Below, piece after piece: positions 1 through 64,000 of a stretch of DNA of 64,000 bases. Source of the stretch: Pristiophorus japonicus (Eukaryota); contig NC_091981.1 in the NCBI RefSeq assembly GCF_044704955.1, positions 186,001 through 250,000 of the forward strand, read 5' to 3'. Positions within the stretch are counted from its first letter, which is position 1; each line of letters opens with the position of its first letter. The notes beneath the pieces were generated by a model. It ran no database searches. It saw only the letters and a program-made list of their open reading frames with translations, and was not told where the DNA came from. The position numbers and the translations under genes were made by a program.

Positions 1-3000
1 AGTGTGGTACTGGGCCCCCAGGGACTGGGCCCAAGGAGCAGTGTGGGACTGGGCCCCCGGGGCAGTGTGGGACAGGGCCCCTGGGGCATTGTGGGACTGG
101 GCCCCTGGGGCAATGTGGGACTGGGCCCCCCGGGACAGTGTGGGACTGGGCCCCCGGGGCAGTGTGGGAGTGAGCCCCCCGGAGCAGTGTGGGACTGGGC
201 CCCATTGGAGTGTGGGACTTGGTGATGGGGCCATTGTGGGTCTGGACCCCTGGGAACTGGGCCCCTGGGGCATTTTGGGACTGGGCCCCCCAGGGCAGTG
301 TGGGATTGGGCCCCCAGGGCTTTGTGGGACTGGGCCCCCGGGGCAATGTGGGACTAGGCCCCCTGGGACTTGGCCCCTGGGGCAGTGTGGGATTGGGTCC
401 CCGTGGCATTGTGGGACTGGGCCCCATTGGAGTGAGGGACTTGGCGCGCGGGCCATTGTGGGACTGGACCCCTGGGGACTGGGCCCCTGGGGCATTTTGG
501 GACTGGGCCCCCAAGGGCAGTGTGGGATTGGGCCCCAAGGGCATTGTGGGACTGGGCTCCCGGGGCAGTGTGGGACTGGGACCCGGGGCAGTGTAGGACT
601 GGGCCCCGTTGGAGTGTGTAACTGGGCCCCCGGGACATTGTGGGACTGGGCCCCTGGGGCATTGTGGGACTGGGCCCCGGGACAGTGTGGGACTGGGCCC
701 CGGGGCAGTGTGGGACTGGGCCCCCAGGGCATTGTGGGACTGGGCCCCCGGGGCATTGTGGGACTGCGCCTCCCCCAGGGTAGTGTGGGACTGGGCCCCC
801 GGGGCAGTGTGGGACTGGGCTCCGGGGCAGTGTGGGATTGGGCCCCCCGAGGCATTGTGGGACTGGGCCCCGTTGGAGTTTGGGCGCCAGGGGCATTGTG
901 GGACTTGACCCCTGAGGACTGGGCCCCTGGAGCATTTTGGGACTGGGCCCCCCAGGACAGTGTGGGATTGGGCCCCCAGGGCATTGTGGGACTGGGCCCC
1001 CGGGGTAGTGTGGGATTGGGCCCCGTTGGAGTGTGAAACTGGGCCCCCGGGACATTGTGGCACTGGGCCCCCGGGGCAGTATGGAATTGGGCCCCCGGGG
1101 CAGTGTGGGACTGGGCCCCCGGGGCATTGTGGGACTGGGCCCCCGGGGCAGTGTGGGACTGGGCCCCCAGGGCATTGTGGGACTGGGCCCCCGGTGCATT
1201 GCGGGACTGGGCCCCCGGGGCATAGTGGGACTGGGCCCCCGGAGCATTGTGGGACTGGGCCCCCGGGGCAGTGTGGGACTGGGCCCCCAGGGACTGGGCC
1301 CACAGGGCAGTGTGGGACTGGGCCCTCGGGGCAGTGTGGGAGTGTGCCCCCCGGGGCATTGTGGGACTGGGCCCCCAGAGCAGTATGGTACTGGGCCCCC
1401 GGGGCATTGTGGGACAGGGCCCCGGGTCAGTGTGGGAGTGAGCCCCCGGGACATTGTGGGACTGGGCCCCCGGGGCATAGTGGGACAGGGCCCCCGGGGC
1501 AGTGTGGGACTGGGCCCCTGGGGCATTGTGGGACAGAGCCCCCGGGGCAATGTGGGAGTGAGCCCCCCAGAGCATTGTGGAAGTGGGCCCCCGGGGCAGT
1601 GTGGGAGTGAGCCCCCCGGGGCATTGTGGGACTGGGCCCCAGGAGCATTGTGGGACTGGGCCCCCGGGGCAGTGTGGGAATGGACCCAGGGACTGGGCCC
1701 AAAGGGCAGTGTGGGTCTGGGCCCTCGGGGCAGTGTGGGAGTGAGCCACACGGGGCATTGTGGGGCTGGGCCCCCGGGGCATTGTGGGACTGGGCCCCCG
1801 GGGCAGTGTGGGAATGGGCACCCGGGGCAGTGTGGAACAGGGCTCCTGGGGCATTGTGGGACTGGGCCCCCGGGGCAGTGTGAGAGTGAGCTCCCAGGGG
1901 CATTGTGGGAATGGGCCCCCGGAGCAGTGTGGGGCTGGGCCCCCAGGGCATTGTGGGACTGGGCCCCCCGTTGCAGTGTGGGACTGGGCCCCCGGGGCAT
2001 TGTGGGACTGGGCCCCCCGGGGCAGTGTGGGATTGGGCTCCCCGAGGCATTGTGGGACTGGGCCCCATTGGAGTGTGGGACCTGGCCCCCGGGGCATTTT
2101 GGGACTTGGCCTCCGGGGCATTGTGGGACTGGGCCCCCGGGGCATTGTGGGACTGGGCCCCCCGGGGCAGTGTGGGACTGGGCCCGCCGGAGCAGCGTGG
2201 GACTGGGCCCCCGGGGCATTGTGGGACTGGGCCCCCAGGGCATTGTGGGACTGGGCCCCGTTGGTGTGTAACTGGGCCCCCGGGGCAGTGTGGGACTGGA
2301 CCGCCGGGGCATTGCGGGACTGGGCCCTCAGGGACTGGGCCCAAGGAGTAGTGTGGGACTGGGCCCCCGGGGCAGTGTGGGACTGGGCTCCGGGGCAGTG
2401 TGGGATTGGGCCCCACGAGGCATTGTGGGACTGGGCCCCGTTGGAGTGTGGGCGCCAGGGGCATTGTGGGACTTGACCCCTGAGGACTGGGCCCCCAGGG
2501 CATTGTGGGACTGGGCCCCCCGTTGCAGTGTGGGACTGGGCCCCCGGGGCATTGTGGGACTGGGCCCCCCGGGGCAGTGTGGGATTGGGCTCCCCGAGGC
2601 ATTGTGGGACTGGGCCCCATTGGAGTGTGGGACCTGGCCCCCGGGGCATTTTGGGACTTGGCCTCCGGGGCATTGTGGGACTGGGCCCCCGGGGCATTGT
2701 GGGACTGGGCCCCCCGGGGCAGTGTGGGACTGGGCCCGCCGGAGCAGCGTGGGACTGGGCCCCCGGGGCATTGTGGGACTGGGCCCCCAGGGCATTGTGG
2801 GACTGGGCCCCGTTGGTGTGTAACTGGGCCCCCGGGGCAGTGTGGGACTGGACCGCCGGGGCATTGCGGGACTGGGCCCTCAGGGACTGGGCCCAAGGAG
2901 TAGTGTGGGACTGGGCCCCCGGGGCAGTGTGGGACTGGGCTCCGGGGCAGTGTAGGATTGGGCCCCCCGAGGCATTGTGGGACTGGGCCCCGTTGGAGTG

Positions 3001-6000
3001 TGGGCGCCAGGGGCATTGTGGGACTTGACCCCTGAGGACTGGGCCCCTGGGGCATTTTGGGACTGGGCCCCCCAGGACAGTGTGGGATTGGGCCCCCAGG
3101 GCATTGTGGGACTGGGCCCCCGGGGTAGTGTGGGATTGGGCCCCGTTGGAGTGTGTAACTGGGCCCCCGGGACATTGTGGCACTGGGCCCCTGGGGCAGT
3201 ATGGAATTGGGCCCGCGGGGCATTGTGGGACTGGGCCCCCGGGGCATTGTGGGACTGGGCCCCCGGGGCAGTGTGGGACTGGGCCCCCAGGGCATTGTGG
3301 GACTGGGCCCCCGGTGCATTGCGGGACTGGGCCCCCGGGGCATAGTGGGACAGGGCCCCCGGGGCAGTGTGGGACTGGGCCCCTGGGGCATTGTGGGACA
3401 GGGCCCCCGGGGCAATGTGGGAGTGAGCCCCCCAGAGCATTGTGGAACTGGGCCCCCGGGGCAGTGTGGGAGTGAGCCCCCCGGGGAATTGTGGGACTGG
3501 GCCCCCGGAGCATTGTGGGACTGGGCCCCCGGGGCAGTGTGGGACTTGGCCCCCAGGGACTGGGCCCACAGGGCAGTGTGGGACTGGGCCCTCGGGGCAG
3601 TGTGGGAGTGAGCCCCCCGGGGCATTATGGGACTGGGCCCCCAGGGCAGTATGATACTGGGCCCCCGGGGCATTGTGGGACAGGGCCCCGGGTCAGTGTG
3701 GGAGTGAGCCCCCGGGACATTGTGGGACTGGGCCCCCGGGGCATAGTGGGACAGGGCCCCCGGGGCAGTGTGGGACTGGGCCCCTGGGGCGTTGTGGGAC
3801 AGAGCCCCCGGGGCAATGTGGGAGTGAGCCTCCCAGAGCATTGTGGAACTGGGCCCCCGGGGCAGTGTGGGAGTGAGCCCCCCGGGGCATTGTGGGCCTG
3901 GGCCCCAGGGGCATTGTGGGACTGGGCCCCCGGGTCAGTGTGGGACTGGACCCAGGGACTGGGCCCACACGGCAGTGTGGGTCTGGGCCCTCGGGGCAGT
4001 GTGGGAGTGAGCCACCCGGGGCAGTGTGGGAGTGAGCCCCCGGGGCATTGTGGGACTGGGCCCCTGGGGCAGTGTGGGACTGGGCCCCCGGGGCATTGTG
4101 GGACAGTGCCCCCGGGGCAGTGTGGGACTGGGCCCCCAGGGCAGTGTGGGACTGGGCCCTCGGGGCAGTGTGGGATTGGGCCCCCCGGGCATTGTGGGAC
4201 AGGGCCCCCGGGGCAGTGTGGGAGTGAGCCCCCGGGGCATTGTGGGACTGGGCCCCCGGGGCAGTGTGGGACTGGGCCCCCGGGGCATTGTGGGACAGGG
4301 CCCCCGGGGCAGTGTGGGACTGGGCCCCCGGGGCAGTGTGCGAGTGAGCCCCCCAGGGCATTGTCTGACTGGGACCCGGGCAGTGTGGGAGTGAGCCCCC
4401 CAGGGCATTGTGGGACTGGGACCCGGGGCAGTGTGGGAGTGAGCCCCCCGGGGCATTGTGGGACTGGGCCCCCGGGGCATTGTGGGACTGGGCCCCCAGG
4501 GACTGGGCCCACAGGGCAGTGTTGGACTGGGCCCTCGGGGCAGTGTGGGAGTGAGCCCTCCGGGGCATTGTGGGACTGGGCCCCGGGGCATTGTGGGACT
4601 GGGCCCCTGGGGTATTGTGGGACTGGGCCCCCGGGGCAGTGTGGGAATGGGCACCCGGGGCAGTGTGGAACAGGGCCCCCGGGGCATTGTGGGACTGGGC
4701 CCCCGGGGCAGTGTGGGACTGGGCCCCCGGGGCAGTGTAGGAGTGAGCCCCCCAGGGCATTGTGGGACTGGGACCCGGGGCAGTGTGGGAGTGAGCCCCC
4801 CGGGGCATTGTGGGATTCGGCCTCCCGAGGCATTGTGGGACAGGGCCCCATTGGAGTGTGGGACTTGGCCCTACGTGGCATTGTGGGACTTGGCCCCCGG
4901 GGCATTGTGGGACTGGGCCCCATTGGAGTGTGGGACTTGGCCCCCGAGGCATTGTGCGACTGGGCCCCCGGGGCATTGTGGGACTGGGCACCCCGGGGCA
5001 TTGTGGGATTGGGCCACGTTGGAGTGTGGGACTGTGCTCCAGGTGCAGCGTGGGACTCCGCAGCCGGAGCATGGTGGGACTGGGCCCCCAGGGCATTGTG
5101 GGACTGGGCCCTGTTGGAGTGTTTAACTGGGCCCCCGAGGCATTGTGGGACTGGGCCCCCGGGGCATTGTGGGACTGGGCCCCCAGGGACTGGGCTCAAG
5201 GACCAGTGTGGGACATGGCCCCCGGGGCATTGTGGGACTGGGCCCCGGGGGCAGTGTGGGACTGGGCCCCCGGGGCAGTGTGGGACTGGGCTCCCGGGGC
5301 ATTGTGGGACTGGGCACCGGGGCAGTGTGGGACTGGGCCCCCGGGGCAGTGTGGGACTGGGCCCCCGGGGCAGTGTGAGACTGGTCCCATCGGGGCATTG
5401 TGGGACTGGGTCCCCGGGGCATTGTGGGACAGGGCCCCCGGGGCAGTGTAGGAGTGAGCCCCCCGGGGCAGTGTGGGAGTGAGCCCCCCAGGGCATTGTG
5501 GGACTAGGTCCCCGGGGCAGTGTGGGAGTGAGCCCGCCGGGGCATTGTGGGACTGGGCCCCCGGGGCAGTGTGGGATATGGCCCCCGGGGCATTGTGGGA
5601 AGTGTGTGAGTGAGCCCCCCGGGGCAGTGTGGGACAGGGCCCCCGGGGCATTGTGGGACTGGGCCCCCGGTGCAGTGTGGGAATGAGCCCCCCGGGGCAT
5701 TGTGGGACTGGGCCCCCGGGGCAGTGTAGGACTGGGCCCCCGGGGACTGGGCCCCTGGGGCAGTGTGGGACTGGGCCCCCGGGGCATTGTGGGACTGGGC
5801 CCTCGGGGACTGGGCCCCTGGGGTAGTGTGGGACTGGGCCCCCGGGGCAGTGTGGGACTGGGCCCCCGGGGCAGTGTGGGACTGGACCCAAGGAGCAGTG
5901 TGGGACTGAGCCCCCGGGACAGTGTGGGACTGGACCCCCAGGGCAGTGTGGGAGTGAGCCCCCCGGAACAGTGTGGGACTGGGCCCCATTGGAGTGTCGG

Positions 6001-9000
6001 ACTTGGCGCCATGGGCATTGTGGGAATGGACCCCTGGGGACTGGGCCCCTGGGGCATTTTGGGACTGGGCCCCCCAGGGCAGTGTGGGATTGGGCCCCCA
6101 GGGCTTTGTGGGACTGGGCCCGCGGGGCAGTGTGGGACTAGGCCCCCTGGGACTGGGCCCCTGGGGCATTGTGGGACTGGGCCCCCCAGGGTAGTGTGGG
6201 ACTCGGCCCCCGGGGCAGTGTGGGACTGGGCCCTGGGGCAGTGTGGAATTGGGCCCCCCGAGACATTGTGGGACTGGGCCCCATTGGAGTGAGGGACTTG
6301 GCGCCCGGGGCATTGTGGGAATGGGCCCCGTTGGAGTGTGTAACTGGGCCCCTGGGACATTGTGGGACTGGGCCCCCGGGGCAGTGTGGGACTGGGCCCA
6401 CAGGGCATTGTGGGACAGGGCCCCCGGGGCAGTGTGGGAGTGAGCACCCGGGGGCATTGTGGGACTGGGCCCCTGGGGCAGTGTGGGACTGGGCCCCCGG
6501 GGCATTGTGGGACAGTGCCCCCGGGGCAGTGTGGGACTGGGCTCCCGGGGCATTGTGGGACTGGGCCCCCGGCGCAGTGTGGGACTGGGCCCACCGGGCA
6601 GTGTGGGACTGGGCCCCCGGGGCAATGTGGGACTGGTCCCCCCAGGGCATTGTGGGACTGGGCCCAAGGAGCAGTGTGGGACTGGTCCCCCCGGGGCGGT
6701 GTGGGACTGGGCCCCCGGGGACTGGGCCCCTGGGGCAGTGTGGGACTGGGCCCCCGGGGCATTGTGGGACTGGGCCCTCGGGGACTGGGCCCCTGGGGTA
6801 GTGTGGGACTGGGCCCCGGGGCAGTGTGGGACTGGGCCCCCGGGGCAGTGTGGGACTGGACCCAAGGAGCAGTGTGGGACTGAGCCCCCGGGACATTGTG
6901 GGACTGGGCCCCCGGGGCAGTGTGGTACTGGGCCCCCAGGGACTGGGCCCAAGGAGCAGTGTGGGACTGGGCCCCCGGGGCAGTGTGGGACTGGGCCCCT
7001 GGGGCATTGTGGGACTGGGCCCCTGGGGCAATGTGGGACTGGGCCCCCCGGGACAGTGTGGGACTGGGCCCCCGGGGCAGTGTGGGAGTGAGCCCCCCGG
7101 AGCAGTGTGGGACTGGGCCCCATTGGAGTGTGGGACTTGGTGCCCGGGCCATTGTGGGACTGGACCCCTGGGAACTGGGCCCCTGGGGCATTTTGGGACT
7201 GGGCCCCCCAGGGCAGTGTGGGATTGGGCCCCCAGGGCTTTGTGGGACTGGGCCCCCGGGGCAATGTGGGACTAGGCCCCCTGGGACTTGGCCCCTGGGG
7301 CAGTGTGGGATTGGGTGCCCGGGGCATTTCAGGACTGGCCCCCCAGGGCATTGTGGGACTGGGCCCCCAGCGCAGTGTGGGATTGGGCCCCCAGGGTCTG
7401 GGCCCCCAGGGCAATGTGGGACTGGGCCCCCAGGGCAGTGTGGGACTGGGCCGCCAGGGCAGTGTAAGACTGGGCCCCCAGGGCAGTGTGGGACTGGGCC
7501 CCTGGGGCAGTGTGGGACTGGGCCCTTGGGGCATTGTGGGACTGGGCCCCGGGGGCAGTGTTGGACTGGGCCCCCAGGGCAGTGTGGGACTGGGCCCCCA
7601 GGGCAGTGTGGGACTGGGCCCTTGGGGCACTGTGGGACTGGGCCCCCGGGGCAGTGTGGGTTTGGGCTCATGGGGCAGTGCGGGACTGGTCCCCAGGACA
7701 GTGTGGAGTGATCCCCCCAGGGCATTGTGGGACTGGGCCCCGGGGCAGTGTGGGACTGGGTCCCCGAGGCATTGTGGGAATGGTCCCCCGGGGCAGTGTG
7801 GAACTGGGCCCCTGGGGCATTGCAGGACTGGGCCACCGGGGCAGTGTGGGACTGGGCCCCCGGAGCAGTGTGGGACTGGGCTCCCGGGGCAGTGTGGGAC
7901 TGGGCCCCGAGGCAGTATGGGACTGGGCCCCCGGGGCTGTGTGGGACTGGGCCCCCAGGGCAGTGTGGGATTGGGCCCCCAGGGCTTTGTGGGACTGGGC
8001 CCCGGGGCAGTGTGGGACTGGGCCCCTGGGCAGTGTGGGACTGGGCCCCGTTGGAGTGTGTAACTGGACCGCCGGGACATTGTGGGACTGGGCCCCCGGG
8101 GCAGTATGAGATTGGGCCCCCGGGGCAGTGCGGTACTGGGCCCCCGGGGCAGTGTGGGACTGGGCGCCCGGGACATTGTGGGACTGGGCCCCCGGGGCAT
8201 TGTGGGACTGGGCCCCCGGAGCATTGTGGGACTGGGCCCCCGGGGTCTGGGCCTCCAGGGCAATGTGGGACTGGGCCCCCGGTGCAGTGTGGGACTGGGC
8301 ACCGGGGCAGTGTGGGACTGGTCCCCTGGGGCATTTTGGGACTGGGCCCCCCAGGGCAGTGTGGTATTGGGCCCCCCCAGGGCAGTGTGGGACTGGGCCC
8401 CGGGGCAGTGTGGGACTGGGCCCCGGGGCAGTGTGGGACTGGGCCCCCCAGGGCAGTGTGGGACTGGGCCCCCGGGGCAGTGTGGGATTGGTCCCCCAGG
8501 GACTGGGTCCCCGGGGCAGTGTGGGATTGGGCCCCCAGGGCATTGCAGGACTGGCCCCCCAGGGCATTGTGGGACTGGGCCCCAGGGACTGGGCCACCAG
8601 GGCAGTGTGGGACCGGGCCCCTGGGGCAGTGTGGGACTGGGCCCCCGGGGCAGTGTGAGTTTGGGCTCATGGGGCAGTGCGGGACTGGTCCCCAGGACAG
8701 TGTGGGAGTGAGCCCCCCAGGGCATTGTGGGACTGGATCCCCTGGGGCAGTGTAGGACTGGGCCTCCGAGACATTGTGGGACTGGGCCCCTGTTGGAGTG
8801 TGGGACTGGGCCCCTGGGGCATTGTGGGACTGGGCCCCGGGGCAGTGTGCGACTGGGTCCCCGAGACATTGTGGGACTGGGCCCCTGTTGGAGTGTGGGA
8901 CTGGGCCCCCGGGGCATTGTGGGACTGGGCCCCAGGGCAGTGTGGGTGTGAGCCCCCCAGGGCATTGTTGGACTGGGCCCCTTGGGGCAGTGTAGGACTG

Positions 9001-9710
9001 GGCCCCCGAGACATTGTGGGACTGGGCCCCTGTTGGAGTGTGGGACTGGGCCCTTGGGGCATTGTGGGACTGGGCCCCCGGGGCAGTGTGGGTTTGGGCT
9101 CATGGGGCAGTGTGGGACTGGTCCCCTGGGGCAGTGTAGGACTGGGCCCCCGAGACATTGTGGGACTGGGCCCCTGTTGGAATGTGGGACTGGGCCCCCG
9201 GGGCATTGTAGGATTGGGCCCCGGGGCAGTGTGGGACTGGGTCCCCGAGGCATTGTGGGACTGGGCCCCCGGGGCAGTGTGGGACTGGGCCCCCGGAGCA
9301 GTGTGGGACTGGGCTCCCGGGGCAGTGTGAGACTGGGCCCCCAGGGACTGGGCCCCGGGGCAGTGTGGGACTGGGCTCCCGGGGCAGTGTGGGACTGGGC
9401 ACCGGGGCAGTATGGGACTGGGCCCCCAGGGCAGTATGGGACTGGGGCCCCGGGGCAGTGTGGGACTGGGCCCGTAGGGCAGTGTGGGACTGGGCCCCGG
9501 GGCAGTATGGGACTGGGCCCCCAGGGCAGTATGGGACTGGGGCCCCGGGGCAGTGTGGGACTGGGCCCGTAGGGCAGTGTGGGACTGGGCCCCGGGGCAG
9601 TGTGGGACTGGGCCCCCGGGGCAGTGTGGGACTGGGCCCCCGGCGCAATGTGGGACTGGGGCCCCGGGGCAGTGTGTAAGTGAACCCCCAGGGCAGTGTG
9701 GGTCTGGGCC
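1..9710. repeat. GC-rich minisatellite array, 24-bp unit GGGGCA(G/T)TGTGGGACTGGGCCCCC; runs off the window start
   Basis: Unit visible throughout; 8-aa periodicity (GPPGQCGT / GLGPRGSV / WDWAPGAV) in all frames of the ORF track; G-rich on + strand. Confidence 0.98.
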
Positions 9711-9825
9711 AGCAGCCTGGAACCCAGGACGGAGCGCTGCGCTGCACGAGCCAACGCGAGAGTGGCCAACCATAAAAGATGCCGGCCTGAGGCGATGGCG
9801 CCCTCACCTATCGGGAGTGCCCTAA

Positions 9826-10050
9826 GAATTCTCTGGCCCAGACGGCTGTGGATGCTGAGTCGTTGAGTTTATTCAAGGCTGAGATCGATAGATTTTTGGA
9901 CTCTCGGGGAATCGAGGGATTTGGGGATTGGGCCGGAAAGTGGAGTTGAGGTCGAAGATCAGCCGTGATCTGATTGAATGGCAGAGCAGGCTCGAGGGGC
10001 TGAATGGCCGACACCTGCTCCTAATTCTGATGTTCCTGTGTTTTTATGAT
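9826..10050 (+). mobile_element. CR1-clade LINE 3' fragment
   Basis: Nearly identical to 47406-47622; ends with the CR1 terminal stem region (gcaggctcgagggg...atggcc) and a degenerate ttctgatgttcc tail. Confidence 0.85.
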
Positions 10051-10114
10051 ATTAAGAGAGGGCATTATGTTATGAAAAGCAACTGGACCTCGTCAACTTT
10101 GAAAGGAGGCACTG

Positions 10115-11393
10115 AAACAGAGAAACATCGAAACATAGAAAATATGTGCAGGAGTAGGCCATTCGGCCCTTCGAGCCTGCACCGCCATTCAATGAGTTCA
10201 TGGCTGAACATGCAACTTCAGTACTCCATTCCTGCTTTCTCGCCATACCCCTTGATTCCCCTAGTAGTAAGGACTACATCTAACTCCTTTTTGAATATAT
10301 TTATTGAATTGGCCTCAACTACTTTCTGTGGTAGAGAATTCCACAGGTTCACCACTCTCTGGGTGAAGAAGTTTCTCCTCATCTCGGTCCTAAATTATCC
10401 TTAGACTGTGACCCTGGTTCTGGACTTCCCCAACATTGGGAACATTCTTCCTGCATCTAACCTGTCTAAACCCGTCAGAATTTTAAACGTTTCTATGAGA
10501 TCCCCTCTCATTCTTCTGAACTCCAGTGAATACAAGCCCAGTTGATCCAGTCTTTCTTGATAGGTCAGTCCCGCCATCCCGGGAATCAGTCTGGTGAATC
10601 TTCGCTGCACTCCCTCAATAGCAAGAATGTCCTTCCTCAAGTTAGGAGACCAAAACTGTACACAATGCTCCAGGTGTGGCCTCACCAAGGCCCTGTACAA
10701 CTGTAGTAACACCTCCCTGCCCCTGTACTCAAATACCCTCGCTATGAAGACCAACATGCCATTTGCTTTCTTAACCGCCTGCTGTACCTGCATGCCAACC
10801 TCAATGACTGATGTACCATGACACCCAGGTCTCGTTGCACCTCCCCTTTTCCTAATCTGTCACCATTCAGATAATAGCCTGTCTCTCTGTTTTTACCACC
10901 AAAGTGGATAACCTCACATTTATCCACATTATACTTCATCTGCCATGCATTTGCCCACTCACCTAACCTATCCAAGTCACTCTGCAGCCTCACAGCATCC
11001 TCCTCGCAGCTCACACTGCCACCCAACTTAGTGTCATCCGCAAACTTGGAGATATTACATTTAATCCCCTCGTCTAAATCATTAATGTACAATGTAAACA
11101 GCTGGGGCCCCAGCACAGAACCCTGCGGTACCCCACTAGGCACTGCCTGCCATTCTGAAAAGTACCCATTTACTCCTACTCTTTGCTTCCTGTCTGCCAA
11201 CCAGTTCTCAATCCATGTCAGTACACTACCCCCAATCCCATGTGCTTTAACTTTGCACATTAATCTCTTGTGTGGGACCTTGTCGAAAGCCTTCTGAAAG
11301 TCCAAATATACCACATCAACTGGTTCTCCCTCATCCACTCTACTGGAAACATCCTCAAAAAATTCCAGAAGATTTGTCAAGCATGATTTCCCT
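10115..11393 (-). mobile_element. CR1 LINE, 5'-truncated, RT C-terminal half plus 3' UTR (frameshifted)
   Basis: ORFs 10742-11380 (YLDFQKAFDKV, GVPQGSVLGP, KFADDTK) and 10401-10793 (RPHLE, RRMRGDLIE); (TTTCTATG)n-type tail near 10115-10140. Confidence 0.95.
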
Positions 11394-11884
11394 AAGAGGG
11401 GATCTTATAGAAAATCCAATGTAAAATAGTAAATGGAATGGCAAAGTCTACTGCCTTACGGGGCTAATACTTCATTAAGATATTTTGAGCAGTTAATGAG
11501 GCTAGCACACCTTGGTGCACAATCCCACTTCACTCTCCTCCACCGTCAACAATCGGTTGCTCAATGGGCCCACAATCTGGCTCTTCCACGCACACAGCTA
11601 TTTGCAATAATGCCCCTCTTAAGCAAGTATTGGAGAAATCTTCGTCTTGACTGGGAAATTGTGAGGCCACCTGCTCCAGACTCTGACAGGCAGCATTCTG
11701 TAAATGTGTGTGTTTTTCAAAGATTAAATGATGCACAATACAGTGTGAGCACATTTCATGGATAGATTGAGTGGCCATGACTCGGGAGCCAGTATTTAAG
11801 TGCTGAAGGCTCATCCTTCAACATAAACCCCACCTACTGTTAATTAGTGGGATGGAAATTTCGGGCTAAAGAAGCCAAGGAAAA

Positions 11885-12200
11885 CCATGGCCCCTCCCAA
11901 ACCCGCGACCTCTCCCGCCTGGAAGGACAAGGGCAATAGGTGCATGGGAACACCACCATCTCCACGTTCCCCTCCCAGTCACACACTCCATCCCGACTTG
12001 GAAATATATCGGCCGTTCCTTCATCGTCGCTGGGTCACAATCCTGGAACTCCCTCCCTAACAGCACTGTGGGAGCACCTTCACCACACGGACTGCAGCGG
12101 TTCAAGAAGGTGGCTCACCACCACCTTCTCAAGGGGCAATTAGGGATGGGCAATAAATGCCGGCCTTGCCAGCGATGCCCACATCCCCGAACACATTTTT
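11885..12200 (+). mobile_element. 3' end of a CR1/L2-group LINE
   Basis: Encodes WNSLP and FKKVAHHHLLKG, then gggcaataaatgccggccttgccagcgatgcccacatccc, a LINE terminus I recognise from shark genomes. Confidence 0.7.
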
Positions 12201-12599
12201 TAAAGCTGTTGATATTTTTTTTTTGCATTCTCAAAAAAAGGCCTTTACTTTGTGAATTTTTCTCACATAAACCTGCCAATTACAGCAAATACTACAATCA
12301 TAGCATGTCTTTGTAACTGTTGTAATTCACTTGTTACGCATTCCTGGGGACTCTACATATATTGCTCTGTGGGGTTGATTTTCAGAAGATATGTGAGATC
12401 ACTGGCATTAAATAATCTCTTACAATCTCCATATAATGACATTCCAGCTCTATTATCATCAATGAATTCCCTCTCTTCTCTCCTGAAAGACAGCAACTTA
12501 TACTGGGAATATCGTGGGTTGCTGGTGTTCCTTTATCATTGTGCCCAAGGGGTTATTCTACCTCTGTGAACCTCGACATTGTTTATCAGCAGAACATGT

Positions 12600-12783
12600 G
12601 CCTGTGTGCATCATCAGCCAGAGTGGCTCCTCTCTGTTCCCAACAGTCACCAACACACACTGCCCAGCAGAGGTCAGCAGAGGACAGTGAAGAGCAGGAG
12701 CCTTCAGGTACTGACATATTACTGAGGCCTACTCCAATCGAGATCAGCAAAGTCAGCACAGACCAGGGATCAAACCTAGGACC
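12600..12783 (-). mobile_element. Degenerate tRNA-derived SINE fragment
   Basis: B-box-like ggtcctaggtttgatccc on the minus strand, followed by tggtctgtgctgac...gctgatctc. Confidence 0.4.
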
Positions 12784-12794
12784 AAGCGGCAACT

Positions 12795-13090
12795 TGTCTC
12801 ACTTGGTAGCACTCTTGCCTTGGGTTAGAAGGTTGTGGGCCCAAGTCCCATTCCCATGAACTGGCAATGGAGGCTGACACTCCAGTGGTGCATCGTCAGA
12901 AATGCCATCCTTTGAATGAGACATTAGACTGGGTGCAGTCTTCCTGTTTCAATTCACTAGTTGGCCATTAAAGATCTCATGACATGATTTGAAGAACTGC
13001 AAGGGTTTGGTGTCTCGACCTCCCTCAATTACTACCATCAAAACAGATTAACTTGTTGTTCACCTCAGTGTTGCATGTGGAATTTTGCCA
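12795..13090 (+). mobile_element. Old SacSINE1-like (Deu-domain) SINE
   Basis: tRNA-like head ggtagcactcttgcc...agaaggttgtggg..caagtccca, then ggctgacactccagt, atgagacatta, aaagatctcatg and aaaacagatta blocks in the order I recall for SacSINE1. Confidence 0.7.
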
Positions 13091-13500
13091 AAGGCTCATA
13101 CTTAGCGTCAGCAACATTTGAGATATTTTTGAGAAGCAGGTTAAGGCGCTACGCTAATGCGCCCTGTCAATAATCTATAATTCTATATGAGTATTCCTTA
13201 AGTAAATGTGACACAATGTGGGAGCCCTACAGCCCTAACAACTGATTCCAGGAAATCCGTAAACACCGATCCAGATCACTTTCATAAGGAAATTACTGGC
13301 CTGAAGCCTTTTTTTGTATGTAATCAGAAAAAATCTGTCTTTTCATTTAAAGAATTTGTTTTTTATATTCTAATTTTCACCTCGCGGCACTGATACTTTT
13401 GGGAAGTTGTATGGGCGCTGGCCAATCTCTGGCACTTCATGTGTGAGCTTACATAATGAGCGTTGTCTAGCTATTCAGTCACAAGGAGCATCACAGCAAG

Positions 13501-13745
13501 TGATATGTCCTTACTATACAGTATAAATGCACACAAGGCCCATTCTTGATAGAAGGTCACTTTGTGACCAGTTACCTTTATTACCAAAACCTCAAGTGAT
13601 GAAGGTGGGTGGAGCTTCCCCTTTTATACGTGAAAGTCCAGGTTAGGAGTGTCTCCCACAAGTTCACCCCTTGTGGTCAATGTTCTCAAGGTGTACAACT
13701 TAGGTCAGCTTATACATGGTTACAATGATAATTGAATACATGACA
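13501..13745 (-). repeat. 3' LTR of Gypsy element 1
   Basis: 245 bp; differs from 18224-18474 by about 10 substitutions and 3 indels (hand count). Confidence 0.95.
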
Positions 13746-15805
13746 TCACCTCCCCCCCAAAGTCTTATTGGGATCACGGGTTGAGTCTCTCTGGTGGTTT
13801 ACGCTCCCTTGTAGAGCACCTGAGTTGGGGCTCCGGTTGTTGGGCGCTGGCCTGAGTGTCTGCTGTTTGTGGTACCTCAGGCCTGTCCGGACTGCCCACA
13901 GTGACTGGGCTCTCCTCCACTTGGTTCCGGTGTTCGGTCACCTGTGGTGGAGTGAACTCTATATCGTGTTTTTCCTCTGCTTCTTCTATGGGGTTGCTGA
14001 ACCTCCTTTTAGTTTGATCCACGTGTTTGCGGCAGATTTGTCCATTGGTAAGTTTAACTACCAAAACCCTATTCCCCTCTTTGGCAACCACAGTGCCTGC
14101 AATCCATTTGGGCCCTGCAGCGTAATTAAGGACAAAAACAGAGTCATTGACATCAATACATCGCGCCCTCGCATTCCTGTCATGGTGGTCACATTGTGAC
14201 TGACGCCTACCCTCAACAATTTCTTTCATAGTAGGGTGTATAAGGGATAACCTGGTTTTGAGCTTCCTTTTCATTAGCAGTTCTGCGGGTGGAACCCCTG
14301 TGAGCGAGTGTGGTCGGGATATATAGGCCAACAGGAGGCATGATAAGCGGCTTTATTGGGAACCCCCTTGGATTCTGAGCATCCCCTGTTTGATTATCTG
14401 CACTGCTCGTTCTGCCTGGCCTTTTGAGGCTGGCTTGAACGGTGCCGTTCTGACATGGTTGATTCCATTGCCTGCCATGTAGTCCTGGAATTCAATGCTT
14501 GTGAAGCATGGGCCATTGTCACTGACCAAGACATCCGGTAGACCATGGGCGGCGAACATTGCCCATAGACTTTCTACCGTGGCAGAGGATGTGCTTGAAT
14601 TTAAAATGGCACACTCAATCCATTTGGAGCAGGCGTCTACTACAACCAAAAACATTTTTCCCATGAAAGGACCTGCGTAGTCCACATGGATGCGTGACCA
14701 TGGCTTGGCGGGCCAGGGCCAAGGGCTAAGGGGGGCTTCCCTGGGCGCATTGCCCAGCTGAGCACACGTGTTGCACCTGCGAACACAAAGTTCCAGATCT
14801 GCGTCTATCCCTGGCCACCAAACCTGTGACCTGGCAATTGCCTTCATCATGACAATGCCCGGGTACTCATTGTGGAGTTCTCTGATAAACACCTCTTTGC
14901 CCATCTGGGGCATGCCTACTCGGTTTCCTCACAGTAGGCAATCGGCCTGAATCGAGAGTTCAATCTTGCACCTATGAAACGGTTTAAATTCCTCAGGGCA
15001 TGCCCTGTACGTGGCTGCCCAGTCCCCATTCAGGACACATTTCTTAACCAAAGGCAGTAGCGGGTCTTTATTTGTCCAGACTTTAATCTGACGGGCTGTC
15101 ACAGTTGAGCATTCGCTTTCGAAAGCTTCAACAGCCATGACCATCTCAGCATCATGCTCAGTTGCCCCCTCAGTGGTGGCTAGTGGGAGCCTGCTGAGTG
15201 CATCGGCGCAGTTTTCAGTGCCCGGTCTGTGCCGAATTGTGTAGTCATAGGCGGCTAACATGAGTGCCCACCTCTGTATGCGGGCCGATGCATTTGCATT
15301 TATGGCCTTGTTGTTGGCCAAAAGGGACGTTAGGGGTTTGTGATCTGTCTCCAGCTCAAATTTCATGTCAAACAGGTACTGGTGCAATTTTTTTACTGCA
15401 TATACACATGCTAGCGCTTCCTTTTCTACCATCCCATAGCCCCTTTCTGCCTGGGACAGACTTCTGGAGGCATAAACTACTGGCTGTAACTGACCATTGG
15501 CATTAACATGCTGCAACACACACCCGACCCCATAGGATGATGCATCGCACATTAAAACGAGTTTCTTACACGGGTCATATAACGTTAACAGTTTGTTGGA
15601 GCATAATAAATTGCGTGCTCTATCAAAAGCCCTTTCCTGGCTGTCCCTCCAGACCAATCATGGCCTTTGCGTAGGAGCACGTGTAGCGGCTCTAACAGTG
15701 TGCTCAATTTGAGAAGAAAGTTACCAAAATAGTTCAGGAGCCCCAGGAATGAACGCAGCTCCGTCGTGTTACGGGGTCTGGGTGCTCTCTGGATCGCTTC
15801 CGTTT

Positions 15806-15867
15806 TGGAGCAGGCTCGAGGGGCGAGATGGCCTACTCCTGTTCCTAATTCTTATGTTATGTTCTTA
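15806..15867 (+). mobile_element. About 60-bp CR1 3' terminus inserted into the Gypsy RT
   Basis: tggagcaggctcgagggg...cttatgttatgttctta, flanked by TGGA at 15806-15809 and 15868-15871; absent from the homologous RT region near 51570. Confidence 0.85.
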
Positions 15868-17409
15868 TGGACGCAATAGGTCTGATCCCGTCTGCAGCTA
15901 CCCTCCTCCCCAGGAATTCTACCTCTGGAGCTAAGAAGACACACTTCGCCTTTTTCAGTCGCAGCCCTACCCGGTCCAGTCTGCGTAGCACCTCCTCCAG
16001 GTTGTGGAGGTGTTCTTTAGTATCGCGACCCGTGATGAGGATGTCGTCTTGAAAAACCACCGTCCTTGGAATCGACTTGAGGAGGCTTTCCATATTTCAC
16101 TGAAAGATCGCGGCGGCTGAACGAATCCTGAATGGACATCTGTTATACTCAAACAACCCCTTGTGTGTCGTGATGGTGGTCAGCTTCTTCGACTCGCTCG
16201 CCAGCTCCTGGGTCATGTAAGCTGAGGTCAGGTCCAATTTTGAAAAAAATTTGCCACCGGATAGCGTCGCAAAGAAGCCCTCCGCTCTCAGTGGTGGGTA
16301 CTGGTCTTGGAGTGGCACCCGATTGATGGTGACCTTGTAATCGGCACATATCCTGACCGACCCATCCGTCTTGAGCACCGGCACGATCGGGCTCGCCCAG
16401 TCACTGAATTCGACTGGCGAGATGATGCCTTCCCTCAGCAGGCGGTCCAATTCGCATTCTATCTTTTCCCGCATCACGTATGGCACCGCTCTGGCCTTGT
16501 GGTGTACTGGCCTGGCGTCCGGGTTTATGTGAATCACTACCTTGGTCCCCATGAAAGTGCCGATGCCAGGTTAAAATAATGAGTCAAATTTTTCCAGGAC
16601 CTGTGAGCATGATACTCGCTCCACAGAAGAAATTGCATTGACATCACCCCATTTCCAGTTCATGACAGCAAGCCAACTCCTCCCCAGTAGTGCGGGACCG
16701 TCCCCTGGGACAACCCAGAGTGGCAGTCTGTTCTCTGAATCTTTGTGGGTCACCGGAATTATCTGCTTTGTATATGTCCGTAGCTGTGCATCAATCGGCA
16801 ATAACTTTGGCCTCCTGGCCTTGGACACCCACAACCTTTCGAACTGTTTGATACTCATCAGGGACTGGCTGGCCCCCGTGTCTAGATCCATTAATACTGG
16901 GATGCCATTGAGGAGCACTTTCATCATTATCGGTGGCGTCCTGGAATATGAACTGTATATGTGCTCCACATGAACTCGCTGAACTTCAGCTTCCAGCGAT
17001 TTCCCCCAGTATTCATTTGGCCTCGTAGAGCTTACATCGGGCCCGTCCTCCTCGTACATCAACCTGGCTGCAGGCTTCCTGCACATATGCGCCAAGTGAC
17101 CGCTGACGTTGCAGTTTCTGCAGGTATATTGCTGATACCTGCAAGCTCTGTCTGGGTGTTTGCCTCGACGCCTCCAGCATGAGCTGGAGGCTCCGTTGTT
17201 GGAAACAAAAGGTCCATTACCAGTCGATCGTCTCTGACTGTCTCTGTAACTGTCCTTAAGCGTACCATTACTGGCCGCATTGTCCATTGCAATGGCATGA
17301 ATCGCTGTTCAGTTAGCCATTGTCTCTGTTGAATTCCCCCTTTGGGTTCAACTAATGCTGGGGCATGTCCGATTGCCCTTGTCTGCCTAGAGAACTGTGT
17401 GCCGCGTTA

Positions 17410-17602
17410 TATTCACGAAATATATTCAAAAAGGAGTTAGATGTAGTCCTTACTACTTGGGGGAATCAAGTGGTATGACGAGAAAGCAGGAATGGGGTAC
17501 TGAAGTTGCATGTTCAGCCATGAACTCATTGAATGGCGGTGCAGGCTCGAAGGGCCGAATGGCCTACACCTGCATCTATTTTTTATGTTTCTATGTTTCT
17601 AT
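17410..17602 (+). mobile_element. CR1 3' fragment inserted into the Gypsy gag
   Basis: Matches 63839-64000; (TTTCTATG)n tail; GTTA duplicated at 17406-17409 and 17603-17606. Confidence 0.9.
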
Positions 17603-18223
17603 GTTAACAATGTTGACTCCCTGGTCGTTTGCCGCATTTGAGCCAAGATTTTTGTCATACATCATTCTGGTCTCTTCCTCTCCTGAGATAAATGTCTGGG
17701 CTATCAGAGCCGCCGCTTCCAAGGTCAAGTCTTTGGTCTCAATCAGTTTCCTGAAAACCCCAGCATGCCCGATGCCCTCAATAAAAAAGTCTCGCAGCAC
17801 CTCCACTCTGCATGCATCTGGGAACTTACATAGGCTCGCCAGTCGCCGGAGGTCTGCCACGAAGTCTGGAACGCTTTACCCTTCTCGCCGCTGGTGCGTA
17901 TAAAACCGGTGTCTCGCCATGTGCATGCTGCTCACCGGTTTAAGGTGTTCCCCGATTAACTTACTGAGCTCTTCGAACGTCTTGTCCGCCGGCTTCTCTG
18001 GTGCTAGAAGGTCCTTCTTCAGGGAGTATGTTCTGGATCCATAAACCGTCAGGAGATGAGCCCTGCGTTTGTCGGCCGAATCCTATCCCAACCATTCCTT
18101 AGTGACAAAACTTTGCTGTAGTCTCTCAATAAAGCCGTCCCAATCATCACGAACACAGTACCTCTCTTCTGTGTTGCTAGTGGCCATGCTCGCATGGTTT
18201 AAATCCCAGTTTCTCGTCGCCAA

Positions 18224-18474
18224 TGATAAGTCCTTACTATACAGTATAAATGCACACGAGGCCCATACTTGAGAGAAGGTCACTCTGTGACCAGTTACCT
18301 TTATTACCAAGACCTCAAGTGATGAAGGTGGGTGGAGCTTCCCCTTTTATACCCGAAAGTCCAGGTTAGGAGTTTTTTTCTCCCACAAGTTCACCCCCTT
18401 GTGGTCAATGTTCTCAAGGTGTACAACTTAGGTCAGCTTATACATGGGTTACAATGATAGTTGAATACATAACA
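18224..18474 (-). repeat. 5' LTR of Gypsy element 1
   Basis: Adjacent to the PBS; TATAAAA and AATAAA on the minus strand. Confidence 0.95.
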
Positions 18475-19010
18475 GCAAGATCCTGCAAATCCCTTGGGAA
18501 GACAGGCGCACCAACATGTGTCCTCGACCAGGCTAGCATCCCCAGTATTGAAGCACTGACCACACTCGATCAGCTTCACTGGGCAGGCCACAGAGTTCGC
18601 ATGATACGAAACTCCCTAAGCAAATGCTTTATGTGGAGCTCCTTTGTGGTAAATGAGCCAAAGGAGGACAGCTGAAACGTTATAAAGACACCCTCAAAGC
18701 CTCCCTGGTAAAGTGCGACATCACCACTGACACCTGGGAGTCCCTGGCCGCAGACCGCCCGAGGTGGAGAAAGTCCATCCGGGAGGGTGTTGAGCTCTTT
18801 GAGTCTCGACGCAAGGAACATGAAGAGGCCAAGCGCAGGCAGCGGAAGGAGCGCGCGGCAAACCTACCGACCACTTCCCCCGACCAATGTCTGTCCCACC
18901 TGTAACAGGATCTGTGGCTCTCGTATCGGACTGTTCAGCCATCAAAGAACTCACTTAGGGAGTGGAAGCAAGTCTTTCTCGATTCCGAGGGACTGCCTAT
19001 GATGATGATG
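18475..19010 (+). mobile_element. RTE-clade LINE 3' fragment
   Basis: Encodes RKILQIPW, QLHWAGH, YKDTLKASL and CPTCNRICGSRIGLFSHQRTH; tail gggactgcctatgatgatgatg; TSD GCATCACAGCAAG(A) at 13488-13500 and 19011-19024. Confidence 0.92.
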
Positions 19011-19429
19011 GCATCACAGCAAGACCAATCAGACAACACCACGCAGAGTCACAAGGCAGAGGTCAGAGGTGGGATTGTCTCAACATCTCGTTCAATTTAG
19101 GCCGTGTTCTGGCCGGTATTGGAAAGCGAACACACTGGAAATACGCCGACTTTGAGTGCCGATACGGTTGCTGGTGAGCTGGATCATCTCAAACAAGCAG
19201 GTACTTCATTTAAACAGGAATCTGCTGCCAGCCAATCCTGCACATCATTTCCCAGTGTTCTGCTGTGCAGGACTCCAAATGTAAATGTTGTTCGGAGCAA
19301 ATAACCATTCTGGGGGTTTTGGAAAGCCTGAAGTATTATAAAAGTAAGGGTACTGTAATCTCTTCCTTTGTTTTTTATGTTTTTCAATGTCCATCATGTA
19401 TAGACAGAGCGAAGCAATCCCACAGCCAA

Positions 19430-20204
19430 CGAATTTGGTCAAGGCTGTGCAACCCTGCTGCATTAAGCCGTGAATAGTGGTGGCTATTTAAGCAACTAAT
19501 GGGAGGAGGAAGTGCCGTGAACATCCCCATCCTTAACAAGGTTACAGCCCAGCTTCAGCTAGAAGTGCAGCAGAGATGATCCATTTCAGCCTCCTCCTGA
19601 GCTCCCCACCATCACAGCCAGTCTGCAGCCAAATTGATTCTCTCCACTTGACGTCAAGACATGGCTGAGCGCATTGGATCCGGCAAAGGCTATGGGCCCG
19701 ACAATATCCCAGCTGTGGTGCTGAAACTTGTGCTCCAGAACTAGCCGCGCCTCCAGCCAAGCTGTTCCAGTACAACTACAACACTGGCATCTACCCGACA
19801 ATGTGCAAAACTGTCCTCAAAAAGCAGGACAAATTTAACCAGACCAGTTACCACCCTATTTGTCTACTTCCAATCATCAATACAGTGACGGAAGGAGACA
19901 TCAACAGTTCTATCAAATGACATTTAACAATAATTTTCTCACCAATGTTTGGGTTGTGTTCAGCTAGGACCACTCGGCTCCAGACCTGGACAGGAGCTGA
20001 ATATCCGAGGTGAGGTGAGAGTGACTGCCCTTGACATCAGGGCAGCATTTGATCAAGTCTGGCACTAAAGAGACCGAGTAACACTGAAGTCAAAGAGAAT
20101 CAGGTTGCAAGGTCTCCAGTGGCTGGAGTCATACTCGGCACAAAGGAAGATGTACAAGGGCTGTTGGAGGTCAATCCCCTCAATTCAGGACATCGCTGCA
20201 GGAG
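19430..20204 (+). mobile_element. Degenerate LINE ORF2 fragment (CR1/L2 group)
   Basis: Remnant RT motifs KAMGPDNIPAVVLK, ALDIRAAFDQVWH and LQWLESY, with many indels. Confidence 0.75.
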
Positions 20205-20316
20205 TGTAGTGAATTATAAATTATTTTTTCCTAAAAACTACAAATGTGTGGCCTGGAAGATGGAGCAGTGGGAATGCTGGACAGGACCAGATTCTGCAAG
20301 TTTGATCTACACATAG

Positions 20317-20589
20317 TGTAATGTCTGCACCGGTGAGCATATTCACAGGTTGGTGGAGCTGTTGCATTGTGAGTGGCTTAGCCAGTCACGTGATGTTCAC
20401 AAGACCCAATAAAACCCCAGCCAGTTGGGTCTAGGTCATCCACGATGAGGTATGAAGTTGTGAGCCCGGTGGATGAACTGGTAATGTGTCGTGTGATTGT
20501 TAAACCTTTGCGAATAAACCAACTAGTTCATAATAGCAATGTGTTGCTGTGAATTCTGAAGCAAGAACCCAGGAAGCAAATATATTACA
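20317..20589 (+). repeat. Possible solo LTR
   Basis: TGTAATGT...ATATTACA termini and AATAAA signals; no TSD found, left boundary uncertain. Confidence 0.4.
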
Positions 20590-21910
20590 GTTTCCCGGAT
20601 CCCCTTTTACATTGAAATTCTGAAATTAGTTTTCATAACTTTGTAGAATATACAGTACATATCATGGATCCATACACTGACCTCGCACACTTAGCTCTAA
20701 CATGCTACAGTATTAATATTTCATTATCGGTCCAAAATAACTCAAAAAGGCAGAAAAATCAGATTGGAAATAAATCACTAGGAAGGGTAAAAGTTAGAAG
20801 GCTCTTTAAGATGCATCACTTTTACCACCTCAATACAGAAGCCTACATTGTGAGTCGTCTATGCTTATTGCTGTGTATAATCTACGGTATCAAAGCAATT
20901 ACATAAGAATATATATGATTGATCCTGTGCAGAGATAGAAAAATGTTGCTTCTGTGGACTTACCATCTTCTCTCAATGTACAAATAGAAAAGGAGACTTT
21001 GTGTTCATAAGAACATAAGAAATAGGAGCAGGAGTCGGCCACCTGGCCCCTCGAGCCTGCTCCGCCATTCAATAAGATCATGGCTAATCTGATCATGTAC
21101 TCAATGCCACTTCCCCACCCATGGGGTTATGGGGGTTTTGCACTCCCCATAACCCTTTATCCCCTTATCATTCAAAAATCTGTCTATCTCTACCTTAAAT
21201 ATATTCAATGACCCAGCCTCCACAGTTCTCTGGGGTACAGAATTCCACAGATTTACAACCCTCTGAGAGAAGAAATTCCTCCTCATCTCCGTTTTAAATG
21301 GGGTGACCCCTTATTCTGAGACTATGCCCCCTAATTCAAGATTCCCCCACGAGGGGAAACATCCTCTCTGCATCTACCTTGTCAAGCCCCCTCAGAACCT
21401 AACATGATTCAATAAGATCACCTCTCATTCTTCTAAACTCCAATGAGTATAGGCCCAACCTGCTCAACCTTTCTTCATAAGACAACCCCTTCATCCCCGG
21501 AATCAACCTCGTGAACCTTCTCTGAACTGCCTCCAATGCAAGTATACCCTTCCTTAAATACGGAGACCAAAACTATACGCAGTACTCGAGGTGTGGCCTC
21601 ACCAACGCCCTATGCAGTTGTAGCAGGACTTCCCTGCTTTTATACTCTATCCCAGTGGTTCTCAACCTTTTTGTGTTCGCTGCACTCTTTTGAATACTAG
21701 AATTTTTAGCAGCACACTTAAAGGGATTAAAAGGTGAAAACAGGTTTAAAAAAAAGCAAGTTTCAGAAAATGTAAAAAACATTTTATTAATCACAGTATA
21801 TGAAGATGTACAACATTGTAGACATGGATGTTGTTACTTATTTTTTATTCTGAAAGTAACAATAAAATAATAAACTATAATAATAATTCCTCACATTAAT
21901 TATAGATTAA

Positions 21911-23627
21911 TTAGTATTTTAATGTGATACTTGAACCTGACATTTTTTTAGTTATGTCACTAATATTCGGGCGTATAACTGATAAGGCGACTCTCATTTC
22001 ATGTTCAAGTTCGCTAAGTTTTTCCCGTATTTTGCATTTGATGTTCGTAAGAGTTGAGAACTGCATCAGAATTATCAAGGCTTTTTTTGATATTGCAGGA
22101 TATTCTTCTTTAATAGAAATCCAGAACACATCAAGAGACATATCTGAATGTTTCATTTTCAGACCGCGGTCTGTAGAAATAGAAGTCAATTCTTCTTCTT
22201 CTTGCAATGTAAACTCAAAATTTGACGAACTAAATCGAGAAAATGGATTTCTTACCCAATCATATACTTCTCTACATCCAAAGATGGAAAATATTTGTTG
22301 AAGTTGTTTCCAGTGATGCCAAATGCTCTATCACGATAGGAGCAACCTTTTTAATTCTGTGATTTGGTATCAAAGGGAACATTTAAAAAAAAATTTCTGC
22401 TGCTATCTTTTTCCAGATAGAATTTTTTTCTGAAAAGCGAATAGCCTGTCTGTAGAGGTGAGAATGTTTTCATTTCTCCCTTGCATACTGGTATTAACGC
22501 TGTTAAGACAAGTAAATATACCTGCCAAATATGCTAGCTTAGCACATCACATTTAACTCTTAAGGTATTTGCAAAAGGTATCATTTCCTTCTCTTTCAAA
22601 AAAATACTGACAATTCTTCTTTAAGTTCAAATACATGACATAAGACTTTTCCCCTTGAAAGCCATCTTACCTCTGTATGCAAAAGTAAACATTTGTGCTG
22701 TGCATCCATAGCTTTGCAGAGCTGTTTAAACAAGCGAGTTTTTAAAGGTCTTGATTTTATATAATTTACAATATTAACAACTTGATCTAACACAGATTTT
22801 AATTCTAGCAGTAATGTCTTTGCAACAAGTGCTTCTCTATGCAAAAAGCAATGGGTGAATAATATATTTGGATTATGTTTTTTTTGCGAGCGTAATGAAT
22901 CCTTTGACGCATCCCACCATAGATGGAGCACCATCCGTGCAGAGTCCAACACATGAGTCCCATGAAATTTTCAAGTCTTCTAAATATGAATTCACAGAAT
23001 CAAACATGTCTTGACCTCTAGTATTTTCTGGAAGTTCTCTACAGCACAGAAATTGGTTCAATATCTCGTTTTCATGAATGAAGTGAACAAATGCTAATAA
23101 TTGTGCTTTACCACTAATGTCGGTGGACTCGTCGATTTGCAAAGCAAAATTCGAGTTTGTAAGTTTCTCGGCTATGTTTTCTTCAATGTTAGATGACATT
23201 TCATTTATCCTTCTCCGAATTGTATCGTCAGACAGCGGAATTTTTGCAATTTCTTGTTCCGCTTCATCACCAGGCATTATTTTGACAATTTTACGACATG
23301 CAGGCAGAATAAGTGACTCAGATATAGTATGAGGCTTCATTTTCTGCGCTATTAACTCAGCAACTTCATAAGAAGCAATTAAAACTTATCTGATACCTTA
23401 ACATTTTTTTCAAAATATTTCACTTGTTTTGATTGCGTTGCCATCAATCTCCTAAAATAACTTTGATCTTTTGTTGCAAGATGTGCATGTTTCGTAGTAA
23501 AATGGCGTTTCAATTTATTGGGAACCATTGCGCTGTTCGACAGTTTTTTGCCACACACAACACACAGTGGAATGGGGCATTCGTCTTCTGCTGTCCATAA
23601 AAAAACAATCCTCAAATAATCCTCCAT
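21911..23627 (-). pseudogene. hAT transposase (ZBED5/SCAND3/TcBuster-like), frameshifted
   Basis: CVVC...KLKRHFTTKH zinc finger, FALQIDESTD, CTDGAPSM, HCFLHREAL, HTEVRWLSRG and C-terminal dimerisation remnant, spread over at least 4 ORFs. Confidence 0.93.
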
Positions 23628-24312
23628 ACATTGATGATGAATTTTGGATTTTTTAGGATTTGGTTTGGCACCGCTTGTACTGGCGTTGGTTGTAGGCCTA
23701 TTAGTGCCACTTGTAGTGGCACTGTCATTGATATCTCCTTGCTCATTTTTACGTTTTCTTATGATGATTTGTCCATTGGGGGGGACAAACTTTCAGTGAT
23801 CCAAACTCCAGACAGACATGAACTGAGTCTTCCAATTTCCAAACTCCAGAGAGTCCAGACAGAAATGAACCTAGAGTTGAACAGGAAGTTTTGATTTTGA
23901 CTATGGTCAAAATATGCTAAAAGCCAACTCTCAAAAATCAAAGGAACCGCTAGGCTGGCGAGGCCAGGTCACATTGGATGCCGCCTACATCAAAGGAGCC
24001 ACTAATTGCCGCTATATCAGGTCAAACATCAAAGATGCCGCCTGTCCCGGCCACACATCAAGCTGCAGATCAATAAACACAAACAACAAGATATAAATAA
24101 GAAAGTGGTTAAATGTAATTAAATAGTTTTTGACATTTTATTATAAAAACGACACTTTTTACTGCATATGCGTTAGATTCATCTTTCATTTCTTTCATCC
24201 AAATTAATAATCACAATTTAAGCTTTTCACATGAACAATTTAATACTATTATTTTGGATTGGGGGTGGCCCTGGCCCAAGTGACCCCCCTGGCTATGCCC
24301 TTGGTACCGACG

Positions 24313-24370
24313 CACATACACACACAAATGTAAATACACACACACACGCTTATACACACACACACACACA
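24313..24370. repeat. Imperfect (CA)n microsatellite inside the hAT 5' region
   Basis: Direct inspection. Confidence 0.85.
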
Positions 24371-25204
24371 GTCTCATTCGATGGTAGGCACTCCCCCTTC
24401 TCTATCAGTAATGGGAGGGAGTAAGGAAGTGGGGACGCGGGGAGGGTGTCGAGTACTCAAAGGAAACACATTTTGCCAAAGGATTTTGTTCTGAGTATGG
24501 ACAGTTAAATTGTTTGTGTGTGTTGTCTCTTGTCATTATTACTTGTATAACTCTCGAACATAGTTTTTTTGATAATAGTAGAGATAAATAGATAGTTATT
24601 TGTCAATATTGGCAATGTTTACTACAGCAGTGGCGTCATACATATAGGTAAATGACATATGTGTCTGTCTGTCTAACTCTCTCCCCCTCCCCTTCTGTTT
24701 CAGAGTTAAATGGTTTGTGTTTCATTGTGAAATCAGCTAAAGTCCACCATACTTTTACACAATTTGGCGGCACACCTGTGAAGGGTTCACGGCACACCAA
24801 TGTGCCACGGAACACCAATTGAGAACCACTGCTCTATCCCCCTTGCAACAAAGGCCAACATTCCATTTGCCTTCCTTGCTGTACCTACATACTAACTTTT
24901 TGTGTTTCAAAAGCACAGATCCTTCTCTGCTGCTGCATTTTGTAGTCTCCATTTAAATAATAATTAGCTTTATTATTCTTCCTATTAAAGTGGATAGCCC
25001 ATGTTCCCACATTGTACTCCATCTGCCAAATTTTTGCCCACTCACTTAACCTAGAAATATCCCTTTTCAGATTCTTTGTGTCTTCCTCACAACTTACTTT
25101 CCCACCTATCTTTGTATCATCAGCGAATTTGGTTACAGTGCACTTGGTCCCTTCATCTAAGTCATTAATATAGATTGTAAATAGTTGAGGCCCCATTGTT
25201 AAAT

Positions 25205-28200
25205 CATCATCATCATAGGCAGTCCTGCGAAGTGAGGAAGACTTGCTTCCACACCAAAAAGGGATGAGTTCACAGGTGTTCCAATGAAGGACCAAATATT
25301 CCAGATCCCGAACTACATCCTGAAGGGTTGAAGATGCCTGTGCGTGGATTTTTTTAACGTGGGGTGACCGTTTCACACCAGCCACCACACGGGCTTGACA
25401 GAGCGAGGTCTTGGTCCAGTGGCAAGGGTTAACCAGGACGACTGGAGACCAGCTCTGCTGCACGGACCTAGTGCGCTCACATATCGCAGTGTGGGCTGGG
25501 CCCCTGGCCCCTGGGCCCTCGCCTCTCCTGGGCCCAGATCACATCCCTCTACAATCTCTCGCCGCTCCTTCGCCCCGACCTCACCGCTCTTGCTGTACCT
25601 GCACACGCTCCAATCACCGACCTGGACCTTGATGACATCACTCTTTGCTGCCGTCGCAGCTCGTGCTGCTCCCTGACATAGACGTCTCCACGCTGCTCCC
25701 CAGGGCCCCCACGCTGCTCCTGAGGCCCCCACGCTGCTCCTGAGGCCCCCACGCTGCTCCTGAGGCCCCCACGCTGCTCCCAAGGCCTCCACGCTGCTCC
25801 CCAGGGCACCCACGCTGCTCCCGAGGCCCCCACGCTGCTCCTGAGGCCCCCTCGCTGCTCTCCAGGGCCCCACGCTGCTCCCCAGGGCCCCACGCTGCTC
25901 CCCAGGGCCCCACGCTGCTCCCCAGGGCCCCCACGCTGCTCCCGAGGCCCCCACGCTGCTCCCCAGGGCCCCCACGCTGCTCCCCAGGGCCCCCACTCTG
26001 CTCCCCAGGGCCCCCACACTGCTCCCCAGGGCCCCCACACTGCTCCCGAGGCCCACACGCTGCTCCCCAGGGCCCCACACTGCTCCCCGGGGCCACACGC
26101 TGCTCCCGAGGCCCGCCACGCTGCTCTCCAGGCCCCCACACTGTTCCCCAGGGCCCCCACGCTGCTCCCAGGGCCCCCACGCTGCTCCCCAGGGCCCCAC
26201 GCTGCTCCCCAGAGCCCCTATGCTGCTCCCCAGGGCCCCACGCTCTCCCCAGGGCCCCCAAGCTGCTCCCGAGGCCCCCATGCTGCTCCCGAGGCCCCCA
26301 TGCTGCTCCCGAGGTCACATGTTGCTCCCCAGGGTGCCCAAGCTGCTCCCCAGGGCCCCCACGCTGCTCGCCAGGCACCCACGCTGCTCCCCAGGGCCCC
26401 CACGCTGCTCCCCAGGCACCCACGCTGCTCCCCAGGGCCCCCACGCTGCTCCCTCGGCCCCCACGCTGCTCCCCAGGGCCCCCACGCTGCTCCCCAGGCA
26501 CCCACGCTGCTCCCCAGGGCCCCCACGCTGCTCCCGAGGCCCCCACACTGCTCCCCAGGGCCCCCACGCTGCTCCCCAGGGCCCCACGCTGCTCCCGAGG
26601 CCCCCACACTGCTCCCCAGGGCCCCCACGTTGCTCCCCAGGGCCCCACGCTATGCCCCAGGGCCCCCACGCTGCTCCTGAGGCCCAACGCTGCTCCCCAG
26701 GGCCCCCAAGCTGCTCCCCAGGGCCCCCAAGCTGCTCCCCAGGGCCCCCAAGCTGCTCACCCGGGCCCCCATGCTGCTCCCCAGGGCCCCCACGCTGCTC
26801 CAGATGCCCCCATGCTGCTCCCGAGGCCCCCACGCTGCTCCCCAGGGCCCCCACGCTGCTCCCCAGGGCCCCACGCTGCTCCCGAGGCCCCCACGCTATG
26901 CCGCAGGGCCCCGACGCTGCTCCCGAGGCCCCCACGCTGCTCCCGAGGCACCCACGCTGCTCCGATGGGACCCCACGCTGCTCCTGAGGCCCCCACGCTG
27001 CTCCCCAGGGCCCCTACGCTGCTCCCCAGGGCCCCACGCTGCTCCCGAGGCCCCCACACTGCTCCCCAGGGCCCCCATACTGCTCCCGAGGCCCCCACGC
27101 TGCTCCCCAGGGCCCCCACGCTGCTCCACAGGGCCCCCACACTGCTCCCCAGGGCCCCCACACTGCTCCCCGAGACCCCCACATTGCTCCCCAGGGCCCC
27201 CACACTGCCTCCGAGGCCCCCACGCTGCTCCCTTGGCCCCCACGCTGCTCGCAAGGCCCCTACACTGCTCCCCAGAGCTCCCACGCTGCTCCCCAGGGCC
27301 CCACGCTGCTCCCCAGGGCCCCACGCTGCTCCCGAGGCCCCCACGCTGCTCCCCAGGGGCCCCACACTGCTCCCCAGGGCCCCCACACTGCTCGCCAGCA
27401 TCCCACGCTGCTCCTGAGGCCACCACGCTGCTCTCCAGGCCCCCACGCTGCTCCCCAGGGCCCCCACACTTCTCCCAAGGTCCCCACGCTGCTCCCCAGG
27501 GCCCCACGCTGCTCCCCAGGGCCCCACACTGCTCCCGAGGCCACACGCTGCTCCCCAGGGACCCCACGCTGCTCCCCAGGGCCCCCACGCTGCTCCCCAG
27601 GCCCCCATGCTGCTCCCCAGGGCCCCCATGCTATTCCCGAGGCACCCATGCTGCTCCCCAGGGCCCCCACACTGCTCCCCAGGGCCCCCACGCTGCTCCC
27701 CAGGCCCCCATGCTGCTCCCCAGGGCGCCCACGCTGCTCCCGCGGCCCACACGCTGCTCCAGAGGCCCCCACGCTGCTCCCGAGGCCCCTACGCTGTTCC
27801 CCAGGCCCCCACGCTGCTCCCCACGGCCCCACTCTGCACCCGAGGCCCCCATGCTGCTCCCGAGGCCCCACGCTGCTCCCCAGGGTCCCACGCTATGCCC
27901 CAGGGCCCCCACGCTGCTCCTGAGGACCCCACGCTGCTCCTGAGGCACCCATGCTGCTCCGAGGGCCCCCACGCTGCTCCTGAGGCCCCCATGCTGCTCC
28001 CCAGGGCCCCCACGCTGCTCCCCAGGGCCCCCATGCTGCTCCCGAGGCCCCCATGCTGCTCCTGAGGCCCGCACGCTGCTCCTCAGGGCCCCCACGCTGC
28101 TCCCCAGGGCCCCACGCTGCTCCCCAGGGCCCCACGCTGCTCCCCAGGGCCCCACGCTGCTCCCAAGGGCCCCCACGCTGCTCCCCAGGGTCCCACGCTG

Positions 28201-31200
28201 CTCCCGAGGCCCCCACGCTGCTCTCCAGGCCCCCACGCTGCTCTCCAGGCCCCCACGCTGCTCCCCAGGGTCCCCACGCAGCTCCCCAGGGCCCCCACAC
28301 TGCTCCCGAGGTCCCCACGCTGCTCCCCAGGGCCCCACGTTGCTCCCCAGGGCCTCCAAGCTGCTCCCGAGGCCACATGCTGCTCCCCTGGGCCCCCACG
28401 CTGCACCCCAGGGCCCCCACGCTGCTCCCCAGGGCCCCCACGCTGCTCCCCAGGCCCCCATGCTGCTCCCCAGGGCCCCCACGCTGCTCCCGAGGCCCCC
28501 ACGCTGCTCCCGAGGCCCCCACGCTGCTCCCTAGCGCCCCCAAGTTGCTCCCCAGTGCCCCATGCTATGCCCCAGGGCCCCCACGCTGCTCCCGAAGCCC
28601 CCACACTGTTCCCCAGGGCCCCCACGCTGCTCCCCAGGGCCCCCACGCTGCTACCCAGGCACCCCCGCTGCTCCCCAGGGCCCCCACGCTGCTCCCGAGG
28701 CCCCCATGCTGCTCCCGAGGCCCCCACGCTGCTCCCCAGGGCCCCTACCGTGCTCCCCAGGGCCCCACGCTGCTCCCGAGGCCCCCATGCTGCTCCCCAG
28801 TGCCCCACGCTATGTCCCAGGGCCCCACGCTGCTCCTGTGGCCTCCACGCTGCTCCCCAGGGCCCCCACGCTGCTCCCCAGGGCCCCACGCTGCTCCCCA
28901 GGGCCCCACGCTGCTCCCCAGGGCCCCCAAGCTGCTCCCAAGGGGCCCCAAGCTGCTTCCCAGGGCCCCATGCTGCTCCCCAGGTCACCACACTGCTCCC
29001 CAGGGCCCCCACGTTGCTCCCCAGGGCCCCACGCTATGCCCCAGGACCCCCATGCTGCTCCTGAGGCCCCCACACTGCTCCCGAGGCCCCCACGCTGCTC
29101 CCGATGCCCCCAAGCTGCTCCCCAGGGACCCCACGCTGCTCCCAAGGCCCCCACGCTGCTCCCGATGCCCCCATGCTGCTCCCCAGGGATCCCACGCTGC
29201 TCCCGAGGCCCCTACGCTGCTCCCGAGGCCCCCACGCTGCTCCCCAGGGCCCCCACGCTGCTCCTGAGGCCCCCACGCTGCTCCCGAGGCCCCATGCTGC
29301 TCCCGAGGCACCCACGCTGCTCCGAGGGCCCCCACGCTGCTCCGAGGGCCCCCACGCTGCTCCCAAGGCCCCCACGCTGCTCCCCAGGGCCCCCATGCTG
29401 CTCCCCAGGGCCCCCACGCTGCTCCAGAGGCCCCCACGCTGCTCCAGAGCCCCCCACGCTGCTCCCGCGGCCCCACGCTGCTCCTAACGGCCCCCGCGCT
29501 GCTCCCGAGGCCCCCACGCTGCTCCCCGAGGCCCCCGCGCTGCTCCCCGAGGCCCCCACGCTGCTCCCCGAGGCCCCCACGCTGCGCCCGAGGCCTCCAC
29601 GATGCTCCCCAAACCCCACGCTGCTCCCGAGGCCCCCACACTGCTCCCCAGGGCCCCCACGCCGCTCCGAGGCTCCCACGCTGCTCCCCGGGGCCCACAC
29701 GCTGCTCCCGAGGCCCCCATGCTGCTCCCGAGGCCCACATGCTGCTCCCCAGGGCCCCCACGTTGCTCCCCAGTGCCCCACGCTATGTCCCAGGGCCCCA
29801 CGCTGCTCCCCAGGGCCCCACGCTGCTCCCCAGGGCCCCCAAGCTGCTCCCAAGGGGCCCTAAGCTGCTTCCCAGGGCCCCATGCTGCTCCCCAGGTCTC
29901 CACACTGCTCCCCAGGGCCCCCACGTTGCTCCCCAGGGCCCCACGCTATGCCCCAGGACCCCCATGCTGCTCCTGAGGCCCCCACACTGCTCCCGAGGCC
30001 CCCACGCTGCTCCCGATGCCCCCAAGCTGCTCCCCAGGGACCCCACGCTGCTCCCAAGGCCCCCACGCTGCTCCCGATGCCCCCATGCTGCTCCCCAGGG
30101 ATCCCACGCTGCTCCCGAGGCCCCTACGCTGCTCCCCAGGGCCCCCACGCTGCTCCTGAGGCCCCCACGCTGCTCCCGAGGCCCCATGCTGCTCCCGAGG
30201 CACCCACGCTGCTCCGAGGGCCCCCACGCTGCTCCGAGGGCCCCCACGCTGCTCCCAAGGCCCCCACGCTGCTCCCCAGGGCCCCCATGCTGCTCCCCAG
30301 GGCCCCCACGCTGCTCCAGAGGCCCCCACGCTGCTCCAGAGGCCCCCACGCTGCTCCCGCGGCCCCACGCTGCTCCTAACGGCCCCCGCGCTGCTCCCGA
30401 GGCCCCCACGCTGCTCCCCGAGGCCCCCACGCTGCTCCCCGAGGCCCCCACGCTGCGCCCGAGGCCCCCACGATGCTCCCCAAACCCCACGCTGCTCTCG
30501 AGGCCCCCACACTGCTCCCCAGGGCCCCCACGCCGCTCCGAGGCTCCCACGCTGCTCCCCGGGGCCCCCACGCTGCTCCTGAGGCCCCCACGCTGCTCCC
30601 CAGGGCCCCCACGCTCCTCCCAAGGCCCCCACGCTGCTCCCCAGGGCCCCCATGCTGCTGCCCAGGGCCCCCACGCTGCGCCCCAGGGCCCCCATGCTGC
30701 TCCCAAGGCCCCCACGCTGCTCCCGAGGCCCCCATGCTGCTCCCCAGGGCCCCCACGCTGCTCCCCAGTGTCCCCATGCTGCTCCCGAGGCCCCTACGCT
30801 GCTCCCCAGGACCCCCACACTGCTCCAGAGGCCCCCATGCTGCTCACGAGGCCCCCACGCTGCTCCCCAGGGCCCACACGCTGCTCCCCAAGGCCCCACG
30901 TTGCTCCCGAGGCCCCCACGTTGCTCCCTAGGGCCCCCACGCTGCTCCCCAGGGCCCCCACGCTGCTCCCCAGGGCCCCCACGCTGCTCCCGAGGCCCCA
31001 CACTGCTCCCCAGGGCCCCCACGCTGCTCCCGCGGCCCCAACACTGCTCCCGAAGCCCCCACGCTGCTCCCGAGGGCCCCCACGCTTCTCCCGAGGCCCC
31101 CACGCTGCTCCCGAGGCCCCCACGCTGCTCCCCAGGGCCCAAACGCTGCTCCCCAGGGCCCCCACGCTGCTCCCCAGGGCCCCCACGCTGCTCCCCAGTC

Positions 31201-34200
31201 CCGCACGCTGCTCCCCAGAGACGCCACGCTGCTCCCCAGGGCCCCCACGCTGCTCCCGAGGCCCCCACGCTGCTCCCCTGGGCCCCCACGCTGCTCCGCA
31301 GGGCCCCACGCTGCTCCCCAGTGCCCCCACGCTGCTCCCGAGGCCCCCACGTTGCTCCCCAGGGCCCCCACGCTGCTCCTGAGGCCCCCACGCTGCTCCC
31401 CAGGGCCCCACGCTGCTCCACAGGGCCCCCAAGCTGCTCCCCAGGGCCCCACGCTGCTCCCGAGGCCCCCATGCTGCTCCGGAGGCCCCACGCTGCTCCT
31501 CAGGGCCCCCACGCTGCTCCCGAGGCCCCCACGCTACTCCCCAGGGCCCCCACGTTGCTCCCCAGGGCCCCACGCTATGCCCCAGGGCCCCCACGCTGCT
31601 CCTGAGGCCCCCACGCTGCTCCCTAGGGCCCCCACGCTGCTCCCCAGGGCTCCACGCTGCTCCCCAGGGTCCCCAAGCTGCTCCCCAGGGCCCCACGCTG
31701 CTCCCGAGGCCACATGCTGCTCCCCAGGGCCCCCACACTATGCCCCAGGGCCCCCCACGCTGCTCCTGAGGCACCCACACTGCTCCCGAGGCCCCCACGC
31801 TGCTCCCGAGGGCCCCCACGTTGCTCCCGAGGCCCCCACGGTGCTCCCCAGGGCCCCACGCTATGCCGCAGGGCCCTGACGCTGCTCCCCAGGGCCCCAC
31901 GCTGCTCCCGAGGCCCCCACACTGCTCCCCAGGGCCCTCACACTGCTCCCGAGGCCCCCACGCTGCTCCCCAGGGACCCCACGCTGCTCCCCAGGGCCCC
32001 CACACTGCTCCCCAGGGCCCCCACACTGCTCCCCGAGACCCCCACATTGCTCCCCAGGGCCCCCACACTGCTCCCGTGGCCCCCACGCTGCTCCCTTGGC
32101 CCCCACGCTGCTCGCAAGGCCCCTACACTGCTCCCCAGAGCTCCCACGCTGCTCCCCAGGGCCCCACGCTGCTCCCCAGGGCCCCACGCTGCTCCCGAGG
32201 CCCCCACGCTGCTCCCCAGGGGCCCCACACTGCTCCCCAGGGCCCCCACACTGCTCGCCAGCGTCCCATGCTGCTCCTGAGGCCACCACGCTGCTCTCCA
32301 GGCCCCCACGCTGCTCCCCAGGCCCCCCACACTGCTCCCAAGTTCCCCACGCTGATCCCCAGGGCCCCACGCTGCTCCCCAGGGCCCCCACGCTGCTCCC
32401 CAGGCCCCCATGCTGCTCCCCAGGGCCCCACGCTGCTCCTGAGGCCCCCACGCTGCTCCCCAGGGCCCCCACGCTGCTCCCCAGGGCCCCACGCTGCTCC
32501 CCAGGGCCCCACGCTGCTCCCCAGGGCCCCCAAGCTGCTCCCCAGGGGCCCCAAGCTGCTCCCCAGGGCCCCATGCTGCTCCCCAGGTCTCCACGCTGCT
32601 CCCCAGGGCCCCCACGTTGCTCCCCAGGGCCCCACGCTATGCCCCAGGACCCCCATGCTGCTCCTGAGGCCCCCACACTGCTCCCGAGGCCCCCACGCTG
32701 CTCCCGATGCCCCCAAGCTGCTCCCCAGGGACCCCACGCTGCTCCCATGGCCCCCACGCTGCTCCCGATGCCCCCATGCTGCTCCCCAGGGATCCCACGC
32801 TGCTCCGAGGGCCCCCACGCTGCTCCGAGGGCCTCCACGCTGCTCCCAAGGCCCCCACGCTGCTCCCCAGGGCCCCCATGCTGCTCACCAGGGCCCCCAC
32901 GCTGCTCCAGAGGCCCCACGCTGCTCCAGAGGCCCCCACGCTGCTCCTCACGGCCCCCGCGCTGCTCCCGGGGCCCCCACGGTGCGCCCGAGGCCCCCAC
33001 GATGCTCCCCAAACCCCACGCTGCTCCCGAGGCCCCCACACTGCGCCCCAGGGCCCCCACGCCGCTCCGAGGCTCCCACGCTGCTCCCCGGGGCCCCCAC
33101 GCTGCTCCTGAGGCCCCCACGCTGCTCCCCAGGGCCCCCACGCTCCTCCCAAAGGCCCCACGCTGCTCCCCAGGGCCCCCATGCTGCTGCCCAGGGCCCC
33201 CACGCTGCGCCCCAGGGCCCCCATGCTGCTGCCGCAGGGCCCTGACGCTGCTCCCCAGGGCCCCACGCTGCTCCCGAGGCCCCCACACTGCTCCCCAGGG
33301 CCCTCACACTGCTCCCGAGGCCCCCACGCTGCTCCCCAGGGACCCCACGCTGCTCCCCAGGGCCCCCACACTGCTCCCCAGGGCCCCCACACTGCTCCCC
33401 GAGACCCCCACATTGCTCCCCAGGGCCCCCACACTGCTCCCGAGGCCCCCACGCTGCTCCCTTGGCCCCCACGCTGCTCGCAAGGCCCCTACACTGCTCC
33501 CCAGAGCTCCCACGCTGCTCCCCAGGGCCCCACGCTGCTCCCCAGGGCCCCACGCTGCTCCCGAGGCCCCCACGCTGCTCCCCAGGGGCCCCACACTGCT
33601 CCCCAGGGCCCCCACGTTGCTCCCGAGGCCCCCACGGTGCTCCCCAGGGCCCCACGCTATGCCGCAGGGCCCTGACGCTGCTCCCCAGGGCCCCACGCTG
33701 CTCCCGAGGCCCCCACACTGCTCCCCAGGGCCCTCACACTGCTCCCGAGGCCCCCACGCTGCTCCCCAGGGACCCCACGCTGCTCCCCAGGGCCCCCACA
33801 CTGCTCCCCAGGGCCCCCACACTGCTCCCCGAGACCCCCATATTGCTCCCCAGGGCCCCCACACTGCTCCCGAGGCCCCCACGCAGCTCCCTTGGCCCCC
33901 ACGCTGCTCGCAAGGCCCCTACACTGCTCCCCAGAGCTCCCACGCTGCTCCCCAGGGCCCCACGCTGCTCCCCAGGGCCCCACGCTGCTCCCGAGGCCCC
34001 CACGCTGCTCCCCAGGGGCCCCACACTGCTCCCCAGGGCCGCACACTGCTCCGAAGGCTCCCATGCTGCTCCCGAGGCCACACGCTGCTCCCCAGGGACC
34101 CCAAGCTGCTCCCCAGGGCCCCCACGCTGCTCCCCAGGCCCCCATGCTGCTCCCCAGGGCCCCCACGCTACTCCCGAGGCACCCATGCTGCTCCCCAGGG

Positions 34201-37200
34201 ACCCCACACTGCTCCCCAGGGCCCCCACGCTGCTCCCCAGGCCCCCAAGCTGCTCCCCAGGGCCCCCAAGCTGCTCCCCAGGGCCCCCAAGCTGCTCCCC
34301 AGGGCCCCATGCTGCTTCCCAGGCCTCCACGCTGCTCCCCAGGGCCCCCACGCTGCTCCCGATGCCCCCATGCTGCTCCCGAGGCCCCCACGCTATGCCG
34401 CAGGGCCCCGACGCTGCTCCCGAGGCCCCCACGCTGCTCCCGAGGCACCCACGCTGCTCCGAGGGACCCCACGCTGCTCCTGAGGCCCCGACGCTGCTCC
34501 CCAGGGCCCCCACGCTGCTCCCCAGGGCCCCCACGCTGCTCCCGAGGCCCCCACACTGCTCCCCAGAGCTCCCACGCTGCTCCCCGAGGGCCCCCACGCT
34601 GCTCCCCAGGGGCCCCACACTGCTCACCAGGGCCCCCACACTGCTCGCCAGCGTCCCACGCTGCTCCTGAGGCCACCACGCTGCTCTCCAGGCCCCTACG
34701 CTGCTCCCCAGAGCCCCACACTGCTCCCCAGGCCCCCATGCTGCTCCCCAGGGCCCCCACGCTGCTCCCCAGGGCCCCACGCTGCTCCCCAGGGCCCCAC
34801 ACTGCTCCCCAGGCCCCCATGCTGCTCCCCAGGGCCCCCACGCTACTCCCGAGGCACCCATGCTGCTCCGAGGGCCCCCACGCTGCTCCTGAGGCCCCCA
34901 CGCTGCTCCCCAGGGCCCCCACGCTGCTCCCCAGGGCCCCCATGCTGCTCCCGAGGCCCCCATGCTGCTCCTGAGGCCCGCACGCTGCTCCTCAGGGCCC
35001 CCACGCTGCTCCCAAGAGCCCCCACGCTGCTCCCCAGGGTCCCACGCTGCTCCCGAGGCCCCCACGCTGCTCTCCAGGCCCCCACGCTGCTCCCCAGGGT
35101 CCCCACGCAGCTCCCCAGGGACCCCACGCTGCTCCCGAGGTCCCCACGCTGCTCCCCAGGGCCACCACGCTGCTCCGCAGGGCCCCCACGCTGCTCCCCA
35201 GGCCCCCATGCTGCTCCCCAGGGCCCCCATGCTGCTCCCGAGGCCCCCACGCTACTCCCCAGGGCCCCCACGTTGCTCCCCAGGGCCCCACGCTATGCCC
35301 CAGGACCCCCATGCTGCTCCTGAGGCCCCCACACTGCTCCCGAGGCCCCCACGCTGCTCCCGATGCCCCCAAGCTGCTCCCCAGGGACCCCACGCTGCTC
35401 CTCACGGCCCCCGCGCTGCTCCCGGGGCCCCCACGCTGCGCCCGAGGCCCCCACGATGCTCCCCAAACCCCACGCTGCTCCCGAGGCCCCCACACTGCGC
35501 CCCAGGGCCCCCACGCCGCTCCGAGGCTCCCACGCTGCTCCCCGGGGCCCCCACGCTGCTCCTGAGGCCCCCACGCTGCTCCCCAGGGCCCCCACGCTCC
35601 TCCCAAAGGCCCCACGCTGCTCCCCAGGGCCCCCATGCTGCTGCCCAGGGCCCCCACGCTGCGCCCCAGGGCCCCCATGCTGCTGCCGCAGGGCCCTGAC
35701 GCTGCTCCCCAGGGCCCCACGCTGCTCCCGAGGCCCCCACACTGCTCACCAGGGCCCTCACACTGCTCCCGAGGCCCCCACGCTGCTCCCCAGGGACCCC
35801 ACGCTGCTCCCCAGGGCCCCCACACTGCTCCCCAGGGCCCCCACACTGCTCCCCGAGACCCCCACATTGCTCCCCAGGGCCCCCACACTGCTCCCGAGGC
35901 CCCCACGCTGCTCCCTTGGCCCCCACGCTGCTCGCAAGGCCCCTACACTGCTCCCCAGAGCTCCCACGCTGCTCCCCAGGGCCCCACGCTGCTCCCCAGG
36001 GCCCCACGCTGCTCCCGAGGCCCCCACGCTGCTCCCCAGGGGCCCCACACTGCTCCCCAGGGCCCCCACGTTGCTCCCGAGGCCCCCACGGTGCTCCCCA
36101 GGGCCCCACGCTATGCCGCAGGGCCCTGACGCTGCTCCCCAGGGCCCCACGCTGCTCCCGAGGCCCCCACACTGCTCCCCAGGGCCCTCACACTGCTCCC
36201 GAGGCCCCCACGCTGCTCCCCAGGGACCCCACGCTGCTCCCCAGGGCCCCCACACTGCTCCCCAGGGCCCCCACACTGCTCCCCGAGACCCCCATATTGC
36301 TCCCCAGGGCCCCCACACTGCTCCCGAGGCCCCCACGCAGCTCCCTTGGCCCCCACGCTGCTCGCAAGGCCCCTACACTGCTCCCCAGAGCTCCCACGCT
36401 GCTCCCCAGGGCCCCACGCTGCTCCCCAGGGCCCCACGCTGCTCCCGAGGCCCCCACGCTGCTCCCCAGGGGCCCCACACTGCTCCCCAGGGCCGCACAC
36501 TGCTCCGAAGGCTCCCATGCTGCTCCCGAGGCCACACGCTGCTCCCCAGGGACCCCAAGCTGCTCCCCAGGGACCCCACGCTGCTCCCCAGGCCCCCATG
36601 CTGCTCCCCAGGGCCCCCACGCTACTCCCGAGGCACCCATGCTGCTCCCCAGGGACCCCACACTGCTCCCCAGGGCCCCCACGCTGCTCCCCAGGCCCCC
36701 AAGCTGCTCCCCAGGGCCCCCAAGCTGCTCCCCAGGGCCCCCAAGCTGCTCCCCAGGGCCCCATGCTGCTTCCCAGGCCTCCACGCTGCTCCCCAGGGCC
36801 CCCACGCTGCTCCCGATGCCCCCATGCTGCTCCCGAGGCCCCCACGCTATGCCGCAGGGCCCCGACGCTGCTCCCGAGGCCCCCACGCTGCTCCTGAGGC
36901 ACCCACGCTACTCCGAGGGACCCCACGCTGCTCCTGAGGCCCCGACGCTGCTCCCCAGGGCCCCCACGCTGCTCCCCAGGGCCCCCACGCTGCTCCCGAG
37001 GCCCCCACACTGCTCCCCAGAGCTCCCACGCTGCTCCCCGAGGGCCCCCACGCTGCTCCCCAGGGGCCCCACACTGCTCACCAGGGCCCCCACACTGCTC
37101 GCCAGCGTCCCACGCTGCTCCTGAGGCCACCACGCTGCTCTCCAGGCCCCTACGCTGCTCCCCAGAGCCCCACACTGCTCCCCAGGCCCCCATGCTGCTC

Positions 37201-40200
37201 CCCAGGGCCCCCACGCTGCTCCCCAGGGCCCCACGCTGCTCCCCAGGGCCCCACACTGCTCCCCAGGCCCCCATGCTGCTCCCCAGGGCCCCCACGCTAC
37301 TCCCGAGGCACCCATGCTGCTCCGAGGGCCCCCACGCTGCTCCTGAGGCCCCCACGCTGCTCCCCAGGGCCCCCACGCTGCTCCCCAGGGCCCCCATGCT
37401 GCTCCCGAGGCCCCCATGCTGCTCCTGAGGCCCGCACGCTGCTCCTCAGGGCCCCCACGCTGCTCCCAAGAGCCCCCACGCTGCTCCCCAGGGTCCCACG
37501 CTGCTCCCGAGGCCCCCACGCTGCTCTCCAGGCCCCCACGCTGCTCCCCAGGGTCCCCACGCAGCTCCCCAGGGACCCCACGCTGCTCCCGAGGTCCCCA
37601 CGCTGCTCCCCAGGGCCACCACGCTGCTCCGCAGGGCCCCCACGCTGCTCCCCAGGCCCCCATGCTGCTCCCCAGGGCCCCCATGCTGCTCCCGAGGCCC
37701 CCACGCTACTCCCCAGGGCCCCCACGTTGCTCCCCAGGGCCCCACGCTATGCCCCAGGACCCCCATGCTGCTCCTGAGGCCCCCACACTGCTCCCGAGGC
37801 CCCCACGCTGCTCCCGATGCCCCCAAGCTGCTCCCCAGGGACCCCACGCTGCTCCCAAGGCCCCCACGCTGCTCCCGATGCCCCCACGCTGCTCCGAGGG
37901 CCCCCACGCTGCTCCGAGGGCCCCCACGCTGCTCCCAAGGCCCCCACGTTGCTCCCCAGGGCCCCCATGCTGCTCCCCAGGGCCCCCACGCTGCTCCAGA
38001 GGCCCCACGCTGCTCCAGAGGCCCCCACACTGCTCCTCACGGCCCCCGCGCTGTTCCCGAGGCTCCCGCGCTGCTCCCCGAGGCCCCCACGCTGCGCCCG
38101 AGGCCCCCACGATGCTCCCCAAACCCCACGCTGCTCCCGAGGCCCCCACACTGCTCCCCAGGGCCCCCACGCTGCTCCTCACGGCCCCCGCGCTGCTCCC
38201 GAGGCCCCCACGCTGCACCCCGAGGCCCCCGCGCTGCTCCCCGAGGCCCCCACGCTGCGCCCGAGGCCCCCACGATGCTCCCCAAGCCCCACGCTGCTCC
38301 CGAGGCCCCCACACTGCTCCCCAGGGCCCCCACGCCGCTCCGAGGCTCCCACGCTGCTCCCCGGGGGCCCCCACGCTGCTCCTGAGGCCCCCACGCTGCT
38401 CCCCAGGGCCCCCACGCTCCTCCCAAAGGCCCCACGCTGCTCCCCAGGGCCCCCATGCTGCTGCCCAGGGCCCCCACGCTGCGCCCCAGGGCCCCCATGC
38501 TGCTCCCGAGGCCCCCACGCTGCTCCCGAGGCCCCCATGCTGCTCCCCAGGTCTCCACGCTGCTCCCCAGGGCCCCCACGTTGCTCCCCAGGGCCCCACG
38601 CTATGCCCCAGGACACCCATGCTGCTCCTGAGGCCCCCACACTGCTCCCAAGGCCCCCACGCTGCTCCCGATGCCCCCAAGCTGCTCCCCAGGGACCCCA
38701 CGCTGCTCCCAAGGCCCCCACGCTGCTCCCGATGCCCCCATGCTGCTCCCCAGGGATCCCACACTGCTCCGAGGGCCCCCACGCTGCTCCGAGGGCCCCC
38801 ACGCTGCTCCCAAGGCCCCCACGCTGCTCCCCAGGGCCCCCATGCTGCTCCCCAGGGCCCCCACGCTGCTCCAGAGGCCCCACGCTGCTCCAGAGGCCTC
38901 CACGCTGCTCCTCACGGCCCCCGCGCTGCTCCCGAGGCCCCCGCGCTGCTCCCCAGGGCCCCCACGCCGCTCCGAGGCTCCCACGCTGCTCCCCAGGGCC
39001 CACACGCTGCTCCCCAAGGCCCCACGCTGCTCCCGAGGCCCCACGCTGCTCCCGCGGCCCCCAAGCTGCTCCCGAGGGCCCCCACGCTGCTCCCGAGGCC
39101 CCCACGTTGCTCCCAAGGCCCCCACGTTGCTCCCCAGGGCCCCCACGCTGCTCCTGAGGCCCCCACGCTGCTCCCCAGGGCCCCACGCTGCTCCACAGGG
39201 CCCCCAAGCTGCTCCCCAGGGCCCCACGCTGCTCCCGAGGCCCCCATGCTGCTCCCGAGGCCCCCACGCTGCTCCCCAGGGCCCCCACGTTGCTCCCCAG
39301 GGCCCCACGCTATGCCCCAGGGCCCCCACGCTGCTCCTGAGGCCCCCACGCTGCTCCCCAGGGCCCCCACGCTGCTCCCCAGGGCCCCACGCTGCTCCCC
39401 AGGGCCCCCAAGCTGCTCCCCAGGGCCCCACGCTGCTCCCGAGGCCACATGCTGCTCCCCAGGGCCCCCACACTATGCCCCAGGGCCCCCACGCTGCTCC
39501 TCAGGGCCCCCACACTGCTCCCGAGGCCCCCACGCTGCTCCCGAGGCCCCCACCCTGCTCCCCAGGGCCCCCACGTTGCTCCCGAAGCGCCCACGGTGCT
39601 CCCCAGGGCCCGCACGCTGCTCCCGAAGCCCCCACGCTGCTCCCGAGGCCCCCACGCTGCTCCCCAGGGACCCCACGCTGCTCCCGAAGCCGTCACGCTG
39701 CTCCCAAGGTCCCCCCGTTGCTCCCGAGGCCCCCACTCTGCTCCCCAGGGCCCCCACGCTGCTCCCCAGGACCCCCACGCTGCTCCCGAGGCCCCCACGC
39801 TGCTCCCGAGGCCCCCACACTGCTCCTGAGGCCCCCACGCTGCTCCCGAGGCCCCCACACTGCTCCCGAGGCCCCCACTCTGCTCCCCAGGGCCCCCACG
39901 CTGCTCCCCAGGACCCCCACGCTGCTCCCGAGGCCCCCACGCTGCTCCCGAGGCCCCCACACTGCTCCTGAGGCCCCCACGCTGCTCCCCAGGACCCCCA
40001 CGCTGCTCCCGAGGCCCCCACGCTGCTCCCGAGGCCCCCACACTGCTCCTGAGGCCCCCACGCTGCTCCCGAGGCCCCCATGCTGCTCCCCAGGGCCCCC
40101 ACGCTGCTCCCGAGGCCCCCATGCTACGGCCTGAGGCCCCCACGCTGCTCCCGAGGCCCCCACGCTGCTCCCGAGGCCCCCACACTGCTCCCGAGGCCCC

Positions 40201-41639
40201 CACACTGCTCCCAAGGCCCCCACGCTGCTCCCGAGGCCCCCACCCTGCTCCCGAGGCCTCCACGCTGCTTCCGAGGTCCACACGCTGCTCCCCAAGGCCC
40301 CCACGCTGCTCCCGAGGCCCCCATGCTGCTCCCCAGGGCCCCACGCTGCTCCTAAGGCCCTGCTCCCAAGGCCCCCACGCTGCTCCCCATGGCTCCCACA
40401 TTGCTCCCCAGGGCCCCATGCTGCTCCACAGGGCCCCCAAGCTGCTCCCCAGGGCCCCACGCTGCTCCCGAGGCCCCCACGCTGCTCCCGAGGCCCCCAC
40501 GCTGCTCCCCAGGGCCCCATGCTGCTCCCGAGGCCCCCATGCTGCTCCCGAGGCCCCAGGCTGCTCCTCAGGGCCCCCACACTGCTCCCGAGGCCCCCAC
40601 GCTGCACCCCAGGGCCCCCACGTTGCTCCCCAGTGCCCCACGCTATGCCCCAGGGCCCCCACGCTGCTCCTGAGGCCCCCACGCTGCTCCCCAGGGCTCC
40701 CACGCTGCTCCCCAGGGCCCCACACTGCTCCCCAGGGCCCCCAAGCTGCTCCCGAGGTCCCCCCGTTGCTCCCGAGGCCCCCACGCTGCTCCCCAGGACC
40801 CCCACGCTGCTCCCAAGGCCCCCACGCTGCTCCCGAGGCCCCCACGCTGCTCCCCAGGGCCCCCACGCTGCTCCCGAGGCCCCCACGCTGCTCCCGAGGC
40901 CCCCACACTGCTCCCGAGGCCCCCATGCTGCTCCCTAGGCCCCCACGCTGCTCCCGAAGCCCCCATGCTGCTCCCGAGGCCCCCATGCTGCTCCCTAGGC
41001 CCCCACGCTGCTCCCGAGGCCCCCACGCTGCTCCCGAGGCCCCCACACTGCTGCCGAGGCCCCCATGCTGCTCCCTAGGCCCCCACGCTGCTCCCGAAGC
41101 CCCCATGCTGCTCCCAAGGCCCCCTTGCTGCTCCCTAGGCCCCCACGCTGCTCCCGAAGCCCCCACGCTGCTCCCGAGGCCCCCACACTGCTCCCGATGC
41201 CCCCACACTGCTCCTGAGGCCTCCATGCTGCTCCCTAGGCCCCCACGCTGCTCCCGAAGCCCCCATGCTGCTCCCGAGGCCCCCACGCTGCTCCCGAGGC
41301 CCCCACGCTGCTCCCGAGGCCTCCACGCTGCTTCCGAGGCCCTCATGCTGCTCCCCAAGGCCCCCACGCTACGCCCCGAGGCCCCCACGCTGCTCCCCAG
41401 GGCCCCCACGCTACGCCCCGAGGCCCCCACGCTGCTCCCCAGGGCTCCCACGCTGCTCCCCGAGGCCCTGCTCCCCGAGGCCATCACGCTGCTCCCGGGG
41501 CCCTGCTCCCAAGGCCTCCATGCTGCTCCCGAGGCCCCCACACCGCTCCCCGAGGCCGCCATGCCACTCCCCAGGCTGCTGCTCGCTGCTCCCTTCATGG
41601 CCCTGACCTGCCGCTGGTGTTTCACGCAGGTCGGGGCCT
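25205..41639 (-). mobile_element. Non-coding RTE-tailed (SINE-like) retroelement inflated to 16.4 kb by an internal minisatellite
   Basis: About 45-nt 3' tail matching the RTE at 18962-19010; no RT coding; perfect 12-bp TSD CCATTGTTAAAT (25193-25204 and 41640-41651). Confidence 0.85.
25688..41575. repeat. GC-rich minisatellite array, 20-21-bp units CCCCCACGCTGCTCCCCAGGG / CCCCCACGCTGCTCCCGAGG
   Basis: Unit visible throughout; 7-aa periodicity (PTLLPRA / PHAAPQG / PPRCSPG); C-rich on + strand. Confidence 0.98.
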
Positions 41640-41934
41640 CCATTGTTAAATAACACGTTCGTGACTCACGGCTTCCACACTGGCCGCGCTGTGCCCCTCC
41701 CCCCACCCCCGCCCACAGAGCCGGCAAGAAACTTCAGCTCCTCTGCCATCATACTGCTGTTAAATACCCAACTAAGATTTAGACCCAAAGGGATTTGGTG
41801 TAACTGGGGTTCTAACAGCGTATTGACTGCTAAAGAAAGGTCATAGCCCTGGAAAACTAATTTTAATTTTCTGGTTTCAAATTTAGTTTTACGAAACTTT
41901 AAATATATATATCTTGTTGGCTGGTGCAGATATA

Positions 41935-42311
41935 ATGGTAAGTACTGCAGGGAATAGAATACGGCCAGGATGATCTCCTGGACTAGTGTCGATCGCCTGG
42001 ATGGGTCAGGGAGGAATTTTCCCAGATTTTTTTCCCCAATTGGCCTGGGTTTTTATCTGGTTTTTGCCTCTCCCAGGAGATCCCATGGCTCCGGTTGGGG
42101 TGGAGTGTAGAATGTTTCAGTATAAGGGGTGTCGCAGTTGTGTGGGGCGGACTGGTTGGGCTGGATGCTCTTTGCCTTTCCGTCATTGTTCATAGGTTTA
42201 TATGTAACCTTCAGGGCTGCTGACCGAGGGCCGTGCGGCTCTTTGTCGGCCGGCGCGGACACGATGGGCCGGAATGGCCTCCTTCTGCGCTGTAAATTTC
42301 TATGTTTCTAT
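41935..42311 (+). mobile_element. CR1 (HER1/HE1-type) 3' UTR and tail
   Basis: Ends cgatgggccggaatggcctccttctgcgctgtaaatttctatgtttctat; the tail resumes at 44105. Left boundary approximate. Confidence 0.75.
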
Positions 42312-42746
42312 GGGGCTAATGTTCAGCAAGGCCTCCACCCGTCCAAGTGCCGCCGATGGCCGCCGAGGTACCGGACGGTAATTTGGACGGGACATTCATG
42401 GCCGAGGTCCCTCAAATGGACGGTGTACACTGCCGGCAGCGGGCGGGAGGTCACATCTTCGGTGGCAGAGGCGTTTGCCGCCCAAGTGCCACCGAGGATG
42501 GAGTCGGGCCCACGGAGGGTCAAAGAGCTGGAAATAAAAATCAGGAACAAAAAATTTCCGCCCGCAGGAATCTGGGAGCTCGGCGGGCGGGAGCTCAGTT
42601 ACACCACTCAGCCGTCTGCTGATGGCAGCGGGCGCTTCCCGGCGGCACTCCCTCCCGCCCACTCCAGACCCGCCCCGAATGTGGCACTGGGCGGATCGCC
42701 ACGAGGAATGTCGGCAGTGGTCAGTGGGTTGCTGAAAATCGGTCCC
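42312..42746. mobile_element. PIF/Harbinger-like MITE
   Basis: Imperfect TIRs GGGGCTAATGTTCAGC / GCTGAAAATCGGTCCC (12/16); TAT on both sides. Confidence 0.65.
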
Positions 42747-42749
42747 TAT

Positions 42750-44104
42750 GGCCCCAAGTTTCCACATGATTTGCTCCTGATTTTTAGAAGAAACTGGTGG
42801 AGAACGGAGTATCTTAGAAATCGGAATTTAATTTCCTCCAGTTCTAGTCAGGTAGAACAGTTTCACTTTGGAACTGAATTTTTTTTTCAAAAGGGGGCGT
42901 GTCCGGCCACTGACGCCTGATTTCAAAGTTTCCACAGTGAAAACATACTCCAAACTAACTTAGAATGGAGTAAGTGAAGATTTTTGTAGGCTTGAAAAAA
43001 CCTTGTCTACACTTTAAAAAATCAGGCGCAGGTTACAAATTAGGCGTCGGGAACGAGGTGGGGGAGGAAGGGAGGGGGAAGGGAAGTCATTAAATACAAC
43101 AATCAATCCTTAGTTATACTTATACAAATATTATACAAATAAATCCAACCTGAATAAAAATTTATAAGCAAAGAAAAGATTAAATAAACCATGTTCCTAC
43201 CTGTGTGAAAGTGCTTCAGGCAGGCCTTTCAGGCAGCGGTGTGGCGTCAGTGTCTCGTCTCGACGGCAGGCAGCAAGCAGCCTTCGAGCTGAGCTGCGGT
43301 GCTTGAGGCAGGCCTTCATTCCCCGCGAAGATGCAGCACCCGGATGGACTTGAGGCCATTCGGCCATGGGATTGCAGCGGCGTCAGTGGCTGGTCGGGAG
43401 CCGAAGAAAGAACAGCAGCAGCCTTCGAGCTGTGAGGGGGACTGACTCAGGCCATTTGGACAGGGAGAGGCAGCCACATCGACATCTTTATATTTAAATT
43501 TGCAGAATGGGTGCACCACATATTATGCAATGGTTTGCTTCCTCATGCAAGAAATTCTTTGTTCTTGGTGGAAGTTGATCCATTGCAAAGTTGAATTGGC
43601 ACTTTTATTTCTTCAAACACACAGTCCTTAATTTGCAGGCACCGGTTCTGCAAGTTTAGCAGTGAAAAGCTGAACTCACTTATTTCAGCAGGTGATTTAT
43701 TCAGCAGTGCTGCTAAAAGCATTCCCTCACACACAGAAATATCAAGAAAATTAAAATACAAGCCTTTGCAGGGGTCCAAGAAACAAATCTTCACTTTTTC
43801 TGCAGTACTTTTAAAAATGGCCGAGTGCCAATGTTTACTTCAGTCTGTGCGTGGGCGAACGCTCCAACGCGCATGCGCAGGGTTGCCGGCACCAAGAAGC
43901 CTCATTTCAATTGTACCCGCCCCCTCCTACTTACAAAATCGGCGCGAGTGGTAGGCTCCGCCCCCTGTGCGCCGCGCCAAGCAGACATCGAGCTCCAAGG
44001 AGCTCGAGAATACTGCACTTTTTTTCCGGCGCCAATTTCGGCGCGAAAAACAGGCGCCCAGCTCTGAGGTGCACCTTTTTCACCGCATGTGGAAACTTGG
44101 GGCC
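42750..44104. mobile_element. Non-autonomous PIF/Harbinger-like DNA transposon
   Basis: Perfect 19-bp TIRs GGCCCCAAGTTTCCACATG; 3-bp TSD TAT (42747-42749 and 44105-44107); no transposase. Confidence 0.9.
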
Positions 44105-44460
44105 TATGTTTCTATATATTTTTAAGTTTGTCCATTTTTATTCCAGATTTGCCTATGCCCTGTGTGAGGGCCCCAATCTTTGTTTTGCTCTCTATAACAT
44201 TTGTACAAGTTAAAATCAAAGGAGTTTACTCACTTCCTGGTTGAAAAAGTGAGAAGACAGATTTTACAAATGATCTTTGGACAGAAATATCGGTTTGAAT
44301 GGTCTCTGACATCAGGTGATTCACGTGATGCTGAAATGGTTTCCATCAGGAAACAATCTCCCCACAAGATTGCAAAGAATCATCAGACTCTGCTGGCCTC
44401 TGCTGGATGAACAAGGAGTGGCTTTGCTAGGATAAGGGCTGTGCCTGAATCAGTTTCAAA

Positions 44461-44764
44461 ATGCCCAAGGAGAAGAAAGAAGCTCCCAAGAAGCATCCCA
44501 AGAAAGCCTTCAATAAACGGCAGCAAAGGACGGTAAGAAGCAGAGAAAGTGGAGGAGAGTTACTCCATCTACATCCATAAAGTGAGGAAGCAGATCCACC
44601 CGACACCAGCAACTCCTGCAAGGCCATGGGCATCATCAACTCTGACATGAACTATATTTTTCAGCGCCCGCCTGGCCCATTGCAACAAGCAGCTCACCAT
44701 CCGACCCTGGGAAATGCAGAGCGCCGAGTGTCTACTGTCGCTGGCTGCCCAGGGAGCTGGCCCC
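44461..44764 (+). pseudogene. H2B: Histone H2B pseudogene (frameshifted, internal deletion, 3'-truncated)
   Basis: Across frames: MPKEKKEAPKKHPKKAFNK / AKDGKKQRK / SYSIYIHKVRKQIHP / KAMGIINSDMNYIFQR / RLAHCNKQLTIRPWEMQSAECLL / LPRELA, colinear with H2B. Confidence 0.9.
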
Positions 44765-44829
44765 AATATTTACCGGGACGGGATTTCCAAGCGAGGGCGA
44801 GGAGTTCTGATTCTGAAACCCACAAGTCG

Positions 44830-44887
44830 ATGTTCCAAGGACATCCTCAAAGTCTCCCTGATAAAGTGCAACATCCCCACCGACACA
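44830..44887 (+). mobile_element. Short internal RTE LINE fragment
   Basis: KDILKVSLIKCNIPTDT; matches 18684-18733. Confidence 0.7.
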
Positions 44888-45345
44888 CAGGAACAGAAGG
44901 AGGCCCATTCAGCCCCTCGAGCTTGTTACACAGGAACAGAAGGAGGCCCATTCAGCCCCTCGAGCTTGTTACACAGGAACAGAAGGAGGCCATTCATCCC
45001 CTCAAGCTTGTTACACAGGAACAGGAGGAAGCCCATTCAGCCCCTCGAACTTGTTACACAGGAACAGAAGGAGGCCATTCAGCCCCTCGAGCCTGTTTCA
45101 CAGGAACAGGAGGAGGCCTATTCATCCCCTCGAGCTTGTTACACAGGAACAGGAGGAAGCCCATTCAGCCCCTCGAGCCTGTTACACAGGAACAGGAGGA
45201 GGCCATTCAGCCCCTCGAGACCTTTATACGGGAGCAGGAGGAGGCCATTCAGCCCCTCGAGCCTGTTACACAAGAGCAGGACGAGGCCATTCAGCCCCTC
45301 GAGCCTGTTACACAAGAACAGGAGGAGGCCATTCAGCCCCTCAGG
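44888..45345. repeat. About 11 x 42-43-bp tandem repeat derived from a CR1 3' terminus
   Basis: Unit acaggaacaggaggaggccattcagcccctcgagcctgttac; the last unit reads directly into minus-strand CR1 3' UTR. Confidence 0.92.
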
Positions 45346-45562
45346 CCTATTCCCCCATTCAATGAGATCATGGCTGATCTGTGACCTAACTCCATAGACC
45401 CGCCTTTGGCCCATATCCCTTAATACCTTTGGTTAACAAAAATCCATCAATCTCTGATTTAACATTAACAATCGATCCAATATCGATTGCCATTTGTGGA
45501 AGAGAGTTCCAAACGTCTACCACCTTTGTGTATAGAAGTGTGTCCTAATTTCACTCCTGAAA
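45312..45562 (-). mobile_element. CR1 3' fragment
   Basis: ccattcaatgagatcatggctgatct...; homologous to 21020-21300. Confidence 0.85.
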
Positions 45563-46594
45563 AATTACAAGGATAGACCAGGAGTAAAAGTTCTAAATTG
45601 GGGAAAAGCCAGTTTTGCTGAGCTGAGATGGGATTTGGCCAAAGTGGACTGGAAACGGCTACTTGTGGGTAAATCAGTGTCAGAGCAGTGGGAGGCATTC
45701 AAGGAGGAGATCCTGAGGGTTCAGAGCAAGTATGTGCCCTTAAAGAAAAAGGTGGGACTAACAAATCTAGAGTCCCCTGGGGCCATCAGGGTAGGATAAA
45801 GAAAAAAAGGGAGGCTCATGACAGATACCGAGGGCTAAATACTGCAGAATCCCTCGAGGAGCACAGAGTCTAGGGTGAAATTAAAAGGATATTAGGAAAG
45901 CTAAGAGAGAGCTTGAAAACTCCTTGACAAGTAAAATTAAGGAAAACCCAAAGATGTTTTATAAATATATTAAGAGTAAGAGGATAACTAAAGAAAGGGT
46001 AGGGCCTATTAGAGACCATGAGGATAATCTGTGTGTGGAGGCAGAAGATGTGGGTATGGTTCTTAATGAATACTTTGGTGTGTTTTCACAAAAGAGAGGG
46101 GCACTACTATCGGGGAGAAGAAGTGTGAAATATTACATGAAATAAATATAGTGAGAGAGGAAGTATTAAGAGGGTTAGCAGCTTTATAAGTGGATAAATC
46201 CCCAGGCTCGGATGAAATGTATCCCAGGCTGTTAAGTGAAGCAAGAGAGGAAATAGCAGGGGCTCTGACCATCATTGGCCAGTCCTCTCTGGCTTCAGGT
46301 GTGGTGCCAGAGGACTGCAGGACTGCCAATGTTGTACCTTTGTTTAAAAAGGGAGAAAGGGATAGACCGAGAAATTACAGGCCAGTCAGCCTAACCTCGG
46401 TGGTGGGAAAATTATTGGAAAAAGTCCTGAAGGACAGGATAAATCTTCACTTAGTCAGCATGGATTTATCCTGTCCTTCAGGACTTTTTCCAATAATTGA
46501 CTAACTTGATTACACTTTTAGAGGAGGTAACCAGGAGGGTCGATGAAGGCAAAGCGTACGAAGTAGTGTATATGGATTTTTGCAAAGCTTTTGA
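45563..46594 (+). mobile_element. CR1 ORF2 internal fragment (EN-RT linker and RT start), decayed
   Basis: KIKENPKMFYKYIKSKR, DKSPGSDEMYPRLL, NYRPVSLTSVVGKLLE, VVYMDFCKAF. Confidence 0.9.
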
Positions 46595-46834
46595 ATATAT
46601 CTAACGAACTGGCCTCAACAACTTTCTGTGGTAGAGAATTCCATAGGTTCACAATTCTCTGAGTGAAGAAGTTTCTCCTCATCTCGGTCCTAAATGGCTT
46701 ACCCCTTATCCTCAGACTGTGACCCCTGGTTCTGGACTTCCCCAACATCGGGAACATTCTTCCTGCATCTAACCTGTCCAATCCTGTCAGAATTTTATAT
46801 GTTTCTATGAAATCCCCTCTCTTCTTCTAAACTC
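46594..46834 (-). mobile_element. CR1 ORF2 C-terminal fragment
   Basis: RLDAGRMFPMLGKSRTRGHSLRIRG...NLWNSLP; same subfamily as 10115-11393. Confidence 0.9.
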
Positions 46835-47296
46835 AATATCTTGGTAATCTAATCTAGTGTCTGGCATATGTCCATCCCATTCCTGATTGTCACATTTCAA
46901 AGTCTAAAAATATTTTAATAAGAGGAAGAAAATCAGTCATTTCCTATTGTTTTTTCTCGCAGGAGACAGTGATTCACAGGTAGCCACTTTTACCCTGCAG
47001 TGACCCTCGGATGTGCCGACTTAATCCATCTCCCGACAGGCAGTTGCAAAGCAGAAGTCTTAAAAGGCTTAAGATCGGATTAATCACAGCTCAAACTTAG
47101 CAGGCTCCAGACCCCAGACTACCCATGAGTAGATCAGCTAGTGCTGACAAGCAAATAGTAAGTGGGTTTTTAAAATCTGATTTAGGAAATAAATTAGGTT
47201 TTTATCTATTTTGATTGTGATTTGGTGAAAGTCAGAAAATTCATAATTACAGGTATATTTAATCAAATGTAAGCTAATTTCTGATGCAAGTACATT

Positions 47297-47622
47297 TCTG
47301 GCGGGAGAGTCTAGAACCAGGGCTCACAGTCTCAGGATAAGGGGTCGGCCATTTAGGACTGAGATGAGGAGGAATTTCTTCACTCAGAGGGTGGTGAATC
47401 TTTGGAATTCTCTGCCCCAGAGGGCTGTGGATGCTGAGTCGTTGAGTATATTCAAGGCTGAGATCGATAGATTTTTGGACTCTCGGGGAATCGAGGGATA
47501 TGGGGATCGGGCGGGAAAGTGGAGTTGAGGTCGAAGATCAGCCGTGATCTCATTGAATGGTGGAGCAGGCTCGAGGGGCCGAATGGCCGACTCCTGCTCC
47601 TAATGTTTATGATCTTATGTTC
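47297..47622 (+). mobile_element. CR1 3' fragment
   Basis: SRTRAHSLRIRGRPFRTEMRRNFFTQRVVNLWNSLP, then 3' UTR and tail. Confidence 0.9.
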
Positions 47623-47879
47623 AGTAGATTGAATTTACTGGGTGTCTAAAGATTGGAATATCAATGATATACTGACTAAGACTTGCCTGGAAATGGCATA
47701 ATTACTATTATTTGTAAATAAGCTTATTATTTTTCATAATTTGACTCCCTCAAAGTCTCCCAGTCCCAGCAGAAAATGGCAGACAGGAGATCAACTCTCT
47801 GACTTGCACCAATGCTGCTTATTCGGGACAGCACAGAAGCTCCCTAATTTGACTTTTCCCATGATTTTTATTCCCATTT

Positions 47880-48567
47880 TCTGAGACTGACCCTTGCCCC
47901 CACCCTCGCCCCTGACCCATGACTGACCCTCACCCTCACCCCTGACTGAGACTGACCTTCACCCTCACCCTTGACCCATGGCTGAGACTGACCCTCGTCC
48001 TCGCCCTTGACCCATGACTGACCTTCACCCTCGCCCTTGACCCATGGCTGAAACTGACCTTCACCCTCGCCCTCGCCCTTGACCCATGACTGAGACTAAC
48101 CTTCGCCCTCGCCCTCGCCCCTACCCATGGCTGAGACTGACCTTTGCCCTCACCCCTGACCCATGACTGAGACTGACGTTTGCCCTCACCCCTGACCTAT
48201 GACTGAGACTGACCCTCGCCCTCACCCCTGACCCATGGCTGAGACTGACCTTTGCCCTCACCCCTGATCTATGACTGAGACTGACCCTCGCCCCTGACCC
48301 ATGACTGAGACTGACCTTCGCCCTCGCCGTCACCCCTGGCCCATGGCTGAGTCTGACCTTTGCCCTCACACCTGACCCATGACTGAGACTGACGTTTGCC
48401 CTCACCCCTGACCTATGACTGAGACTGACCCTCGCCCTCACCCCGACCCATGACTGAGACTGACCTTCGCCCTCGCCCCTGGCCCATGGCTGAGACTGAC
48501 CTTTGCCCTCACCCCTGACCCATGACTGAGACTGACCCTCGCCCTCACCGCTGACCCATGACTGAGA
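47880..48567. repeat. Minisatellite, about 36-bp unit GACTGACCCTCGCCCTCACCCCTGACCCATGACTGA
   Basis: Direct inspection; 12-aa periodicity in ORF 48121-48441. Confidence 0.92.
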
Positions 48568-48900
48568 TCACAAACACATCAAGTGTGGCATTGTCCCATT
48601 CCATGGCTTTGCACATTGGAATGCAAACATGGATTGCCACTCAAGAATAGCTTAGATTTTTGGTGTAATCCACTTCAGCCCATGAGGTTTATTGCCCATC
48701 ACACGTCTCTAACATTAACTTTATGCAGCAAACAAAAGATTCACAGATTTATGCTCGTGTAAGCACAGCATTTGTGACTATTTCTTTCAAATTTACTTTG
48801 TTTTATGTCACCTCAAACACAATATTCTAACTTATCAGAACCCAGTTGTGTTGCTGATGGTGTTATGTGGTCTGCATTGCTGACTTAAGACTATTTATAG

Positions 48901-49085
48901 GCTCCATATCAAGATATGCAGCAGCTCAGCGATTTGGTGTGCCAGCGCGTTGTGGTGTAGAACAGCAGCACTCAGGTTTGTACACACAATTCCCCATGCA
49001 GTAAATCCTGACCTCAGCGAGACAACCAGTGGGAGGCCCCCCACAGTGGGGAAGACCATTCCTCGGCAACGAGAACTGGAGGAAG
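48901..49085 (+). other. Candidate internal exon of an unidentified gene
   Basis: Non-repetitive sequence; AG at 48899-48900; one frame open for 61 codons; strong donor GAAG|GTGAG. Weak polypyrimidine tract and no recognised homology. Confidence 0.25.
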
Positions 49086-49131
49086 GTGAGCGCTCATACT
49101 TCCACTAGCAGCGCTGTTACATAATGGTATT

Positions 49132-49391
49132 TGTCATGTTTGTAACCTTCACATAACTGTAACCTTTATGTAACAACACTGTACACTGTATACACCTGAG
49201 TAATGCACACCTTGACCACAGGGAGTGAACTTGTGGGAGACACTCCTCACCTGGTCACCCAGGTATATAAAGGGAGGTCCCACGCAGGGTCAGCACTTCT
49301 TGGTCCTGGGAATAAAGGTTCAGGTCACGTAGTGACCTTGTCTGCAATACATGCCTCGTGTGATTCTATAGAAAGGTGTAAGGACACCACA
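49132..49391 (+). repeat. 5' LTR of Gypsy element 2
   Basis: TG...CA, TATATAAA, AATAAA; 8 substitutions versus the 3' LTR (hand count). Confidence 0.96.
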
Positions 49392-49428
49392 TTTGGCGAC
49401 AAGAAATGGGAATCAACTACCCACGAGG

Positions 49429-50782
49429 ATGGCCACCGGTAGCACAAAGGAATGGTACTGTGTTGGTGAGGACTGGGACGAATTCGTTGAGAGGCTCCAG
49501 CAGAGCTTTGTCACGAAGGACTGGCTGGGAGAGGAAGCGGCTGGCAAGCGGAGGGCATATCTACTGACCAGCTGTGGATCTAAGACGTACGCGCTGATGA
49601 AAGACCTGCTCGCACCCGAGAAGCCAGCGGACAAGTCCTTTGAAGAGCTCAGCACTCTGATCGGTGAGCACCTCAAACCGGCGAGCAGTATACACATGGC
49701 CCGGCACCGGTTCTACACACACTGGCGTCGGGAGGGACAATGCATATCGGACTTTGTTGCAGACCTTCGGTGTTTGGCCAGCCTCTGTAACTTCACAGAC
49801 GCCTGCAGGGGGGAGATGTTAAGGGATTTCTTCATTGAGGGCATGGGTCATGCCGGGATTTTCAGGAAGCTTATTGAGACCAAGGACTTGACTTTGGAAA
49901 AGGCAATGTTGACAGTTCAGACCTTCATGGCAGGGGAAGAGGAGACCAAGATAATTTACACGTTCAGCCCTGGTTCCAACATGGCAATGGACCAGGGAGT
50001 TAACATTGTAAACGTGACTCTGCGTTTAGGGTTAGGGTAGGCAAGGGCAATTCGACACCGCCCAGGCAGCAACAGGCTCTAGGGTGGGCCAGCAACAGAG
50101 ACAATGGCGGGGGGAATCAGCAATTCATGCCATCACAAGGGACAATGCGTCCCGGGATGGGACCATTGACACTCAGCAACAGAGTGCTCAGGAGTAATCA
50201 AAGAGACAATCAGAGAGGAATGCCTGTTAACAGTTCCTTTGTTCACAACAATCTCAGCTCATGATGGAGGTGCGGTGGCAGACATGCTGCGAGAACCTGT
50301 AGGTTTCAACAATTTACCTGTAATAATTGTAACTTCAGTGGACACCTGGCCAGAATGTGCAGAAAGCCCGTAGCGAGGCTAGTTTATGAGGCAGAGGAAC
50401 CAGACGAGGAGTCTGCAAGGTAGGGTGATGCTTGGAGCAAAACTATGGACGTTGAAGTCCAGCGGGTTTATGTGGCAGACGTCCACAACTCGTATACCAA
50501 AACGCCACCTATGATGATGAAAGTTCTATCAAATGGCATCCCGGTACGCATGGAGCTGGACTCAGGAGCCAGCCAGTCACTTATGAGTGCCCAACACTCA
50601 AAGCTAACAGGCCCAAACTGGAACACATTGATACGCAGCTACGGACGTACACCAGAGAGATCATCCCAGTACTCGGCAGTGCAAACTTGGTGGTCACACA
50701 CAATGGATCGGAGAACCAGCTGCCACTCTGGATTATCCCGGGGAATGGTCCCGTGCTCTTGGGGAGGAGCTAGTTAGCCGAG
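49429..50782 (+). pseudogene. Gypsy gag-protease, disrupted
   Basis: MATGSTKEWYCVGEDWDEFVERLQQ; stop at 50038-50040; knuckle CNNCNFSGHLARMC; protease MELDSGASQS followed by a frameshift. Confidence 0.9.
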
Positions 50783-53590
50783 ATGAACTGGAAATGGGGG
50801 GATGCGCACACCATTTCATCTGTGGAGCGAAGTTCATGCTCACAGGTCCTACAGAAATTCGAGCCACTTTTTCAACCAGGTGTCGGGACCTTTAAGGGCA
50901 CGAAAATAGTGATACGCATCACCCCGGACGCCAAACCAGTGCACCACAAAGCCAGAACCGTGCCGTACGTGATGCTTGAGAGAATTGAGAGTGAGTTGGA
51001 CAGGCTGCTAAGAGAGGGCATAATTTCACCTGTTGAATTCAGTGACTGGGTAAGTCCCATCGTTCCTGTCCTTAAAGCAGGTGGCTCGGTCAAGATTTGT
51101 GGTGACTACAAAGCCACCATCAACCGAGTGTCACTACAGGACCAATACCCGCTCCCGAGAGCGGAGGATCTTTTTGTCACACTGGCAGGTGGCAAGCTGT
51201 TCACCAAGTTGGATTTCACTTCAGCCTACATGACTCAGGAACTGGCTGAAGAATCCAAGCTACTGACCACCATCACGACACACAAGGGGCTATTCGTTTA
51301 CAATAGGTGTCCGTTTGGCATTTGTTCAGCGGCTGCTATCTTCCAGAGGAACATGGAAAGCTTGCTTAAATCCATCCCTGGAACAATCGTATTCCAAGAT
51401 GACATCCTAATCACGGGTCGAGACACCGAGGAACACCTCCACAACCTGGAGGAGGTGCTACGCCAACTGGACCGAGTAGGCTTGCGACTAAAGAAGTCCA
51501 AGTGTGTGTTTTTGGCCCCAGAGGTTGAGTTTTTGGGCAAGAGGGTTGCCGCAGACGGGATCTGGCCTACCGAATCCAAAAAGGAGGCGATCCGTCGTGT
51601 GCCCAGGCCCGGCAACACATCGGAGTTGCGGTCATTTCTGAGACTATTGAACTATTTCGGGAACTTTCTCCCGAACTTAAGCACATTGTTGGAGCCGCTA
51701 CACGTGCTCCTGTGTAAGGGTTGTGAATGGTTTTGGGGGGACTGTCAAGAGCGAGCTTTCAATCGGGCGCGGAACCTGCTTTGTTCTAACAAGCTGTTGA
51801 CCTTGTACAATCCCTGTAAGAAACTGGTTTTAGCATGTGATGCATCATCCTATGGGGTTGGGTATGTGTTGCAGCAGAGTAATGATGAGGGCCAACTCCA
51901 ACCTGTGGCTTATGTCTCCAGGTCACTCTCCCAGGCAGAACGGGGATATGGGATGGTTGAAAAGGAAGCACTCGCATGTGTCTACGGAGTGAAAAAGATG
52001 CACCAGTACCTTTTCGGCAGAAGGTTTAAGTTAGAAATGAACCACAAACCGTTAACATCCCTGTTGTCAGACAGCAAAGCTGTCAATGCCAATGCGTCAG
52101 CTCGCATACAGCGATGGGCCCTCACGCTGGCTGCGTATGACTACACCATACGGCACCGGCCAGGCACCGAAAATTGCGCTGATGCACTCAGCAGGCTCCC
52201 ACTGGCCACCACTGAGGGGGCGTCGGAGCAAAGCGCTGAGATGGTCATGGCTGTTGAGGCTTTCGACACCGCAGGCTCCCCCATCACAGCCCGTCAGATC
52301 AAACTCTGGACCAACAGAGATCCCCTCCTATCCCTGATAAAGAAATGTGAACTGACTGGGGATTGGGCGCCCGCACACAGAGCATGTCCCGAGGAGGTCA
52401 GGCCGTTTCACAGACGGATGGACGAGCTCTCCATCCAAGCCGACTGCCAGCTATGGGGCATCTGGGTAGTCATGCCCCAGAAAGGAAGGCAAGTATTCAT
52501 CAGGGAGCACCTTGGCATTGTGCTAATGAAGGCCATTGCCGGGTCACATGTATGGTGGCCGGGAATTGACTCAGACCTGGAACACTGGGTTCGCAGATGC
52601 ACGACATGTGCCCAGCTGGGAAATGTCCCCAGGGAGGCCCCACTCAGCCCGTGGCCCTGGCCTACCAGGCCATGGTCACGCATTCACGTAGACTACACGG
52701 GCCCGTTCATGGGGAAAATGTTCCTGATCATTGTCAATGCGTACTCGAAATGGATCGAGTGCATCGTATTGAATTCATGCACGACATTCACCACAGTGGA
52801 GAGTCTGCGTTTGGTCTTTGCGACCCACGGCTTGCCGGACATCCTGGTTAGCGATAATGGCCCATGTTTCACTAGCTATGAATTCCAGGAGTTTATGTCG
52901 GGTAATGGTATCAAACACGTCAGTATAGCACCGTTCAAGCCGGCTTTCAATGGCCAGGCGGAACGTGCGGTACAAATCATAAAACAGGGCATGCTCCGGA
53001 TTCAAGGACCCTCTCTTCAGTACCGCCTATCGTGCCTCCCGCTGGCCTATAGGTGCCGCCCGCATTCACTCACGGGAGTCCCACCCACGGAACTACTCAT
53101 GAAACGCACACTTAAAACGCGGCTGTCCCTCATTCATCCAGCCCTGTCAGACATTGTTGAGGGCAAGCGCCAGTCCCAAATCGAGTGTCATGATCGCAAC
53201 TCAGTGGGGAGATGCATAGAAATTGACGACCCTGTATTCGTCCTCAATCATGCTTTGGGACCCAAGTGGCTTGAGGGCACTGTAATTGGCAAAGAGGGGA
53301 ATAGGGTCATAGTGGTCAGACTTAACAATGGGCAGATATGCCGCAAACATCTGGACCAAGTAAAGAAAAGGTTGAGCATGGACACTGAGGAAGATCATGA
53401 GATGTCACTCACACCACCGCCAGTGAATGAGCAACAAGAACATTCAGCAGCATGCACAGTCCCTGCGGCCAGCCCGGATAGGCTGGAATCACCTCAGGCG
53501 ACAGAAATGCATGCCAAGGCACAACCACCAGAGCCCCAACTGCGGCGCTCCACGAGAGAGCATCGACCGCCTGAAAGACTCAATCTTTGA
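50783..53590 (+). CDS. Open Gypsy pol frame: reverse transcriptase, RNase H, integrase (935 aa)
   Basis: VFQDDILI, CDASSYG, NCADALSR, HVWWPG...CTTC, IHVDY, VSDNG, AERAV; no stops. Expression is doubtful because the upstream gag-PR is broken. Confidence 0.85.
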   Translation: MNWKWGDAHTISSVERSSCSQVLQKFEPLFQPGVGTFKGTKIVIRITPDAKPVHHKARTVPYVMLERIESELDRLLREGIISPVEFSDWVSPIVPVLKAGGSVKICGDYKATINRVSLQDQYPLPRAEDLFVTLAGGKLFTKLDFTSAYMTQELAEESKLLTTITTHKGLFVYNRCPFGICSAAAIFQRNMESLLKSIPGTIVFQDDILITGRDTEEHLHNLEEVLRQLDRVGLRLKKSKCVFLAPEVEFLGKRVAADGIWPTESKKEAIRRVPRPGNTSELRSFLRLLNYFGNFLPNLSTLLEPLHVLLCKGCEWFWGDCQERAFNRARNLLCSNKLLTLYNPCKKLVLACDASSYGVGYVLQQSNDEGQLQPVAYVSRSLSQAERGYGMVEKEALACVYGVKKMHQYLFGRRFKLEMNHKPLTSLLSDSKAVNANASARIQRWALTLAAYDYTIRHRPGTENCADALSRLPLATTEGASEQSAEMVMAVEAFDTAGSPITARQIKLWTNRDPLLSLIKKCELTGDWAPAHRACPEEVRPFHRRMDELSIQADCQLWGIWVVMPQKGRQVFIREHLGIVLMKAIAGSHVWWPGIDSDLEHWVRRCTTCAQLGNVPREAPLSPWPWPTRPWSRIHVDYTGPFMGKMFLIIVNAYSKWIECIVLNSCTTFTTVESLRLVFATHGLPDILVSDNGPCFTSYEFQEFMSGNGIKHVSIAPFKPAFNGQAERAVQIIKQGMLRIQGPSLQYRLSCLPLAYRCRPHSLTGVPPTELLMKRTLKTRLSLIHPALSDIVEGKRQSQIECHDRNSVGRCIEIDDPVFVLNHALGPKWLEGTVIGKEGNRVIVVRLNNGQICRKHLDQVKKRLSMDTEEDHEMSLTPPPVNEQQEHSAACTVPAASPDRLESPQATEMHAKAQPPEPQLRRSTREHRPPERLNL

Positions 53591-53614
53591 CCCAAAGACG
53601 TTGGGGGGAGGTGA

Positions 53615-53874
53615 TGTCATGTTTGTAACCTTCACATAACTGTAACCCTTATGTAACAGCACTGTACACTGTATACACCTGAGTAATGCACACCTTGACC
53701 ACAGGGGGTGAACTTGTGGGAGACACTCCTCACCTGGTCATCCAGGTATATAAAGGGAGGTCCCACGCAGGGTCAGCACTTCTTGGTCCTGGGAATGAAG
53801 ATTCAGGTCACATAGTGACCTTGTCTGCAATACATGCCTCGTGTGATTCTATAGTAAGGTGTAAGGACACCACA
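53615..53874 (+). repeat. 3' LTR of Gypsy element 2
   Basis: Direct repeat of 49132-49391; polyA signal reads AATGAA. Confidence 0.96.
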
Positions 53875-53899
53875 GTATTCACCGGGTCCTGGCAACAGA

Positions 53900-54776
53900 C
53901 TCACCTCAAGCCCAGCTCACCTCTCCAATCCAGCCCAGTTCACCTCTCCAGGCCCAGCTCATCACCAGCCCCAGCTCACCTCTCCAGGCCCGGCCCAGCT
54001 CACCTCTCCAGCCCAGCTCACCTCTCCAGGCCCAGCCCAGCTCTTCAGGCCTAGCGCACCTCTCCAGGTCCAGCTCACCTCTCCAGGCCTAGCTCACCTC
54101 TCCAGGCCTAGCGCACCTCTCCAGGCCTAGCTCACCTCTCCAGGCCCAGCTCACCTCTCCAGGCCTAGCTCATCTCTCCTGGCCCAGCTCACCTCTCCAG
54201 GTCTAGCGCACCTCTCCAGGCCCAGCTCACCTCTCCAGGCCTAGCTCACCTCTCCAGGCCTAGCTCACCTCTCCAGGCCTAGCGCACCTCTCCAGGCCTA
54301 GCTCACCTCTCCAGGCCTAGCTCACCTCTCCAGGCCTGGCCCAGCTCACCTCTCCAGGCCTAGCGCAACTCTCCAGGCGTAGCTCACCTCTCCAGGCCCA
54401 ACTCACCTCTCCAGGCCTAGCTCACCTCTCTAGCCCAGCTCATCTTTCCAGGCCCAGCTCACCTCTCCAGGCCCAGCTCACCTCTCCAGGTTCAGCTCAC
54501 TGCTCCAAGCCTAGCTCATCTCTCCAAGCTCTCCAGGCCCAGCTTACCTCTCCAGGCCTAGCTCACCTCTCCAGCCCAGCTCACCTTTCCAGGCCCAGCT
54601 CACCTTTCCAGGCCCAGCTTACCTCTCCAGGCCTAGCTCACCTCTCCAGCCCAGCTCACCTTTCCAGGCCCAGCTCACCTCTCCAGGTTCAGCTCACTGC
54701 TCCAAGCCTAGCTCATCTCTCCAAGCTCTCCAGGCCCAGCTTACCTCTCCAGGCTTAGCTCACCTCACCAGCCCAG
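53900..54776. repeat. Minisatellite, 19-bp unit CC(C/T)AGCTCACCTCTCCAGG
   Basis: Direct inspection. Confidence 0.95.
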
Positions 54777-54871
54777 CAACTAGAATGTAGCACTAGGAAG
54801 AGACCAGGCAGAAAATAAGTAAATATAAAAGGCTTGTATTGTCTCACGCTCCTGAGAAGGTTCGATAGCAG

Positions 54872-55192
54872 CTTCTTCCTCTTCTCCTGAGGCAGTCCCC
54901 CGGAGTCGAGGATGACTTGCTTCCACACTAACTCCGAGTTCTCGGGTGACTGATGAGTCCAATGCAGGACCTACAGTCTCTGTCACAGGCGGTGTCTGGG
55001 GCAGACGGTGGTCGGAGGGACGGGTGGGTGGGGTGCTTGGCTTGTCATACACTCCTTACGCTGTTTGTACTTGACTCCCGCGTGCTCCCGGCGAAGAGGC
55101 TCGAGGTGTTCGGTGCCTTCCCGGACGCTTCTCCTCCACTTTGAGCGGTTTTGGGCCAGGGATTCCCAAGAGTCAGTGGGGATGTTACATTT
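54872..55192 (-). mobile_element. RTE LINE 3' end
   Basis: gtggaagcaagtcatcctcgactccgggggactgcc terminus on the minus strand; homologous to 18712-19000. Confidence 0.88.
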
Positions 55193-55199
55193 TTGCTAC

Positions 55200-55838
55200 A
55201 CTCCCTCCCACCCCGACCCCCGCCCGCTGTCGGGAACGGCTGCCTCCTCCCTGCCTCCCCCCGCCCACTGCGGTCGGTCGGGCCCTCACTCCCTCAGCCC
55301 CCCCTGCCGTCGGGAACGGCTGCCTCAACTTGTGAGGCTTCCTGCAGCATTCTCCCTGCCTGAAGCACTTTCATACAGGTCGGAAGATGGTTTATTTAAT
55401 CTTTTCTTTGCTTATAAATTTTTATTCAAGTTGGATTTATTTGTATAATATTTGTATCAGTATAAATAAGGATTTATTGTAGAATTTAATGACTTCCCTT
55501 CCCTCCCCTCCCCCCCCCCACCTCGTTCCGGACGCCTAATTTGTAACCTGCGCCTGATTTTTTAATGTGTAGACAAGGTTTTTTCAGGACTACAAAAATC
55601 TTCACTTGCTCCATTCTAAGTTAGTTTGGAGTACGTTTTCACTGTGGAAACTTTGAAATCAGGCGTCAGTGGCCGGACGCGCCCCCTTTTGAAGAAAAAA
55701 TTCTGTTCCAAAGTGAAACTGTTCTAACTGACTAGAACGGCAGAAATAAAAATGTGGAGAATTGCAATTTCTAAGATAGTCCGTTCTCCATCAGTTGCTC
55801 CTAAATATCAGGAGCAAATCATGTGGAAACTTGGGGCC
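55200..55838. mobile_element. One-ended copy of the Harbinger-like family at 42750-44104, in inverted orientation
   Basis: 55360-55838 is the reverse complement of about 42750-43225; ends CATGTGGAAACTTGGGGCC followed by TAT. Confidence 0.88.
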
Positions 55839-58126
55839 TATGTGTGCAAAGACTGCAGCACAAAGGGCCACCTCCAGCGAATATGCAAAAGAGCTATGAC
55901 TCACCACGTGGAAGAGGAGTCAGCAGATGGCTGTGAATCCAGTGCGGATTACGAGGAGATGGCTAGAGAGGCAGCTCAGTCCCAGGACGAAGTGTATGGA
56001 GTATATACCGGCACCACAGATTGTCTTCCAGTCATAATGGAAGTCGAGATAAATGATGTTCCAGTCTTCATGGAAGTGGACACGGGGGCGAGTCAGTCAG
56101 TAATGAGCCAGGAAGCCTTTGAGAGGTTATGGAACGATCAAGCTGAACGACCCAGCTGGTCCCGGTTCAGGCAAAGCTGTGCACCTACACCAAGGAACTG
56201 ATATCAGTTGTTGGTAGTGCGGATGTAAGTGTATCCCATGATGGCGCGGTGCACAATTTACCATTGTGGATTGTTTCAGGTGATGGACCAACACTACTTG
56301 GAAGAAGATGGATGGGGAAGGTTCATTGGAACTGGGAAGACTTCATCCCTCCAGCGATCGATGTCCCCCGTGCTTCGAGGCAGAGCAAGCCCCCACCGTC
56401 GGTTGGACCAGGCACCAGAGAGCAAATCCGCACAGCCCCCGAGGCACAGACCGCTCATCACTGCGTGGCGATGATCCGGCCGAGATGACCTGAACGCACC
56501 TTCCATGGCAGGACTCCTGGGGAGGAAGATTGGATCCGAGCGCGCCTTCCCAGCTTCAGTGGCAGAATCCCTGGGAAAGAAGATCACGGCAGTCGACACC
56601 ATGGACAGGGAAAAGATGGCGTCCAACCACGAGGTGCAGCGCTAATGGATCAACGACACGTGGTTCCACGCAAGGAAGACGATTGGGGTAAAAGTAGTAA
56701 GGCCATTTTAAAGGAGGCCAGCAACCCGCCATTTTTGAATGAACTGCTTGAAATTGGTAACCAATGTAAAAGTCCAGCTGTAACGAGCAAAATGTTGTTG
56801 AGCGATGTCGGGTGCAAATTGCAATCAGCCAATGTAGCGGGCGAACACCTAACAGTCGTATACAGGTCCAGTGGGCTACCCAATGCTGTAGCCTGTGTTC
56901 CCGGAACCAGAACGATGTATCATGAAGTTGCCCCATAGCTGACAGAAGTAGACAAGCTGCAGAGTAAACGATCCCCGGAGAGCAGAGGCACCGGTAGCGA
57001 TACCCTGCCTCAGATCGGTTTAACATTGCCGGCACCCGATGGCATGAACCGCCACGGGCCAAAAACAGTAAACTGCGCCTATGCTCACAGTCGGCTACTG
57101 TCGCCCATCACCGGGTGGAAAAGGCTCAGCCCACAAACCCACTCACCACCACAGCAATGCCCAAGGGCGAATGGTCACCCGCAACGGCTCCTCCGAACAG
57201 GACCTGGACCAGCCAGGATCCCAAACTAGAGAGTGCTCACAACGGTGCCCTCAAGGAAAGCGAGTCACCAGTCCCCTGCGAACTGCTAGACAAGACGAGA
57301 CAGCTCCACCGTCATTTAGACGAAACGCTCACTCGCTCAGACGGCTTCCCAGGGAGCAGAGCGACACTGTGCAAGCGAAAAGGACAGGGAGGCCACAGAC
57401 ACATCAGCTGTCTTTGGGCCTGCCCGACACTAGGAGTAACGGCAAGAGCCTTGAGCTCCGGCAACTCGAGCAAAATGAGCTCACCTTGCCCACAGACCCA
57501 CTAGCATGGGGCACTGCACCGCCACCAGACGACCCGGATCTCATCCGGCCATGCTGGAACTAGACTGTCCTTGTGTACCTGCACTGATATACCTGTACTG
57601 ATCATGTAAATGTACCACACAAAAAGAAACGCAACTGTAATCCACCCAACAAATGTACCAAGATGTAAATGTAAAACCCATGTGATGAACTTGAATGCAA
57701 CTTGCCTGTAACGGGCCATCAGCCTGATCTCTGTGTGTGGGGGAGAATGGAGTAGTCATGGACTCACAACCAGAAACCACGGTGACCACCACTGGCAACA
57801 AATCTCACTACCAATCCATCCAAGCTAGAAGCAACCCTCCAATGGACAACCAGGAAGAGCAAAGCCCAGGTCACCGTCAATGTACGAGTCAATTTGCATT
57901 AAAGACTTGGGGGGAAGTGATGTCATGTATGTAGACCATGTTTACTAACTGTATAGTCACATAAGGTGTGCTACCAGAGCCCAGGTGTGCAGGGCCCAGT
58001 ATAAAAGACTGCCCACTATGCTTGTGCCTCACTCTGGAGTTACAATAAATGGGACTAAGGTCACAACAGCTCAAGTACAATACTAGACCTTGTGGAGTCA
58101 TTCATAAGGGTATTAAAGACATAACG
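55839..58126 (+). mobile_element. Gypsy-derived LTR remnant: gag knuckle, protease, non-pol region, PPT and 3' LTR (57921-58126)
   Basis: YVCKDCSTKGHLQRIC, MEVDTGASQS, LPLWIVSGDGPTLLGRRW; PPT ttggggggaagtga, then a TGTCATGT-starting LTR with TATAAAA and AATAAA; no RT/IN motifs seen. Confidence 0.82.
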
Positions 58127-58790
58127 TTGGTGGTACTTCTCCAGTGCTTTGAGGTGCCCGCTGTACATAGTCCATGTCTCTGAAGCATATAGGAGGGAGG
58201 GTATCACTACTGCTCTGTAGACCATGAGCTCGGTGCCAGGATTGAGATCTTGGTCTTCGAAAACTCTTTTCCTCAGGCGACCGAAGGCTGCGCTGGGACA
58301 CTGAAGGCGGTGTCCTTGCTGACAGTAAGCTCCCAAGGTATAGGATGTGATCCACGCTGTCCAAGGTCTTGTCGTGGATCTTGATAATCGGGGAGCAGTA
58401 CTGTGTGGCGGGGGCAGGTTGGTAGAGGACCTTTGTCTTACGGATGTTTAATGTAAGGCCCAGACTCTCGTACGTTTCATGAAGGTGTCAACGATGGTTT
58501 GGCGTTCGGCCTCTGAGTGTGCACAAACGCAAGCGCCATCTGCATTCTGTAATTCAATGACAGAGGTTGGGACAACCTTGGTACTCAACTGGAGGCAATG
58601 GAGGCTTAACAATTAGCTCCACTCCAGCGGGGAGCTTGCTGGAGGTGAGATGAAGCATTGCAGTGAGAAAGATTGAGAAGAGCGTTGGTGTGGTGACACA
58701 GCCTTGCTTGACCCCAGTCTGCAATTGTATTGGGTCTGTGGTGGATCCGTTAGTCAGGATCACAGCTTGTATGTCATCGTGAAGCCTGAG
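58126..58790 (-). mobile_element. RTE LINE RT fragment
   Basis: GVKQGCVTTPTLF, YLGSLLS, AFGRLRKRVF, LLYASETW, LEKYHQR. Confidence 0.9.
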
Positions 58791-59309
58791 AAGGTTAGAG
58801 AGTAGCGTGGTTTTTATAACTACAGCCACTGATTACAATGATTGAGTAAATGAAATACCATTTTTATTACCTGGGATCCAAGACTTTTACTGCTGTTTGG
58901 GAGATTGAATTTCACGGCACCTTCCGTTTATAATTAGGCCACCTGGTTTATGATGGCTGAATCAGTCAAATTCCATTTTTTATTCCATGTGATTCCAGGA
59001 TATTCAAGGATTTTTGTGCTGGTGTTTAGTGGAACGTATTCTCCAACAAATTCCATTTCATGAGAATGCAAATAAGAAGGCTTGTCTGTTAAACTCATTG
59101 CAATAATCAATGCATTTAGCTTGCCGCAGTCAGATACCGTTGGTTAATGTCACAACTCACTTCATAATGACAATGACCTCAGAATTGTTGGCATCTCTAA
59201 CATATCTCCTCCTAACCTTTGCTCCTCTAATGAAAAGAGTCCCAGTTTCTCTGCATAACTTAAGCCCTTCATCCCTGGTATCATCTTGTTAAATCGCCTA
59301 ATATACGGC

Positions 59310-60397
59310 GAGAGGGGCGATGCAGACATTGCGATCAGGGAATAGGAGTGTGAAATATTAGATGAAATAAACAGAGGAAGTATTAAGGGGGTTAGCAGCT
59401 TTGAAAATGAATAATTCTCCAGGCCAGGCTGTTAAGAGAAGCAAAAGAGGAAATAGCAGAGGCTTTGATCATCATTTTCCTTTCTGGCTACAGGTGTGGT
59501 GCTGGAAGACTGGAGGACTGCTAATGTGGCACCTTTGTTTACAAAGGGAGAAAGGGATAGACCGAGTAATTACAAGCTGGTCAGCTTAACCTCAGTGGTG
59601 GGAAAATTATTGGAGAAAATTCTGAGGGACACAGATTAATCAAGAACAGTCAGCATGGATTGGTTAAGGGAAGGCCATGTCTGTCTAACCTGATTGAATT
59701 TTTTGCGGAGGTAACAAGGTCGATGAGGGCAGTGTGTATGATGTAGTGTATATGGATTTTAGCAAAGCTTTTGATAGGGTCCCACATGGCAGACTGGTCA
59801 CGGAAGTAAAAGCCCATGGGATCCAGGGCAAAGTGGCAAGTTGGATCCAAAATTGGCTCAGAGGCAGGAAGCAAAGGGTAATGGTTGATGGGTGTTTTTG
59901 TGACTGGAAGGATGTTTCCAGTGGGGTTCCACAGGGATCAGTGCTGGGTCCCTTGCTTTTTGTGGTATACATCAATGATTTAGACTTGAATGTAGGGGGT
60001 ATGATTCGGAAGTTTCTGGATGATACTAAAATCGACGATGTGTTTGATAATGAAGAAGAAAGCTGTGGACTGCAGGAATATATCAATGAACTGGTCAGGT
60101 GGGCAGAACAGTGGCAAATGGGATTCAATCCGGAGAAGTGTGAGGTAATGCATTTGGGGAGGTCTAACAAGGCAAGGGGATACACATTAAATGGTAGGAC
60201 ACTGAGAAGTGTAGAAGATCAATGGGACCTTGGAGTGCAGGTCCACAGATCCCTGAAGGTAGCAGGCCAGATAGATAAGATGGTTAAGAAGGCATACGGA
60301 ATACTTGCCTTTATCAGCCGAGGCATAGAATACAAGAGCAGGGAGGTTATGCTTGAACTGTATAAAACACTGACTAGGCCGCAGCTGGAGTACTGCA
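59310..60397 (+). mobile_element. CR1 ORF2 RT fragment
   Basis: ORF 59734-60420: YMDFSKAFDRV, GVPQGSVLGP, KFLDDTK, RPQLEYC. Confidence 0.93.
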
Positions 60398-61126
60398 ACT
60401 CTAAGCAATCGAAACATTGACCATTATTTGGTACCTACCTCTTGCACGATATGATCCCCACCCCAGCCAGGAAGCGGTCCAGCTCTCTTTTGAAGGTACA
60501 GAGTGAATCAGGACTCACTGCACAAGCCAGCAACTTGTCCCACAGATCCACTATTCTCTAGAAAATGAAGAACCACCAACCATTATTGTGGACATCCAGT
60601 GCATCCTTTCCAAGGCCTTGACATCCTTCCTAAAATAAGGCATCCAATACTGGACACAATGGCCCTGAAATTCCATGGAACTTCTCATGATCTCTTACCA
60701 TAATTCCAGGGAACCCCAGCAGAGCCCCTAGAGAACTGATGCCAACTTGAGCGCCCAAGCCTTGCCTCACAGCACTCCCATACAATCCGAGGGCCCCGTC
60801 TGAGTTTTGGAACAACCTTAAAAACTTGTACTCCCACTGTTCATTTTTTGTGTATCTGAAATCAGAAGTCGCTCTGCTCTTCTATCCCTTTTACCATTTT
60901 CCTATTTAGTGTATACAGCCTTTCCTTATTCTTCCTTCGAACACGTATCACCTCACATTTCTCTACATTTTGCTTCTGATATCTATTTGCCCATTCTACT
61001 CATCTATGTTCTCCTGAAGTCAATTACAGTCCATTCAACAGTTAAATGTGCTCTGTATTTTTATTGAAAATGTTGATATTATGCGCCCTATATCCAAATA
61101 CAGACCATCTATGTATATATTTTGTG

Positions 61127-61257
61127 ATCATCATCATAGGCAGTCCCTCGGAATCGAGGAAGACTTGCTTCCACTCTAAAAGTGAGTTCTCAGGTGACTG
61201 AACAGTCCAATACGGGAATTACAGTCTGTCACAGGTGGGACAGACAGTCATTGAAGG
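61127..61257 (-). mobile_element. RTE LINE 3' end interrupted by an LTR
   Basis: (CAT)n-aggcagtccctcggaatcgaggaagacttgcttccac tail. Confidence 0.9.
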
Positions 61258-62851
61258 TGTGGTGTATGTAGGCACCTTTAGTAATGACTCCATGAGGCAG
61301 GGTATGGGACTTAAACTGTGCAGACCTGCAATCTTTTATTAGCAGCTCCTGAGTGCTGACAACAAGCTGTGAGTTCCCTTTTATACTGGGTTACCTGCCG
61401 TGTGCAGGCAACCCCTGGGTCTCCAGCAACAGCACCCTCTAGTGTACCGGTAAGGTGTGTACAGTACAAGGGTACATTCAATGTTTCATGACAGTGTTAC
61501 AGACATCCCACAGTAAACAGGCATGCCTACACAACAATACACCCCTCTGAGCATTTTTCATATCCTTATTGTCATGACCAGGGGAGGTGATCAGTGGTGG
61601 GCTATGGGAGGTTGTGGTGAGGGTTATGTGGTTGCCAGGTGTGACCCCTGTGCTTGAGGCTGGCCTTGTACGTTTCCCCTCCCTCACACACAAACCAAGT
61701 GGGTGTCACTGTTGTGGGATCCCTCGGGGAGGTAGCCACGGCAGCAGTGGGTGGTGTGTATACACTGTGATGTGGGTAGTTGTGGGGTGGTGGGCAGGGC
61801 CACAAGACTGGGTGGGTTCCTTGTCCACCAATGGGGATGAGGGTCAGGTCATCCCAGGGTTTGCCAGGGAAGCTGGAGGGTATTGGCCTCATGCTTCTGG
61901 TGTTGGCCCTGGTGGCCAGGGGCTGTAGGGCTGGTCTGTGCTGGTTGCCATTGGTGGTGCTGGGCTGCCCATTGACCACTGTCCCTGTAGTGGGTCTGCT
62001 CCCACTGCCTGTGTGTGTGTCCTGCAAGGGGCATCACATTCATTCCAAAGGTCCAGGCTACATAGTCAGGTAGCCTGCTGGACCTGGGGGTCTCCCACAG
62101 GAGGATTCCATTGGCATCAGCATGGTCCCTGTAGGACCCAATGTCCTTTGGCAGTGTCCTACTGGTATACATGACACCTTGACTCTGATCACACATAGCC
62201 GAGCCTGCATTATGCATTCTAGCACTTGCATCACTTTTGGGTGTCCTGGTTTCAACAGACATGGTTACATTAGGCATTTCACAATCTCTATCATTATTGT
62301 TAAGCATAATAAACTTGTTCTTAACCTTACTGACACCTGCATTCATCTCATTAGTCACATTCGTTAAACCAGCATCACAATTCATGGTTACATTGCATAC
62401 ATTTTCATACTTGCATCCTTTAATTGCATCTTTAGCTTTAAAGTCCATGTACTCAAATAATTGGAACCTCCCCTTTAAATGTTTTTGGTTACCAGTCTCC
62501 TTTAAGGGAGCTTTCAAATCCGATTGGCCACTCAATGTCACATGATGCTCTTCCATGTTGACTCATGGCATGGAGGAGGCCATTTTGAACACAGGTCTGC
62601 TGCTTGGTGTGCAGCAGCCATTTTCTGGTGCTCTTTTCTTCCACATGCTTGTGGTGCTGCAGCCATTTTGTGATCTTGTTGCAGGCAGGCTGTGGAGCTC
62701 TTTTCTTCCACAGCACCACTTCACCTGATGTGGACCCAGTTCATCCAATTCTTGCCCAGCAGCGTGGGATCGTTGCCGGCTACAATCCACAGGGGGGGGT
62801 TTGTAAAACACGCCGCCCTGGGAGACCTGGATGTCTACACTGCCAACGATT
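61258..62851 (-). mobile_element. Gypsy-derived LTR remnant: protease C-terminus, non-pol region and 3' LTR (61258-61536)
   Basis: LTR termini TGTGGTGTA...TACACAACA with TATAAAA and AATAAA on the minus strand; purine tract near 61541-61549; IVGSVDIQV..LWIVAGNDPTLLGKNW at about 62735-62851. Confidence 0.75.
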
Positions 62852-62861
62852 GTGGATTTTA

Positions 62862-64000
62862 CCACAAGAGATTAATGTGCAAAGTTAAAGGACATGGGAT
62901 TGGGGGTAGTGTGCTGACATGGATTGAGAACTGGTTGTCAGACAGGAAGCAAAGAGTAGGAGTAAATGGGTACTTTTCAGAATGGCAGGCAGTGACTAGT
63001 GGGGTACCGCAAGGTTCTGTGCTGGGGCCCCAGCTGTTTACACTGTACATTAATGATTTAGACGAGGGGATTAAATGTAGTATCTCCAAATTTGCGGATG
63101 ACACTAAGTTGGGTGGCAGTGTGAGCTGCGAGGAGGATGCTATGAGGCTGCAGAGTGACTTGGATAGGTTAGGTGAGTGGGCAAATGCATGGCAGATGAA
63201 GTATAATGTGGATAAATGTGAGGTTATCCACTTTGGTGGTAAAAACAGAGAGACAGACTATTATCTGAATGGTGACAGATTAGGAAAAGGGGAGGTGCAA
63301 TGAGACCTGGGTGTCATGGTACATCAGTCATTGAAGGTTGGCATGCAGGTACAGCAGGCGGTTAAGAAAGCAAATGGCATGTTGGCCTTCGTAGCGAGGG
63401 GATTTGAGTACAGGGGCAGGGAGGTGTTACTACAGTTATACAGGGCCTTGGAGAGGCCACACCTGGAGTATTATGTACAGTTTTGGTCTCCTAACTTGAG
63501 GAAGGACATTCTTGCTATTGAGGGAGTATAGCGAAGGTTCACCAGACTGATTCCCGGGATGGCGGGACTGACCTATCAAGAAAGACTGGATCAACTGGGA
63601 TTGTATTCACTGGAGTTCAGAAGAATGAGAGGGGACCTCATAGAAATGTTTAAAATTCTGATGGGTTCAGACAGGTTAGATGCAGGAAGAATGTTCCCAA
63701 TGTTGGGGAAGTCCAGAACCAGGGGTCACAGTCTAAGGATAAGGGGTAAGCCATTTAGGACCGAGATGAGGAGAAACCTCTTCACCCAGAGAGTGGTGAA
63801 CCTGTGGAATTCTCTACCACAGAAAGTTGTTGAGGCCAATTCACTAAATATATTCAAAAAGGAGTTAGATGAAGTCCTTACTACTAGGGGGATCAAGGGG
63901 TATGGCGAGAAAGCAGGAATGGGGTACTGAAGTTGCATGTTCAGCCATGAACTCATTGAATGGCGGTGCAGGCTAGAAGGGCCGAATGGCCTACTCCTGC
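62862..64000 (+). mobile_element. CR1 LINE 3' portion; runs off the window end
   Basis: HKRLMCKVKGHG...KFADDTK...RPHLEY...; premature stops at 63301 and 63529; near-identical to 10145-11274 in inverted orientation. Confidence 0.96.

Follow-up and report, generated by a model that had tools for sequence, protein, structure and literature searches.

The minisatellite of about 16 kb found in the window (the whole 64,000-nucleotide stretch of DNA analysed here) lies within a single copy of a dispersed element of about 600 bp, probably mobilized by an RTE LINE, the junction motifs of which seem to expand after insertion. This copy would have inserted short and then grown in place by approximately 28-fold (16.4 kb compared with a consensus of ~0.6 kb), in line with the growth of about 30-fold after insertion put forward in the initial annotation. 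A probability of roughly 0.85 is assigned to this reading.

The insertion spans positions 25193..41651 and is bracketed by a perfect 12-bp direct repeat, CCATTGTTAAAT (25193-25204 and 41640-41651), with no further copy on either strand of the window; this window-wide repeat search confirmed the earlier description of such a repeat around a head, an array of ~15.9 kb, a body and an RTE-type tail. Among pairs of random 30-nt windows taken outside the array, one of 2989 shared a match of at least 12 bases. Up to six of the 12 bases of this target-site duplication (TSD) can also be read as element, two of them extending the GAT tail and four fitting the family head; such an overlap is junction microhomology, a pattern that is expected. 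From the 5' end of the element, the features are as follows.

41640..41651, unstranded: TSD, 5' copy; up to four bases on the element side are also compatible with the family head
41577..41639, minus strand: GC-rich head, a single ~81-bp monomer lacking ~10 nt of its 5' end
41599-41638, within the head: head hairpin with a 13-bp stem
41592-41599, within the head: degenerate copy of the TATA-like CATAAAAG of the family
25688..41576, minus strand: minisatellite of ~780 units of 20/21 bp, derived from the head-body junction repeat
32948..37855, unstranded: tandem duplication of 2,454 bp within the array (32948-35401 versus 35402-37855)
25473..25687, minus strand: G-rich body, ~215 nt, common to the family and not present in the sampled RTE 5' loci
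25279..25472, minus strand: RTE-derived segment (~190 nt) with distal 5' UTR, start ATG (25316-25318) and ~12 decayed codons, the second of which is a stop
25205..25278, minus strand: RTE 3' end with the last ORF codons, a ~40-nt 3' UTR, the (GAT)n tail and a T5 run
25193..25204, unstranded: TSD, 3' copy; two bases on the element side could equally belong to the GAT tail
18475..19010, plus strand: 5'-truncated copy of the partner RTE LINE, given as context outside the insertion

The RTE-like tail recognized initially does match the LINE (45 of 52 bases against 18959-19010), but its length of ~45 nt was an underestimate; the tail is placed at ~74 nt because the match to the RTE end at 61127-61196 runs longer (61 of 74 bases). 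The ~430 nt described as one non-coding body in fact comprise two parts, ~215 nt of G-rich sequence and ~190 nt in which RTE 5' UTR is followed by start codons. Over 24400-25680, no single contig from four sequencing runs spans the stretch and, among the loose ends listed, none enters the right flank; contigs from organisms A and B cover 25432-25680, and those from organism C only the RTE-derived segment and the flanking LINE, a non-coverage that proves nothing. Neither an unoccupied target site nor a read crossing the array was seen, and a run search listed no RNA data set containing the sequence, which speaks neither for nor against any reading.

The family consensus of ~600 bp carries no array. 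A first look returned 5238 candidates, of which the best 39 non-self copies are 89-94% identical, and the copy number is of the order of 10^4-10^5, a rough figure based on four incidental matches in 320,542 bp fetched for a different query. Head and body occur together elsewhere, as had been supposed, with a linked body match at 30/30 head-search loci (own locus and near-duplicates counted). Other copies also carry TSDs, which were called in 15 of 49 copies against 10 of 980 mismatched control pairs and, in a second set, in 8 of 22 copies against 1 of 880; one of the 15 calls (L016) is doubtful, and TSDs were found in only about a third of copies. Eight TSDs were viewed, without a count, against the RTE insertion signature in the accessible part of PMC6007223. 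Within the first ~110 nt of the element, a 10-13-bp motif recurs three to four times, flanked by GGCCC microhomologies, and the GC content of the seed region is 0.75. In some copies the ~81-nt head monomer is itself in tandem, reaching two to four copies only.

A simple hairpin is the fold obtained for the head (z of -3.8, -1.6 and -0.8 in three copies). No Rfam match was found inside the element at six family loci and no tRNA at 12 (ARAGORN), a single tRNA-Lys being located outside a TSD; a tRNA, 5S, 7SL or ribozyme head was ruled out on these results, which agree with the lack of tRNA/5S likeness reported initially. No match resembling an A or B box is present in the first 118 nt, one-mismatch matches appearing only further in, and a run of at least five T residues lies ~55 nt before the 3' end in 57 of 70 copies. 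Judged from its sequence, the element would therefore not be counted among classical Pol III SINEs, the heads of which derive from an RNA and contain A and B boxes, and which are free of terminators before the 3' end. Coding capacity is absent, the ATG being followed by a stop.

The stretch of the body from position 219 to ~400 matches 30/30 RTE loci in their 5' region with 77-84% identity, and 168 of 196 bases of the RTE 5' segment agree when consensus is compared with consensus. In the LINE, this region is continuous with one ORF, which opens with an endonuclease match (Pfam E 7.7e-4, below the cut-off) and also contains RVT_1 (E 1.3e-15); the near-complete RTE examined measures ~3.2 kb from ATG to tail and has a 3' UTR of ~40 nt. 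We take this partner as a probable member of the RTE clade on the basis of its architecture and of known clade motifs rather than of a tree. Its layout (a single ~3.2-kb ORF, endonuclease first, then reverse transcriptase, and a ~40-nt 3' UTR) fits the RTE layout given in the accessible text of PMC4844689. It is the RTE 5' UTR segment in the body that leads the element to be classified, at the level of sequence, as a bipartite RTE-derived non-autonomous retroelement, consisting of an RTE 5' UTR segment and an RTE 3' end with (GAT)n, together with a GC-rich head. The short non-autonomous RTE partner proposed initially is borne out by the shared tail and this segment; the suggestion of an undescribed class is not, since a bipartite RTE design with a GC-rich head has already been described in birds and wallaby.

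The element might otherwise be a plain internal deletion of another autonomous RTE subfamily, of the RTE-N or Bov-A type, with the G-rich head and body being the 5' UTR of that subfamily. Such an origin would suit the direct abutment of the RTE 5' and 3' parts, the fixed-site differences between element and sampled RTE, the presence of a second RTE tail type in the genome, and the T run and missing A/B boxes, which fit Pol II transcription. However, the G-rich part was found in 0/30 RTE 5' loci, where a different, C-rich stretch lies upstream (the query being biased to one RTE subfamily), and we consider an internal deletion possible but rather unlikely. If it were true, the head would be no separate acquisition, changing the label of the element but not the nursery mechanism. 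Another RTE subfamily may be the actual partner, because element and sampled RTE differ by ~14% and one family copy (L225) ends in (AAG)n.

The array at 25688-41576 has a period of 20 with 780.9 copies and 83% matches, and was parsed into 776 units representing 234 variants, most of 20 or 21 bp, nearly all units containing a derived G5 run. Long ORFs across it were dismissed as read-throughs of a stop-poor repeat. It is four times as long as the next-largest array of the family among the matches listed, and still larger ones may exist elsewhere. The locus lies ~0.2 Mb from the end of a chromosome-scale contig, with an unrelated 24-bp array of ~18.4 kb ending 16 kb away and an unrelated 80-bp array of at least 5.3 kb near the contig start. 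The halves of the 2,454-bp duplication differ by five mismatches and no gaps, reflecting either unequal exchange in the recent past or a duplication made during assembly. This near-identity, the proximity of the contig end and the fourfold size excess could be taken to mean that element and array are real and the 16-kb length was inflated by assembly; that is improbable given the 234 unit variants, the absence of any shared run of more than 11 units besides the duplication, the ~13.4 kb that remain once the duplication is removed, and the equal length of an unrelated neighbouring array.

Two general causes of array size were examined and rejected. The G4Hunter score of the array (1.14, the highest scored) exceeds that of the seed (0.39), but G-quadruplex formation is not sufficient, as the G5 variant also occurs at at least ten other places (49/114 matches) with arrays of at most ~2 kb, and arrays of 2.8 and 3.9 kb score low. 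Chromosome-end position fails as a general rule in that no length trend exists across arrays (array length versus distance to contig end: rho 0.08, p 0.71, n=26; rho 0.21 without the 16-kb locus); 9/25 arrays fall within the outermost tenth (p 0.047, with no correction for element density) and the array of 3.9 kb sits in the middle of a chromosome.

At each of the 25 other array loci fetched, the array adjoins the head or body of the family, with head, array and body in normal order at 20 of them. Their units are of 19, 20, 21, 23 or 28 bp, their lengths range from 0.1 to 3.9 kb and the likeness of units within an array is 83-96%; the search for arrays used exact patterns with intact CpGs, and counts of array loci are to be read as 'at least' values among the matches listed. 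The adjoining element at every one of these loci and the five unit lengths support the 'mobile minisatellite nursery' of the initial annotation. Its notion of an element carrying a minisatellite seed stands in that arrays are seeded at many loci, but the typical copy is array-free and contains only a short direct-repeat cluster. Seven additional 28-bp array loci have a derived unit in common and separate flanks, and 46 of 47 28-bp matches fall within 1.1 Mb of one chromosome. This clustering is a feature that independent expansion leaves unexplained; segmental duplication was rejected for the C5 28-bp cluster, the flank matches being to other repeats and away from the element ends.

On the body tree, the 11 array-bearing copies need 11 changes (shuffled mean 10.3); the tree is star-like, with 3/66 inner branches well supported and only two changes forced, and some arrays may therefore share an origin. 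The arrays seem to have grown in place, because array copies are scattered on this weakly resolved tree and unit lengths vary. The likeness of units within each array and the 2,454-bp duplication inside the 16-kb array also speak for local growth. Inheritance of a VNTR with the element, as in SVA, with long arrays moved by retrotransposition, would account for the invariable location of arrays at one internal site, for the several loci with one common 20-bp unit, for the 17 loci with two units at the body junction and for the seven 28-bp loci. It is nonetheless highly improbable: the consensus lacks an array, loci vary in unit length, copies with arrays form no group on the (weak) tree, and a 42-mer from the 16-kb array occurs four times in the 5.9 Gb searched, always inside that same array. 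Moreover, copying 16 kb with an intact head is implausible because the near-complete RTE examined spans ~3.2 kb and most RTE copies are 5'-truncated. Finally, a chance bracket, in which a minisatellite of separate origin arose within or next to a copy of the element in this region rich in unrelated minisatellites, can practically be discarded, as the array unit is the junction motif of the element itself, all 25 other fetched arrays of this unit type adjoin the same element and a 12-bp flank match is rare by chance.

In the favoured reading of expansion after insertion, a GC-rich head and body would have been joined to a bipartite RTE segment, made up of the distal 5' UTR with start codons and, fused to them, the final ~74 nt. 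The shared tail, the TSDs and the variable 5' ends suggest that the RTE LINE of this genome spread the element by target-primed reverse transcription. After insertion, slippage or unequal exchange between the motifs could produce a tandem dimer of 19-28 bp or, as an alternative duplication product, duplicate the whole ~81-bp head monomer. Some dimers would grow into minisatellites, and seeds of two to four units were probably also moved by retrotransposition, as suggested by the 17 loci with two units at the body junction. The extreme size of the 16-kb array would most likely stem from its position near the contig end amid unrelated giant arrays.

Tandem instability could also be part of the life cycle of the element, a doubtful proposal in which head duplication renews the promoter, minisatellites are a by-product and units spread by ectopic conversion. 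The TATA-like box in each ~81-bp head monomer would direct Pol II to initiate where the next monomer begins; the +1 is predicted at 27-29 nt before the anchor, and observed 5' ends lie at 26-32 in 16/25 copies, with none beyond 38. Full-length offspring would then arise only from copies with a tandem head (two to four monomers seen), and new units could pass by ectopic conversion among neighbouring copies, such as the seven 28-bp loci within 1.1 Mb.

The family presents one seed at tens of thousands of loci, expanded, apparently independently, at dozens, with five unit lengths and a more than hundredfold size range. The element ends, usually kept, serve as fixed markers in what amounts to a natural replicated experiment on the birth of GC-rich minisatellites, which bears on whether sequence variant or chromosome position explains why few arrays turn giant. 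It is also a further, independent example of a bipartite RTE SINE whose head does not derive from an RNA, and it provides a concrete hypothesis for the transcription of such heads. The surprise is limited because both the design and transposon-seeded minisatellites have precedents. No account of the family itself was found in the literature, in a search thin on subscription journals and with Repbase and Dfam not compared.

SVA elements carry a VNTR in their consensus, which moves with the element, and are mobilized by L1. The element described here is likewise a non-autonomous composite with an internal GC-rich tandem repeat, but its typical copy is array-free and it uses an RTE tail. The avian BuceSINE and ManaSINE2 combine a GC-rich head of unknown origin with a bipartite tail made of part of an RTE 5' UTR and an RTE 3' end (PMC4844689). 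They have the same head/tail design and a similar size (564 and 484 nt, compared with ~600 here), but another RTE partner and dissimilar heads (compared by eye only), and the accessible text of PMC4844689 mentions no tandem expansion for them; here, the head is a hairpin monomer, itself in tandem in some copies. With regard to the GGCCCCGG motif of the bird-head comparison, the family consensus has GGCCCCGA and GGCCCGGG.

The same bipartite build, an RTE 5' UTR part plus the extreme 3' end with a microsatellite tail, characterizes WALLSI1/1A, WALLSI3, RTESINE2, RTE-N2_Lch and Bov-A, and the 5' regions of WALLSI1/1A are also unlike any RNA or transposon, according to the accessible parts of PMC5786205 and PMC7245038. 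In contrast to that group, the RTE-derived sequence here extends past the start codon and also takes in the final codons; forms that arose purely by internal deletion retain the 5' end of their LINE, seen here in 0/30 loci with one RTE subfamily sampled, and no array nursery is reported for the group in those parts (PMC5786205, PMC7245038).

In squamates, SINE-derived satellites (sSat) of few to hundreds of units arise repeatedly from part of a SINE, and the variant retaining both SINE termini is called uncommon in the accessible text of PMC10702118. As in the present family, the tandem unit is drawn from part of the element at many loci; the sSat units are, however, of 70-290 nt rather than 19-28 nt, their SINEs are tRNA-headed and their subtelomeric bias is clear (PMC10702118), whereas here both ends are usually kept and the bias is weak. 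Mouse (GGCAGA)n from SINE B1, Ms6-hm/Hm-2 from MaLR LTRs and Alu-derived minisatellites, as covered in the accessible part of a review (PMC9659126), similarly involve a dispersed retroelement with an internal short repeat that expands at many loci. Those cases concern other element classes, with shorter units for B1 (PMC9659126), while in the present family a single site has given rise to five unit lengths.

The 25193–41651 insertion is bounded by a perfect target-site duplication (TSD), and among 2989 pairs of randomly drawn windows only one gave a match of this length.

25193–25204 and 41640–41651: TSD, perfect 12 bp, the only two occurrences in the window

Read on the minus strand, the TSDs enclose a head of 63 nt, an array of 15 889 bp with a period of 20 and 780.9 copies (parsed as 776 units of 234 variants), the body and a tail of (GAT)n. 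Both the direct repeat and the order of parts are as the initial annotation had described them. The RTE-type tail is identical in 45 of 52 bases to an RTE fragment ending at 19010 and also aligns over 74 nt to an RTE end at 61127–61196. The window lies 0.19–0.25 Mb into a contig of 307 Mb, the genome totalling 5.9 Gb, and the style of its repeats would suit a cartilaginous fish. Pieces of a different LINE type occur at 10742–11404, 24832–25195, 59698–60420 and 62674–63303 (RVT_1 in all except the second); that at 24832–25195 terminates inside the left TSD and has no continuation in the right flank. Gypsy-type LTR retrotransposon pol is found at 50774–53590 (plus strand), where RT, RNase H and integrase share an open stretch of 938 codons, and again at 13774–17308 (minus strand), where protease, RNase H and integrase lie in pieces interrupted by stops.

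The element belongs to a real dispersed family, which is probably uncatalogued: no description was found in the literature searched, Dfam and Repbase lying outside that search. The body query gave 5238 first-look candidates, the best 39 non-self copies of which are 89–94% identical, and the head query gave 1053; a linked body match was present in 30 of 30 fetched head loci, which include the query's own locus and near-duplicates, some partial or inverted. From four incidental matches in the 320 542 bp retrieved with a LINE query, the copy number would be roughly 10^4–10^5. The consensus of 47 copies measures 596 nt and contains no array; there is just a short GGGAGCAGCG-type motif that recurs three to four times within its first ~110 nt. 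An initial pass with a faulty 5' boundary recovered TSDs in 5 of 50 copies. In the set from which duplicates, one inverted row and four rows with an incomplete body were left out, they flanked 15 of 49 copies (one doubtful) versus 10 of 980 mismatched control pairs, and in a second set 8 of 22 versus 1 of 880, the tail being undetectable in 5 of its 27 rows. Five loci (L012, L019, L027, L028 and L030) form a subfamily whose head is different, shorter and starts at one common position. In L045, L055, L189, L194, L195, L216 and L233 the 5' end carries element sequence in inverted orientation, and several of these copies fold back at the hairpin of the head. The copy at L225 has an (AAG)n end and an 11-bp TSD, resembling a second RTE tail type (window 54890–55193; L072). 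The closest copies are commoner near contig ends, about ten of the best 40 lying in the first 6 Mb of the window's own contig, C5, possibly through low CpG decay or local homogenization.

The element is not a Pol III SINE. No Rfam match was detected within it in six loci and no tRNA in 12 loci, and its first 118 nt show no A/B-like box. In 57 of 70 copies, a run of at least five Ts precedes the 3' end. The head consists of a monomer of ~81 bp that bears a CATAAAAG box and a hairpin whose stem is 13 bp long; in some copies this monomer is repeated in tandem two to four times. Among 44 loci chosen by array or junction, the hairpin arm is intact in 25, whose 5' ends fall 18–38 nt before an anchor (16 of them at 26–32); the other 19 are shorter or rearranged. 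A TATA box in a preceding monomer would set the transcription start at 27–29 nt, and on this agreement rests a speculative reading in which the promoter resides in the preceding monomer. Headless copies in the TSD set showed no evident peak at a matching position.

The proposal that the element acts as a minisatellite nursery is well supported, and the nursery is unusually regular. A two-unit array pattern gave 344 genome matches, 72 of them within the 25688–41576 array. Among the matches listed for this and follow-up patterns and the fetched loci, at least 25 other arrays lie outside a cluster of 28-bp arrays on C5, and 25 of 25 adjoin an element head or body, in head–array–body order in 20 and rearranged or missing one end in five. 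Their lengths, among the matches listed, are 135–3854 bp (median 743), and units of 19, 20, 21, 23 or 28 bp occur at the array loci examined, of which the 25193–41651 locus is the extreme case; at least 17 further loci have two to four units at the body junction. By sequence, the 20/21-bp unit corresponds to the GGCCC...GGCCC junction of the head, the 28-bp unit extends over two copies of the motif, and the 81-bp monomer over two that lie farther apart. At L216 the array expanded inside an inverted element segment, and from L232:3204 onward a distinct tandem repeat expanded from mid-body. Precedents for such arrays include the SINE-derived squamate sSats (excerpt of PMC10702118) and the minisatellites derived from mouse B1, from MaLR and from Alu (excerpt of PMC9659126).

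Retrotransposition of 16 kb with an intact head is out of scale for the partner LINE (the RTE-type element with the shared tail), whose copies are mostly 5'-truncated. The 25688–41576 array probably grew in place. All four genome occurrences of a 42-mer taken from it lie inside it, and it contains an internal duplication of 2454 bp with five mismatches and, outside that duplication, no repeated run of more than 11 units. A body tree of 69 of 76 bodies, star-like and with only two changes forced, needs 11 changes for 11 array-bearing copies (shuffled mean 10.3). The 28-bp dimer is concentrated on C5, with 46 of 47 genome matches in seven copies that have derived bases in common and unrelated flanks.

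C5:4.53–5.61 Mb (1.1 Mb): seven element copies sharing one derived 28-bp unit, L210, L093, L009, L211, L034, L038 and L032, 2–18 units each

Ectopic conversion among neighbouring copies is our guess; CpG-dependent ascertainment may contribute, because a 45-unit array on another contig, C10, gave just one match.

Our best guess for the large size of the 25688–41576 array is a local expansion-prone chromosome end. Other tandem arrays lie nearby.

Window 21–9710 plus L213:1168–9901 (G000:C5:177267–195710 of the source genome): unrelated 24-bp minisatellite, ~18.4 kb, ending 16 kb from the element
L214:4598–9900: array of 80-bp units, 5.3 kb or longer, close to the start of the contig
Window 44885–45342, 47921–48567 and 53910–54777: smaller arrays with units of 42, 36 and 19 bp, respectively

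No host element was identified in the flanks of the 24-bp array among the fetched loci, and array length showed no relation to distance from the contig end over 26 arrays. Shark chromosome ends have higher GC (excerpt of PMC10620051). The 25688–41576 array has the top G4 score among the arrays compared and carries a derived G5 run, but this would not suffice to explain its size, as the G5 variant recurs in modest arrays elsewhere.

The partner LINE was traced upstream step by step to a near-complete copy with a single ORF of ~3.2 kb, which begins with an endonuclease-like region (Pfam E values of 7.7e-4 and 1.4e-3, below the cut-off; atlas 0.96) and contains RVT_1 (E = 1.3e-15). By its motifs it would belong to the RTE clade. 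The ORF architecture fits the RTE layout in the relevant portion of PMC4844689. The segment 25279–25472 corresponds to the distal 5' UTR, the start ATG and the opening codons of this LINE (30 of 30 RTE 5' loci, 77–84%; 168 of 196 bases alike between consensuses) and directly adjoins the last ~74 nt of the LINE. The G-rich part of the element was absent upstream in the 30 LINE loci examined, an unrelated C-rich stretch standing there. As judged from these alignments, the element is a G-rich head/body joined to a bipartite RTE segment, because 25279–25472 matches the 5' part of the LINE and the C-rich upstream stretch is unrelated.

The suggestion of an undescribed class is not supported: the class is already known, since the same design appears in PMC5786205, PMC4844689 and PMC7245038. 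Described chondrichthyan SINEs have tRNA heads and L2 tails, according to an excerpt of PMC5499810. Bipartite RTE-derived designs are common for RTE, and the 5' regions of wallaby WALLSI1/1A are given as unlike any RNA in the pertinent passage of PMC5786205; two bird SINEs bear GC-rich heads of unknown origin on bipartite RTE tails (passages of PMC4844689 and PMC7245038).
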